A DNA stretch of 63,781 nt, filler included, from Phoronis australis (GCA_002633005.1; 5 parts of 5 records of this genome joined end to end with filler, not necessarily neighbours in it), one strand, 5' to 3'; numbered from the whole stretch's first letter, positions 1 through 63,781 are shown. The notes: generated from the letters alone by a model not told the origin. Translations and numbers: made by a program.

Positions 1-2046
1 CAACATACTTGTCGGAATTCGAAGAATTCCGCCAAGTAATAATTAGAGTGACAAGGTAGTCCACATAATTATAGATCTCTCTCCCCCTCTCCCTCCCTCC
101 CTCACTACCCTCCCTCCTTCCCTCCCCGTTACCATACTCATTTACATAAAACTGGTCTCGCAAAACGACACATTACGCGTCTTACGCGTTTGCACGATGC
201 CATTATTTTGGCCAATAACGTGCGATCACAATTGACGGGCAGACACAGATAGCGTCTTCTCACAGTTATATCAATGGTTTGTCGTCCGAATTCAGGTCAG
301 GAGATGAGAAGCTGCATGAGAGGGCGTATCTGCCTTCTAATGGGACTGAGCGCTGAACATGTATACGAGACAGAAATATTACGAGCGCGTTCACTTGTCA
401 CAAGCAGAACACTTTGTTTTGGTTACACCATATTCAACTGTCGAATCTTTTTTAGTATCCCAAAAAACTGCATGCAAATGATATCTCTGGACAATACCTG
501 AATATATACTTGTTTGAGAAAATACGACAGCACATGAAATGGTGAAATACATGTAAGCATATAAATCAGATCGTAGCTTTGAATGGAGAAAATGTTACCA
601 AGTGGTCTCGTTTTCAACATCTTCATAAAACGAAAATCCCTTTCAAATGTTTACAGTTTCCACAAAACATATCCAAATGATCAAGCACTACATGAGCTCT
701 ACTACGAAAGAAGAACACGTACCTACGACAAATAACAAAAAAATGACACTAGGCCAATAGGAAAAGTGTAGCCTTCTTTACAGACACTAACTCTGTTCGT
801 AACTCATCCGTTTATCAACCGAATTTCATAAGAGTCGTATTATTAGAAAGCCCGTCATCAACTCCAGATAGGTATGATTATACCAACAGGAAAAGATTAA
901 AGTAATTTACGTCATAAATAATTATCATTTCGTGTACATGACAGGTTTAAAAATATTTTTAATTCTAAAAACGTGAAGCGTTACTAAAACGCGAAAAATG
1001 GAGTATAATCTTAATGAAGACTTTCATGTAATAATTGACCGATTAATTTATTAATTAGTCAATTAATCAAACGTGATTTCAATCAAGTTAAGAGGTAATT
1101 AAAACATAAAATGAGAAGGAGTCACCGAGGTTATATAAATGACAAATTAATTCAGCAGGGAAATAATTTCAATGATTCAAAAGATTGCTAGTCTATAAAA
1201 CAAAGATTTTAGAATATAGACTCCTCACAATTACTGTGAACAATTTAGTCAAGCATCGTATCATTTTCACATATTAATTGGACCTTTGGTGCTGACTGAT
1301 ACAGTTACATTCTTCGTAAAATATCGGGCTGCAGTGACATTTACAAAAATGTGATTAACTAACTCTAACTTCCTATTAGAAATTTGCAGAGTATGGTTTT
1401 CTGGTTTGAAAAAAAATGGAAAACCTATACTGCATAGTTTTGAAATATACTTCGGATGGCACATTACATTGGATGCAGTATAGATGCTTAGAATTAAACT
1501 TACATCTTCAGAAAGTATAAATTAGTGATCCTGACACATGCAGCGGGACCTCTGAAAAAAAGGCGGGACATCTGGGTCTATGAAAAATTGCATGGGTGAA
1601 ATGTTGGCCACAACACGCAAAAATTACCGACAGCGTTAACTTTTTCTTCGAATAGGAGACGTGACACACAGAGGCGTCCGACGGCATTTTTTTAAAGGAA
1701 TGAGAAACAGTGGGTGCCCAAAAACCCATGAAATGACATGTTTATTTCTTTTTAGTCGAGCGGGAAAACAGGGCTATGTCACGTGGGAGATTACAATAGC
1801 ATATGAAAATATGTCAGTGTCGTTGTGTGTCAAAAAGCGTTACAGTTTGTTGATATGGCGGGATGGCGGGAAAAAATTTCAAGAAATGAGGCAATCCGCC
1901 AAAAGTGGGATAATTGGCAAGTACAATGAACTTTGTCAGTAACACAAGGTGTGTCATTGGACTCTTTTACAATGTAAACTTTTTATTTTTTAATTTTGTT
2001 TCACGGGAATAGGTAAATTCTGCTGTTCAGAAATTTAATTAACAAA

Positions 2047-2068
2047 AACACACACACACATACACACA

Positions 2069-2112
<44 letters not shown>

Positions 2113-2147
2113 CACAGACACACACAAACACACACAAACACGCACAC
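2047..2147. repeat. (CA)n microsatellite, imperfect
   Basis: About 100 bp of interrupted CA dinucleotides; explains the VCVCVC ORF 2035..2265. Confidence 0.95.
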
Positions 2148-2541
2148 TTAGCAATGCAAATAAATATACAAATAATTTTTCGAAAGTTGTAATTGGAAAG
2201 CAAACATTCAGAAACCAATTATCATTTCTTTTCGTAAAATACTGTATCACTATTTTAACACCCAAAAATGTTTTGTTTCAATACTGTTAGCGTGTAGTGG
2301 GACAGGCTGTTGAAAACAGCTCTAGGACCGGAATGGAAAAAATATCAGAAGCCAGACGATTCCCAGCATTCAACCATAGCGACGGCTCGGTGCATGTAAA
2401 GAATTAATGTCAGTGTAATTGTCTGGTTTGATGACTAATTTTGCCGAGAAATTACCGGTTATCTGGAACCATACCTCAAGAACACAGAGATGACGTGTTG
2501 AAATTGGTTTATCATGTCTAGAATTCTATGGTTTTATAAGC

Positions 2542-2843
2542 CATAAGCGTAGGAAGGGTGGGTGAAGCAAATCACCATTCTCCCTAGTCGGCACCATTAT
2601 TGCCCCCCGCCATTCGGCACCAATTTCGCCTCGGTCACTCCCCGTCGCCATCAGTTTTGCATGCATTACGTAGAACCTGGTCGACTCTCCCCCGCTAGTC
2701 TTCAGTTTTGTGTCTGCCCCCGTCTACCCGATCAAAAACTACAATTCAATTTAACATACGCTATAAGTGGTCTTTCCTCTGATATTGGAGGCTGTGCTGC
2801 ACCCCAAATATATGAGTGCGTCTCCCCACTTCCTACGCCTATG
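2542..2843. mobile_element. MITE-like element with short terminal inverted repeats, just downstream of the C2CD4-like stop codon
   Basis: CATAAGCGTAGGAAG at the left end, CTTCCTACGCCTATG at the right end (14/15 complementary); no clear target-site duplication. Confidence 0.5.
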
Positions 2844-2872
2844 TGAATACCATCAATATCATCACTTCCGTT

Positions 2873-5800
2873 TCACTTTACCGTTTCTTCCTTGGCTGGT
2901 TTCACATCCCTCCACATTTGAAGCTCGTGGCTCAGGTCCCCGAGGGTTGCAATGTTGATGGAGACTTCTCCGATAAGTTCATTTTTCCACACTATGCTTT
3001 TCTTGTACAACTTGATCATCACGGCCGATTCTTTTAGATCTTCTTTAGTCAAAAAATCGAAGTACATTGTGTCGTCAAACACAGGACAGGTTGAGTTCCT
3101 AACAATGTTTGTGTACTGCTTCTGTGCAAGGCCAGGGATGATACTGACCTTGACGAAGGAGCACATGTTTTCAGTCAAAGACGACATGCCCCCCAATTGT
3201 GAGGCTTTCTTTATTACAACTTTGAGTTGGTTCGTGTCCGTGTAATACTTCAAACTCAGATACAGTTCCCCAAGGTAGTCGGCGGTATTCAACGGGTTTT
3301 GTTTGCGGTATCTTACAAAACATGAGTGACAAATAGGATCACTAGATGGACCTGACCAGGATAAAGGCGACATTTCTTCCCCGCTTGTCTCGTCACCGTC
3401 GCAATACTCAGTGCAGTCAACGGTCGTTGGTTTTAGGAGGATGTAAGATTTTCTACGACGTGACACTGGATTCTCAATTGTCGAGGGAACGGGAGAGTTT
3501 TCTTGAATTGATAGGCTACTTCGAGATGTCGGAAGCTCGCGAGCTGAAAGTGAGTCGTTTCCGTTAGGCTTAAGTCCAGCTAAAACGTCGGTATGTGCCG
3601 GGGTGTAAGATATATTTTGTCTACGGCGTGGCAAGGATTTGTTTCGACGGAGAGGGCTCCTACTTTTTATGATCGTTGTGCCGTTTTCAGAGGAAGCGTC
3701 ACTCGGCGAGTTTTTGCGGTCTAAACAATCTGGATCACATTTTGTCATTATCAGCGACTGGTCTTTTACCTCGTTATCATTCGCAATCGAGTGAGAAGTC
3801 TGGAACTGATTACCACGTCGCCTGGTTCGAATGTTCGTAGGTATCTGGAATTTGGGGATGTTATCAGGGGTTAGAATATAAGATTCCTTTTTAGTCCCTG
3901 ACTGAAGAATCTGGTGACCTTGTGGAACCTGGGACGTACTCAACCGCAACTTCAAGTTGTTAACTAATCTGTCAACTCCTGCAACATGAAAACCGCCACA
4001 TCAAATTATGACAGACAAAATGAATCGAAGGTTACAGAGTAACATCTTTACCACTAGCCCACTCAGATCTAACGACTGGCGAGGATGCACGCACAGTCTG
4101 GGAGCCAACCGTCACTAACCTTGCCCCTTGCAGTCGTTTAAGTGAAAAAACAATCCAATAAACATAATTTTCTTGAATTATTCTACGCCTTTTGAAACAA
4201 AAAAATGTCGTTGTTTTCGCGCACGCGCTATTTCCTAAAAATTGCAACATATCTCGGGAAACCGTTTCCAGGCAAAGCATTTTTTTAAACAATCGTATCA
4301 TTCTTACCCAAAACAAATCCTGCATACATCACCGGATTCCTCATTGCTAAAATCTTCAAATCTGCCGGAAAGACAGAATGACTATTAAACCTGTATGAAC
4401 TAACAATGTTAACCAGGCATGGTATGTGTCCATCAAGTAGTATATTACGGTGCCTATTGTAGGCAGGGCAAATCTCTACCAGATGTTGAGGAGTCTCGGC
4501 CCCCAAGCCACAGTTGGGACAAAATGAACATGCCATGTGGCTTGTGATTTTACGGTGCCGAGATAGGTTGCAGTGTCCAGTAATAACCTGGATCAGCTGC
4601 CTTAAAGCAAGCCTATCTAATTACAACAGTTTCTTTGACCCTTTTGATTCAATACGACTTGGAAAAAGCTGTTTGGTTTGTCTGCAGGCTGAGAGCTTTC
4701 TCCATGCATCCACGGACAGTTTGCGCACCCAGTGTCTTACCTTTGCTCTGCAGCATCTATAGGCAACTGGCATGCAAGGTTCTGGTACAAAACAGGGTGC
4801 ACTTGCTCCTTCTTTTGCAAGTTTTTCAGCAGCTTCGTTATGGTCAATGCCATCATGGGCATTAACCCAGTTCACATGAACAGTTCTACTAGCTGAAAGG
4901 TGGATGAGCTCGTTTACACAGGCCAGGACACAATGGGAGTTGATCTTGGGCTTAGTTAGAGCTTTAATAGCTGCTTGGCTGTCTGAGAGTATGAAGAGTT
5001 CCTTGTTACCAAGGACTGCTTCATGCTCCCTTGCCAGTTGGGCAGCCTGGTGAATGGCGACAATTTCAGCATGAAAGACAGTGAGATCCAGCTTTCTTTG
5101 CCATCACCAGCAGTGTCTGGAAAGTAAATTCCTGATCCTGACTGTCCGTTGCCAAGTTTAGAGCCACCGATGTAACAAACGGACTGTTGGTCGTTGTAAT
5201 CAATGATTTCGTGACCTTCTCCAATTTCTGTATAGAAATTGTGTTTGTGATTTAGGGTCGTCACTAAAACATCACTTAGCATTGCCAAAACTGTTTCAGT
5301 TTTTGACATTAACCTGTTGCATACATTACAGCTTTCCTGCTCAGGTAAATATGCAGAGGTGACAAACCAATAAGCAGCTATAGGTGTCCCTGGAAAAGCA
5401 GAAGTAACACACAAGCTAGCTAAACGCTGTATTTGCGTCAGTTTAGCTCTGACAGTGCTCTGTTCAATAGATGTTATCCATATTGATGCCGCGTAAGCTA
5501 ACATCGGTCTCATAACACCAATGTAAATCCAAAGAGAATTCTTTGGAGAGAGTCCCCAAGTTTAACCCACTACTCGGCAACACGTTACCATGGCCGACTT
5601 GGCCTTGGTTATCTTGTCCATCACGTGAGATGTCCAAGAAAGGCGATGGTGGAGAGTGACACCTAGGTAGGTGACTTTTTCTTGGAAATGAGAGTGCAGT
5701 ACCATGGAGCTTTAAAGGTTTTACATTCCACTTCCGCTTTCAGGTAAAAACATCACCACTTCTGTTTTACTGCTATCGATCTCCAAGTCAACTGTCTCGG

Positions 5801-8800
5801 TCCATCGAATAGCAATATTAAGTACCTTCTGGACAATACTGTGGCATGTGCAAGCATCAACACTTGACACAACGAAGACAAAGTCATCAGCATAGGCCTG
5901 TACGACTAGACCTTGCAAAATGTTAGCCAACAGCTGCCTTAACAGGCAGTCCATGACCATATTGAAGAGAGCAGGTGAAGCGGTACCACCTTATGGAGTA
6001 CCTCTAGTGAGACGGACAGTCACACTAGCTCCCTCAAGCTTAGCTGTTACAGTCTGACTGCTCAGCATGTACATAATCTACCTTATAAGCCTTCTGTCAA
6101 TCTGAAATTGAACAAGTGCATTACAGATAGCATCATGTTTAATGTAGCTGAAGGCACCAACAATGTCGATGAAAGCGCCAAGAGCAAACATTTTGTTGTG
6201 TACGGCATTTTCAAGCTGTCTGACAAGGTGATGAAGAGCAGTGTCTGTAGAAAAGCCAGCTCTGTAAGCGCACTGATTTCCCAGAAGTCTGCTCATAACA
6301 TATTGCCTTTCTAACTGCCACGGAAGTAATTTCTCAAGACCTTTCAAGGAGAAGGAAGTTACAGTTATGAGTCTGAAGGAGTCAGTTTTGAAGTACATGT
6401 AAGAGTCCTTGCCTTAGTCCAGGTTTCTGGGACGTAGCCTAGTCTAACACTGGCCTTGTAAAGCTTAGACTGGATTTGGAAAATCTAGGTTCCTGCTTCC
6501 TGAAACATCTTAGGAAATACCATGTCTTGCCCGGGGGCCTTCCATGGTTTAAAAGACAGGGGGGCGAATTTAACAAGATGAGTTTAACCATCTCATCGAC
6601 AAAGTCCATATGGATTTCCTATTCTTTCCAGTCACGTACTACTTCTCAAATTCCATGACCAGGAATCACACTACCGGACTAGTGTTTATTCAATATGTAA
6701 AATCTCGAGTATTCTGTCGAGAGTTGTCTCAGTTGTTAGATATTAAGTCTGGTGATGTTCAGAAACGACAGGTTAAACGACTGAACAATTTTACAGGTAG
6801 ATCTAGTTCTCTGCGTAAACTAAATCCTATGTGGGTGACGGAATCTTACGTGTGGGTAGTCGTACTGAAAATGCTGATGGATTCGTGAGTATTTGCCCTC
6901 TATGCGGGAACGCCAAAAATGGTTATGTCTTCATGCTAATATTGTTGAGGGTGATATTGTTCTGATTGTTGACGATAATGTCTCGCGTAGTAACTGGCTT
7001 ATGGGTGTTGTTGAAGAAATCTCGGATGTTCATGGTCAGAATCGTAGAGCTAGTATTAGAAAAAGTAAGGGTTCTTTCTGAGAGACATTTGTAAGGTTTG
7101 TTTGTTGGAGAGGAAGTCTGACAGTTAAGTGTTTATTAAGTTACTGGTGTTAAGGTTGTTTTGTATTTTTGTAATTGTATTATTTCGAACTTGGTTAATT
7201 TATAAAACACTTGGGTCAGTCTTTTGGGCCGATATAAGATATTTTACGTTTTATGTTTGACTTATTAATGTTAGCTCAGGGAGCCTCATGTTCACGTCTC
7301 TATTCTTAACTATTTGTGAACTGAATGTTATTTGTATATCACATGACTCATATTTGCATATTAGCTCGTGAGTGCTGACTTGTATTGTGCACACCTGGGT
7401 GGGCATTGTACCTCGGGCTTTGGACAGGAGAGGGTGTATTTGAGAGCTCCAATATTGAGGTGATTTCATTTCATATTTTTGCATTTTGTTTAAATCGTCA
7501 AGTAGTTAATATGTGTTTTTTCTTTCTTTTTTGTAGAACCGAACCAAAGAAGAATTGTAAGGGTGAAACTGTTTATCGGTTTCGAATATCTCAATAAAGT
7601 ATCAAGGCCGACTCCTCATGTCTTTGCCGACACTCACAATGTTAGATTTCAGTTCTAGAAAATCAGCGAGTGGCAACGAGAATTAATTCATAGTTTTAGG
7701 TGTGCAAACAGGACGATTAAAGACGTACTTTAAATACAGTGAACGGGGGATGCGATGGAGACGATTGCCAAAATGTGAGTGACTATGCTCAAAGCCTCGG
7801 AGTTTGACCGGATAGCCTAAATATTAATCAATTTATTCCAAAATATAGTTAACCGCGAATTCTGTTGCAAAAGCTGATAATTCTATAACGTCACACGGAG
7901 AATGGACGAACTTTGTATCGAATGAGAATGGGCTTCAAAGGCTAAAATATTCACTGACATCAATAAACGTCATTTGCGCGTACTGACACGCAACTTATGA
8001 TTGATTGATATAACCAAATTACGTTTCTCTGTTGTTTCCATTAAAGTGGCCACTGTACGCCAGCAAACACGATATCTTTCCCGAAATATTATAGATTGTT
8101 CCGTTGTTCATTCAACAGGCAAGCTTGACTTAGAAGTTTTCAGGAAAATCTGTGAATAACTAGTAAACAGCTAGATAACTGACTGAACGAGTGAATGACA
8201 TGCGACCGAAAGCCCAAACATAGCCTCCTTCACATGGGCAGCGCAGCACTGAAATAATTGGGGGACTACATGTATAGTCCCCATACCCCTATGAACTGAA
8301 ATAAGTGCGGTCTATAGCCCCCCCAGTCCCCTGTGGTGTGCTCCCATACTTCAACAATTCTATGGAATTTCGCCAAATATATTGCTCTGATACTAATTTT
8401 GTTTCTTTTTTGGTTGTTTGCACTCTATAGGTCCCATTTTTCATCTGATTTCCACGAAACTCACACGCAACATGTAGTCTTGGAAGTACTGGAACCCTAT
8501 TGCTTTTGATCGTGACCGGATTCAAGATGGCGGACGTGGCGGCCATTTTGTTTTTGGAATTCAGATTCAAATTCTCATAGAGGCCACAATGTTTGACATG
8601 GAAATTGAAAATGGACAGTCATTGTTGCACACGTGTACTACAAATTCGCCGGAAATCATTTATTTCCGGTAAAATATGGCGGAAATATCGGCCATTGCGC
8701 ATGCGCACCTCATTTTTGGGACGAAAACGTTTTGTCCTGTAGAGCGCGCATTGTAGGACCAATTGCTTCGAATTTTTTATGTTTTAGTTTCCTGTACCTA

Positions 8801-11280
8801 GCTATCACCGTGTGTTTCTTAACCGGAAATTGTTTTCAAATGGCAGATTTGACGCATTTCCATCCATTTTCAATCGTGCTGGGGTGCCATTTTAAACGGG
8901 AAGAGAAATAATGTGAATTTTTGCTTGTCTATTCTTTGAGGGATCTGCTTTCGAATGACCTCCAACAATTTTTTTTCAGACTTAACGTTTTTGAGTTATT
9001 TGACTTTCCATTTCCTTAGTTGACTGGTTTTGCTGCACTTTTGTTGGTTTAGGCTTACCTTATAGTAAACAAGGCTATAGCCTATTTCTTACTCATTTCT
9101 GACATCTTCGTGCGTCATATGCATGTTATAATCATTTTCATCATCGCCACCACCACCATCANACCACCATCACCGTTATCCATCGTCATCACCGTGCATC
9201 ACGTTGCTGTAGTCATCAACATCGATATAATCCTCACCATTACTACCGTCATCCTATCATCGACGTCCACATTATCGTCATAGTTTTTACTATCACCATC
9301 ATCGTCAACAACAACATTAGTAGCAACATCATCACCACCACCACCACCACCACCACCACCATCATCATCATCATCGTTATCATCTTCATGGAGGTCTTTT
9401 CAGTTAATTTCGCCAAGTGTCTCTCCTAGCGCTTTTATTTTCTTGTTATGTCTGATTCACAGTGTCACTAAACTCTAACTGACCTTAGACTTTGTTTTTT
9501 AGGTAACGTACTTTTCCAGTGGATCCGTAGTCAACATACTCTTTGGCTCCTTCACCGAGTCTTCATCGACTGTATAAAATTTTATATTGCATTTGTTAAT
9601 GTGTTCCACGAACAAAGTGCATTGTTACTGCTACAGCCACTGCTACTGCCACGCCTACGTAAGGGGAATGAGAGCTGGTACAATGGTAAATCAAATAATA
9701 CTGTCGGAAATCGAGCGCTGGAGTGTCGTGGGAGATGAGTTGAACATGTCAGGAAATGGTGATGTTAGGTAAACAGCTGGGTCGTTTGCAGTTTTCGTCT
9801 CCGTCTTTCTGGAACAGGTCATGCTAAGTTTTGACTTTTTGATTTTAAACGTAAACTTAAAATATGGTTTTGAAAACCTTATGTTTCAAGTCTTTGATTA
9901 ATTGACCAACTGAAATCACTGAGTCTCAAAAATTTCCGAAAGTTCTCGGCCGGTCGATGGCGTAACTTACATGTATACAAAAGTCCGGGGGACTCTTTCT
10001 TGAATTCAAAATTACATTCTGACCTTTGGCTAAAAATCAGTCTACGCATGGCTGAGCATGTTTCAGGCTAAAGATCTGAAAATTTGTTTACCGCTCAAAG
10101 CCAAAAGACTAAAATTTTTAGACTACTTGACAGCAGACTAAAGCCAAAACCAAAACACAAAAATCATTTGTTGGCTATAGACTCTTAGCCGGGGAAACAA
10201 TCCCCACCATTTGGGGCCAACTCGTCAAATGCGACCTGGCAAAATTCCCAAAGTCGCCGCCAACTGGAAACAGGCAAGCACCGCAAAAATGAAATATAAG
10301 AGATACCTGAAGTAAAACCGGCGAGATAGCCAAATGTCCGCAATCGCCCAGATGGCGATTTTGTTGCCCGAAGGTAAAATGAGGAGTGTACCGAGTGCTC
10401 GGTGACGGCCAATATCACCCTATTCCACCTTCTCGGAGCCAAAAATCGAGCGCGCAGGCTTACTTCTTGAGGTATCTGGACCACCTCAAATTATCTCTCG
10501 GACGTGTTTCATATCTGCGCGTGTGAAGTTCAACAAGAACAGCGAAGATATTTCTAGTGGTCAGCAGACGAGTAAAAATCATGGCTATCCGTCTAGTAGA
10601 TTTCAAAAAACGTTCACACTACACATCATTCTCAATGCATGGTCGGTCTCATGATAAACTGTTATTTCACATTTTGGGTTATTATCACAGGGGTATTCAG
10701 GAATATTCGAAGGTATTCTCCATTTTGACAGTCACGTGACTTTCCGTTCTGATTGGATGTTCGCGTATGCGCAGATAAGAAACACCTCCGAGGGATAATT
10801 CGAGGTCATTAAAATACCCGAGTAGTTCCAGATGATTCTCAGGCAGACTAACCAGGTGGTACCCTTCAGATTTTTGCCGGACGATTTCGGCTCCCCCGTC
10901 TGCTTACTTCCGGCAGTATTTAAAGTGCGTGCTCGAATGTGGCGTGGCGACTTCGTGTGGCAACTTGCGAGTGTTACCTCCGGGGTTGCCAAACAAAATC
11001 TGAGATCGCATCAAGCCCTGAACTCGTTTTCCTAGATGTCGAAATCCACTTTGAAAGACCGAAAAAAAATATAAGTGTTTTTGGTAAAGAAGCTTAGAAC
11101 AACTATTGAAATGTTGTCCGAGATAAATTAATTCAATCCTGTTTAACTTTGCGCATTTTATTCACTCATAGATACGGTTTACAACACTTTAACATAAACA
11201 AGGAATGGACTTTTAATCACAAATTAAGCAATGGAACGAGTCTTACCTTGGGAAAATGACATCATCGCTTGAGCCCACAT
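2873..11280 (-). CDS. C2CD4: C2CD4-like C2-domain protein (~379 aa); coding exons 11280..11247 and 3978..2873
   Basis: Large exon has the ILTPDNIPKFQIP motif typical of the C2CD4 family N-terminus and a C-terminal C2 domain (GELYLSLKY..LKVVIKKA..FVKVSI..TNIVRNSTCPVFDDTMYF..LIGE) lacking the usual Ca2+-binding aspartates. Acceptor ttttcatgttgcag at 3980/3979 is phase 1 and matches a phase-1 donor CAAG|gtaaga at 11247/11246, giving MWAQAMMSFSQ-G-VDRLVNNLKLR. The large exon is solid; the first exon is inferred. Confidence 0.8.
4340..6660 (-). mobile_element. Degenerate non-LTR retrotransposon with RT + RNase H + C-terminal Cys/His motif (LOA/R1/I-group-like)
   Basis: Broken ORFs: RLITVTSFSLKGLEK..NQCAYRAGFSTDTAL..FIDIVGAFS (RT), QAYADD, RNase H (YIGGSK..GSGIY; WVNAHDGIDHNEAAEKLAKEG), C-x2-C..ETPQHLVEICPAY; many stops and frameshifts. 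Ends approximate. Confidence 0.88.
6750..7640 (+). mobile_element. BEL/Pao LTR retrotransposon 3' remnant (post-integrase domain) with probable LTR
   Basis: EYLPSMRERQKW..NIVEGDIVLIVDDNVSRSNWLMGVVEE is the DUF5641-type C-terminus of BEL/Pao pol; followed by an AT-rich stretch with AATAAA near 7593. LTR limits approximate. Confidence 0.75.
8390..9050 (-). repeat. Dispersed non-autonomous repeat, Helentron-associated/pearl-like core
   Basis: Core AAAAxCAATAGGGTTC and CAAGATGGCGG..GGCCATTTTG motifs shared with 21840..22060 and 46700..46985. Confidence 0.45.
9140..9390. repeat. (CAC/CAT)n low-complexity trinucleotide tract
   Basis: Runs of CACCAC, CATCAT and CATCGT. Confidence 0.9.
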
Positions 11281-12449
11281 TTCTGAAGACTTCTGGCATT
11301 AAGACCTGCATACGCTGCATGATATACATGTACGCGGTTGTGTAAGTGGACGAGTCCATCAGGTACATGGCGTAATCGCGATCAGTGGTATTACTCATAG
11401 TCGAATCGTCCAGGGCAGAACACGGACAACGGCTTGCTGTGCCACTGTAGGCGAAAAACAGAAATGTACAACATCCTGTTGTTTGCCAACAGAAATTATA
11501 ATTTGTTCTCAAATGGACGAGAGTGTTGATCAGAAGAGAGATAATGCTCGAACACGAAGAAGGGGAAAAGAAAAAAAAAAATACTCCACATACAGTGTAG
11601 TTACATGTAGATAGTACGACTGTGTGAGACTCATTACTAACGAAACTGATGGAACGCTTAATTAACGTGTTGTCTGTTGCATTGTTTCATTGCGCAAATT
11701 CACGATATACTCGTCAATTCGGTAGTGTATAATTATAACGGAAACTGTCAACTGACACAACTATAACGAGAAAAACACGATAGCTGTAATTTTAAAAGAC
11801 ATGTTATATCTTATTTTTAGAGCAAATAAACCAGATTTACCTTTTATTAAAGGTCATGAAACGGTGCAAGAATCAGAGTCAAAGGACTCAGGGATCTGAA
11901 TCCGTGGAGGACTTGGATTACCGTTCTGTAATGAATGTCCTAGGTAGGACATCTTTACAGAAAGGTGATCTTGCTGCAGAGGTTGGTGATATAGATGGTG
12001 AGAGCTTGTAATATGTAAAAATGCTGTAGGATGTAACTATTAAATTCAATGAATACATGTATGTGCTTTCTCAAATATGAATATCTGGCATTTTTAGAAA
12101 CTGTACATCGTAATGCCTGTCAAAATAATTATTTGAAGAGTATTTTGTCGGTATCTGAAGCTTCCTTGGGCTTGATCGAAAAACGTGCTTCTGTAAATTT
12201 CAACCCTCACGGTAACAACGATTAAAAGTTTTGTCTATTTTGCCTTCTTTTTACAGCAGAACAATCTCAGGTGACGATATAAAGTATTGAAAAAATCAAA
12301 ATGTATGAATATACAACACCAAGAAAGAATTGCGGGTCTTTAAACCTCGACAATCAACCACCAGAAAAAGGTGTTCACTTGACAGAAGTTCCAAGTGGAA
12401 CGGACTGGGTATTATTCCAGGTGTTCCAGGTCTTCATGTAGTTTGGATC

Positions 12450-12790
12450 TTAAGATTTCTCCCTCCACTGTTTGCGCGCCTCCTTCCCGCAGCCAGATTC
12501 AGAGGTGGCAGCCATGTGACAAAAGAAGCCACTGATCTGGGCCTCTTTTAGCCAGTCATCTCGTTTAAAACGTTTTTTTCCGACCACTATTTGCTCTTTA
12601 GACATGGCTACAGGGGTACACTGCACACTTTCCGTCAAGAATGCTTTCACGTCAAGAGCAAATCTGGAGCGCCGTTTGCCCTTGTGTAGTGCCCACCTAA
12701 ACTCAGTTTCATTAGAAGAGGACATAGCTCCCTTTGTAATGCATTCGGGGCTGATATCGACTGCCTTGCAATGTCATTGAATGCCGTTTC
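12450..12790 (-). pseudogene. Degenerate ORF remnant, probably derived from a DNA transposon
   Basis: WALHKGKRRSRFALDVKAFL..KRFKRDDWLKEAQISGFF resembles a motif I recall from repeat-associated uncharacterised invertebrate proteins (WAL..RF..K.YL..WL...QI..FFS); no intact gene structure; family not named with certainty. Confidence 0.35.
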
Positions 12791-12861
12791 CCTCACTAGA
12801 TCACACGTGTGTTTGTCAATGCTCAAGGGAGCATTTATTTCAACTAAAGAAGTGAACAGTA

Positions 12862-13136
12862 CATGCCCGCACCCAGCCTTCAATCTGGGGGGGGGGGTGC
12901 TCGAATTCTTGGGCGATGTGTACCTTTTACTAACAAAATAGTCGGTCAACCATAAAAAAACAGTACCACGATCGGAGCTGTACGTGCTGTGAATTGTGGG
13001 TTTACACCTTTTTAGTGGACTTTTATCTCGTTTTCTCGGACTTTTTGTTTCTCTGAGGCGAACCTTTTTGCCCACTTCGTCAAAGGAGGGGGTGAGGCTC
13101 GTTCGAGCCCGCCGAGCCCCCCTGGGTGCGCGCACG
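12862..13136. mobile_element. MITE with short CA..-type inverted termini and G/C tracts
   Basis: CATGCCCGCACCCAG ... CTGGGTGCGCGCACG imperfect TIRs. Confidence 0.45.
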
Positions 13137-13975
13137 CAATATAGTGTGCATCCGTTTACCGAGTAATATGTCAAATGCGCCCACTCAGACCAAGGTGAGT
13201 TCATATTCAAAAACTGGCCCACTCACGTTACAAAGTAGATCGTACATGCTCTGTGCAGCTTCCCACGTTGAAAAAGACCTCTTCGTGCGAACATTTTCAT
13301 GGAGAATACGTTTTAAAACTGCACACTACAACATAATCATATTACGTCGCTGTATGACTTTTCCGTCAGACTTACCTGCGCGAATCTGCTCGGCTCTAGG
13401 AAGTTGCGTAAGAACATGATCTGAAATAGCGGATTGTGAGCATGCTATCGTTGTCACGGAAATAGTTCCACGAGCGGCTTCTAATGAGCCTGTTCTACTA
13501 AATTTAGTGAGAGAGTGCGTTAACGTGAATGGACATAATTTCACATTTTTATTATTTGCTTTATGTTATATACTCGTTTACAATATACATGTAACGTTGA
13601 GATACTTTTTAGTTAACAGTTGATTTTTTCAAACTGTATAAATTATACTGAAGAAATTACATATTCGTCAGTTCCTCGCACTCTGCCATTCACTGAAGAG
13701 CAGACGAGACAAGTACACTTTGCCAGGAACGACATTCGTGACGTTGGTAGGTCTTTGATTTCATTACATCGCGTTGCTTCTGTTTTCTGGTTTTGGCTTT
13801 CAAACTTGCCGAATCGACTCTCTTAAATGCAACAAAAAATAAAAATCCAGCCGAGCTCACGGCCCGACTCGTTGGTCCTGCAAGTCAGCGTTTGTTCAAT
13901 GTTCAGATCGACGGAGTCGAGCTTGTGTAGACTAGGTCGAGCGGGTTGTAGCCAGTGGGGGTCGTGGGCCGAAGG

Positions 13976-14134
13976 CAGTGGCGGATTTAAGGGGGACCAA
14001 GGGGGCCATGGCCCCCTGAATTTCTCCCATATTCCATTTGACACTTTGGAGGTGCGAATTCTGACGGGCAAAATCCTGGCTTTTACTCTGCCCTGCCACC
14101 GGCCCCCCAACTCAGAATCCTGGATCCGCCCCTG
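13976..14134. mobile_element. Short hAT-type MITE
   Basis: TIRs CAGTGGCGGAT ... ATCCGCCCCTG with an internal GGGGGCCATGGCCCCC palindrome. Confidence 0.7.
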
Positions 14135-14502
14135 AAGGGGGTCCTCGGGTGTGGGGGTCAAAGGGCTTTTAAAACTTTGCCTAAATAACGTTTGTACTGC
14201 CGATTAAAATTTTCAGTCAGTATATGTATTCCGCGTATCGCCCTCGACCTTCGTCTCGGTGCGCGGTCGATACGCGGAATAATGTCTCGTGGCCAGGGAT
14301 AATATTTCATGTACGCCACTCTCGATACGTTTTGATTATATACACGTCGATTTTTTCGGCAAAAAGTTCGTTTTTACGGTTCATGTGAGAAAACGAATCC
14401 TACACTCGTATTCAGATTTATGACATGGGTAAAACCTCTCGGAAATTTCCAAGAGGTTTTGCCCATGTTATAAATCTGATACTCGTGTAGGATCTTTTAT
14501 AA

Positions 14503-14834
14503 TATCTGTTGTTGGAGACATCGTCAGTGCCCAAAGGGCTTCATTGTCACCCAATCATGTTGATGCGCTAATTTTTCTGAGAAAGAACTTGGAGTAAAGT
14601 AATTTGTTGTTGAGAACCAGTTACATTGTTACTATTTCAAAAGGAACTTAAAATAAGTATTTTGTTGTTAAGAGATAATTAGGACGTTGTTAAAATATAC
14701 TGTTGCTGTTTCAAAACAAAATACGTAATTTTGTATCCTTAACTTTGATTTGCACAGCGAACCGAAATTTACCGAACCGAAGACCTGCATAATGAACCGT
14801 ACCGAATAGAATTTTTTGTACTGTCTGACCCCTG
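14503..14834 (+). mobile_element. 3' end of a hAT transposon (dimerisation-domain tail, subterminal repeats, terminus)
   Basis: Translates SVVGDIVSAQRASLSPNHVDALIFLRKNLE*, the ZBED1/hAT C-terminal dimerisation signature; followed by ACCGAA/ACCGTA repeats and a ..ACCCCTG end. Confidence 0.75.
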
Positions 14835-15114
14835 TACTATAAACCTCCAATTACAGGAAACAAAGTTAAGTATTGACGGTGTAGGTGAGATTATCAGCCA
14901 TATACTTGTAGCTTTAGGGACCAAACGTGTTTTAAATGTCATAAACGCAGTCCTACCAACAAGCGTTGCCAGGCGCTGCAGCTAAACTACAAAAAACCGG
15001 ATGATTCGGGTAATAGAGGTAAACACGACAGCAACTGTATGGTTTCGCCATGTCTCCTTCCTATGGAAGCTACACCAATTTCGGGGTGGGTGGTGTCAAT
15101 ATTGACTGACTCTG

Positions 15115-15808
15115 CAGTGGCGGATCTAGGATATCACAAGGGGGGGGGGCAACATTTCGTCCGGCCGTAAGCTTTTGCGCAAACCATGACTGTAGATGCG
15201 TATAGCACCGAATGCGGGGAGGTCGGGAGGGGGGTTTGCCCCCTCCCGCCCAGGGAAATTTTCTGTTTTTTCCTCTTAAAATCAAGCATTTTCCTTAATT
15301 CCTGAAGTATTATCCAAGAAAAAAAGGCAAAAAAAAAACACGGAGAACGTGTCACACAGGAAAAACTGTAAATACCACAGACTCGAACTCACGACCTGGC
15401 GGATAGAGCGCGCATGCTTTACCACTACACCACTACGATTAAACTACTTAATGTATCCAAAGACACCTACTTGTTTATGGTCCACAGCGTTTGCGCGCGA
15501 AACCAACGTCTTTTTGTTATGCTTATTACACGTTTTATATTTTGTGCAATCGGTTCTTAACAAATTTGTTGTATTTAAAATAGTCCTCAAATGCCCAAAA
15601 GACCAAATCCGTTTTTCGTGTTGGCAATAATGACGGGATTGCTTTGAAAATCGTCATAAGTTAAGGTTTGACAAAGAGAGAATTGTGAGTTTCTGAGTGA
15701 TTCACTAAGGCTTCGATTAAAATTCACATCTTACTAGCAGCTTCTGTTTTTTCATCGTCACTCAGGTTCCATTTTCTTTAAAAAATGAAGTAAATTTTCT
15801 TCATTGCA
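15115..15808 (-). mobile_element. Dispersed repeat family A, copy 1 (inverted relative to copy 2)
   Basis: Reverse complement aligns along its length to 16138..16830; terminus CAGTGGCGGATCTAGG; internal tRNA-like segment. Confidence 0.85.
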
Positions 15809-15999
15809 TTTTAATTACCGGGGTTAATTAATAAAATTAATAAACTCAACATTTCCCTACGCTCTTGCTGTTTTATTTTTTGCCACAGCCAAGGGGGGGG
15901 GCCCTGGCCCCCCCTAAATCCGCCTATGTTTTGGTACAAAACATAAGTTATCATTAAATATGGTAATTGTGATCGGCTAACGCGCGAAAAAGTCGTGTG

Positions 16000-16830
16000 T
16001 CCAATTTCAAGTGTCAAATTCGGAACACGGCGCGTTCGTAACGGAACTATGGCTAAGTATAGAATCTCCCGCGATATCCTAGGCGACGGGCAGCGGCGCT
16101 GTGCACTACGATTCCGTTTCCGTCGTCTGCTCCACTGTGCAATGAAGAAATTTTACTTCACTTTTTAAAGAAAATGGAACCTGAGTGACGATGAAAAAAC
16201 AGAAGCTGCTGGTAAGATGTGAATTTTAATCGAAGCCTTAGTGAATCACTTAGAAACTCGCAATACTCTCTTTGTCAAACTTTATCTTAAGACGGTTTCC
16301 AAAGCAATCCCTTCATTATTGCCAACACGAAAAATGGATTTGGTCTTTTGGACATTTGAAGACTATTTCAAATACGACAAATTTGTTAAGAATTGATGGC
16401 ACAAAATATAAAACGTGTAATAAGCATTACAAAAAGAAGTAGGTTTCGCGCGCAAACGCTGTGGCCCATAAACAAGTAAGTCTTTTAGTATAAAAGTTCA
16501 AATCGTGGTGGTGTAGTGGTAACGTACATGTACGCGCGATCTGTCCGCCAGGTCGTGAGTTCGAGTCTTTGATACTTGCATTTTTTTCCTGTTTGACACG
16601 TTCTCCGTGTTTTTTTTTTGCCTTTTTTTCTTGGATAATACTTCAGGAATCAAGGAAAATGCTTGATTTTTAGAGGTAAAAACAGAAAAATTTCCTGGGC
16701 GGGAGGGGGGTTTGCCCCCCTCCCCCCATTCGGTGCTATGCGCATCTACATTCGTGGTTCAGTTTGCGCAAATGCTTCCAACCGGACAAAATGTTGGGCC
16801 CCCCCCTGTGATATCCTAGATCCGCCACTG
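16000..16830 (+). mobile_element. Dispersed repeat family A, copy 2
   Basis: Starts TCCAATTTCAAGTGTCAAATTCGG and ends CCTAGATCCGCCACTG, same boundaries as the copy at 42367..43217; Pol III A/B-box-like segment near 16502..16572. Confidence 0.85.
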
Positions 16831-17199
16831 CTTCAAGCAACTGACTGTCACAAATGGGAGGGAAACCACAACGTTTTTCTTTCGCGCGTACAAAATCGTG
16901 AATTTTGTGATTTCTTCTGACAATTTCCTGACAGTGGAAAGTTAATTAATATGTACTAGACGTTGCGAGATGGTACTGTCGTCAGGAATTGTTTAAAAGA
17001 TATTTTTAGCAGCATTTGCGTTCCATGCTTCTTAAGCAGCACGTTGACAAATCGGTACAACCAGTGGCGCAACTGGTGCACAAAGTTTCTTTTGCTTTGG
17101 GAAGCAAGCTTCATTGAGTAGATGCAAAATTGGAGGAGCTGTTAGGAGCAGGCATTATTGAGAGTGTAGTGGGAAACCGACTAACTAGTTATCGCCGTT

Positions 17200-17900
17200 A
17201 GTAGAAGTGTCTAATGATGCAGAGGTTCAGTCGAGTTTGCGTGGACATGCGCAGGACGAATGTGGCGATAATTCGTGAAAGGTTGAACTCCGGGATTTGT
17301 TAAATTCCCGAAAGGCACCAAAAATTATCCAGGATACACGTATTTCAGGGCTGCACCGGAGTTCACAACATTGTGGATGATATTCTAGTTAGCGATAAAA
17401 TTGTCGCAGAACTCCAACATTACAATGTACAGTGTACTGTAGCTTGATTGGAGTCTTAGACTGTGTGAGCGTGATCTCAAACTTAATTCAAAGAAATGCC
17501 AGTTTCGTTTGCCGGCATAAACTTTTTCCGTTATGATTGAACCGGGATTAAATAGATCTAATAGTAAAATCGAGGCAGTCACAAATGCTAGACGTCCTGG
17601 GTGCATGAGTGAGGTCAGGTCGTTTCTTGGTACTGGCACAATTCTGTGCTAGATTCTTGCCTGATTATTCAGCAATTCTGCAGTCTCAGAGCCTCTTCGT
17701 CGACTTACATGTACGTGGAAAGGTCAAAAGTTCACTGTTGGGAGAACCTCAGGAAGTCGCTTTGCAAGGAAGTGATCACTTTGTCGGAGACGTTGGCCCA
17801 TTTTAGCCCAGATTGTCCCAAACGCCTCGTAGCAGATGCGGGTACGAAAGGCGTGGAAGCGGTTTTGACCGAGTTGCAGGACAGTTCTATACTGGCAGCC
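17200..17900 (+). mobile_element. Degenerate Gypsy/Ty3 pol fragment (RT end and RNase H start)
   Basis: Frameshifted pieces EVRSFLG / LAQFCARFLPDYSAI / TLAHFSPDCPKRLVADAGTKGVEAVLT match the Gypsy RT-RNase H junction. Confidence 0.8.
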
Positions 17901-18029
17901 CTGAGCACTTATCATAGATGAACGAGGTACCAGTATCTGACTACCGGATCACCCTTGTATATGTGCCGAAATGATTGTCTGCCTATGTTTGCACTAGTTT
18001 GGGTGTGGCTCCTGGGGACCTTTCAAAGT

Positions 18030-18610
18030 GACCAAAAATGAGCTAGATTAGTAATTCGAGGTACCGGCCAAATTGATTTAAGACGAACAGTCGTGCAGCA
18101 CTGAACACCGAATGACCTGTGACGGACGAATTGCACTCTGGAATGGGTCCGCTAGGAACCCAAAAATGTATCCCTAAAATGAGCTAGCTCATAATTTCGA
18201 GGTACCTCAAAAAACAATTTCATATGATTCACCACAAGCCACTGACCACTAATTTTCATAAGATAGACAAAATACACTGTTTTTTTTACCGTCAGAAATC
18301 ACCAAAAATCCCCAAAACAGCATGGCACTCAAAAATTGAACAAGATTAGATATTCGAGGTAACGGTCAAAACTAATTTAAAACGAACAATCATTCCACGC
18401 TGAACACTGAATGACCCATGGCAGACACATTGTACTCTAGAAAAAGTCCGCCAGAAACTGAAAAAGGGCTTCCCAAAATGAGCTAGCTCATAGATTTAAA
18501 GTATCACAAAACAATTCCATACGATTCAATACATGCTTTTGACCACTAAATTTCCTATGACAGACAAAATACAGCCTGAGTGGTGACCGCCAGAAAACCC
18601 GAAAAGGACT
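18030..18610. repeat. Diverged tandem repeat, ~300-bp unit built from two related ~150-bp subunits
   Basis: AAAATGAGCTAG..TTCGAGGTA-like motif recurs near 18035, 18176, 18333 and 18475; subunits 1/3 and 2/4 match best. Confidence 0.75.
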
Positions 18611-19500
18611 ACGGTATGATGTCATTGGAATTTTGAGCTGTCCAAAAATGAGCCGCTTTTTAACAAGTATAATTTCTCAGCGATGGATAAACCGACTTTT
18701 TTAAAAATTTGTTATAGGGAAATCTTGAGATATTAACAACAAATGTTCTAAATATCTAAGACATTTTTGTCCATTTGTGCAAGTACTTTCAAATTGAAAA
18801 CACCAAGTCAAAAAATTAAACACCAAATTGAAGCTCGCATATTTTCTGTGCCTATTCTGGCCTCTATCTTCCTCCCCGACTAAACGGAGCAGTTTCTTCT
18901 AACCAGAAATGCGTTTCCGTATTTCTTCCGTCGAGATTTCCTCCCATGACATAATTATCCCGTATTTTAACTCCTGCTCAATCAATTTGTCTCTCCTTCA
19001 GAGAGTTCCATATGGCATAGTCTGTTGAATTGAAGTCACGACTGAGCGTCCTTTTTAATGCTGAAACATGCAATTGTTCCCAAGATAAAGTCCCCTGCAA
19101 TCCGAGAGAAGATTTTCTTCCAATAAATACATGTAGCGTTGACTTAACTATCAGTGTCAATAAAATAGAGAGTTGTTTTTCCTTCCCAGGATACTCCAGC
19201 GGAAATCAGTATTTTTTGAAACATTTGGAAAGTCTAATGATAGAGTCGAGAAGGCCAAATTTCTCGTTTTAGTTTCCCGTTATCACGAGCGTTTTGGCAA
19301 TTTCTAGCGTAAAGACTTTTTCATCAGTGAAAATGATTCCTTTCTCATCAGTGGCTGAATAGCGGCCATGCAGGTATCGGCATCGAATTTTCTTTTCCTT
19401 CAAACACTTATATCTCTCCGTGATACCCACATTCTTTTGAAGGCTTACTTTGGATATTTTCAGTCCAATGTATTCCAAATCAAAATGTTTCCCGAACGAT
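18609..19500 (-). mobile_element. Degenerate Tc1/mariner transposon
   Basis: IIFTDEKVFTLE (first catalytic Asp motif) and SRDFNSTDYAIW (SPDLNPxDYxIW derivative) in broken frames; TA-CGGT.. terminus-like sequence near 18609. Confidence 0.8.
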
Positions 19501-19879
19501 TGCAGGGATAAATTTAGAAAAACATACCCATGGCCATGGGTCAATCTGACCGGTGACACGGCCACAGTCACAGCCACTGGGCCTCAAATCTATCTATGAC
19601 TATGACTATGAGTCAAGTTAGAGAATCTGTGGGTCTCGGTGAAAAAGTCGACATAATTTTGATGTGCAAGTTGGCCCAGGTTAAGCAACACCAGTGCGTC
19701 AATGAAATCTCAATTCTATGCGTCAATAATGCGGGGCGCGCCCTAAAAGTATATCCCTGAATCGACATTTGAGTCCTAGTTTTTAATTGACACGAAGCCG
19801 GTTTTGTCTCGATCACAGGCACAGTACGACAGGACTATTGTAGTGTAGTGTCTTCTATGAGCTTGGTATGAGGTTTGTT

Positions 19880-20092
19880 CCTGAGACTCTCGCTGATTTC
19901 TGTTTGAGGTACAAGCGCTGGGAGCTGAACCTTACGAATAGAGGTGCAGCCTACTTGTCCAAGAACTGCAAGTTATGCTCTCGTCACTTCGAGGAGTTCA
20001 TGTTCATGAATGCTCGAAGGAAGAGCAAGCTGGTATGGAATGCAGTGCCAGCAATATTTGATGTCCCGAAACCACCAAAAATGAAGATATAA
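19880..20092 (+). pseudogene. THAP-domain fragment (transposon relic)
   Basis: RYKRWELNL..KLCSRHFEEFMF..KLVWNAVPAIF contains the THAP W, CxxHF and AVPxIF signatures; the N-terminal C-x4-C is not intact and the ORF stops right after. Confidence 0.75.
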
Positions 20093-20960
20093 TAATTCTC
20101 AGGGAAATTATATATATTACGGCCCTGGGATAGACTTATTTGCATGTTTGATTATCGTCTCACAAAGAAGGTATTTACTGGGACATCACGTGTGCAAAGG
20201 ACAATTGGTCAAAACCTATTTTTGAAATTTTTATTAGGTTTGATCCGATTGAAACATTTTATGAATGTTTTGCCTGTGATTTGGAGAAAGCCAAAGTGAA
20301 ACTGACATATCTTTCAGAGTCTGAATGAAGGGCTGAAATTTTGATAAACCTAAGCTATCAGATTCAGTTTGGTTGTTGATGACAAACACCTCTGTGAGTA
20401 AAATAGTTTTCAGTTGTATTTATAACGAAAAGCGCTGTTGTTTACTAGTGAATAAATAGGGAGTGAGAAAGGTGGTCAGATTTTCTTGTGTTGGTCTATG
20501 TGTTGCCTATTTTGTACGTTTTTGGAGATTATGATTAATTTAAGTCCCAGTTTTGGCTAGGTAACAGAAATGATCTCGTGGTCAGGCCGTAACTTACTTA
20601 AATAGATCAGAGGAACAGAGGGTATATGAAATCAAATTTTGGTCTAGTAATCCAAGTATTTTTAGTTCAGTTTTGTATGAAGTTGTGTGGGTAGTGAATA
20701 TTTTGATTACTGCTCAGTACCTCTTAAAATATGTTGTCATGTCACTTTGAACTTTGACTATAGTTATGAGTGATGCTACACTCAATATATTACTTTTTGT
20801 AAGATGTCAGCTATTCTACAGATAAGCAACCGACTTGTAACTATTGGTGATTATAGTGGGGGAGTGAGGAGTTGACCCTGTACTGGCATGCCACTAAGGA
20901 ATGATGGAATGTTCTAAAATTATATGTGAGAGTGCATCAGAATGGATTACAATGCTGTGA

Positions 20961-21283
20961 CAGTGGCGGATCTAGGATATCACAAGGGGGGGGCCCAACT
21001 TTTTGTCCGGCTGTAAACATTTGCGCAAACTGAACCACGATTGTTGATGCGCATAGCACCGAAGTGGGGGGAGGTCGGGAGGGGGGTTTGCCCCCCTCCC
21101 GCCCAAGAAATTTTTCTGTTTTTACCTCTAAAAATCAAGCATTTTCCTTGATTCCTGAAGACAAAAGAGGCAAAAAAAAACGGAGAACAGAAACAGCTGC
21201 AAGAACCTAGTAAGATTCGAACTCACGACCTGGAGGATTGGCGGATAGAACGCGCGTGCGTAACCACTACACCACCACGACTT
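20961..21283 (-). mobile_element. Dispersed repeat family A, partial or related copy 3
   Basis: CAGTGGCGGATCTAGGATATCACAAGGGG terminus and the same tRNA-like segment (TTCGAACTCACGACCTGG..ACCACTACACCACCACGA). Confidence 0.8.
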
Positions 21284-21666
21284 AAAGTCCTTGTCTCACG
21301 CGTTGTTAACCCTTATTACATGGTTAGAAGATGTTATAAGGATCCAAGAAGTACCTACCCCATAACTAATACACGATCCGTACTCGAAAACAGTTTAAAT
21401 GAACGCGCCACTCACGATTCGCACCCGAAGAAACACCGCCATTTTGAACTTGCCGCGAAGCCGGAAGTACAATTCATTCAGGAACCCAGGCCGAGAAAAC
21501 GCCGTCAGTGCGACTGGAGCAGTGCCTGTACTGTTACCAGCCAGCAAACGGGGATAAAAAAATCGACAGCGCGCCTTAATTTTGATAAAATCAAACTACG
21601 GACAATTTTATGGAATTTGCTGAAGAAATGTGGCGAATAAATTTTGACAGAAATTATTTTGCTAGA

Positions 21667-21766
21667 NNNNNNNNNNNNNNNNNNNNNNNNNNNNNNNNNN
21701 NNNNNNNNNNTTAATTAATTAANNNNNNNNNNNNNNNNNNNNNNNNNNNNNNNNNNNNNNNNNNNN
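21667..21766. other. Assembly gap with artificial TTAATTAATTAA spacer
   Basis: N44-TTAATTAATTAA-N44, same layout at four places. Confidence 0.97.
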
Positions 21767-21789
21767 AAAAAAAAAAAAAAAAAAAAAAA

Positions 21790-22028
21790 AAAACTTGCTG
21801 TCAGAGCAACATACTTGGCGGAAGAATTCCGCCAAGTAAAAATATAGAAAAATCCAACCAGAAACAGCAGAGCCATGACCACACAACCAAAAAAATTGGA
21901 AAGTGGCCTCCACAGCGTCATCTTGTTTCTAATTGTAACCAAAAACAATATGCTTCGAACCATTCACAAAACACACGTTGTGTGTAAATTTCACGTCCAT
22001 CCAATAAGAACTGCGATCAAAGTGAACA

Positions 22029-22060
<32 letters not shown>
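21790..22060 (+). repeat. Helentron-associated/pearl-like repeat: hairpin, core and (GAAA)n
   Basis: Hairpin ACTTGGCGGAA-gaa-TTCCGCCAAGT (related copy at window positions 1..38), core like 46830..46985, then a (GAAA)n tract. Confidence 0.5.
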
Positions 22061-22197
22061 AACAACTTTATGACAAAGCAATATACTTGGACAAATTTCA
22101 TTTCTGCTTGCAAAAACAATTTTTAGAACAAAACGAGACTTTCAGAATTTCATTTTCACACCAGTGAACTGCTTTTACATCTGATCCAACAATTCCT

Positions 22198-25100
22198 CTA
22201 CTGACCTTTGACCTGATGTCCTCCAATGACCTCATTCAGCACATCAGTGATGTTCTCAGCTTTGGCTGCATCAAGCTGTTTTTGGTACCGTTTGGCCAAC
22301 TCTGCCGTCTCCATGTCCTGAAACAAAGAGGTAAACAGGAGTTTTAGCTCAACCATGCATAGGAATTTTGTGTGATTTTTAAATATTTTCAAAGAGGAGT
22401 AAGGTTGATATGCGACTCTAAATTCGAGGCGTCAAGAACTGTGCCAAAGATGGTCCAGCTATGGAAAATGTCCCTACCAAAGCTTCCGCTAGTCTTGCAG
22501 TATGCCTAGCTGCCAGTTCATCTCGCATCTTTCTCTTGGCATCTGCAGCCACTCGATTTCGCTTCTTCTGAATTTCCTGCTTCTTTTTGTGAAGAGCAGC
22601 TTTTCTTACGGCTGCTTCAATACCTGACGGGAATAGAGTGCAAAAGAAATTACATAATTAAAACCAGGCAGGAAATACTAAAAAATTGGACAAATGACTG
22701 GTGAAATCCACTTGAACTCTTCTCACCGTACTAGTATAAGGTACTAGATAATACAGACATAAAGTGTCACTTTCTGATTATTGAAACTTCTTTACTTGTC
22801 TCAATCATGAAAATGAAAAAATATTCTCAAGCAGAGATTTAAATGCACTTTGAGTCAGAGTGCAAAATATATAAGAACATGTGGAACTACAATGGCACGA
22901 AATCAAGGCTAGAAAAGTGGTCCACAGATATTGCAGCATTGCAAGTAAATAAGGATTCGAATGTCGCTGTGTAATCTGAGACAGCCCTACTGCCACTGCT
23001 TGTAAAGGGGGATGCAGACAATAACCAACTATGCTATTTCTTGGTCATATCTTACCTGTCAACTCATCTCGTGATGACCAGACATTAGCTTTCTTAAGGC
23101 CACCAGTTTTATCCCTCTTTTTTAAATTTTCAATATTCGAAGTTTTCTGATTTCCATTGCTTCCAGATTTCATCGTTTGACAGATCAACTGCTGAGAGGA
23201 CTTTGTTTTCTTAGTCCCCACGTGAGATTTCGACTCATTCAACCTTTTCCCATTATCACGCGACATCACTTTTCTGCAATCAATTTTGTCAGACGGCTTG
23301 GCACACGCTCTTGGTGTGATTTTGCCTTTCACTCGGGCCGTCAAAATCTGCATATTAAGATCCTCCCCGCGTAGTTCTGAGATTGCAAACAGAAGCTTGC
23401 TTATCGAACCAACTGCAGTCACTCCCATACTCTTAAGCTGTTCTTCAGACAAAAGCTTGACAGTTTCTAAATCCAGCTCGTGGTCAGCAAACATCTTGAT
23501 GTACTTCTCGACATTACCTAGGTGTAATGTTCGTAGCCACGCCGCAACCTCTGGGTCGCCGTGGCTACAACCTTTGCCTTCTGACCTCTGCCACAAAGGA
23601 GGCACAGCTATACTCCCCGGTGATATATTCTCCTCTGCCTGTTCTGCCTGCTCAACAACACACATCTTTTCCCTGGAAATGCCAACAGCAGGAATGTCCT
23701 CCCCACATTCCATACCACCAGAAACAAAACTATCCTGTCCCATAATGGCAAGTGAATCTCCTGCATGACCACGCCCTTGTAGGCCAACTGTACCACCTGC
23801 ATTCGGCTGTTTATCCAAGCCAATCTCTTTGGCCAACTTTTCAAAGATTCTTTTCTTCTTAGAAGCAACACGCTCAGTTTCAGAAGTCAGTGTTGATCCC
23901 TTGTTCCACGGATGGCAACTATTCGTTTTGTCATATTTTGCGGAAACCTTCCACTTTTTAGTACCACTGAAGTGTTGTAATGTTGGATCTGAAAATTAAG
24001 AACAAAAAGTTAACTTTAATAATATACAACTCAGATAAGACATTACTGTGATCACTTTCTAGACAGTTCAGAAGGTGCTTCATGACAATCTATATGCGGC
24101 AAACAAAAAACATTGTTCTAACAAAATTTATTTAATGGTCAATCTAAAACTTTTCGATAAGTGACAAGATATTGCCAATGCTCATCCTAGTACATATTTT
24201 TTTCAAAAAAAAAAAAATAACCAAGTTTACTAATCAATATACACATAAGCATGTATCTTTTACTTTCATTTTTAAGTACAGAATTTAATAAAACAACAAA
24301 TACACATCAGTCATCCCTATTTCTGATTTTAGTTTGTGAGCGAGGTACACAAAAACTGTCAGGACGGCAAGACTTTGCTTAACAAAGTATACGGTCCTGT
24401 GTATGTCATAATATTCATCTGATAATATTCAAATATTGATCAATAGAATGATTTGCTATTTTGCCTCAGACATACACCGAAAATCTGGATGCCAGTGCTC
24501 TAACAAGAAACACAATTCAAACACAACAACCTGAATTACAAATTTTTATTACAACTTCATAAACTAAACTAGCCTGTTATTCCACAAGATTGCTAACATG
24601 GCGAAATCTAACCAATTTCCGACAAAAGTAACAGTCAAAAGTAGGCCTGCCCTTTCTTCATTTTCAAGGTCATCTAGCATTGTTGCAAATGCACAAAATT
24701 TTTCAAAGTATTTTCTGATGATGGTAATGGTACAGAACTTATTTCATGCTTCATACTTTTGACGAAAAAATGAGAAAATTTCACTTGTCTGCCATATCGT
24801 GTCCTGAATTGGTGAGATTTTACCGTAGTCATATTATACCGCACTTGCTTATTATACCTGATCACAAATCAGAAGAACCTTCCTTTTCGAAAAAATGCAA
24901 ATCAATTCATGATCAACAACTCACCATGGGTGCTGCCTCCTGGCGACAGTTGTTTTACTGAGTTGTACCCCAACAGTTTACCAGTCGCCCCATGTTCCCA
25001 GTGTGAACCACCAATTTCCTGCCTGAAACAAATAATCTAAGATCTCATTTCAAGCAACTTCAAAGTTACAATCAAAAGCAAGAAATGTGTGAATAGATCA

Positions 25101-26394
25101 AAAAGGTAGAGTTAACAGATTAGTCATACCAAAATGACTAACAAACATGTAAGTAAACAAAGCAAAAATGCATGATCCATAATCAATTTAAATGTTTCAA
25201 TAATGAAGGTTTGAGGCTAGCTAACAGTCTCAGAACATTATAAATGACATTCCATGGTTTAGAATTCCCACTCTCACAGTTATGACGGACCTTATTTCTA
25301 ATATTAAGCCCGATTATCTAGCCAAGTGGCTAAAAAACTACACATTTTCTGAAACTAGAAAGTCTGTAGAATGTGATCTTTGACTTCATACCAATCACAT
25401 AATTTGGTCATGTGACCATGTCTTTTTAGTAAAACTGATAAGAAAAGAAAGGCACATTATCAGTATCAATAACATGATCAATTTTACATATATATGCTAC
25501 AGTTTTCCAAAACAACATTTCGTTTTATGCAACTTAAGACGTTTTCATAAAAATCCTAAAGTCTCTGCAAGCAAAACTGGAAATAGAGCATAAAACCTAG
25601 CATGTGAAAATCTAATATAATAACCATTTGTGAGACATGATGTTCCAAAGTTAGCCAAACTGGACGTTTTTCGAGTGTCCCACATAACTGTACGGAACAT
25701 TTTCCATGCTAAATCGTACAAAACGGTAATTCTTCATAACCCTTCTCAAATTTTTGCCTCACAAAATGTCTCACGTATCTCATATTATTTACATCAACCA
25801 CAACTGCGATCAGTTTCAATATAATAATCAACCTTCCCCTTTCATTTACCGCACAGCTATTTTTATCAACAGTTTGAGTTTCTCACCAATGCAATTCTTT
25901 TAACACAAACATTACATTCTTCCAATTCTTTTCTCATGAACCTTTGTTTAGTTGTAGCTAGACAAAGAATGCCAAGACAGATTTTCTTCATATAGAGAAA
26001 GCATGCACCACACAACCTAAATTGAAGCAAGAGCAACTGACGTGTCCTCCTTTCAGAGTGAAAAGAACAGCAGTTCAGGAGTAGCGAACCATGTCCACAA
26101 GAACAGATTTGAGGAACATGAGAAAACAAATCTACCTTTTGAGAACAGAATTGTGTTCATGATAATACAGGTGAAATGCTTCAGATGCCTTTAAGGCTAA
26201 TTTCGTGCATTGTAAGAACACCTGTGCAGACCATGAAGGAGCAAGACTGTGTCCTTGATGGTCTTGATGGTTACCTGAGTAGACCTCGCACACCTGTCTG
26301 GTCAGTGGTGACCTCACTGCGTAGCTGCAAAGCCTCTTCCAGCTTCTCTACATCTCTCTGAAGCTTTATGTTCTCTTCTGTGAACTGTTTTAAC
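22198..26394 (-). CDS. Coiled-coil / SAM-domain protein, 5' end unresolved; exons 26394..26276, 25022..24925, 23988..23056, 22623..22478, 22317..22198
   Basis: Five exons join in frame with GT-AG sites (phases 2,1,1,0). SAM domain: EVAAWLRTLHLGNVEKYIKMFADHELDLETVKLLSEEQLKSMGVTAVGSISKLLFAISEL. Charged helical segments on both sides (EENIKLQRDVEKLEEAL; KKKQEIQKKRNRVAADAKRKMRDELAAR). The last exon may instead splice on at AAAG|gtcagt. Confidence 0.8.
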
Positions 26395-26744
26395 CTGCAA
26401 ACAAGCATTGAAAGATTAAAATGACTGAGATGACTGTAGTAATTGTCGAGACAAATCAATTCCCAACCAGGAATCAGATATCATTTTAATTAAATAATGA
26501 ACACAGTGGTCATTAAACTTGAAACGAGTTGAGCCTGGATCGACATGGCTGAGTGCGAGTTAGGCAGGATAAGGCCAGAGTCAGGGACTACAACAAAACA
26601 GCTAGAGGCCAGATAGCAACCAGACAGTGACCACCATCTCTAGCTGGCTCGGTAGCGACGGTGTAGCTCCATAGACATTTTTCGGCAAAACATGGCTCAC
26701 ACTGACTAAGCCACCAAGTCGTGTTGTTATAAATACCCTGTGCA

Positions 26745-27066
26745 CATAGAGGGACACCTTAGGAGGCCGCCGATGTCTTTAATTCCTTCAAACACAAACA
26801 AGCATATCCTTATCAAACTTTTTCTTTGAGCTTTTGAGCAGTCCCTCGTTCAGTTCCCAAAATCAGTAACTGCCATTTTTACACGGCGCACGCCAGGGAA
26901 TATGACATCATACCACCGGCAATAGGCATTGTTAAAATTGTCCAGTTAACGATTTTGTTAATTGAATGAAGGACTTCTACTCCTCGAAGAAAGTTTGGTA
27001 ACAGGAGTATTTGTTTGGATTAGGAGAAATTAAAGACATCGACTGCCTCCAAGGTGTCCCTCTATG
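26745..27066. mobile_element. MITE with ~50-bp imperfect terminal inverted repeats
   Basis: CATAGAGGGACACCTT..GATGTCTTTAATT pairs with AATTAAAGACATC..AAGGTGTCCCTCTATG. Confidence 0.75.
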
Positions 27067-27599
27067 CAAATAAGATATCTATAAAAACGTGACTTTAATG
27101 TTTTAGTCAGTGCGTGATATAATTTGCAGAAAAGCTTCCAGCGTATGAAGCTGCTACAGGAGCTACACCGTCTTTATTTTGGAAGTCGGCCATTTTGTTT
27201 TTGGATGGGTCATTTTCAATCATTTCAATGTCCCAAGTTCCATTTCCAAAATTTTTATTAGTTAAACTCCACATTCTTAAGCCACCAAAAGTAAAGTAAC
27301 AGATTCTCAAATAAACGTTCTAAACGTACAATAAATGAGTCTGACCTCTCTGCCCACTAAAGTGTGAAATTCCACCTTTGAATGAAGGTCCAGGTTCAAA
27401 AACCTGAGAAAAGTTATCATACAATTCCAACTTCTTTCCATTTCAAAAACAAAATGAAAAATATTTGCATGCCTTTCTTGCACCTTGGTTGTTATAGAAG
27501 TCATATTAAAGAACACTGCAACTTAATACACCAAGCATATGGTGTTTTAAAATACTTGAATTTATGAACCACGATAACCACGTTCAACTTGGCCGCCAT

Positions 27600-28055
27600 T
27601 GAGGAATTCATGAACTTCTTGGTTTCCGTGCACAGGAGAGTTACATTCAATATATTCTTGTACAATAAATTGATGAATATTGGTAATAATAATAATATAG
27701 GATCTATTTAAAATTCAATGTGGAAACTTTGAATGTCAATCTTACGATACCATCAGTGAAAACGTTATATTTGTACTATACAACTCACATCCGGGAAATT
27801 ATTCAAGGCTGTGTTCCACAATTGCATGAGCTATCAAACAATATTACATCTCGCAAAATTTTGCGAGACTTTGACATACATTTACAGATAAACACGTGAT
27901 CAGATAAAAATTTCTCGCGAGTGTCGTGGGTCTTCGGATCTCATACCATGTGTAAACGTTGCCGAGGCACCGACAACTTTTATCTCTTCATCTCTCGTTC
28001 AATCTCAAGCGGTTCAGGATGCACTGTACTAGTTCTTGTTCAACTGGAATTTGCA
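27600..28055. promoter_or_regulatory. Probable bidirectional promoter between the SAM gene and the CBM-TIR gene
   Basis: Divergent gene orientation; palindrome TCTCGCAAAATTTTGCGAGA at 27850..27869 and TCTCGCGAGT at 27913 (one mismatch to the TCTCGCGAGA promoter motif). Confidence 0.4.
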
Positions 28056-31000
28056 ATGACTGAAACTGTCAATATAATCAAAAATCCTGACTTCGACGAG
28101 TGGGATGGATCATCCTTCTTGTCGTGGTACGGATTTGGATGGTGTGAATTGCGGCGCGGGACAAAATGTCAAGGAAAGAAGTCGTGTGAAGCAATCAACC
28201 GTAAACATGTGTATTCGGGCATGGCGCAGGATTTGGCTGATTCTTTGGAGCTCGGTATTGCTATTTTGAGTTGTTGATTGTAATCAGAAAATTGTAAAAT
28301 ATGCATCTGTTTTGTTACTTTCACATTTTAAAGTTATTCAATCAAGGAGCGAGGGGAAAGCCAGGGAGAGAAATGATAGCATTGGTACAAAGCCGTATAC
28401 GACATTCTTCATTCATAGTTCATACAGCTAGCTGGCTGGCAATAGGAGAGAGAATGCGTGCGGGCAGGTATACATGTATGTCCATGCACGAGGTGAAGCT
28501 AAGGTGGATGTATAGGCCTACTCTACATCGTCAGATCATGAGTACATGTCACTTAGATGGACTACTTTTGATGACCAAAATTCGTAAGGGTACCTTTTAT
28601 GCAATTCCCTGAAACCGATCCTGCTTTGAATCGCATTAAACATTCTTCAAAAAAGTTCCTTTTCCTACCTATCAGATTCTTAGTATAGTCACTGCATGTT
28701 TGCATAAATGTATTTGTCTCTTTTTGAATGTACAAAAGAGTTGGGACTTTCACGAAAATTTAGGTGTTTCGGGAATGGAAATCTACAGAATGGTCAGGAT
28801 TTTTTCAGGGAAACCCTATACAAAAGATTCCGGTTCAAATGCATGTAGAAGGCTACCCAGCCCTAATTTTCCAGCAGCACCCTTGGTCACTAACGTACCC
28901 CAGGGAGGGATGGTACACTTACCGTATATAAATACAATATCAGAGCATGTGGAAATGAAGTCTTTAACGAGAGTGGGCCAGTCGTTTGAGCTTTGAGAGA
29001 GCCAGGTTTAAACCCTGGCATAATTACTATCATAATTGCACAAACGCGTCTTTTTAATTCTCTGAGATTGGACTCTGGTGGATGTATGCTAGGAAGAGAA
29101 CATGAACCTGGAATTTGGAAGTGATTTCTAGAGTTATGGTCATATTTAAAAAATAGAACACAGATTTTTAGATGACACTGAAGCTGAGCAAAACATAAAA
29201 AGTGGGATTTTTCTGTGCATTAGCATTTTTTTTGCAAGAATGTTACCAACTAAAAAGTAGGATTGGATTTTATAGCAAAGACTCTATTAATAATAACATG
29301 AAGCCGTCCTAGAAAGATATCAGAAAGTCAATGAGGACTTGTCATTTAAAATTGAAACAAAAATCAACCGCCAATCACTAACTGATATTCTGATATCTGT
29401 GTTCAATTTAAAACTTATTTAATAAATCTGTGCTGTGAACTTAATTGTCACTTTTGTTGTCAATTTCAGGCAATCGCTATGAATTTTCGTCTCTTGTCAA
29501 ACTGTCACCGACGGCAAATGAGGACAGAAGTGAAGTTGTCCGGCTTCAGTTCCAGTACAAGCTGTCTGACCAGTCAGAAATATGTTATTTGAAAATTGCA
29601 GAGAAGTAAGGCTTCTGCTGTGAATATTCTTTAATTTGTAATACTGTTCATTTGGGATGCCGGCCTGAAGTTTTCTGAACCATGAAGTTGAATGTGTAAG
29701 GAATTTTTTTAGAGTTGAAGCCCCAGCACTAACTTTGAAAACTATTGTCTTTGCTCTGTTTTGGAGTGGAACAATGTAATTTTTGTTTTTCTTAGCCTAG
29801 AGTAACTGCTAAAATGTTCCTATTACGTGATAAAACTATGCATGGACCAATTGAAATCCACTGATTGCTTCATTTGGAAATTCTACTGCTGAAAACTAGA
29901 TTTACTTAAGTTTGTGTCTTTAGCCTCATATTTTATTAAAGGAATATGAGGGATTTAAGGCAGCTGAATAAATTTTGATTGAAACCATTCATGAAATTGA
30001 TCTCAAATTTGAACTGATTTGAGGGCTTTGAACAAACTGACAGTTCATTATTGCTTGAGATGAGGCTCCACAAGTTGGCTTGTCATTTTATGCATCTACC
30101 ATGGCCTTAAGGAATAACAAACTGTCAGGTATTTGCAAACCCAGCAACCACTTAAAATTTGAATATCAATGTCATAACGGTTACTAGTCTAAATCAAAAA
30201 TTCACTTCTTGGATCAGGAACACCTCGCCGTTGGGCTTGCTTTTAATAATGGCACCTCGTTTGGTTAAAGGTCACGAAAAAATGTCCTTGCTTGTAATAT
30301 TCAATCAAAATCATCTGGCAGGTACTATGATGCTTGCGCTTTGCATTTAATTTTCATAAAATTCGTAAGTAATTTTAAATAGAGGTAAATAACGTTTGTT
30401 GCATTTTTCACAATAGTGCACATCAGATTTTCTAAGCTTGTTTGATTTTAGGTAAATTCAGTGGGTAGTTTTAACATTCATCTTATAGGAATTTGAATGC
30501 AATAGACTGGCGGAAACTCAGCGGCACTATTTCGCTGCCCCATGCAGGACCAGACTGCAGGCTGGAGTCTGCCATCTTACATTTTGGCAGTCCGTGTGTT
30601 GAGACAAACTTCATGGTGGCTTGTACGAATCTGACGTTAGTGCCAAGTAAGTAAAGGAGGCAGAGGCAATTTCTAATGCGTGGCTCATTATTCATCCATT
30701 GGACACAGTGTCTGGCAGAGAAGTGAATCTTCTTTACCCTAAATTTCTCACTAATTTTAAGAATTTTCTGCTTCTACTAGTGTTCTTCATGGAGATTGCA
30801 TTGCACTGCTATTACTATACTACACTTGTCTAATTAGTTGCAAAGTAATGAACCTTTAGAAAATAGAAAAGCTGCAATTTTGTTGGTAGTAGTTCTGTGC
30901 TAAGTCATTGAGTTTGCAAAATGCAAAATCTCACTTTAAGGTTATGTAGGACCTTTTTCACAAACCTGCACATTTAGCCAAATATCTACAAAACTACTAC

Positions 31001-34000
31001 TCAATAAAAGTATTATTTTCCGAGAGTAGAAGGCTTGTAGAATTTGATTTTTGACTTAATAACATCAGTCTGCCATTTTAAAATACTAAAATTGAAATTG
31101 TCTTTTAAGTAATATTGAACAAAAAGGAAGGTACATCCTTAGCAAAACAATGTTATCAGATAAAAGAAGGACAGTTTTTGATAGCCCTCAATTTTGTGAA
31201 AGTGGAAAATGTTAGAACAATGCACTAAAAGCATAATTATCTATCCCGGTTGCATGACACGGTCCCAAATAGGGACTCAACTAAGTTTCTTAAATCTGCT
31301 ACATATTTGTGGGCTTTTGAAAACATTGATTGTCCTTTCTTATGCGGTTTGAGTATCATTACTCAGAAAATTTTGGCTTTGATACAAATCGAGAGTGAAC
31401 TCCGCATTGAATTCTTGATATTATTGATTATAAGTACTGGGATCTTTTCATGCAAAGCCCCAAATTTAAGAACTAAGTTCTTAATTATTTTGACTGAATT
31501 AAGGGCTCCATTTTTAGTTACCGTAATCGTTCGGGTTAACGCCCTGGGCGGTTAAATTGGCGAACCCAAAAAATCGGGGGTGGGCGGTTAACCAGACATG
31601 GGCGCTTAAACGTGAAATTTCAAGAAATCGGGGGGGGGGCGGTTAACTGAACATGGGCGCTTATTACGACAGGCAACCGCCCTGGGCGGTTAATCTTACC
31701 TTATGATCTGAGTCACCACACGTACTAAGCCACATACTGGGATCGCCTAACACTTTGAAAAGAACTTTATCGCCACCAAGTGCGTACTCTGCGCACTCTA
31801 ATTAACAAATAGTTTCGAAAATGTAGAGTGTGGTCAAACTCCGAACGCTTGCATAGAAAGTTTGCTACATAATATGGCGCCTCAGGTGAGACCGATTATT
31901 GCGAATTATGCTCATTANTACAATAATTTGTTACTGGTATCATAATTCACATTGCTAAACCGCGGTCTCTGAGGCCGTCGTTGCACTCAATGTTATCATC
32001 GATCTTAATCTAAAAGGTCGGGGATTCGCGTTTCCTATTAGCACAGGGCGGTAATCACCAATCGGCAAAAGTAGGGGATGGGCGGTTAACCGAGCAGTGG
32101 GCGGTTAATTGGAAATCTTCAAAAATAGCAGGGGGGCGGTTAACCGAGCAGTGGGCGGTTAAATCGAAATTCACCTAAAGTAGGGGGTGGGCGGTTAACT
32201 GAGCATGGGCGTTAACCCGAACGATTACGGTATATTGTTAGAAAATGTCATTGGTTAAAGAGGAGCTCATAATAAAGATGAAATTATAAAAATATTATAT
32301 CTGTTAGTGAATTACGCAACAGATATGCAAAAGATTTAGAGAATTTATTTGAGTCCCTGTTTGGGACTGTTTCATGCGACCGGACACTGCTGAAAATTTC
32401 ATATGAATCCGATCAGCTGTTACGAAGTTTGCCAAATTTTGTCTTACATGTAACCTTTAATACAGATTTTACATTGATATAGTAATGCCTTTGATGCAAT
32501 TTTTACTACATTCATTTATGCAAGGTCTTTTTATTGACGTTTTTTTTAGAAGTCACTGATGTTTCCACCAATTTGATCAGGAATCCAAATTTCGAGGTGA
32601 CAGAAAATCACGTGCCAGTATTTTGGGAACCATTCGGTAATGTGAAGTTCAAGGCTGGAGTGTTGCTTCACAATGGAACGGCATCTTGTCAAACGTACCA
32701 ACGACACGCACTGTGGAGTGGAGTGGGACAAAATCTCTTGTATGAAGTTAAATTAGGTAAACAGTGTTGTATATAATGTAGTAGGAACTTGTTAAATATG
32801 TATTGTCAAGGGTCTGTATGGGGTAGAGATAATATCTCTGGTTTGAAGTTAAATTTGTGTAAATAATGTTGGATAAAAAATTGGTTTTAACTTGTCATAC
32901 ACATTCAACAAAATACTGTGGGGATCAGAGTGGGCCAGGATCTCTGAAGTTATATTTCACAAAACTTTGTCTGGTGGTAGTATGGTTTGGAACTTAGGAA
33001 TGATAAAGCTTTATTTGGTGCTAGTTATCTTTTATGAAAAAGTGTACCATATTGTCCTAAATTAGTGGAATGTTGCGATAAATGCTACAGTTAACTGCAG
33101 AATGATTCGTGATTGGTATTGGGTGTTCTGATTTTTATTACTTTGCAGTATTATTGTGCAATATAACTGAGCAGTATTACTGAGCAGTATAAACTGCTGT
33201 ATTTCTGTGCAATAATAACTGTGCAGTGTTGATGTGCAACATTAACGTGCAGTATTAGTGTATGGTATTACTGTACAGTTAACAACCAGGACCTTTTCAT
33301 TGACAATAAATTTTTGTTCAAGAGTGAACTTCCTTCAAATTCCGGCGTGGTTATATAGTTGACTGTAGGCATTGACCTAAATGGATATGGAAGTCCTGCC
33401 AGGGTACTGTCCTCAATACAGTGTTTGATCCTTGATCTACTGTACCTTGACAATGAAAAAACAAAACTCAGTACATATACAAAATGAAATCACCATGGAA
33501 TACAGGCACCATATATCAGTGCTCTCTCAGTAATCAATAATGTACTGTGATTATTTTGATTACACATGCTCCCAGTGACTGAATTTAGTTTGTTTCATTT
33601 TTAGTGTTTGCTTTCAGGTGTAAATAAGTTGACTATTTATAAGCACTACCTATACAAAACACCTTTATATGACTCTCTAGAGATGACAAGAAGTTACCCA
33701 TACCAAGCTTGGTTGTAATTAAAGCCATGATTTAAAGTATGTAGCTGTGAAATAGCATATTCATTTTTTTCTTCAATTTCCAAAAATATGATTTTGTATG
33801 AGATGTTAAAATTAATGCCTGAAGTATGTAATGTGAACATACTAAATCAAGTTTGTCACTCTCCTAGTAACCTTCTTGGATTTCCCAAACAAAGACTGTT
33901 TTCTTAATTGAAGACCTTAAACAAGATAATGTTGACTTAGAAAACATGAAGTGTTTACCTGAAACTGCCTTCTTTTCATAGGCTTACCTTCAGTAAAATG

Positions 34001-37000
34001 TATTAGCTGTTCTGCCAGTGTTAATTTTCCACTGGAAAGAATTCAGCACTGACAATCAGATCAGTATGTGCACTGACTTTTCACTACCTGCGACTCCAGA
34101 TTTATCATTTTCTTCTCTAAACCAATTGATTTAACATCAAGTCAACATTCTTGACTTGGAGGACTTCAAGTTTGAAATAACGAAGGCATCACATTTACCT
34201 CACCTTTGAATTGTTGTTCATTTAGTCTGAAAGGTTTGATAGCTTTATGGTGTGCTGGTGAAGAAAATGATGTCAAACCTATAAGAAATACTCCGTGATT
34301 TATAATAAAACTATTGGTATTACTAGGATTTTTGTTATTATTTTCAAAATCATTATTTGTAGCGTTAATACTACTACTGTTACTGCTACTACTTTTATTA
34401 TTATTATTATTATTGTTGTTGTTTTATTGTTATGTTTGTGGGATATTTTGCATTGGGATATTTGTTGCAGTGTCTTCAAAGTAACTTGAATAAATAATTA
34501 TATAGTTTTTCTTACTTTAGGTTGTTTCCCTCAAACTTGACATGTGGCTCCTATCTCTGTCTTCCTACAGGTCACCGGTACAAGTTTTCTGCAGTGGTAC
34601 GACTAACAGATGATAATGAGTCATCTGAGAAACATCGCATATGCTGTACATTGAAGTTAAAATTACAGAACGAAAAAGACGAGCGATACCAGTTATTTGC
34701 ACTTGTAGAGTAAGTGAGATTAAAATTCCACTTTGTTCTTAAATCCCTCAAGAGACGTAGATGGTGCTGACTGTTGTCCACCAAATATTCTGTTACAAAT
34801 CCTTTTCATTATGTCACCGCTATACTGAGAAACGCAGAAACTGTAACAACCATCGAGGGATAACGCTGCTATCAATACCAGGGAAAGTATTTAGTAGGAT
34901 AATCTTACAACGAATCAAGTTCAAGGTAGATGAAAAACTTAGGGACCAACAAGCGGGTTTCAGGAAAGGCAGATCTTGCTCCGATCAGATAGCAACGTTA
35001 AGAATCATCCTCGAACAATCCATGGAATGGAACTCTCCCCTATTGATCAATTTTGTGGACTTTGAAAAGGCATTTGACAGCATTGACAGAAGCACGTTAT
35101 GGAAGGTCATGCGCCATTATGGCATCCCAGAAAAGATAGTGACACTGGTCAAAAACATGTACGAAGGAAGTAACTGCCGTGTTCTTCATGACGGTGAAAT
35201 GACAGACCCATTTGAAATTAGAACAGTAGTGAAGCAAGGCTGTCTTCTGTCACCTTTTCTTTTCAACCTAGTAATAGACTAGACAATGAGAGAGGTGACA
35301 ACAGGCAGAAGAAATGGAATACAGTGGAACATATAGACACAGCTGGATGACCTGGACTACGCAAATGACATCGCACTACTCTCTCACACAGCAGGCCAAA
35401 TGCGAAGGAAAACAGATGAACTGGACAAAACAGCATGGAAGATTGGCCTTGTCGTCAACAGTGGAAAGACAAAAATTCTTAACTTAACCCCAGAGACAGA
35501 AACACCAATTGAAATAAATGGATCAATCCTGGAGGAAGTTGAACATTTCACATACCTTGGCAGCGAGATAGATAAAAACGGGGGAACAAAGCTGACATAC
35601 GAGCAAGAATTGCCAAAGCCAGAACTGCATTGTACCAACTAATGAAAGTACGGAAAGCTAGGAAACTCGCTGAAACCAAAATTGAGATTCTTCAACTCAA
35701 ACGTGAAATCAGTACTGTTATATGGTCAGAGACCTGGACAAAACTAAAACAAACTTAAGAGACTGCAAACTTTTGTCAATTCATGCCTGAGAAAAATTTT
35801 GAGGATACAGTGGCCAGAAAGGATAAGAAATGAAGAATTGTGGGAAAGAACAGGACAGACACTAGTGGAAGAGGAGATCGGCTGAAGGAAATGGCACTGG
35901 ATTGGACATACACTAAGAAGACCAACAAGTAGCACTACCTTCCAGACATGCATTAAAGTGGAACCCACAGGGTAAACAAAATAGAGGCAGACCACGAATG
36001 ACCTGGAGAAGATGCATCACCGATGACATGGAGATGTTAGGATACTCATGGAAACAGCTAGAAGGAATTGCCCAGGACAGAACAAAATGGAAATCTCTGA
36101 TTCGTGGCCTATACCCTGGTAGGGGTGACGGGCATTGATGATGATACTGAGAAACAGCCAATTGGAATGGTAACTTTAAGGAAGAGTAGTGTTTTGCTTG
36201 TTTTAAAAACTTGATGATGATAGGTTTTTTAAAGTCAAGCTACATGGAACAAAGTTTCCCCCATTTTGATAATTATTTTAATTACTTTTCTAACACATTT
36301 GCTTACCAGAAGTAGCAAAGGTAGTGAACTATTACTCAACCTTTTAACCTCATCAACAGCAATGTAACTTCTGCTGATTGGTCAGAACTCAAAGGTCAAC
36401 TGAACATGCCCTTGGGAGCAGACGGCTCACTCCTGGAAACTGCCTTCATGTACTTTGACGGTCCTCCACATGATGTCAACTTTGTCATTGCTTCTGTCTG
36501 TCTTCATGATGTGACGCCCCCTGGTGTCAGACAGCAGTGTAAGTATACTGTTAAAGCCTATCTTGAACCGGAACACCTGTAAATTTAGTTCGTACAGTAT
36601 GTTAAAAGCATCGCTTTGTGTCTACTAGTGCCATCAATTGCAAAATGTAAGGAAATGTTAGGCGTATTGGCTTACTTTTGTCTACGTCACCGCGAGAATC
36701 ACCTTTTAATTCAAACAGCTGCAAATAACACCCGCACGCAATCGTGTTCAATTCAGACCCCTATTCGATACAACCATTATCAGCCTTTTGTTGTTTGTGC
36801 TGGGATCTTGCGGTGACGCAACTTGGCACGAAAAGGCAGCTTCACTTATCATTTGACGGGCTTACATTTGCGCGATTAAACTCGCGTTTTCTTATTTTAC
36901 TAAGGCTTTGCTAGGACTATCTGGTTAGCCCAATTTATCTAAAATAACAGAATTCTGTTGAAGTTAGCCTCTAACTGATCTGTAAGAAGTTGGCTACATC

Positions 37001-39578
37001 TGAATCGCTTTCTAGTCATTCATGATGTGTGGTTTCTACGTCAAAACTGAGGCATCATGGGTTTGCATGTTGTAACAGTCATATTTTCATGGCTTAAATG
37101 ACAGTAATATGGATGGCTGATAAAGTGGTTCGGTGCCCTCTATCAGCGTGCTCCCAAGAGGCAAGATAAGTGAGTCACTCTAAGAGCACCATCAGGTACC
37201 ATTACATGTAGTTATATCAACAAGTGTAGTGTCCGGTGGGATAAATCTATGCTCCCACGAAAATCTTATTCAAAATTACCAGTATTTTATGACCAGGCTG
37301 CACAGAAATGAAAATAGTGCATTTGTTGTGGTTTCTATTTTTTTACAAACCAGTCTTATAGCTTTGATAAAACCTGAAGTGTTAGTTTACAAATACTACT
37401 TTGACATAATCTTAAACTTCATTCCATATAGTCAAACCTACTGTGTCTATTTCAAAGGTTATCTCTGTGTAGTTATCTCTGCATTCAGACTGCCCTACTT
37501 ACGGGCTTGCAAGCACCTTCATATAATCCTGCAGACCAGCATTGTAAAATTTTTTACAGATTTTCAGATCCAGTGGACAGGTGCTGTTTATGCTAACTTG
37601 TTCCTATCCTTTTATTGTAGTGGAGGCGAATGAAATAATGAGAAAAAACACTGCGAAGTCATGCACAGATACTTTGAAGCCTGCTGAGTCATACCCAGTA
37701 GTCTATTTGTCATATCACCAGTCAGCACAAAACAGGGTAAGCTCAAGATGTGACTGATGCCATTGTTATAGAGATTCTGAGCTATTATCACTGTTATATG
37801 CCGTTTTGCGAGATAGACATCTATTTTCTGCCTAAATTCAAAACTTGCAAAGAACAAGTGAATAATATGCAGATGCACACACCCTTGCCTTGGACACAAA
37901 TAATGGATGTTGTGTTCAAATTCAGAAGAAAATGTCAAAAGTTTTTGGACTGACAAAACGTTCCAGAAGTTCCTGTCGCGACAGCTGGATGAGAGACGAG
38001 TTCTTTGTCAGAGTAGTCTCCCCTGATGACCGAGAATGAAGGGGAATTAAAGGGAAAGTTAATAAGGTGGCTTAATTATTCTGCAGTTAGAGTTTTGCTG
38101 CGGCTAGTGGTCATAACTGGTCATTTTTGTTGTTTAAGGAATTGGCCATTTTGACGGGAAACTGGTCTGATTACTTTCAGCGTAAGGAAACACTGTAGCA
38201 GAGTGGTTGGAGCTCCGAACTCCTGCTTAGGAGAACTGAGTTCAAGTCCTGGCTTCATGGGCTGACACTCGAGCATTGCACAAAGATGCCTCTGAGCTTG
38301 GTCTTGCTTGTGAATGTATGTAAGGGTGTGAATGAGAACCTGGATATAATGTGAAAGGAATTTCTGGGGTTGTGCTCATATTTATTTTTTTTGTTACTTT
38401 CATCTGTCTTGAACTGTAAGTTGAGGTTAGATGTCTGAAAGCAGTTTTCTTCACCTATGGCCCTGTTGACAAAGTAAACTTGCGAAGGATAAACCCCAGA
38501 TACAATTGATAAGTACAGTAATCTGGTTGTGTTGACCAGGTGGAGGAAATGAAAAAGCGGCTGGTTCACGCTGGAGTGAGAGTGATAGATGTCCATCGTA
38601 CACGGAGTGGACAAGACCTGACAGGTGCCATTGGAGATGGGATAGAAAAGGCCAAGGTGGGGATCAAGTTGTAAAGAAATATTGTGCATAATATTTGATT
38701 ATTAGTTTTGTTGATGAAACTGTTTAATTTCAGTATCAGTTTTAGGTCAGTAGAGCCTCTCCGTGGTTACTTTCAAATTCGTATCGGGGATTCTGCCAGC
38801 AAGCATTGTTCAGGCTTCTCTACTTTAATGGTCAGTTTTTAGGACAGACTTAACTGATTCACGAGTCCTGTGAGTTTACCAAATTACAAAACAATATTTT
38901 AAAGTTGTTTTGTTTCTTTTAAAAATGTTTCTGTTCCCAAACGTTAGCATAAATGTGATGCCTTTAAAAAGTTAGAAATACCTGTCCATTATGACATAAA
39001 TATGCTGGCTGCAATAAACTTCATTTGACAACTTTGAGTACAATGTTTTTAGTGAATGTTTTTGTTGCTGCATTGCATGCTTGAATTTCATTAAGAAGTT
39101 GTTTTTAATGTCCATTATTTTGTGAAAAGGTACAGACTTTAGGTGCATTCATCAGCAATCAGGGTTAACACAAGTTTTGTTCTTCAAGTTTTGATTATTC
39201 TACCAGTTAATTTAACAACTTAAGAAGGAATCTATATTTTGTATTTTGTCCTATTTTGCTATTTTTCATTTTTTTATTTGAAAAAATGTAATACTGGCTT
39301 TACATTTTCCAATCATATTTCCGAAATAACCATTTTAGGTCGTTATCAGTTGTGTGACCGGGAAACATTGCACAGATGAGATTCACCAAGGGGAGATAAC
39401 TCTTGCTCACCTGCAACAAGTGCCAATATGTCCAGTATTGCTGGAACCAATGTCATGGCCACCCAAGTGTTCAGTGATGAAGATTTACGAGAGACTGCGC
39501 TTCCTGGACTTTGCTACACAACACAGCATTACGCAAGAAATGCTAGAAAGGTTACTCGCTGGTATAAAAAGTGCATAG
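28056..39578 (+). CDS. Tandem CBM4/9(CBM22)-like carbohydrate-binding modules + TIR (TIR_2-type) protein, 496 aa; exons 28056..28254, 29470..29605, 30489..30646, 32550..32756, 34571..34709, 36360..36538, 37621..37736, 38540..38656, 39339..39578
   Basis: Nine exons total 1491 nt, all introns GT-AG, phases 1,2,1,1,2,1,0,0, no internal stop. CBM1: NIIKNPDFDE..NRKHVYSGMAQDL..GNRYEFSSLVKL..DWRKLSGTI. CBM2: NLIRNPNFE..QRHALWSGVGQNL..GHRYKFSAVVRL..DWSELKGQL..MYFDGPP. TIR: VVYLSYHQ..VEEMKKRLVHAGVRV..SGQDLTGAIGDGIEKAKVVISCVTGKHCTDEIHQGEITLA..PICPVLLEPMSWPP..LRFLDF. Confidence 0.88.
31521..32230. mobile_element. Tc1/mariner(pogo)-type MITE in intron 3 of the CBM-TIR gene
   Basis: Perfect 24-bp TIR CCGTAATCGTTCGGGTTAACGCCC / GGGCGTTAACCCGAACGATTACGG flanked by TA on both sides; repeated subterminal GGGCGGTTAA. 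Confidence 0.9.
33140..33275. repeat. Short degenerate minisatellite (TGxGCAGTATTAC-like)
   Basis: Repeated GCAGTATTA / GTGCAATATAACTG units. Confidence 0.6.
34834..36143 (+). mobile_element. 5'-truncated RTE-clade LINE in intron 5 of the CBM-TIR gene
   Basis: RT motifs NHRGITLLSIPGKVF, QAGFRKGRSCSDQI, FVDFEKAFDS, VKQGCLLSPFLF, LDYAND; (TGA)n tail; 12-bp target-site duplication ATACTGAGAAAC at 34822..34833 and 36144..36155; internal stops and frameshifts. Confidence 0.93.
38188..38345 (+). mobile_element. Degenerate tRNA-derived SINE-like head in intron 7
   Basis: A-box-like TAGCAGAGTGG and B-box-like GAGTTCAAGTC at tRNA-like spacing; no cloverleaf. Confidence 0.45.
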
Positions 39579-42366
39579 ACCAGCGATGCATTCTGTAACA
39601 CTACATCAGACACTCAGGCGACACCTGTTGTGAGAAATTTCAGTTGTGGAACAGAAACTGTGAATTTTCTCCCATAATTCAACATTTCAGCCTTGTGGTT
39701 CAGTCACTTCAGTGGCGGCCGTTTTGCTAGTCTATGTTTAGATCTCAAGCTTACTTTGTAAAACACTCGCATGAGTTTGCATGATCTTACTCTACGAAAT
39801 GTTCCATAACATTCTGCCACTAGTAGAACATTCCTTGTGTAGAGGCTGATGTCGTAAAAATTATGAATAGGCTCAGAATGTGTGACATCACCTCAATGGG
39901 ACGTCTTCCATCTTGGTTCTCATTGTTATCATCGATTTAGTTAATACGGTATCCTGAATGGTTCACAAATGCTGTACCCAAGTTGAAAAATTCTTTCAGT
40001 AAAATCAAATTTTGCCTTTTTTGCCTAAGCTGTTCGGAATTTTTGATTATTGTTCGGGTTTTATGCCAAATTAATTCGCAAAACACAAGGCATTTTTTTA
40101 AAAAAACAGTGGTACGCAAAAACTAGGCATTTTAAAGCAAAATTCTAACAGCGTTTTTGAGACATAATGTAAAGTTTTCATTTAAAAAACTTTTTAGTAA
40201 AATCGGCTGAGGAGTTATTTTGCTATGAATGTAGTTTTCTTCCACATGAAAAATTGACTTAGGAAACATGGTTACATGACAATAATGAAGATGCAATAGT
40301 AAAAAGCATATTTTTATTACCCTCTATCTTTCTCGTTTCAGAAAATATATACTTTTAATGATTGACAAAGTATAGTTTTTTTTTGATATTTGACTTTAAA
40401 TTGAAGTCATTTATTAAAGTCCTAGATAACTTCAATCTACGTCATTTTATAATAATAATAATGGGAGTGTGACATAATCACTGTCTTTCGTTTACCGTGG
40501 CTGCATTCCATAGAGCAAGTTACTTGCAACAAAATTGTGTTCATACAAGAGCAGGCAGGACAATTCCAGTGAAACAGTGAGGAAGTGCAGAGGACGAGCA
40601 TAGTGCGTGCCGATGAAGTGATTGGTTAGCGAGGCTAAAACGTAGCATTATGAAACAAAATTCACTGTTTTCATTCCATAAGTGAGGACGTCGGCACAAG
40701 TGACTTGTGAGTGTCTTGCATCTTTCAACATAGTCCAAAAGTTGTGGCACATTAATTTTGAAGGCATGGTGGGTCTCCTCTTTATACTGGGTGATGTAGA
40801 ACACGCTTTTGAGTGAATAAGTTATATGAAATTGCTTTCAAATATTTTAGTTGGAATGTTGGTCCATAAAGGTTCAGTGTACACTTGGCGTTGCTTTGCA
40901 AGAGCATTATGTTTCGTTAATGCGTTAGATTTAATCTGATTGTAACTGTGCTAATGTACTCTATATTCTGTTATCATCGTTGATGATTTATGGGTAAACA
41001 GGGATTTTTTCTTGTACTATTTTTAATAACATTTATAGGAGATGTGATTTTGGTGCCACTGTCTTGCTTTTCTGGCATATTGTTGCTTTTGTGTCCCAAA
41101 AATGTATTTTTGTGATTATTGTTGGATGGGTTAGACTTTTCAATGTTATTAGATTTGACCAGAGCTGTAAAACAACATGCTGTATAGTGTTTTTGTGATT
41201 TTGTTACAAGTTGTCAGTTATCGTGGTGATTTGCCAGACATTTGCTGAAATCAATGTCAGTGTCTTTACTATTTAAATAGACTTAAAGTACTATGAACAT
41301 GTGGGATTTGGCCGTAGAGTGTTCAGCTGCTGCTGCTGCTTTAGTGGGTCCGATTCCGCGCCACTTCTAATTACTATAAAGTTTACGTTTCTTGCTGAGA
41401 ATGTGCCTTTACGTGGTCAGTTATTTGGCACTGACAGGCATAATTGCACACACTGCTGCATGCATACTATGTAATGCTGTGTAAAGGAACTGGAACTCCT
41501 GTTATCAAAGTTTTAGCTAAGACGTCGAAGTGTTTTATGAAAGTAATTTATGACTTTAGACTGAATACTGGTCCTTAACATTACCACTTCACAAGTGCTG
41601 ACGTCTTGTTTCAGTATAACAAGGAATCAAAAAGTTGTTGTAAACTTGATCACATCTCTATAATCACACTTTACCAAACATTTTCATAAACCTGTTCCAA
41701 TGAAGTGAGTGGCAGTGAAAACCAAGGATAAGACTTTTTATTAATTATTAAAAGGACCGTAAGTCAACAGACTATCAGTGCTGTCTTTGAAATTTGAACT
41801 CTTGGTCACTTTGTTCGGAGGCACACGTTCTATTGCTATTTAAAAACGTCATTGTTTGCTGAAAAGGATCGCAGTTGTTGCGGATGTTATATCTGACTTT
41901 CACAAGAGTATCATTGACATTTTGCCCTTTTTGGGCACTTGCATATATACGTGTATATTTATATGTATTCTGATTGTATTATTTCTTTACTATTTTTAAT
42001 GTGCTTTAGCATTTATTTTAATTTGAAAATTTACCAGGGTAGTCTATCTATTACGCATTTAGCACTATTTATTAATGCACTGTGTTTCTACGCATTTTAA
42101 TATACAAAAACAACTAATATACATGATTGTAATTCATTGCTTCCATATTTTGTAAATTTTACTTGTTTTTGAGGCTGAGATTCCATTTTGGCTGTACTTT
42201 AAGAGGTATGTGTTTTAATTTTTCTTGTCAGTAATATTTAAATGGCATTTCTTTAGGTAGTTGTAATTTTCTATATGCTATACCAAAATTTTCCAATTGT
42301 AATAAAATTTTGCAAATTTCGTATTGGTTCTTTAATTTATATGTTTATGTTCACCCTACATACAAA

Positions 42367-43217
42367 TCCAATTTCAAGTGTCAAATTCGGAACACGGCGC
42401 GTTTTAACGGAACTATGGCTAAGTATAGAATCTCCCGCGATATCCTAGGCGACCGGCAGCGGCGCTGTGCACTACGATTCCGTTTCCGTCGTCTGCTCCA
42501 CTGTGCAAAGAAGAAAATTTACTTCATTTTTTAAAGAAAATGGAACCTGAGTGACGATGAAAAAACAGAAGCTGCTGGTAAGATGTGAATTTTAATCGAA
42601 GCCTTAGTGAATCACTCAGAAACTCGCAATACAAAAGAAAATGGAACCTGAGTGACGATGAAAAAACAGAAGCTGCTGGTAAGATGTGAATTTTAATCGA
42701 AGCCTTAGTGAATCACTCAGAAACTCGCAACACTCTCTTTGTCAAACCTTATCTTAAGACGATTTCCAAAGCAAAGCAATCCCGTCATTATTGCCAACAA
42801 GAAAAACGAATGTGGTCTTTTGGGCATTTGAAGACTATTTTAAATACAACAAATTTGTTAAGAATCGATGGCACAAAACATGTAATAAGCATACAAAAAG
42901 AAGTAGGTTTCGCGCGCAAACGCCGTGGACCATAAACAAGTAGTTAAATCGTAGTGGTGTAGTGGTAACGCACGCGCGCGCTGTGCACCAGGTCTTGAGT
43001 TAGAGTCAGTGTTACTCGTTTTTCGTGTTTTTTTGCCCTTTTTTTCTTGGATAATACTTCAGGAATCAAGGAAAATGCTTGATTTTTAGAGGTAAAACCA
43101 GAAAAATTTCCCCCCATTCGGTGCTATGCGCATCTACAATGGTGGTTCAGTTTGCGCAAATACTTTCAGCCGGACAAAATGTTGGCCCCCCCTTGTGATA
43201 TCCTAGATCCGCCACTG
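42367..43217 (+). mobile_element. Dispersed repeat family A, copy 4, with a ~100-bp internal tandem duplication
   Basis: Colinear with 16000..16830; the segment AAAGAAAATGGAACCTGAGTGACG..GAAACTCGCAA occurs at ~42533 and again at ~42634. Confidence 0.88.
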
Positions 43218-43224
43218 CGCTAGC

Positions 43225-43324
43225 NNNNNNNNNNNNNNNNNNNNNNNNNNNNNNNNNNNNNNNNNNNNTTAATTAATTAANNNNNNNNNNNNNNNNNNNN
43301 NNNNNNNNNNNNNNNNNNNNNNNN
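43225..43324. other. Assembly gap with artificial spacer
   Basis: N run with central TTAATTAATTAA. Confidence 0.97.
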
Positions 43325-46300
43325 TTAAACCCCCTGAACCCCCCCCCCCCCTAGATCCGGCACTTGACCGAGGTAGAACAATGACTGACTCGGCAGCTCT
43401 CACAGTCAGACTATATGAAAAAAAATTGGCGCGGAATGCTTGCCTCCTAAAACGTCACTTCCGGAGTAGCTGACAAGTAATTAATAAAATTACGAAAAGA
43501 TGTAATTAAGTGGAAAATATGTCTAGGATAACCAACCAACCTTATTTTAGCTCAAAATGACATGGGAAAATGTTGCCTTCGCCTTTAAAGTATTAGCCAA
43601 AATTGCTGAAGCACCTGAAAACGTTTAGCCATTCTCAAAAATTTCTAGCTAAATAATTTTTTTCTCCAAATCCCCCCAATTACTTTTTCCATGTCATGCA
43701 CAGGTCCTTTTCATAGTGTACTCTAACATAAGGCATTAGCCTTAAGAAAAAATGATCAACATTCCAAGGTCATGTACATGTACCAACCTAATACTTTGGA
43801 CGGGATGTCACCCAACACGGGTTTGAATATGACCTTAAGATTCGGCATAGGTACCCCCTGTACACGAGATACGGTGACGTGAGAGTACGCCGGCCACACT
43901 GACATTTCATTGAGGTTGACCTAAAAAATTTGGGCATCGATTCCTCTTATCCCCTTGGTAAGGCGGGGGTACGCCAGCCCCCTGGGTATTTTTATGAACA
44001 AGACATTTAGGTCCAAAGACATTACCATAACTTGGCTTACAAAATAAAACTAAATCGTGCAGAGCAAGTCATATAAAACTCATTAAGTAAGAAATAAATC
44101 GACATTAAATTTTACTTTCTTTCGGCCGCCGCCAAATTTCAAACACGTCCCAGTCTCTCAATAGCTTTTTCATGTATTTTGATTTAATTAGATAACACAC
44201 TGCTTCTTCCCGGAGCCGTCCGCGCTTTTTACTCCTTGAAAAGAAAACCTGTCAGTGTTAAGTCTCGAACAATATTGCATGTTTCAGACAGCTCAACTCA
44301 TTTCAGTTTTGTCCCCGAGGTAATTTTATACCGTCGAACCATCTCAAACCGCATTGCAAGTGAAAAAAGTATTGAGAGACTGGTTCGGATATACCACCGA
44401 AATAGTCTTCTATTCGTCGTTTTGACATTGTCATTTGCAGACCACAAGCGGCAGCACCTACACGGGATATCGCTGAGCAGCGAGAAATTCCCACTACCAA
44501 AAGTGCTGACAGACCCCTCCTCTACACAGTTGAACATTTCGTTGCGGTAAAAGAGTGATTTTAGGAGGAGTGGTGGACATGAAATGGAACATTCGCTTGC
44601 TGTTTTTATGAGTCCGAATCGAAGTAAGCGTTTGCGGCGCAACTTGATTTGAGCTGACTGTGAGTCGAGATGCGAGAAGGTTTTCCGATATTGATTTTTA
44701 TTGCCGAGTGTCGAAAGCATTCGCCAAGATGGCGATTGGACTTAGCTGTGCCTTCGCCAGTGCCGCTCAGAATTCACCCATGGCGAGTTGGCGAGCGGAT
44801 AGCACGAGCCTACAGTAGTAGTCTAGTTCCCAGCCCAATAGCTCCCGTAGTGAACCCTACAATCTTCATTACTGTAAAGTTTTTTTTATTGAAATTTATT
44901 GAATATGATCAGGAGAACAATATTAGCTTGGTTGCATTTAGTGTAACTTTGCGCATTTTTTGCAATTCAAGATGGCGAATTTCGCCATCTTGAATTTCCA
45001 CCCACTTGGGTTTTTTCAACTTGATGACAAACAGTGTCATGTAATACATTGTTTATACCATTTTCTGTGATGGGAAGACCATTTCTGGTGTTATTTTATT
45101 AATACGGTGTCATTTCCAAGGTCAAACCAGAGGTCAAATGTCAAAACTGTCTAGCAGCCTTCTGACATTTAGTTTTTTATCTCATTATTTTTCATTTTCT
45201 TCGTTAACCTCATCAAGATATATTTTCAAAATGCTCCCTATTACATACGTGTACTATAGTGGCCCAAACATGTTGCTCACAAGTTTCATGACTGTTGTAT
45301 TGGCACAGAAGAGAAAGCATGCTTATATAGCATGGAAATACTCTCATGCCCAGTAGTTCAATGCTGGTACATGTACGTCTAGTATGGTTACTGCCCCTTA
45401 CTCCAAAAAACACTAGAGCCTACTCCGACAAAATTCTACTCCGAAGAAACCCACGTCTCCTAACATGAACGCATTTGATTCATATTATAACACTAATACC
45501 TGTACATTCGAGCACGCAGTCTAAAATGTGGGGGCTCGAATTTTTGGCAATGCGGACCGTTTACAAACAAAAACATGAGACCAAAAACGGGATATCACGT
45601 TTAGGGCTATGAATTGTGCATTCGCGCCTTTAAGTTGACATTTGTCTCGTTTACTGGGACTTTTTTGTTTTGATGCGGACCGTTTTGCCCACTTTGCCAA
45701 ATGGGGGGTCCTTCTAGCCCCTCACCCCTCCCCCCTGGGTACGCGAATGTCATATGATACATTTTCTCTCAATCTAGTGAACTTCAAAGAAGGTATTATA
45801 TACGTGTTGTTATCTACAGAGACAGTAATAATGGCAGACGTCTAATATGCCAGTAGACGCCAAGATTAAAACAGAGAAGTGGAATGGTAGTATTTTGGAC
45901 ATAATGGAACATTTCAGAGATTTGACCTGAACAAGTGCCGCCAACATGAGAGGGTACTGGACAGAGAAAAGCCCTTGGTTGAAACGAGTTGTCAAAAACG
46001 CCAATTAACCCCCTCTGAGTAGACACGGAGGTGTCAAATTGAACTTATCGCAGTCAGTGACTCGTGGTCTATTGCCGTCTTGAAGCTGTTCTCAATGAAC
46101 ACCGACGCATGGGGTGGTGAAATTTTCTCCAGAACCAGTGACTCATCAATCTCCAGTAGAAGAAGCCAGGCGGCTCCGCAAAGTTTGAAATTTACTTTAT
46201 TTTATTTTTCCAGGAGTCATAGTTTATGAATTTTCTCTAAATTAATAATAGTGCCCAAAATCAATGGCTTTTCAAAAAATATTTATATAGAAACTCTGTG

Positions 46301-46699
46301 AAAATTTAGCCTAATTTGTTAAAAATGAGCGTGTAATCCTGCTTAGAAACTCTACCACCCAACGATTAATAGTAAACGGAAAGCGTTCTTGAAGAGAGTG
46401 GCACTTGGCGAAATCGAATGAGAAACTTTTAAGTGAGTTCAATGACGAGACTGCAAACAGTAACAACCAAGTACCCAAAACCCTACGACAAAACAAAAAA
46501 GCTTCATTGTTGAATCCGTCAATAAATTGGAACTCTTCAAATCAGAGAATGGCTTGAAAACGGTAAGCCATTACAGGTTCGCCTTGAAGAGTTTTACATA
46601 CATATATGTACATACATGTGTATCAACTTTTAGAAAATTCCCTCAATCGATCACTAAGCTAGAGCTCCGCAACTGATTTTTAAAAAAGGATATTACAAC

Positions 46700-46985
46700 G
46701 CTACTTTGTGCCGATTTTGATTAACTCGAAAACGGTAAGTCGTAAAGAAAACTGAACATTTTCGATAGTTCTTGGAAAGATCTATCCAAATCCGAATTTC
46801 CGAAAAAAATTCCAGCGACAACGGATTTCTGGCTCGCCAAACAAAAATTGAAAAAGGCAGCCACGGCGCAATCTTTCGCCTAATTTCAACCAAAAACAAT
46901 AGGGTTCGAGCCATTTACAAAACACATGTTATGTTTATATTTATGTTGATGGGATAAGAAATGCGACTTCTACCTTGCGTACAAA
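46700..46985 (+). repeat. Helentron-associated/pearl-like repeat core
   Basis: Aligns with 21840..22020 (AACCAAAAACAATA.G.TTCGA.CCATT.ACAAAACACA.GTT.TGT). Confidence 0.5.
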
Positions 46986-49198
46986 AATTATGACATTCCT
47001 CGTAGTAATAAAGTACACATTAGAGAATGGGCAATGTTTGAGAACAATGAAGGATAGTCTGGTTTCAAAACAGCAGAAGGCAAAATGAGTATCTTGGGAT
47101 GATAAAGGAAGCTTTTCATCAGAAATTTAAAAAAAAAATCTGAAAGTTTTCCCATTTTGAACTTGTGCTGTGACACCATGTCTACTTAAAAAAGAAACGT
47201 GAATACTGGCTCGTATTACTATTAGCTTAACAAAATGAAGCAAGAACTATAACAGGAACATTTTTACACCAGATGACATTTCTAATAGTAAAATTTATGA
47301 ACAAATAATGAACTTTCATACTAGAGTAATAATATTTGATAGGGATCTAAACTTTGCTCCCAAAACTAATAAAAAATCACATACTTTTATCCAAAAGACA
47401 CCATGAACACTCTCGAGCAGTGTCACCGACCTTGCCTTCAATGCATGTGATGAATTTGAAATACTTCAACACTTTATTTGATCTTGAATATTACGCTTCC
47501 GGTACTTAGGGTAAATATGGAGCGCCTTTGATCAGCCACAATTTAATTGATTCTGTTCTACACGTTCTATGCAATTCTAAAGAAGCAGTTGACTGGCTCA
47601 TTTGCATTAATTGTCAAATCAATGATTTTTAATTATCGAAATTGTGCTATTGGTTTTGACAATATAGACATTCTAGCCACAAACCGATGCCTTTAGTAAT
47701 TGATCATACAAATCTGTTGTATTAGCTGTACGTACATGTGGCTTTCTTGTTGTTTTAACAAAAAGAAATACATTTTCCATGTCTGTGTTCGTGAGGTGCC
47801 CTGGAAACCATTGCTGGGTTATAAAAATAGTTCTATTATATATGTTTGATAAACCAAACAGACATTTTCTATTCTTCAACACTTTTCCGTAAGCTGCGTG
47901 CGCAGCTTGGTGTATTGTTGTAATATGGTGTCCGAAATATAAGGTTACCATGGCAACGGTAAACACATGAGCTTGGCAACTCCCCTATGTTTTAACAAAG
48001 GTCACTAAAATGCTTCGAGCATGGTGACCTGCTGTTGAAATCTTGACGGTCAAAATGCTTGTTTACCATGGTAACGATACCCAGTTCACTCCAAGCAGAC
48101 TGTGCTTGGTCACGTGATTCTAACATGAGTTTTTCGTCAAAACCTGAAATGGCTAGTTTTGGGTGGGAAAATACATGTACTTGGGTATTATGACAACGGC
48201 ATATATTTTAACTTGAAGTCTATATAAAAAGCCAGTAGATTTTAAAAATCAGTCTATATATCAAAATTCAAAACAAATTCAAATTTTGTAAATTGCTACG
48301 TATCCTAAGAAAAATCTTAATGCCACATTTTGTGGACTCAATGGCCCCTTATTTCGCGGCTGAACCAATAAACCGCAATCGGTCTTATTAGCCGTTGCGC
48401 AAATTGTATGTTTTCAGCAACAAAAATAAGTAACTTGCAAAATATCCTGAAAGTTGTTCTTTGGTGGCTGGAGTAACCAAAGTAAACTGCGTATAGTAAT
48501 TTGGCATTCATTCAAATTTGACAAGTTTGTGCTGTACAGGGGAGACAATCCACAGACCACTTTTCCTAGGAAATTTCAGTGGTTATTTTCGTTCCACTCT
48601 TACCGCCATATTGCACCTTGTAGCTTTAGGTAACTTTTTGAACGTACAGCTAAAGAGTAATCTTGATGATTAAATAAAAACCATCTAAGCTAACTTTACA
48701 TTTTGTTGAGAATTTTCTTGCAAAACTGTATATTTTGAAAATGATAAAGTGAATTTACAGACCATGCGAAGGAAAATATGAGCAAGAATTTGTAATTAAA
48801 TTGTTATAAAAATCAAGTCTAAGATATTTCAATTGAAAACAGGTTGTTTTCTGAATGTATTGCGCGATCAGTATTAAAAATTGAACCCCGTGACCTTTGC
48901 CCAATGAGTAAGTTGGAATTGAGTTTGAAGATATATATATAATTATATAAAACTTGTACTTGTAATTATCTTGTTTTCTTCCCTTAGCAGGTGAATTCAA
49001 TCACTCTATAGATATTTTAAATAGAAATAAAACCTTTGAATTCTGAACTTGTAAGAAATATTATTTGTAAAGACAGGTCGAGGGTATCATGTGCTTAACA
49101 TAGGCGGACTTAGGGGGCCCAGGGGGCCGGGCCTCCCCCGCGAGCACCTTCCCCCTTCCCGTCGACAACTCAAGTGGCACACCCACGCCCCCCGGTCN

Positions 49199-50162
49199 CA
49201 CCCCCCCCCCCCACCCGTTGCTACGCCCCAGAGGCAGTCCATCGGTGTGTTTAAGTCCAAAGCGCTACTTGTGTTGAATTTTGTTTACCTGGTGTCTGTC
49301 ATGAACTAAGTCATTATTAAAGTCGTCTTTCATGATTTGTGTTCTATTGGCCTTAAATGTTTGCCGCATAGCCAGAAATGTTAGATACTGGGGTGACCGG
49401 GTGGGGGTGCAAACGCCAAGTTTCTGGCGACCGGTGGACACTAAAATTTGTAGCAACGTGCGGGGACATTACATTATAAATGCAAAATTACAACGAGTTT
49501 TGACAGAGTTGTCTAATTTTTTGCACTGAACGGATGGCCATAGCCCCCTTGGGTGCCATCCCCTTCCCTTTGCCAGTAACTCCTACAACGAAGATAAAAA
49601 CCAAAGCAAGGGAGATTCGGCTTCTAGTCGCATGCACAGTCTCAATGGAAACAAATACCAACGCCATNCCCCTTCGGCAGGCGCAGCACCTGCACCCCCC
49701 CCCCCCACCCGTTGCTACGCCCCAGAGGCAGTCCATCGGTGTGTTTAAGTCCAAAGCGCTACTTGTGTTGAATTTTGTTTACCTGGTGTCTGTCATGAAC
49801 TAAGTCATTATTAAAGTCGTCTTTCATGATTTGTGTTCTATTGGCCTTAAATGTTTGCCGCATAGCCAGAAATGTTAGATACTGGGGTGACCGGGTGGGG
49901 GTGCAAACGCCAAGTTTCTGGAGACCGGTGGACACTAAAATTTGTAGCAACGTGCGGGGACATTACATTATAAATGCAAAATTACAACGAGTTTTGACAG
50001 AGTTGTCTATTTTTTTTTCACTGAGCGGATGGCCATAGCCCCCTTGGGTGCCATCCCCTTCTCTTTGCCAGTAACTCCTACAACGAAGATAAAAACCAAA
50101 GCAAGGGAGATTCGGCTTCTAGTCGCATACACAGTCTCAATGGAAACAAATACCAACGCCAT
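49199..50162. repeat. Near-identical tandem duplication, period ~494 bp
   Basis: 49199..49666 and 49694..50162 differ by a few substitutions; single N bases sit at the junctions. Confidence 0.9.
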
Positions 50163-51804
50163 CTATAATGTAGACGAAGCCCAAATGCCAGTCATAATTT
50201 ATGTACATAATTTTTGTAATAAGAAATAATCATGAGTGTGTTTTCCAGGGAATGGTTATGAATAACGTTGTCTGTTTTTCTTTAAGTTACAAGCTAATTT
50301 CACGTTCCAAGGGCTTCGAGGTTAAGGCAACTGAGAATAGCCAAATAGGACCGGGTGTAGGTAGTGTAATGCTTCGTAAGCAAAAACTACGGAAGAGGCA
50401 ATATGTTTTACTTTAGATCACGAACCAGTTAGGAATGACTGAAAAATTATTATAAGGTCAGTTTCTGGAAAGGTGCGATGTGCCGCTACAAAGTGCCAAA
50501 TTTGGCCGAAAATGGCTTCAGTGAAAACCTTTAAAATGGCCGTTTTTTAACACAAAATCAAAGCATACAAATTTGAAAATGAATTTTGAAAGCTGTGCCA
50601 TTAATTTATTCAATAATTTTCCTTTCAAACCGTATCACTCCTTTGTTAACAGCTCACTTTACATGCTAGTAAAATGCATTCAAATATGTCTTCTTCGGCA
50701 CCCAGTTATGGAAAATGGAGGTGCAGGTCATAAAAATATAAAATTCTCAAAAGGGGTCTTCTGCATCCCACCAAATCAAACCCATGGTGCTAAGTCTCAA
50801 AAAACCTGTGACCTCGGGTGTAGACTCTTCCTGTTTGTTTTTATACGGAGTCACTCTTTATACCTTTACAATGGTTGCCAGCTCCTAACATGGCTACCAT
50901 CAAACCTAAAAATGGTGATTTAAGTGATTTGACCAACACACTGTATATCGGACGCCATGTGAACACTGTATAAGATTGAATGCTTTTTCAACTAGCTTAT
51001 TATGTAAAAACAAATATTGGACAAGCAACTGTACTCTTGTCCTGTTTTTTCTCAAAATTTCCAAGCAATAGCAAATGTCAATAGGAGACAATATCACGAG
51101 GTTGAAGTTCGGTTGCACACAGTAAATGGACTGAGAGAAGTAGTGGTGCGTTCATTCTTTAGGTCGACAAGAGACAATTAAGAAACTAAATAGTTTTTGA
51201 GTACTGCTTGAATTGGGCTGAAATGATCGAATCTGGGATTTTCCTAGTTGACATAAGGATCCTGCACAACCGAAATGCTTTGTCAAAATTTCCAGCTTAA
51301 CGAGCTGACTAAAGGGAAAGGATAATGCCTCATAACAGAAAGTCTGCATTTTTGTTTTTGTTTTGTTTTGTTTTTACCGTGGACTAATTTCAGTCTTGAT
51401 TGCTGTTCTTCTGGGCGTAATACCGTTTCCCTTGATGAGTGATGTCGAAAAAAATCAAATTTATCCGCAGGGTAAGTTTTAACTTTCATGAAAGTCAGGC
51501 TAGGTCCTCATTAAATACATGTATTTATACCAGTGACGGTAAAGTGACGCGCTTGGACAAAAAACATCCTGCATCTTGCTTCAATAGCGAATTCGTTTTT
51601 TCTGTTTGAAGGTAAATAAAGAAAGCAGAGGGGAAAATTCATTGTTGGGTTGGTTATGTCAATCCGTAGTTGTTGCATGCGTAGTTAAGAAGTTAAGAAC
51701 GACCGCCTAACACTGAGCTGCAGTTTTTCTCCACGGAATTGTATTTTACTAAGAAAAAACACAAAAAGCGTTCTCGGTGAGAAAAGTAATATAACGGAAA
51801 TTAA

Positions 51805-51870
51805 AAGTAGTGTGAAAGCGAACCCCTAACTCCGCAGTAGCAGCCGAGTACTCTACCGCTGAACCTACTG
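51805..51870 (-). repeat. tRNA-derived fragment (not a functional tRNA)
   Basis: Minus strand reads AGGTTCAGCGGTAGAGTACTCGGC..GGGGTTCGCTTTC, i.e. D-arm and T-arm-like boxes without an acceptor stem. Confidence 0.35.
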
Positions 51871-54800
51871 TATAACAAAAATTTACTTCACGCTTACATG
51901 TTTTTAAATCGTGCTCATTTGATACAAATCCGACTGTCGTCTTTTCTAACGGAATTTTGAGGCTCTAGCAATATTTATGTCGAGCGTTAAAGTGTGCAGG
52001 CGTATGCATCGATGATAACATTTCTTACCCTCACTTTGGCCATTCATCATTGACTTCACTGCACGCCGTAATTGACCGATCAATCGGCAAAATTTTATTT
52101 TGATTCAACAAAACTGAAGACCTGTCCTCTTTTTGATTGGCTGATACTTGGAACATCACACGTATTTAGGAAACACGTTGTTTAATCAAGTACATGTACG
52201 AATCCAAACATTCTTACCTTGAATTCCAGATGAGCGACTCAGATTAAAAGACACCTGCCGTGCATTCAGGTTCCCCATGGAAAGCAATGTGAACTAATGG
52301 GGCTACCATCATTGTAAATATTACATTAATAATAGTAATTCAGCGAATGCCTGACTATAATGAGCTATACCAGCTGTGATTGGCCAGTTTGCTGGCTATT
52401 GAAGCCGTTTCACTCCTCTCCTGGTATACAATGAATAGGTTATGGGTCTGACAAACAATGACGAGATTTGGCGATTTGCAATAACATCACAAAACACAAC
52501 GGATTTTGTAGTTTTTGATGTCTAGTCAAAGCAACCGGTAATTTTGTATACCATTCAACAGTAATTCTGAAATTGAATACTAGTGCGACCGTAGACACGA
52601 TATTATATAGTTGTCCCTTTCATGCAAAAATGTAGGAAAATGTGCCGTTAAATGCATGTATAGGCCCACGTTACGCGTCGATGTAAACTGTATTCTAAAA
52701 AGGAAATCTCTTCAAGCATCGTTTTTTCAACGAACGTCGCATTACAGATATTTCCCGTTGAGTTTCAATTGCAGACGTCTGTCTTTTCCATCGAGATTTC
52801 CTACCATGTCGCGGGCCTACACGTGAGTACCGTAGTGTCTCTACACTTGAAAAAAATGTTAGACCATATTTCGAACAGAAAATTGACTTCCAATCAACGA
52901 TTTCTATGCGACCTGTATTGCTATATTTAACAAAGACGCAACAAATTAAAACAATGGTAGCGTCCCAAAGATCCCCCAAGTTAAACAAAGGTTGCGAATG
53001 AGACCGAAGCTTTTACATGTGTTCATTTGTTTACCGAGATCTCACACCTTGCTCAAATACATTGATAGCTGAATGCCACCCTGTCGAGCTGGCTAAAAAC
53101 GAAAATCGGATTGGGCTTTTGACTTTCATAATATCTGTCTCTTAATATTCCTTATCGTAATAGAAATTAAGCTCTGTTACCAACAAGAACATTGATGTCA
53201 TCAGCGACTACGCATTGTTTAGCATATAAACTTATGTTAGGATAACTTATCTTGCATAGGCAATTAGGTCAACACGAAAGGGCGAACTTAAAACTTCAAG
53301 AAATGAAATAACCGATAATAAATTTTTCTGTTGATGCAATACAATTATATTTCTGTAATTAAGGCCATAGATACATCAAACAAAACACATCATGTACTTT
53401 TTGATGCACGTGTCTTGTTCCCACGAAGTTGAAAGTTTGTGAAAACACATTTACAAAGCTTAAAACAAGATGTTTGTTATCATTTGTTGACATCAGTTTA
53501 TTGAATTTAAATAAAGGAGAGTGTTTACTGTCAATATACCACTCCCAGTCCATTGCGTGTATTGTAACTAAAAAGGTAACTGCATTCGTCATCCATAATA
53601 TTGGGATAGAAGGGTTAAAATCTGTCTGCTCGGACAATGTCTAAGTGTCCGTCAAGTCTACATGTTCTCGTGAACAAATTGTGATGTGAAGTGTATCGTG
53701 CAACATTATCTGTACAGGGCTTATACTTAGACTGAGATAGTTTTCCATTCCGAATTCAACCTTAAATCGTTTACGAAATTAGATTTACGAATTAATGACT
53801 ATTATACTTTGTCGCCAACCTTTTAAATAAGAAATCGTTGTTATTTGACGCACTTCGAGAAGAAGGTGAGGATCTTGAAAGCAAGCTGGACTACAAAGTA
53901 GATGTTATGATAACGGGAGACGCTTACATGTACCTCGGGGTTAACATGTAAGAGTAGCAGGCAGATACTGTACAAAAAGTTAAACACTCTTAAAAACCAG
54001 TTAGAAATCATTCTTACACTCGGATGCCATTAGCAATGAAAGGGTCCACCGACTGCGTATACATGTACCAATAGCAGTAGTATTTATTTCCACCAAATAG
54101 CTATACAAGGTAACAATAGTAAACGTAAACTTATTCCATTATAGTACATGCCAAGGAAACTCCTTAAGGCAAAGAAGCCGCTGGCATGAGACCACCTTCT
54201 AAAGTATAAATGTGACTATAACTGAGATACAGAATATAATATTATACACTTTATGAATTTTCTAAATGACTAAAAGTGCTTGGAGAATAGCTAACGTACT
54301 AAATGGGCTTTGAAAAGTGAAAAATGGGGATAATGGGTCCTACTGATTGAAGGATAAAACTTGATTGAGGGATATCTTCTGACATGGGCATATTTTGACA
54401 ACAACTTTACATCTGAATATGGCTCCAAGTACAGGGAAATTACTACCAACAGAGCCACAGACAAGCTCCATGCTTATGGTGAAAATGTTGTTGAATATCG
54501 ACCTCGACGCCTCTCTACGAGATATGATGTACAACACACAGGCCAGGGCCTAGGAGAAGAAATTCAAATAGCGATCTAGGACATTCACTCAAAAAAGCAA
54601 AAGGAGGTCGCAACTCTTGAAGTATCGGTGTATTTGAAAAAGACTGTTTAGTCAAGTCTTTTGCTCGCATGTTAAGTCTGCTTTCCATCATGGTGTTATT
54701 TTTAGTTTTTTTTTATGGCACTTTTTCCGCTTCATTTTTGTTAAAAACTTCATAAATGGATATCTACGCAAATCAATTCATTGAAACTTTTGAAGCCCAT

Positions 54801-56609
54801 TAGCATGACATCGACATTTTTTTTTCAAAATGAACTGATTTTGATATAGGTTTTTGTTGAATACTCAATTTCCGTGTGGCGCACTAACAAAATGGCAACC
54901 GAAGTGATTGACAATAAGACATCTAATTGTTGAACATGCGAGTTCAAAATGAATGGCATGCGTCGGAGGACCGGAGAGGTCGTTTTGTGGTCGAAAAGCC
55001 GGCGAAAAATGTCAACGAATACACTATCGCTCCAGCATGAAATTTCTGTTAGAGATCAGCTTTGGCGATCTATGCTGGCAGTCACACGTTCGCAGTTAGC
55101 AAAGATTTTGCTGGATTGGTAAATCATCTTGGCTTTGATCATAACGTTTGACTATTTTCGACCAGTCCCCATGTCACAGAGGAAGTGTAGCTGCTGAGTT
55201 CAGCTTAAGCTCGGGCACTGAACATTAACTGCTTTGGTGAGTAATAAAGCCTATTTTGGTCATAATGTTAAATATCAGAGGTAACGTAAAGATGTTCTAA
55301 GAATTCCTATTTTCGGCATCTTTTCACATTTTTGGTACTTCAATATAACTCCTGTGGCATTTATGCAAAAGATTGCTCAATGTAATTAAACATATCACCA
55401 TGGACTTTACAATGGTGCCACTTAGAAGATCAAGAGACGACTTACTTGGTTCACGAAAACATGTACCCTCGATCAAGGCCACCGTTTCTGAAGGCATGTT
55501 TGCAGAAATCTTCATTTTTGGGAAGCAGTTATTGAATTAAATTAAATTTTAGAACTTTTAATTCAATTAAATTACATTTTAGAACTTTTAGTACTATTTA
55601 ATGTGCCTTTCTTCCTTTCTGAAATTCTCCAATAAGTGATTTATTCAGATTAATTAGGCCACCGACCCATTTATACATTAATAAACACCCAAGTACAGCC
55701 ATTGGAATGCTATATGTTTTGTCGAGGATCCACATACAAAGGGCATACTAATATGAGTTGTCATTCACTCGCAATAACTCTCATCTCACAACAAGGGCAA
55801 AATCGTGAAATGACCAACTGTCTTTCCAAGTACAGAAATAACCTCTAATTTGACTGAAACGTGGTCTAAATCAAACCCTGTTTGTGTAATGGGTTTATAG
55901 CGGGTTTATAGCTGCTTAACTAATGCCAAGAAAGTTTGCAACACACGATATTAAAGATGTACACAGACAGCTTTGTATCCCAAGAATCGACGTTGACGGC
56001 ATACATGCAAGTCTTAAAAAGTCACCTTTAGTGTTGGTCTGAATCTGATGAAATTATCGGCTATCAAATCGTCACAAACAAGACAAGTCTTGAGATCCAA
56101 ACATGGTCAGCACCAAAATTCGATATTTAATGATGCTACGCAGTAGGTCTCATTAAAATATTGCTTAGTAGCCACATGCAGGAACATGTATCTACACTAC
56201 ATGTACCTTAGTAAACATTTCATGAAATGAAATGTCTAAAATATGATCGCAATATACGATCTCTAGGGTGTGAAAACGATTCAATCTCTCAAAGCACGTT
56301 TCATGAAAATTTTTCTGCCTAAATGTAGACCGAAAGTGGTCAAATAATGACCAGAATGTCTTAGCCTCGTTTCATGGAATTCCTAAAACTTTTCACACCA
56401 CGGTCATAAATGCTTGAATTCGATTACCAACAATATTGGTACGATATTTCTTCTTTAATTTGTGAATTTGGAATCAACAACTCAATGGAATAATTTTAGA
56501 ATATTTGACGTCATCGGTGGAACTCCGCCATTGTGTTGTTCTATATCATTCTGCCGTGAGCCGGGGTGGTCTCAAAAACAGTATGTTGAATATTGCCGTG
56601 GACGAGTAA

Positions 56610-56820
56610 TGTGAAAAGGTGCGTGTGCGGAGGATGCGGTAACAGCAATCCGATAGTCAATATTTCATGTTTGTGTTTCTATAAGACCCCAAGATAGCCC
56701 AGTGGGCACAGGTTAGTGCGCCGGACAAGAGCATGGGAGTACACTGTGGAGCAAGCGATCAGCTCTGGGGCCACGCTGAGCTCAGCCTATTTTGAAAAAT
56801 CGAGCTTCGACCGTTACAGA
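56610..56820 (+). pseudogene. Degenerate THAP-domain coding relic
   Basis: KRCVCGGCGNSN.. then, after frameshifts, VRRTRAW..LSSAYFEKSSF (decayed LCSxHFExxxF). Confidence 0.55.
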
Positions 56821-58572
56821 TATTTGATAAAGGTTTATCCAACGTGTAAGTGGACCAAAATAATTGACCAACGGTACAAGTCTTTCATGATTTTGTAACG
56901 GACAGAAACGAGTGTTTTACCGGAAATAAAACCCTGTTAGCATCGCATTAAATAAATGTGATCGTTCCTGTCAAATGCACTCAGAAATGAAGTGAATGTG
57001 ACCCCTATTCGCGGTTGAGCTTTTACAGTCAAGGTAGTAAAAAGTTCTGTTATGGATTTTCAGTACCTATGGCCAGAGTGTCATCACCCCCATCCCCTGT
57101 TTTCATAATACTCGCCAAGCTCGTTCACTAAGTTTTCGTAACTGTCAAAATATATATGTACATATGCTGTAAATTGATTAACGTCTTCAACTGTTGACAT
57201 TATGTGGAGGGAAACCAAAATTAATTATGTTTTCTTTCATATTCCAAATTCTTTTAGATTTCCCAAAATAAGTGTTTATTATTTTATGCTATAAAATTGT
57301 TATAGATGGTCTAAAAGCAAAAAGTGCAAAGACCCATTGTTTGCAAAAAGGACTACTTTCCTTAAAGGTATGGGTTAATGTACTTTTTCCTTAGGTAAGA
57401 GGTAATTCTGTAATTACTTTGGGAAAATACAAGAAATTGTTGATTAGTCACTTGACCCGCTTTGCTCATATATTCCTGGTGTAGCAAATGTGACAGCGCA
57501 AATTGCGCGTTTGTGTCGTTAGCGCAATTACAACGCTTACGCTGGACGCGCGTCCCGTAAAAGCAGCAAACAATTTTGAACTTTGGCAAATGTTCACCTG
57601 TTGAAAACTGGAAAACTGATTTTTACTACGTGGTTAACACGTTTGGATAGATATAATATGCATAGTTACTGGAAGACTCCATGATTTTAACCGCTGAAAC
57701 TTTAGGTTACACACCTATTTGGACAGTCGGCATAATGAAATCCCAGCCTTTTTAAAGAGATAGAGCGACTGTAAGGTACATGTACATGTATGATGTAGCA
57801 TGGGTCGTGAGAAGAGTGAAAAAGACGTTTTCACTATGACAATACTTTATTGACAATTGACTTTCTCCAGTCTACTAACGATATGTACCAATGCCAATAC
57901 GTCGGATAACGTGCACACGAGTCACATTTCACAAAGTTTAACCTGTTTTTCACAACTTATGCGCTAATCAATTCTAGCAAATTCGGTCATATAAGGTAAA
58001 TGCAGCTGCAGAGAGCACCAGAAATGCTGAACAAACTGATATGTTACATCTCCTTTTTAAAAATATGAAAAAACACTAAACATAAACTGACAATTACTAA
58101 ACACGTTAAACAAACACTCACGCAAATTTCACTCAACAGACAATTAACAAACCGTTAAATCATCTAAGCATTATAACAATTTCACCTTAAGAACACTTTC
58201 ATTTCAACTACGCAAAGATAACTGACTTTCACGTTGCGTCGTAAATCTACTCAGGACTCGGTATCTAAAATTTCTACTCGATCTTTAAGTTATTTTTGAC
58301 ATTTTCAAGACTTTTCCAAACTCAAGATGATTGTCATATTATTCTGTGCTCGCGCCAGTACATTATGATTCACTCAATGATAACACCATAAAAACTGTTA
58401 ATCCCAGTATGCAATCAAAATCTCGATTTTTTCTCGCAATTAATCAAATTTCTAGTTGATTTAGTTGGGGCCATCAAGCGCGAACTGGCATAAAAATCTC
58501 AATCATGTAAACCATAAAGTAACTGGATACAGAATAACAACAATACGGTAGACACGAGCAGTGGGCCAACAG

Positions 58573-59605
58573 AAACTGTAAACGAGAATCTGGTGGGCTC
58601 GATATGGATAGACCAGTACCATGTGCAAACGAGAAACTGGTGGGCACGAGTGATAGACCAGTACAAAGTGCAAACGAGAAACTGGTTGGCACGAGCGATA
58701 AACCAGTTCAAAGTGCAAAAGAGAAACTGGTGGGCACGAGTGATAGACTAGTACAAAGTGCAAACGAGAAACTGATTGGCACGAGTGATAGACCCGTACA
58801 AACTGCAAACGAGAAACTGGTGGGCATGAGTGATAGACTAGAAAAAAGTGCAAACGAGAAACTGGTTGGCACGAGTGATAGACTAGTAAAAAGTGCAAAC
58901 GAGAAACTGGTTGGCACGAGTGATAGATCACTACAAAGTGCAAACGAGAAACTGGTGGGCACGAGTGATAGATTAGTAAAAAGTGCAAACGAGAGGCTGG
59001 TTGGCACGAGTGATAGACCAGTACAAAGTGCAAAAGAAGGAACTGGTGGGCGCGAGTGATAGACTAGTACAAAATGCAAACGAGTAACTGGTTGGCAAGA
59101 GTGATAGACCAGTAAGAATGCAAACAAGATACTGGTGGGCACGAGTGATAGACTAGTAAAAAGTGCAAACGAGAAACTGCTTGGCACGAGTGATCAACCA
59201 GTACAAAGTGAAAAAGAGAAACTGGTGGGCACCAGTGATAGACTAGTAAAAAGTGCAAACAAGAAACTGGTGGGCACGAGTGATAGACTAGTAGAAAGTA
59301 CAAACGAGAAACTGGTTAGCACGAGTGATAGATCCCTACAAAGTGCAAACGAGAAACTGGTGGGCACGAGTGATAGACTAGTACAAAGTGCAAACGAGTA
59401 AGTGGTTGGCACGAGTGATAGACCAGTAAAAATGCAAACAAGAAATTGGTGGGCACGAGTGATAGACCATTACAAAGTGCAATCAAGAAACTGGTGGGCA
59501 CGAGTGATAGACCAGTACAAAGTGCAAACGAGAAACTGGTGGGCACGAGTGATAGACCAGTACAAAGTGCAAACAAGAAACTGGTGGGCACGAGTGATAG
59601 ACCAG
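58573..59605. repeat. 45-bp tandem minisatellite, ~23 copies, runs into a gap
   Basis: Unit GAGAAACTGGTGGGCACGAGTGATAGACCAGTACAAAGTGCAAAC. Confidence 0.97.
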
Positions 59606-59705
59606 NNNNNNNNNNNNNNNNNNNNNNNNNNNNNNNNNNNNNNNNNNNNTTAATTAATTAANNNNNNNNNNNNNNNNNNNNNNNNNNNNNNNNNNNNNNN
59701 NNNNN
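59606..59705. other. Assembly gap with artificial spacer
   Basis: N run with central TTAATTAATTAA. Confidence 0.97.
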
Positions 59706-60461
59706 GTGTATACATCATACTAAGTGAGTCAGTGTGTATACATCATACTAAGTGAGTCAGTGTGTATACATCACACTAAGTGAGTCAGTGTGCACACATC
59801 ATACTAAGTAAGTCAGTGTGCACACATCACACTAAGTAAGTCAGTTTGTATACATCATACTCAGTGAGTCAGTGTGTATACATCATACTAAGTGAGTCAG
59901 TGTGCATACATCATACTAAGTAAGTCAGTGTGCATACATCATACTAAGTGAGTCAGTGCGTATACATCAAACTAAGTGACTCAGTGTTTATACATCATAC
60001 TAAGTGAGTCAGTGTGCATACATCATACTAAGTGAGTCAGTGAGTATATATCATACTAAGTGAGTCAATGTGTAAACCTCATACTAAGTGAGTCAGTGTG
60101 TATACTACACACTAAGAGAGTCAGTGTGTATACATCATACTAAGTGGGTAAGTGTGTATACATCATACTAAGTGAGTCAGTGTGTATACATCATACTAAG
60201 TGAGTCAGTGAGTATATATCATACTAAGTGAGTCAATGTGTAAACCTCATACTAAGTGAGTCAGTNTGTGTATACTACATACTAAGAGAGTCAGTGTGTA
60301 TACATCATACTAAGTGGGTAAGTGTGCATACATCATACTAAGTAAGTCAGTGTGTATACATCATACTAAGTAAGTCAGTGTGTATACATCACACTAAGTG
60401 AGTCAGTGTGTATACATCATACTAAGTGAGTCAGTGTGCATACATCATACTAAGTAAGTCA
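59706..60461. repeat. 28-bp tandem minisatellite, ~27 copies
   Basis: Unit GTGTATACATCATACTAAGTGAGTCAGT. Confidence 0.97.
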
Positions 60462-61687
60462 CCGTTAACTTTTTCATCGTGTGCGTGCGATTACCCCTAA
60501 ATGAGTCACGTGAGTTAGACAAATGCTAGCATGAGACTGCGTGTACAAAGCGCCTGACACTAGCGCTTGACGTGAACTAGCATGGGTAGATATCCAGGTG
60601 AAATTCGTAAGATATGTGTCCCTTAGTTTTGTTCGTCGACAAGCCTGATTTCACGTAGCTTCCTCCAAATGGCACCTGGATGAGAGGAACTCGAGCGAAA
60701 CTTTGATAGATTTTTATGAATATGTTGAAGTAGTGTTGACTAAATTGTATCCAGAGTCATGGTATGTGTTAAATATAAGTCCATGCATAATGCAAGTTTC
60801 ATTCGATTTATTTGCTCTATTTTGAAATGAGTAACTTTTAAGGGGATGTACTATCATGGCAGCCTTCATCCGAGGGCCTACGTGTTCCCTACCCACTTCA
60901 TGGCCAGCCTTTGAAGATTAGGTACACATCTCTGCTGTGGGTTATAGCATTGAACAAGGCTTGTTTGGCGTATATAAGGTTTGTATCTAGTTCTTTGATA
61001 CTGAGTGGTATAGGCTGAGCAAATAAACACTGTAGTCTCGATATAAAAAACTGACGTAAGCTGATTCGGCTACACTTTATTTAAGTTTTCTCATTTGCAA
61101 GATTTAAATATGGTTTGTGCTCAAAACTACAATACAGATACCACTGACTAATCATGCATGTTACAATACAGATACAACTAAACAGTCATGTTACAAAACA
61201 GATGCAACTAAAATGCATGTTATTTTAATTATTAAAGGATGAAAAATGAAGTCAACACTTAGCACTTCTTTTCATAAGTGTAGCAATTTGGATTTCATTG
61301 ACTTTCAGGTTACAATGATGTGAAATAAAAATCAAAAAATATTGAACTTTCATTTTGGTTTTTCAATTATTTGCAATTCTTTCACCAAATTCACAGCTTC
61401 AAGACATGTTGACTGACAATTAGAACCAGACAGTGATTGCAACATGAATACAAGTTACGATGCCACGTTGTCAACTTGAGCTCAAATTCGAGCAGATGTT
61501 CTAGTTGACTGAATTGGAAAATACACCAAGGAAATAAGGCAAAGTTTCAGTTTTCAAAGTAACCATTGATGCTCCATTCTGTACTAAATTTTAATTAGTT
61601 TCAGTACTAAAATTGTTGACTTTTGCTTTGGTTTTCAGTAAAACAGCGACACCAGAGATCGGTGGCCAAACATACTAATTACTGTAC

Positions 61688-61817
61688 CTTGTACACACAG
61701 TGCAGAACAGAGGGATGTATTGTTGAAGTTCCACTGGGAGGGTGTTGATGTTTGCGAGAGCTCTGAAATAGGTCACTCCATTGGTTGGTTGTTCATTTAG
61801 TTGTATAGGGACTTTAT
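61688..61817 (-). CDS. PITRM1: Single internal exon of mitochondrial presequence protease (peptidase M16C)
   Basis: DKVPIQLNEQPTNGVTYFRALANINTLPVELQQYIPLFCTVCT matches the PITRM1 QPTNGxxYFR..NTLPxELxxYxPLF segment; flanked by ttttttttcag acceptor and AAG|gtacag donor. Confidence 0.85.
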
Positions 61818-62221
61818 CTGAAAAAAAAAGCTTGCTATTAACTGTGACCAAATTTGCATGAAAAAAGAAAATTAGCAGCTGAACCAGGGCACACAAAGAC
61901 AAGCAAATAATTATGAATTTACAAGCACAGCTCAGCCATTACAATCACAGAAAAGGCAAGTGGAAGCAATTCACAGTAACTTATTACAATAATGGATGAG
62001 CAAGTAGACATCTGTAAAAAGTATAAAAGCCACGTCATATTAACTTAACTCTAGTATGAGCGGAGCGTTGATGTGAACATTGAAGTTAATTGAACCATAT
62101 ATACCAGCTTCAGTAGTTAATTGAAGTTAACGGTAGGTGGCACCCTCATCATCAAAGTTGTTGCAAGGTAGCACTGAAGAATTCCATCACACTAAGATTT
62201 CTATAATTTGACAATTTGAGA

Positions 62222-62321
62222 NNNNNNNNNNNNNNNNNNNNNNNNNNNNNNNNNNNNNNNNNNNNTTAATTAATTAANNNNNNNNNNNNNNNNNNNNNNN
62301 NNNNNNNNNNNNNNNNNNNNN
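62222..62321. other. Assembly gap with artificial spacer
   Basis: N run with central TTAATTAATTAA. Confidence 0.97.
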
Positions 62322-63781
62322 ATCTATTGTCAGGCCCAAGTACCTATGTATAACGGTCACCTCGTGAGTCAGAATGGTACCTGGAAACAGATACAGTTCG
62401 TGAACATATAACATAAACACGTGTGATAAAATTGGCAACGAGTAGATTTATATATCATCACGGGGCGCTGGGACGAAAAATTCTACTCAAACCTCGCTAT
62501 GTACGTTTCAGTGCAAGATATTTCCATAGAAGGCAAACAAAAACCAGAACACCTGAGCAGACTATAGGAAAATTGTTTTCCAGAAATGGAACAAAACGTT
62601 ACAAAAAATATCATCTTATATTTCATAGCAATCAACTTTTTTGCTATTCCTTTGATATTTACACCGACTAAGGTATTCTGGTACAACTGAGCGATTAAAG
62701 ACGATGTGCGAAAAAATGAAGACTGTTTATATGGGCGGCACACCACTGGAAATGGGGGCTAAAGCCCCACCCCCACCCAATCTGTGGTACACCACCCTTA
62801 GACCCTGGGTAGCGCAGCACTGAGAAAAGTGTGGCTCATATTCCCGAGCCTCTATGGTGCGCCGCCCGTGACATGTAAAAGGGGGAAGATGTTTGTCCAC
62901 AAATTTATTGACGTACATGCATAACAGTAAAGCTATCCTGGTGTTGGCGCATGCTCTGCTTAAAAGGACTACGACCAAAGTATGCATTTTGGAATTATTG
63001 ATTGGCGAGATAGACTTCACGAAGTTATGAGACTGGAGCAGACCTACAAAACACAGAAAGTCATTTTTGTAATTAGATACGCTTTTGAAAAAGTTTTATG
63101 ATGTTGATCAAAAGGGATTTAGCTCCGCCAACAGAGCGTTAAAAGGTTGGGAGTACAAGAGTTGCAGGTTTGATTCCACGCTGAAGCTGATATCAAGCAG
63201 AAAACTACTTTCCCGCCGATTAAAACCACGGCGTCGAATTGCCTCATGGGGCTCTTTCTATTTCCCTGTCCATTACTTTACTCACAGCGTCAGCCATTTG
63301 ACGCGCCTTAGCATTCGACACATTTAAGAAATAATTATTCATTAAAACAATTGACAACATCAACAACAACAGCAAAAGTAATGTACATTTCAGTCAACAC
63401 CCGTACAAGATAGATGTGCAATGTGTTTGATCAAAACGAGACTTCTTATTGGTATATCTTACCGATTTTATGAAGGCCGACATATTCTAGACGAATTTCA
63501 CCTAAACCAATACCTTGGTTTTGCGTGGGTGATAAAGAAGGAGTTTTTCCGAAGAACAGGTACATAGATGTACATGTACATGTAGTCCCAGTTAAAACAC
63601 ATTGAAAGATGATATACCAAGATAAAGGTTTTCCTGTAAACAGGCCAGCCTGTGGACTCGATCAGATTGATTGAGAACTGGACATTTTGTGGATACAGGA
63701 AAAGACAGATTTGCATGCGTGTTCAAAATCGTTGTCCACGCCTCGCGACAGTATTGTATACTTATGTAGATATTTAGGGAA

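Follow-up and report, generated by a model that had tools for sequence, protein, structure and literature searches.

Cytosolic beta-sandwich domains that read cytosol-exposed glycans are known from FBXO2/Fbs1 (FBA domain) and the galectins, with ubiquitination or autophagy as the output. The pairing of a TIR with a sugar-polymer-binding module has so far been described just loosely, in plants. Judged by domain make-up, the nearest analogue of the protein that we describe here is the TIR-lectin AtPP2-A5 (Arabidopsis PP2-A5), which has been tied to defence (Santamaria et al., 2019, via PMC12355970) and is likewise a two-part protein, made of a TIR and a beta-sandwich carbohydrate-binding domain (PMC12355970). 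It differs in coming from a plant, in having its TIR at the N-terminus and in carrying one PP2 lectin domain instead of two CBM22-type modules, and the two were most likely assembled independently; neither catalysis by its TIR nor its sugar binding has been characterised. The N-terminal half compares with the paired CBM22 modules of xylanases from bacteria (Paenibacillus Xyn10C, PDB 4XUP; Clostridium Xyn10B/XynY, PDB 1DYO), also in tandem and N-terminal, which match the same profile and have the Trp, Tyr, Tyr and acid cleft positions in common with the second module. Those enzymes are secreted and have the tandem on a GH10/GH30 catalytic domain, whereas the present protein lacks both signal peptide and glycosidase, its gene has introns and the output domain is a TIR. 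With SARM1/TIR-1 and the non-TLR catalytic TIRs of animals the protein shares a predicted intracellular location, an N-terminal regulatory module and a C-terminal TIR with the catalytic Glu (bioRxiv 10.64898/2026.04.20.719644), but it has neither ARM nor SAM domains, nor the aromatic residue at -4 relative to the Glu. The main text of that preprint mentions neither carbohydrate, CBM, lectin nor glycan. Finally, the ecTIR-DC proteins (Gerdol et al.) are invertebrate non-TLR TIRs with varied partner domains and often no membrane helix (PMC6321704), in which the present protein resembles them; in the description compared, no CBM-bearing class was found.

The window that we analysed is a stretch of 63,781 nucleotides, filler included, of Phoronis australis (GCA_002633005.1). 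Nine exons (Table 1) splice into 1491 nt that translate into 496 aa in an unbroken frame with a sole, terminal stop, and the introns are GT..AG in all eight cases, with phases 1, 2, 1, 1, 2, 1, 0 and 0, so that the phase-compatible model of the first-pass annotation held. The CBM and TIR profiles span the whole protein except for a 38-aa linker, and we consider it highly probable that a single gene encodes both kinds of domain in one protein. The ATG at 28056 is the likely start codon. As had been proposed, the 496 aa contain no signal peptide or membrane helix (top 19-residue hydropathy 1.03), and we infer a cytosolic location. An upstream exon bringing a signal peptide, the finding that the annotation had set against its own proposal, did not appear either: the + strand has no GT[AG]AG donor between 26400 and 28055, and the sense RNA depth 5' of 28003 is near zero (0/0/0.2 in read runs X1/X2/X3). 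A second in-frame ATG lies upstream at 27948. A hidden signal peptide starting from it was considered and rejected, RNA depth there being near zero and the 36-aa extension being hydrophobic only in a short terminal run. Bacterial contamination or a recent transfer was likewise discarded in view of the eight spliceosomal introns, the duplicated intron pattern and the polymorphic RNA.

Table 1. Features of the predicted CBM22-TIR gene, with positions counted from the first letter of the window.
Feature	Position	Strand	Content
Exon 1	28056..28254	+	aa 1-67; CBM module 1, first third, with the start codon; Y53 (CBM22 W53 position), F27 (R25 position)
Exon 2	29470..29605	+	aa 67-112; central part of CBM module 1; Y106 (Y103 position)
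Exon 3	30489..30646	+	aa 112-165; C-terminal part of CBM module 1; H143 and G145 at the CBM22 Tyr and Glu positions
Exon 4	32550..32756	+	aa 165-234; N-terminal third of CBM module 2; W220, F193
Exon 5	34571..34709	+	aa 234-280; central part of CBM module 2; Y273; both junctions in reads
Exon 6	36360..36538	+	aa 280-340; C-terminal part of CBM module 2 (Y311, D313), then the first part of the linker; donor GTAAGT (consensus), phase 1
Exon 7	37621..37736	+	aa 340-378; linker, then the first TIR strand; phase-1 acceptor; internal Met347
Exon 8	38540..38656	+	aa 379-417; TIR from helix A through helix B; D395, BB-loop Gly402
Exon 9, coding part	39339..39578	+	aa 418-496; C-terminal half of TIR; catalytic-position Glu436; stop codon
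Likely long 3' UTR	39579..42320	+	first AATAAA past the stop at 42301; end point inferred
Broken LINE reverse-transcriptase relic	34761..36138	+	in intron 5; Pfam RVT_1 E 1.6e-22; outside the protein, spliced out by junction 5-6

The two N-terminal repeats align over 157 aa with 30% identity (E 7e-25), and the pair is an old duplication of a three-exon block. Against a profile of 18 bacterial CBM22-type domains, module 1 (aa 4-155) scored 55.8 bits over the full module length and module 2 (aa 168-327) 67.1 bits, with 2000 shuffles reaching at most 6.3; the seeds of this profile were found by a search whose query included exons of the window, which is a mild bias, and with an unbiased profile of 30 domains the score totalled 21.5 bits, against no more than 6.0 in shuffles. 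The two xylanase-type modules annotated before were thus confirmed. Exon by exon, the Pfam CBM_4_9 matches were sub-threshold (exon 1, E 0.009; exon 4, E 0.003), four of the nine exons had no Pfam match and exons 5 and 9 weakly matched unrelated families. The nearest to module 2 among 30 bacterial modules compared was L002 (E 2e-11), which in turn matches the solved CBM22 structures 4XUP (E 1e-11), 4XUO and 1DYO, an indirect link of module 2 to these structures; searched singly against the PDB, exons 4 and 6 found no CBM structure and exon 9 nothing relevant. Related bacterial modules sit on GH10/GH30 xylanases. A tblastn search of the window with five bacterial xylanases found no GH10/GH30 catalytic domain, only the CBM exons and one 25-aa match elsewhere (E 0.95), and for want of a glycoside hydrolase catalytic domain in the window we rejected the idea of a TIR nested within a xylanase gene.

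The ligand residues of Xyn10B CBM22-2, which we take to be R25, W53, Y103, Y136 and E138, were positioned on the 1DYO chain, Y103 being placed by motif. At these positions module 2 has F193, W220, Y273, Y311 and D313 (three identical, one conservative, one lost) and module 1 has F27, Y53, Y106, H143 and G145 (one identical, one conservative, three changed). Phe thus stands at the Arg25 position in both modules, and the equivalents of Tyr136 and Glu138 are also gone from module 1. As read from these residues, the binding cleft is mostly kept in module 2 and partly degenerate in module 1, where two or three of the five residues are missing. The double loss of Arg25, the H143 and G145 of module 1 and a mutual identity of just 30% can be taken in favour of CBM folds that have lost sugar binding and gate the TIR, as protein-interaction or auto-inhibitory modules, on a protein or small-molecule cue. 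All five ligand residues occur together in less than half of CBM22 members, some of which are thought to be stabilisers (PMC7151638), and CBM22 folds devoid of the usual ligand residues exist that may bind other targets or just stabilise (PMC7151638, PMC11269942). We nevertheless regard such a change of function as unlikely, because module 2 retains W220, Y273, Y311 and the acidic D313, surface positions for which a folding role would not be obvious, and because the bacterial GH10-linked modules P0015 and P0051 also have Phe at the Arg25 position.

At the other end of the protein, aa 366-495 match a profile of 30 bacterial TIR_2 seeds with 36.6 bits (2000 shuffles at most 6.6), in agreement with the C-terminal TIR annotated before; with Pfam TIR_2, exon 8 alone gave a sub-threshold E of 0.06. 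Atlas look-alikes of exon 9 include TIR_2 clusters at 0.91. E436 falls in the catalytic Glu column of helix C (Glu in 27 of the 30 seeds), and S370, Y371, D395 and G402 agree with the seed consensus. Four residues before E436 stands I432, at a position where the seeds carry Trp (16/30) or Tyr (8/30). An aromatic residue here is common in enzymatic TIRs, not universal, and its replacement by Ile may, to judge from the sequence, mean weaker catalysis. E436 is kept though the preceding aromatic is lost, and a NAD-cleaving output would therefore be at least as likely as a TLR-style adaptor. The TLR-like signalling module of the first-pass annotation stands, then, as a TIR, and less so as to its output, since the domain is of the TIR_2 type and has kept the catalytic glutamate, which would make an enzyme a live reading. 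The features of TLR/IL-1R proteins (signal peptide, LRR or Ig ectodomain, membrane helix) are absent, none of the nine exons has a Pfam match to ARM repeats or tandem SAM, for which there is no space within 496 aa, and in single-exon Pfam searches and under the CBM and TIR profiles the protein showed neither a death domain nor another module of the adaptor kind.

In animals, non-TLR TIRs with the catalytic Glu can produce cADPR, a calcium messenger (bioRxiv 10.64898/2026.04.20.719644). According to the same preprint, 61 animal TIRs bearing the Glu were expressed in E. coli, where 12 showed activity and 49 none, and TLR2 and IL-1R9/10 are inactive despite retaining the Glu, which together with the Ile at position -4 favours a fused glycan sensor whose TIR is a non-enzymatic scaffold, recruiting or competing with TIR proteins (MyD88- or SARM-type). 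This is close to the picture first drawn for the locus, but we hold it to be unlikely: the protein retains Glu436 along with what the enzymatic TIR_2 seeds have at the beta-A, BB-loop and Asp positions, it lacks a death domain and any other module of an adaptor, and the screen used isolated domains, with absent oligomerisation named as a limit (bioRxiv 10.64898/2026.04.20.719644).

Sense expression was low over both CBM and TIR exons in the three RNA read runs (exon depth ~1-10), with ~3.0/2.6/7.6 in exon 1, ~1.1/1.3/2.8 in exon 2 and ~0.8/2.5/1.5 in exon 8 (X1/X2/X3), and X3 was the deepest run in six of seven exon or UTR bins compared, on the CBM side and the TIR side alike. On the 3' side sense reads extend to 41500, the limit of the read-covered stretch. 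Four of the five exonic variants listed from the reads are synonymous. The eight junctions, which the annotation had left to RNA, were borne out in two cases, 4-5 (0/2/6 reads) and 5-6 (4/3/9 reads), and the other six, including the CBM-to-TIR junction 6-7, were absent among the joints listed (threshold of three reads in one run; for one of the two RNA stretches, 15 of 36 joints). We infer the exon 6-exon 7 splice, which would join both halves in one protein, from a phase-matched, pyrimidine-rich acceptor 1082 nt beyond the consensus exon-6 donor.

Two adjacent transcripts would instead give a CBM-only cytosolic lectin (exons 1-6, translation running on beyond the exon-6 donor for 14 codons until it stops) and, starting from Met347, a protein of the TIR alone, perhaps having a first exon that is non-coding and ends at the donor-like site 37170. 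Such an arrangement is favoured by the absence of 6-7 among the joints listed, by the short tail and stop that follow read-through of exon 6, by the consensus-like donors of intron 6 at 36647, 36982 and 37170, by an exon 8 depth in X3 (~1.5) that falls short of the 9 reads crossing junction 5-6 and by the fact that TIR-only proteins are common in animals (bioRxiv 10.64898/2026.04.20.719644). It is made quite improbable by intron 6 itself, where the depth is zero in the bin 37021-37521 in all three runs and the sense depth is zero in 36782-37212, therefore no 3' UTR or 5' exon is visible there; the intron has no AATAAA, and its single ATTAAA sits within a repeat. Besides, the 6-7 donor and acceptor are strong and phase-matched, the linker frame is open throughout, and a comparable dip in depth is found at exon 2, within module 1.

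Our preferred reading, tentative when taken as a whole, is that the expressed nine-exon gene yields one intracellular protein in which two CBM22-type modules precede a C-terminal TIR_2. Module 2 would bind a beta-linked sugar polymer through the kept cleft residues W220, Y273, Y311 and D313, a multivalent glycan ligand would cluster the TIR domains, and the clustered TIRs would cut NAD+ to give an ADP-ribose-type signal. Module 1, with its cleft partly lost, might be a spacer, a brake or a second-specificity site, and the ligand would likely be a microbial, algal or dietary beta-glycan entering the cytosol through vacuole damage or invasion. Xylan-like polymers, it must be said against this mechanism, are not obvious as a cytosolic ligand in an animal. 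The role of the CBM22-TIR protein would, on this reading, be immune; the data contain no link of the gene to infection. A non-immune metabolic sensor, e.g., in gut cells, coupling dietary or stored polysaccharide to NAD+/cADPR-calcium signalling, would fit the digestive job of CBM22 relatives, the messenger role of cADPR mentioned above and a low expression present without known challenge, but is very improbable given that most TIR proteins serve immunity or degeneration and that the window has no glycosidase partner.

Many invertebrate TIR proteins retain the NAD-cutting active site and some make cADPR. Here the ligand class of the sensor can be guessed from solved structures, and therefore ligand, clustering and product are testable in one small recombinant protein. 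If the preferred reading is true, animals sense polysaccharides intracellularly via a module from polysaccharide-degrading enzymes, in parallel to the plant TIR-lectins. In its fullest form, which we consider doubtful, this would be the first case in an animal of an intracellular polysaccharide receptor doubling as the signalling enzyme, a xylanase-derived CBM22 pair, anciently domesticated and duplicated, having been exon-shuffled onto a catalytic TIR so that cytosolic foreign beta-glycan directly triggers cADPR-type messengers or NAD+ loss.

The CBM22 pair with a TIR is apparently an undescribed variant. The first-pass annotation knew of no described receptor so built, and we indeed found no relative with CBM and TIR; the fusion of a TIR to a carbohydrate-binding domain as such has a precedent in AtPP2-A5 (PMC12355970). 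A weak literature search found no description of a TIR with CBM_4_9/CBM22, and the homologue searches were weak because the queries were single exons or exon alignments only. Both domains were found together in 0 of 29 candidates when exon 9 was compared with longer proteins, in 0 of 71 with exons 1+4 as query and in 0 of 275 and 0 of 196 stretches in the metagenome scans; a genome scan gave one in 111, a 24-residue match, the genome concerned having no CBM_4_9 match. In alignment A3 (4162 candidates, 181 passing) neither Pfam nor the TIR profile found a TIR in the 120 listed, and no eukaryotic name occurs among the matches listed. FBA or F-box domains matched no exon at E up to 1 (Pfam, single exons only). 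Exon 4 against 1.84 billion representatives gave two matches, of which P0001, a fish zf-BED repeat protein, was discarded as spurious, and P0002 is a bacterial-type multi-CBM_4_9 glycosidase.

Rebuilt by coordinates within 27000-41000, the nine exons join into a protein of 496 aa with a single stop at its end, and all eight introns are bounded by GT..AG, which bears out the uninterrupted, phase-compatible frame proposed by the first-pass annotation. We consider the gene real and its domains confirmed, the fusion likely and the function a prediction from sequence. The filler joints (21667-21766, 43225-43324, 59606-59705 and 62222-62321) are each two 44-N runs flanking a 12-nt spacer and none lies inside the gene; intron 3 contains one single N. 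Multicopy elements with reads from both strands occupy introns at 30930-32440, 36590-36940 and 38000-38360, one stretch of which (31519-32232) is MITE-like, with long terminal inverted repeats.

Exons of the CBM-TIR gene, rebuilt by coordinates
Feature	Position	Strand
Exon 1	28056-28254	+
Exon 2	29470-29605	+
Exon 3	30489-30646	+
Exon 4	32550-32756	+
Exon 5	34571-34709	+
Exon 6	36360-36538	+
Exon 7	37621-37736	+
Exon 8	38540-38656	+
Exon 9	39339-39578	+

Profiles were built from bacterial sequences because single exons gave only sub-threshold matches against Pfam. With 30 bacterial CBM_4_9 domains, the two N-terminal repeats scored 21.5 bits in total (shuffles up to 6.0), and with 30 bacterial TIR_2 domains aa 366-495 scored 36.6 bits (shuffles up to 6.6, n = 2000). 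One CBM_4_9 seed, L002, stood out against both repeats. It comes from a Bacteroidota-group protein (L002 1297-3246) that has a CBM22-type module at its N terminus along with a GH30-type xylanase domain and is adjoined by a glycosidase-like ORF; it matches the solved CBM22 structures 4XUP, 4XUO and 1DYO and serves as a bridge to them. A CBM22 profile of 18 non-redundant relatives, retained out of 132 domains, gave 55.8 bits for module 1 (aa 4-155) and 67.1 for module 2 (aa 168-327) against shuffles of at most 6.3, scores that lean slightly high because the seed search query contained exons of the window. The best matches of the CBM and TIR profiles in the window were the gene's own exons, and no glycosidase domain was found there. 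In the ESM Atlas, three unnamed clusters rank first for exon 9, followed by clusters in which 35% of members carry TIR_2 (score 0.91). With scores so far above the shuffles, the claimed domains, two CBM4/9-like modules and a TIR, hold, and the xylanase-type character of the repeats is upheld by the CBM22 structures that L002 matches and by the xylanase on which the L002 module sits.

The two modules are 30% identical across 157 aa (E 7e-25). The exon triplets 1-3 and 4-6 share the intron phases 1,2,1, are similar in length (199/136/158 vs. 207/139/179 nt) and have their junctions at equivalent spots; therefore a three-exon module was duplicated after intron gain and has diverged since. Duplication of an already intron-bearing module rules out contamination or recent bacterial transfer. 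Phase-1 introns lie on both sides of module 2 and at the start of the TIR cassette, borders compatible with exon shuffling.

The protein had been described as having no signal peptide or hydrophobic helix, in agreement with a peak 19-residue hydropathy of 1.03 and near-zero RNA depth over an in-frame ATG at 27948 that would add 36 aa. In three strand-specific RNA runs from a single study (X1/X2/X3, about a fifth of each read), sense depth was 0/0/0.2 over 27502-28002 and 1.5/1.3/3.83 in the following bin. No GT[AG]AG donor occurs on the + strand at 26400-28055, and exons of a SAM-domain gene lie upstream on the opposite strand; it is unlikely that a further 5' exon adds a signal peptide. This multi-exon neighbor (22204-26393, - strand) points away from the CBM-TIR gene and includes one exon that looks like a coiled coil (26294-26393) and another, of 0.94 kb, with the SAM domain (Pfam E 2e-12; nearest structures the SAM of Bicc1 and ANKS6). 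With its candidate start near 27600, it would stand head to head with the CBM-TIR gene. Directly 5' of the likely transcription start, two palindromic TCTCGC..GCGAGA-type sites (27840-27925) are similar to a promoter motif known from animals.

Our best reading, held tentatively, is that of a cytosolic protein in which module 2 would bind a beta-glycan, a multivalent polymer would cluster several copies, and the clustered TIRs would assemble and cleave NAD+ via E436, giving an ADP-ribose-type signal or NAD+ loss; the steps from binding onward are those that we infer. TIR enzymes are triggered by oligomerisation. The ligand residues of Xyn10B CBM22-2 are R25, W53, Y103, Y136 and E138, with positions taken from the 1DYO chain (a related entry has Ala at 138). 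Module 2 carries F193, W220, Y273, Y311 and D313 there, and its predicted cleft looks like a working one; that of module 1 (F27, Y53, Y106, H143 and G145) looks partly degenerate. Bacterial GH10-linked modules, too, can have Phe in place of Arg25. According to the accessible part of PMC7151638, fewer than half of CBM22 members have all five ligand residues and those without them are proposed as stabilisers, and the available text of PMC11269942 describes phage tail proteins whose CBM22-like folds do without the usual set and probably bind other sugars. Because members often lack the full set and may serve other roles or sugars, the ligand is not readable from the sequence; the available portions of PMC8280721 and PMC6556019 held nothing further on the residue set. 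A reading in which the CBM folds act as brakes or in protein interaction is unlikely, if the best of the alternatives.

As for the catalytic step of the glycan-clustering reading, E436 falls in a column with Glu in 27 of the 30 TIR_2 seeds, S370, Y371, D395 and G402 agree with the seed consensus, and I432 stands where 24/30 carry an aromatic. Most non-TLR animal TIRs keep the Glu, yet only 12 of 61 animal TIRs tested were active in E. coli, with cADPR as the main product (bioRxiv 10.64898/2026.04.20.719644, accessible part), and because of this the predicted NAD-cleaving activity is plausible but far from certain. A glycan sensor with a scaffold TIR would accommodate I432 and those many inactive TIRs, with the retained Glu on the other side; it comes next and is also doubtful.

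Sense depth was low on the exons of both the CBM and the TIR part and past the stop; a small contig run, the fourth, contributed little. The eight proposed junctions were recovered in part: 4-5 (0/2/6 reads) and 5-6 (4/3/9) appear in reads, and the remaining six, including that from exon 6 to exon 7, were absent among the joints listed (threshold of 3 reads in one run; 15 of 36 joints in one case), so we infer this CBM-to-TIR junction. In its favor are the consensus donor of exon 6 and a phase-matched acceptor, the lack of AATAAA in intron 6, zero depth at 37021-37521 in all three runs, and X3 being the deepest run in 6/7 bins on both the CBM and TIR sides. Against it are donor-like sites within intron 6, Met347 as a possible start of a TIR-only protein, and low exon 8 depth in X3. 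The CBM and TIR exons very probably form one gene, and two separate genes are quite improbable. A metabolic sensor outside immunity we regard as very improbable.

Five of the 26 RNA variants listed are exonic, four synonymous and one T4A, weak evidence of constraint. On the + strand of intron 6, a 23-nt stretch (37147-37169) follows an AG and runs up to a consensus GTGAGT donor; spliced behind exon 6 it would end exactly in a stop, possibly a poison micro-exon or else chance, and the RNA runs had no reads over it. Sense reads of X1 and X3 in intron 4 (33500-34500, +; 98% likeness, partly on a repeat) may stem from pre-mRNA, or else mark an alternative end that would yield a truncated CBM product.

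In word-filtered searches, queried with exons of 66-79 aa or with exon alignments, neither a protein combining the two domains nor an animal relative of the CBM or the TIR part turned up. Given such queries the blank is weak; without showing uniqueness, it points to a gene that is confined to its lineage or evolves fast. A fusion of CBM4/9/22 with TIR was not described in the literature searched, which covered the ecTIR-DC catalogue through the accessible part of PMC6321704, and the architecture is possibly already listed but unstudied. The closest case considered is the plant protein AtPP2-A5, in which a TIR is fused to a lectin of beta-sandwich fold (PMC12355970, available text), and on the output side the protein resembles SARM1-type and other non-TLR catalytic TIRs. 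When tested for the defining features of a TLR, of SARM1 and of a xylanase, it lacked them in each case.

Elsewhere in the window, a large - strand exon (2873-4000) encodes a C2 domain of synaptotagmin type (Pfam E 3e-13; PDB synaptotagmin-1 E 6e-16) followed by a low-complexity tail. A broken retroelement (4285-6413, - strand) combines RNase H (Pfam E 1e-8) with reverse-transcriptase-like frames, and LINE relics are present. Together with the style of the gene, the C2 exon and these relics point to an intron-rich eukaryote as host, most likely an invertebrate. Self-alignment offsets revealed two tandem arrays at 58540-60461, with periods of ~45 and ~28 nt, the first of which has open frames on both strands.
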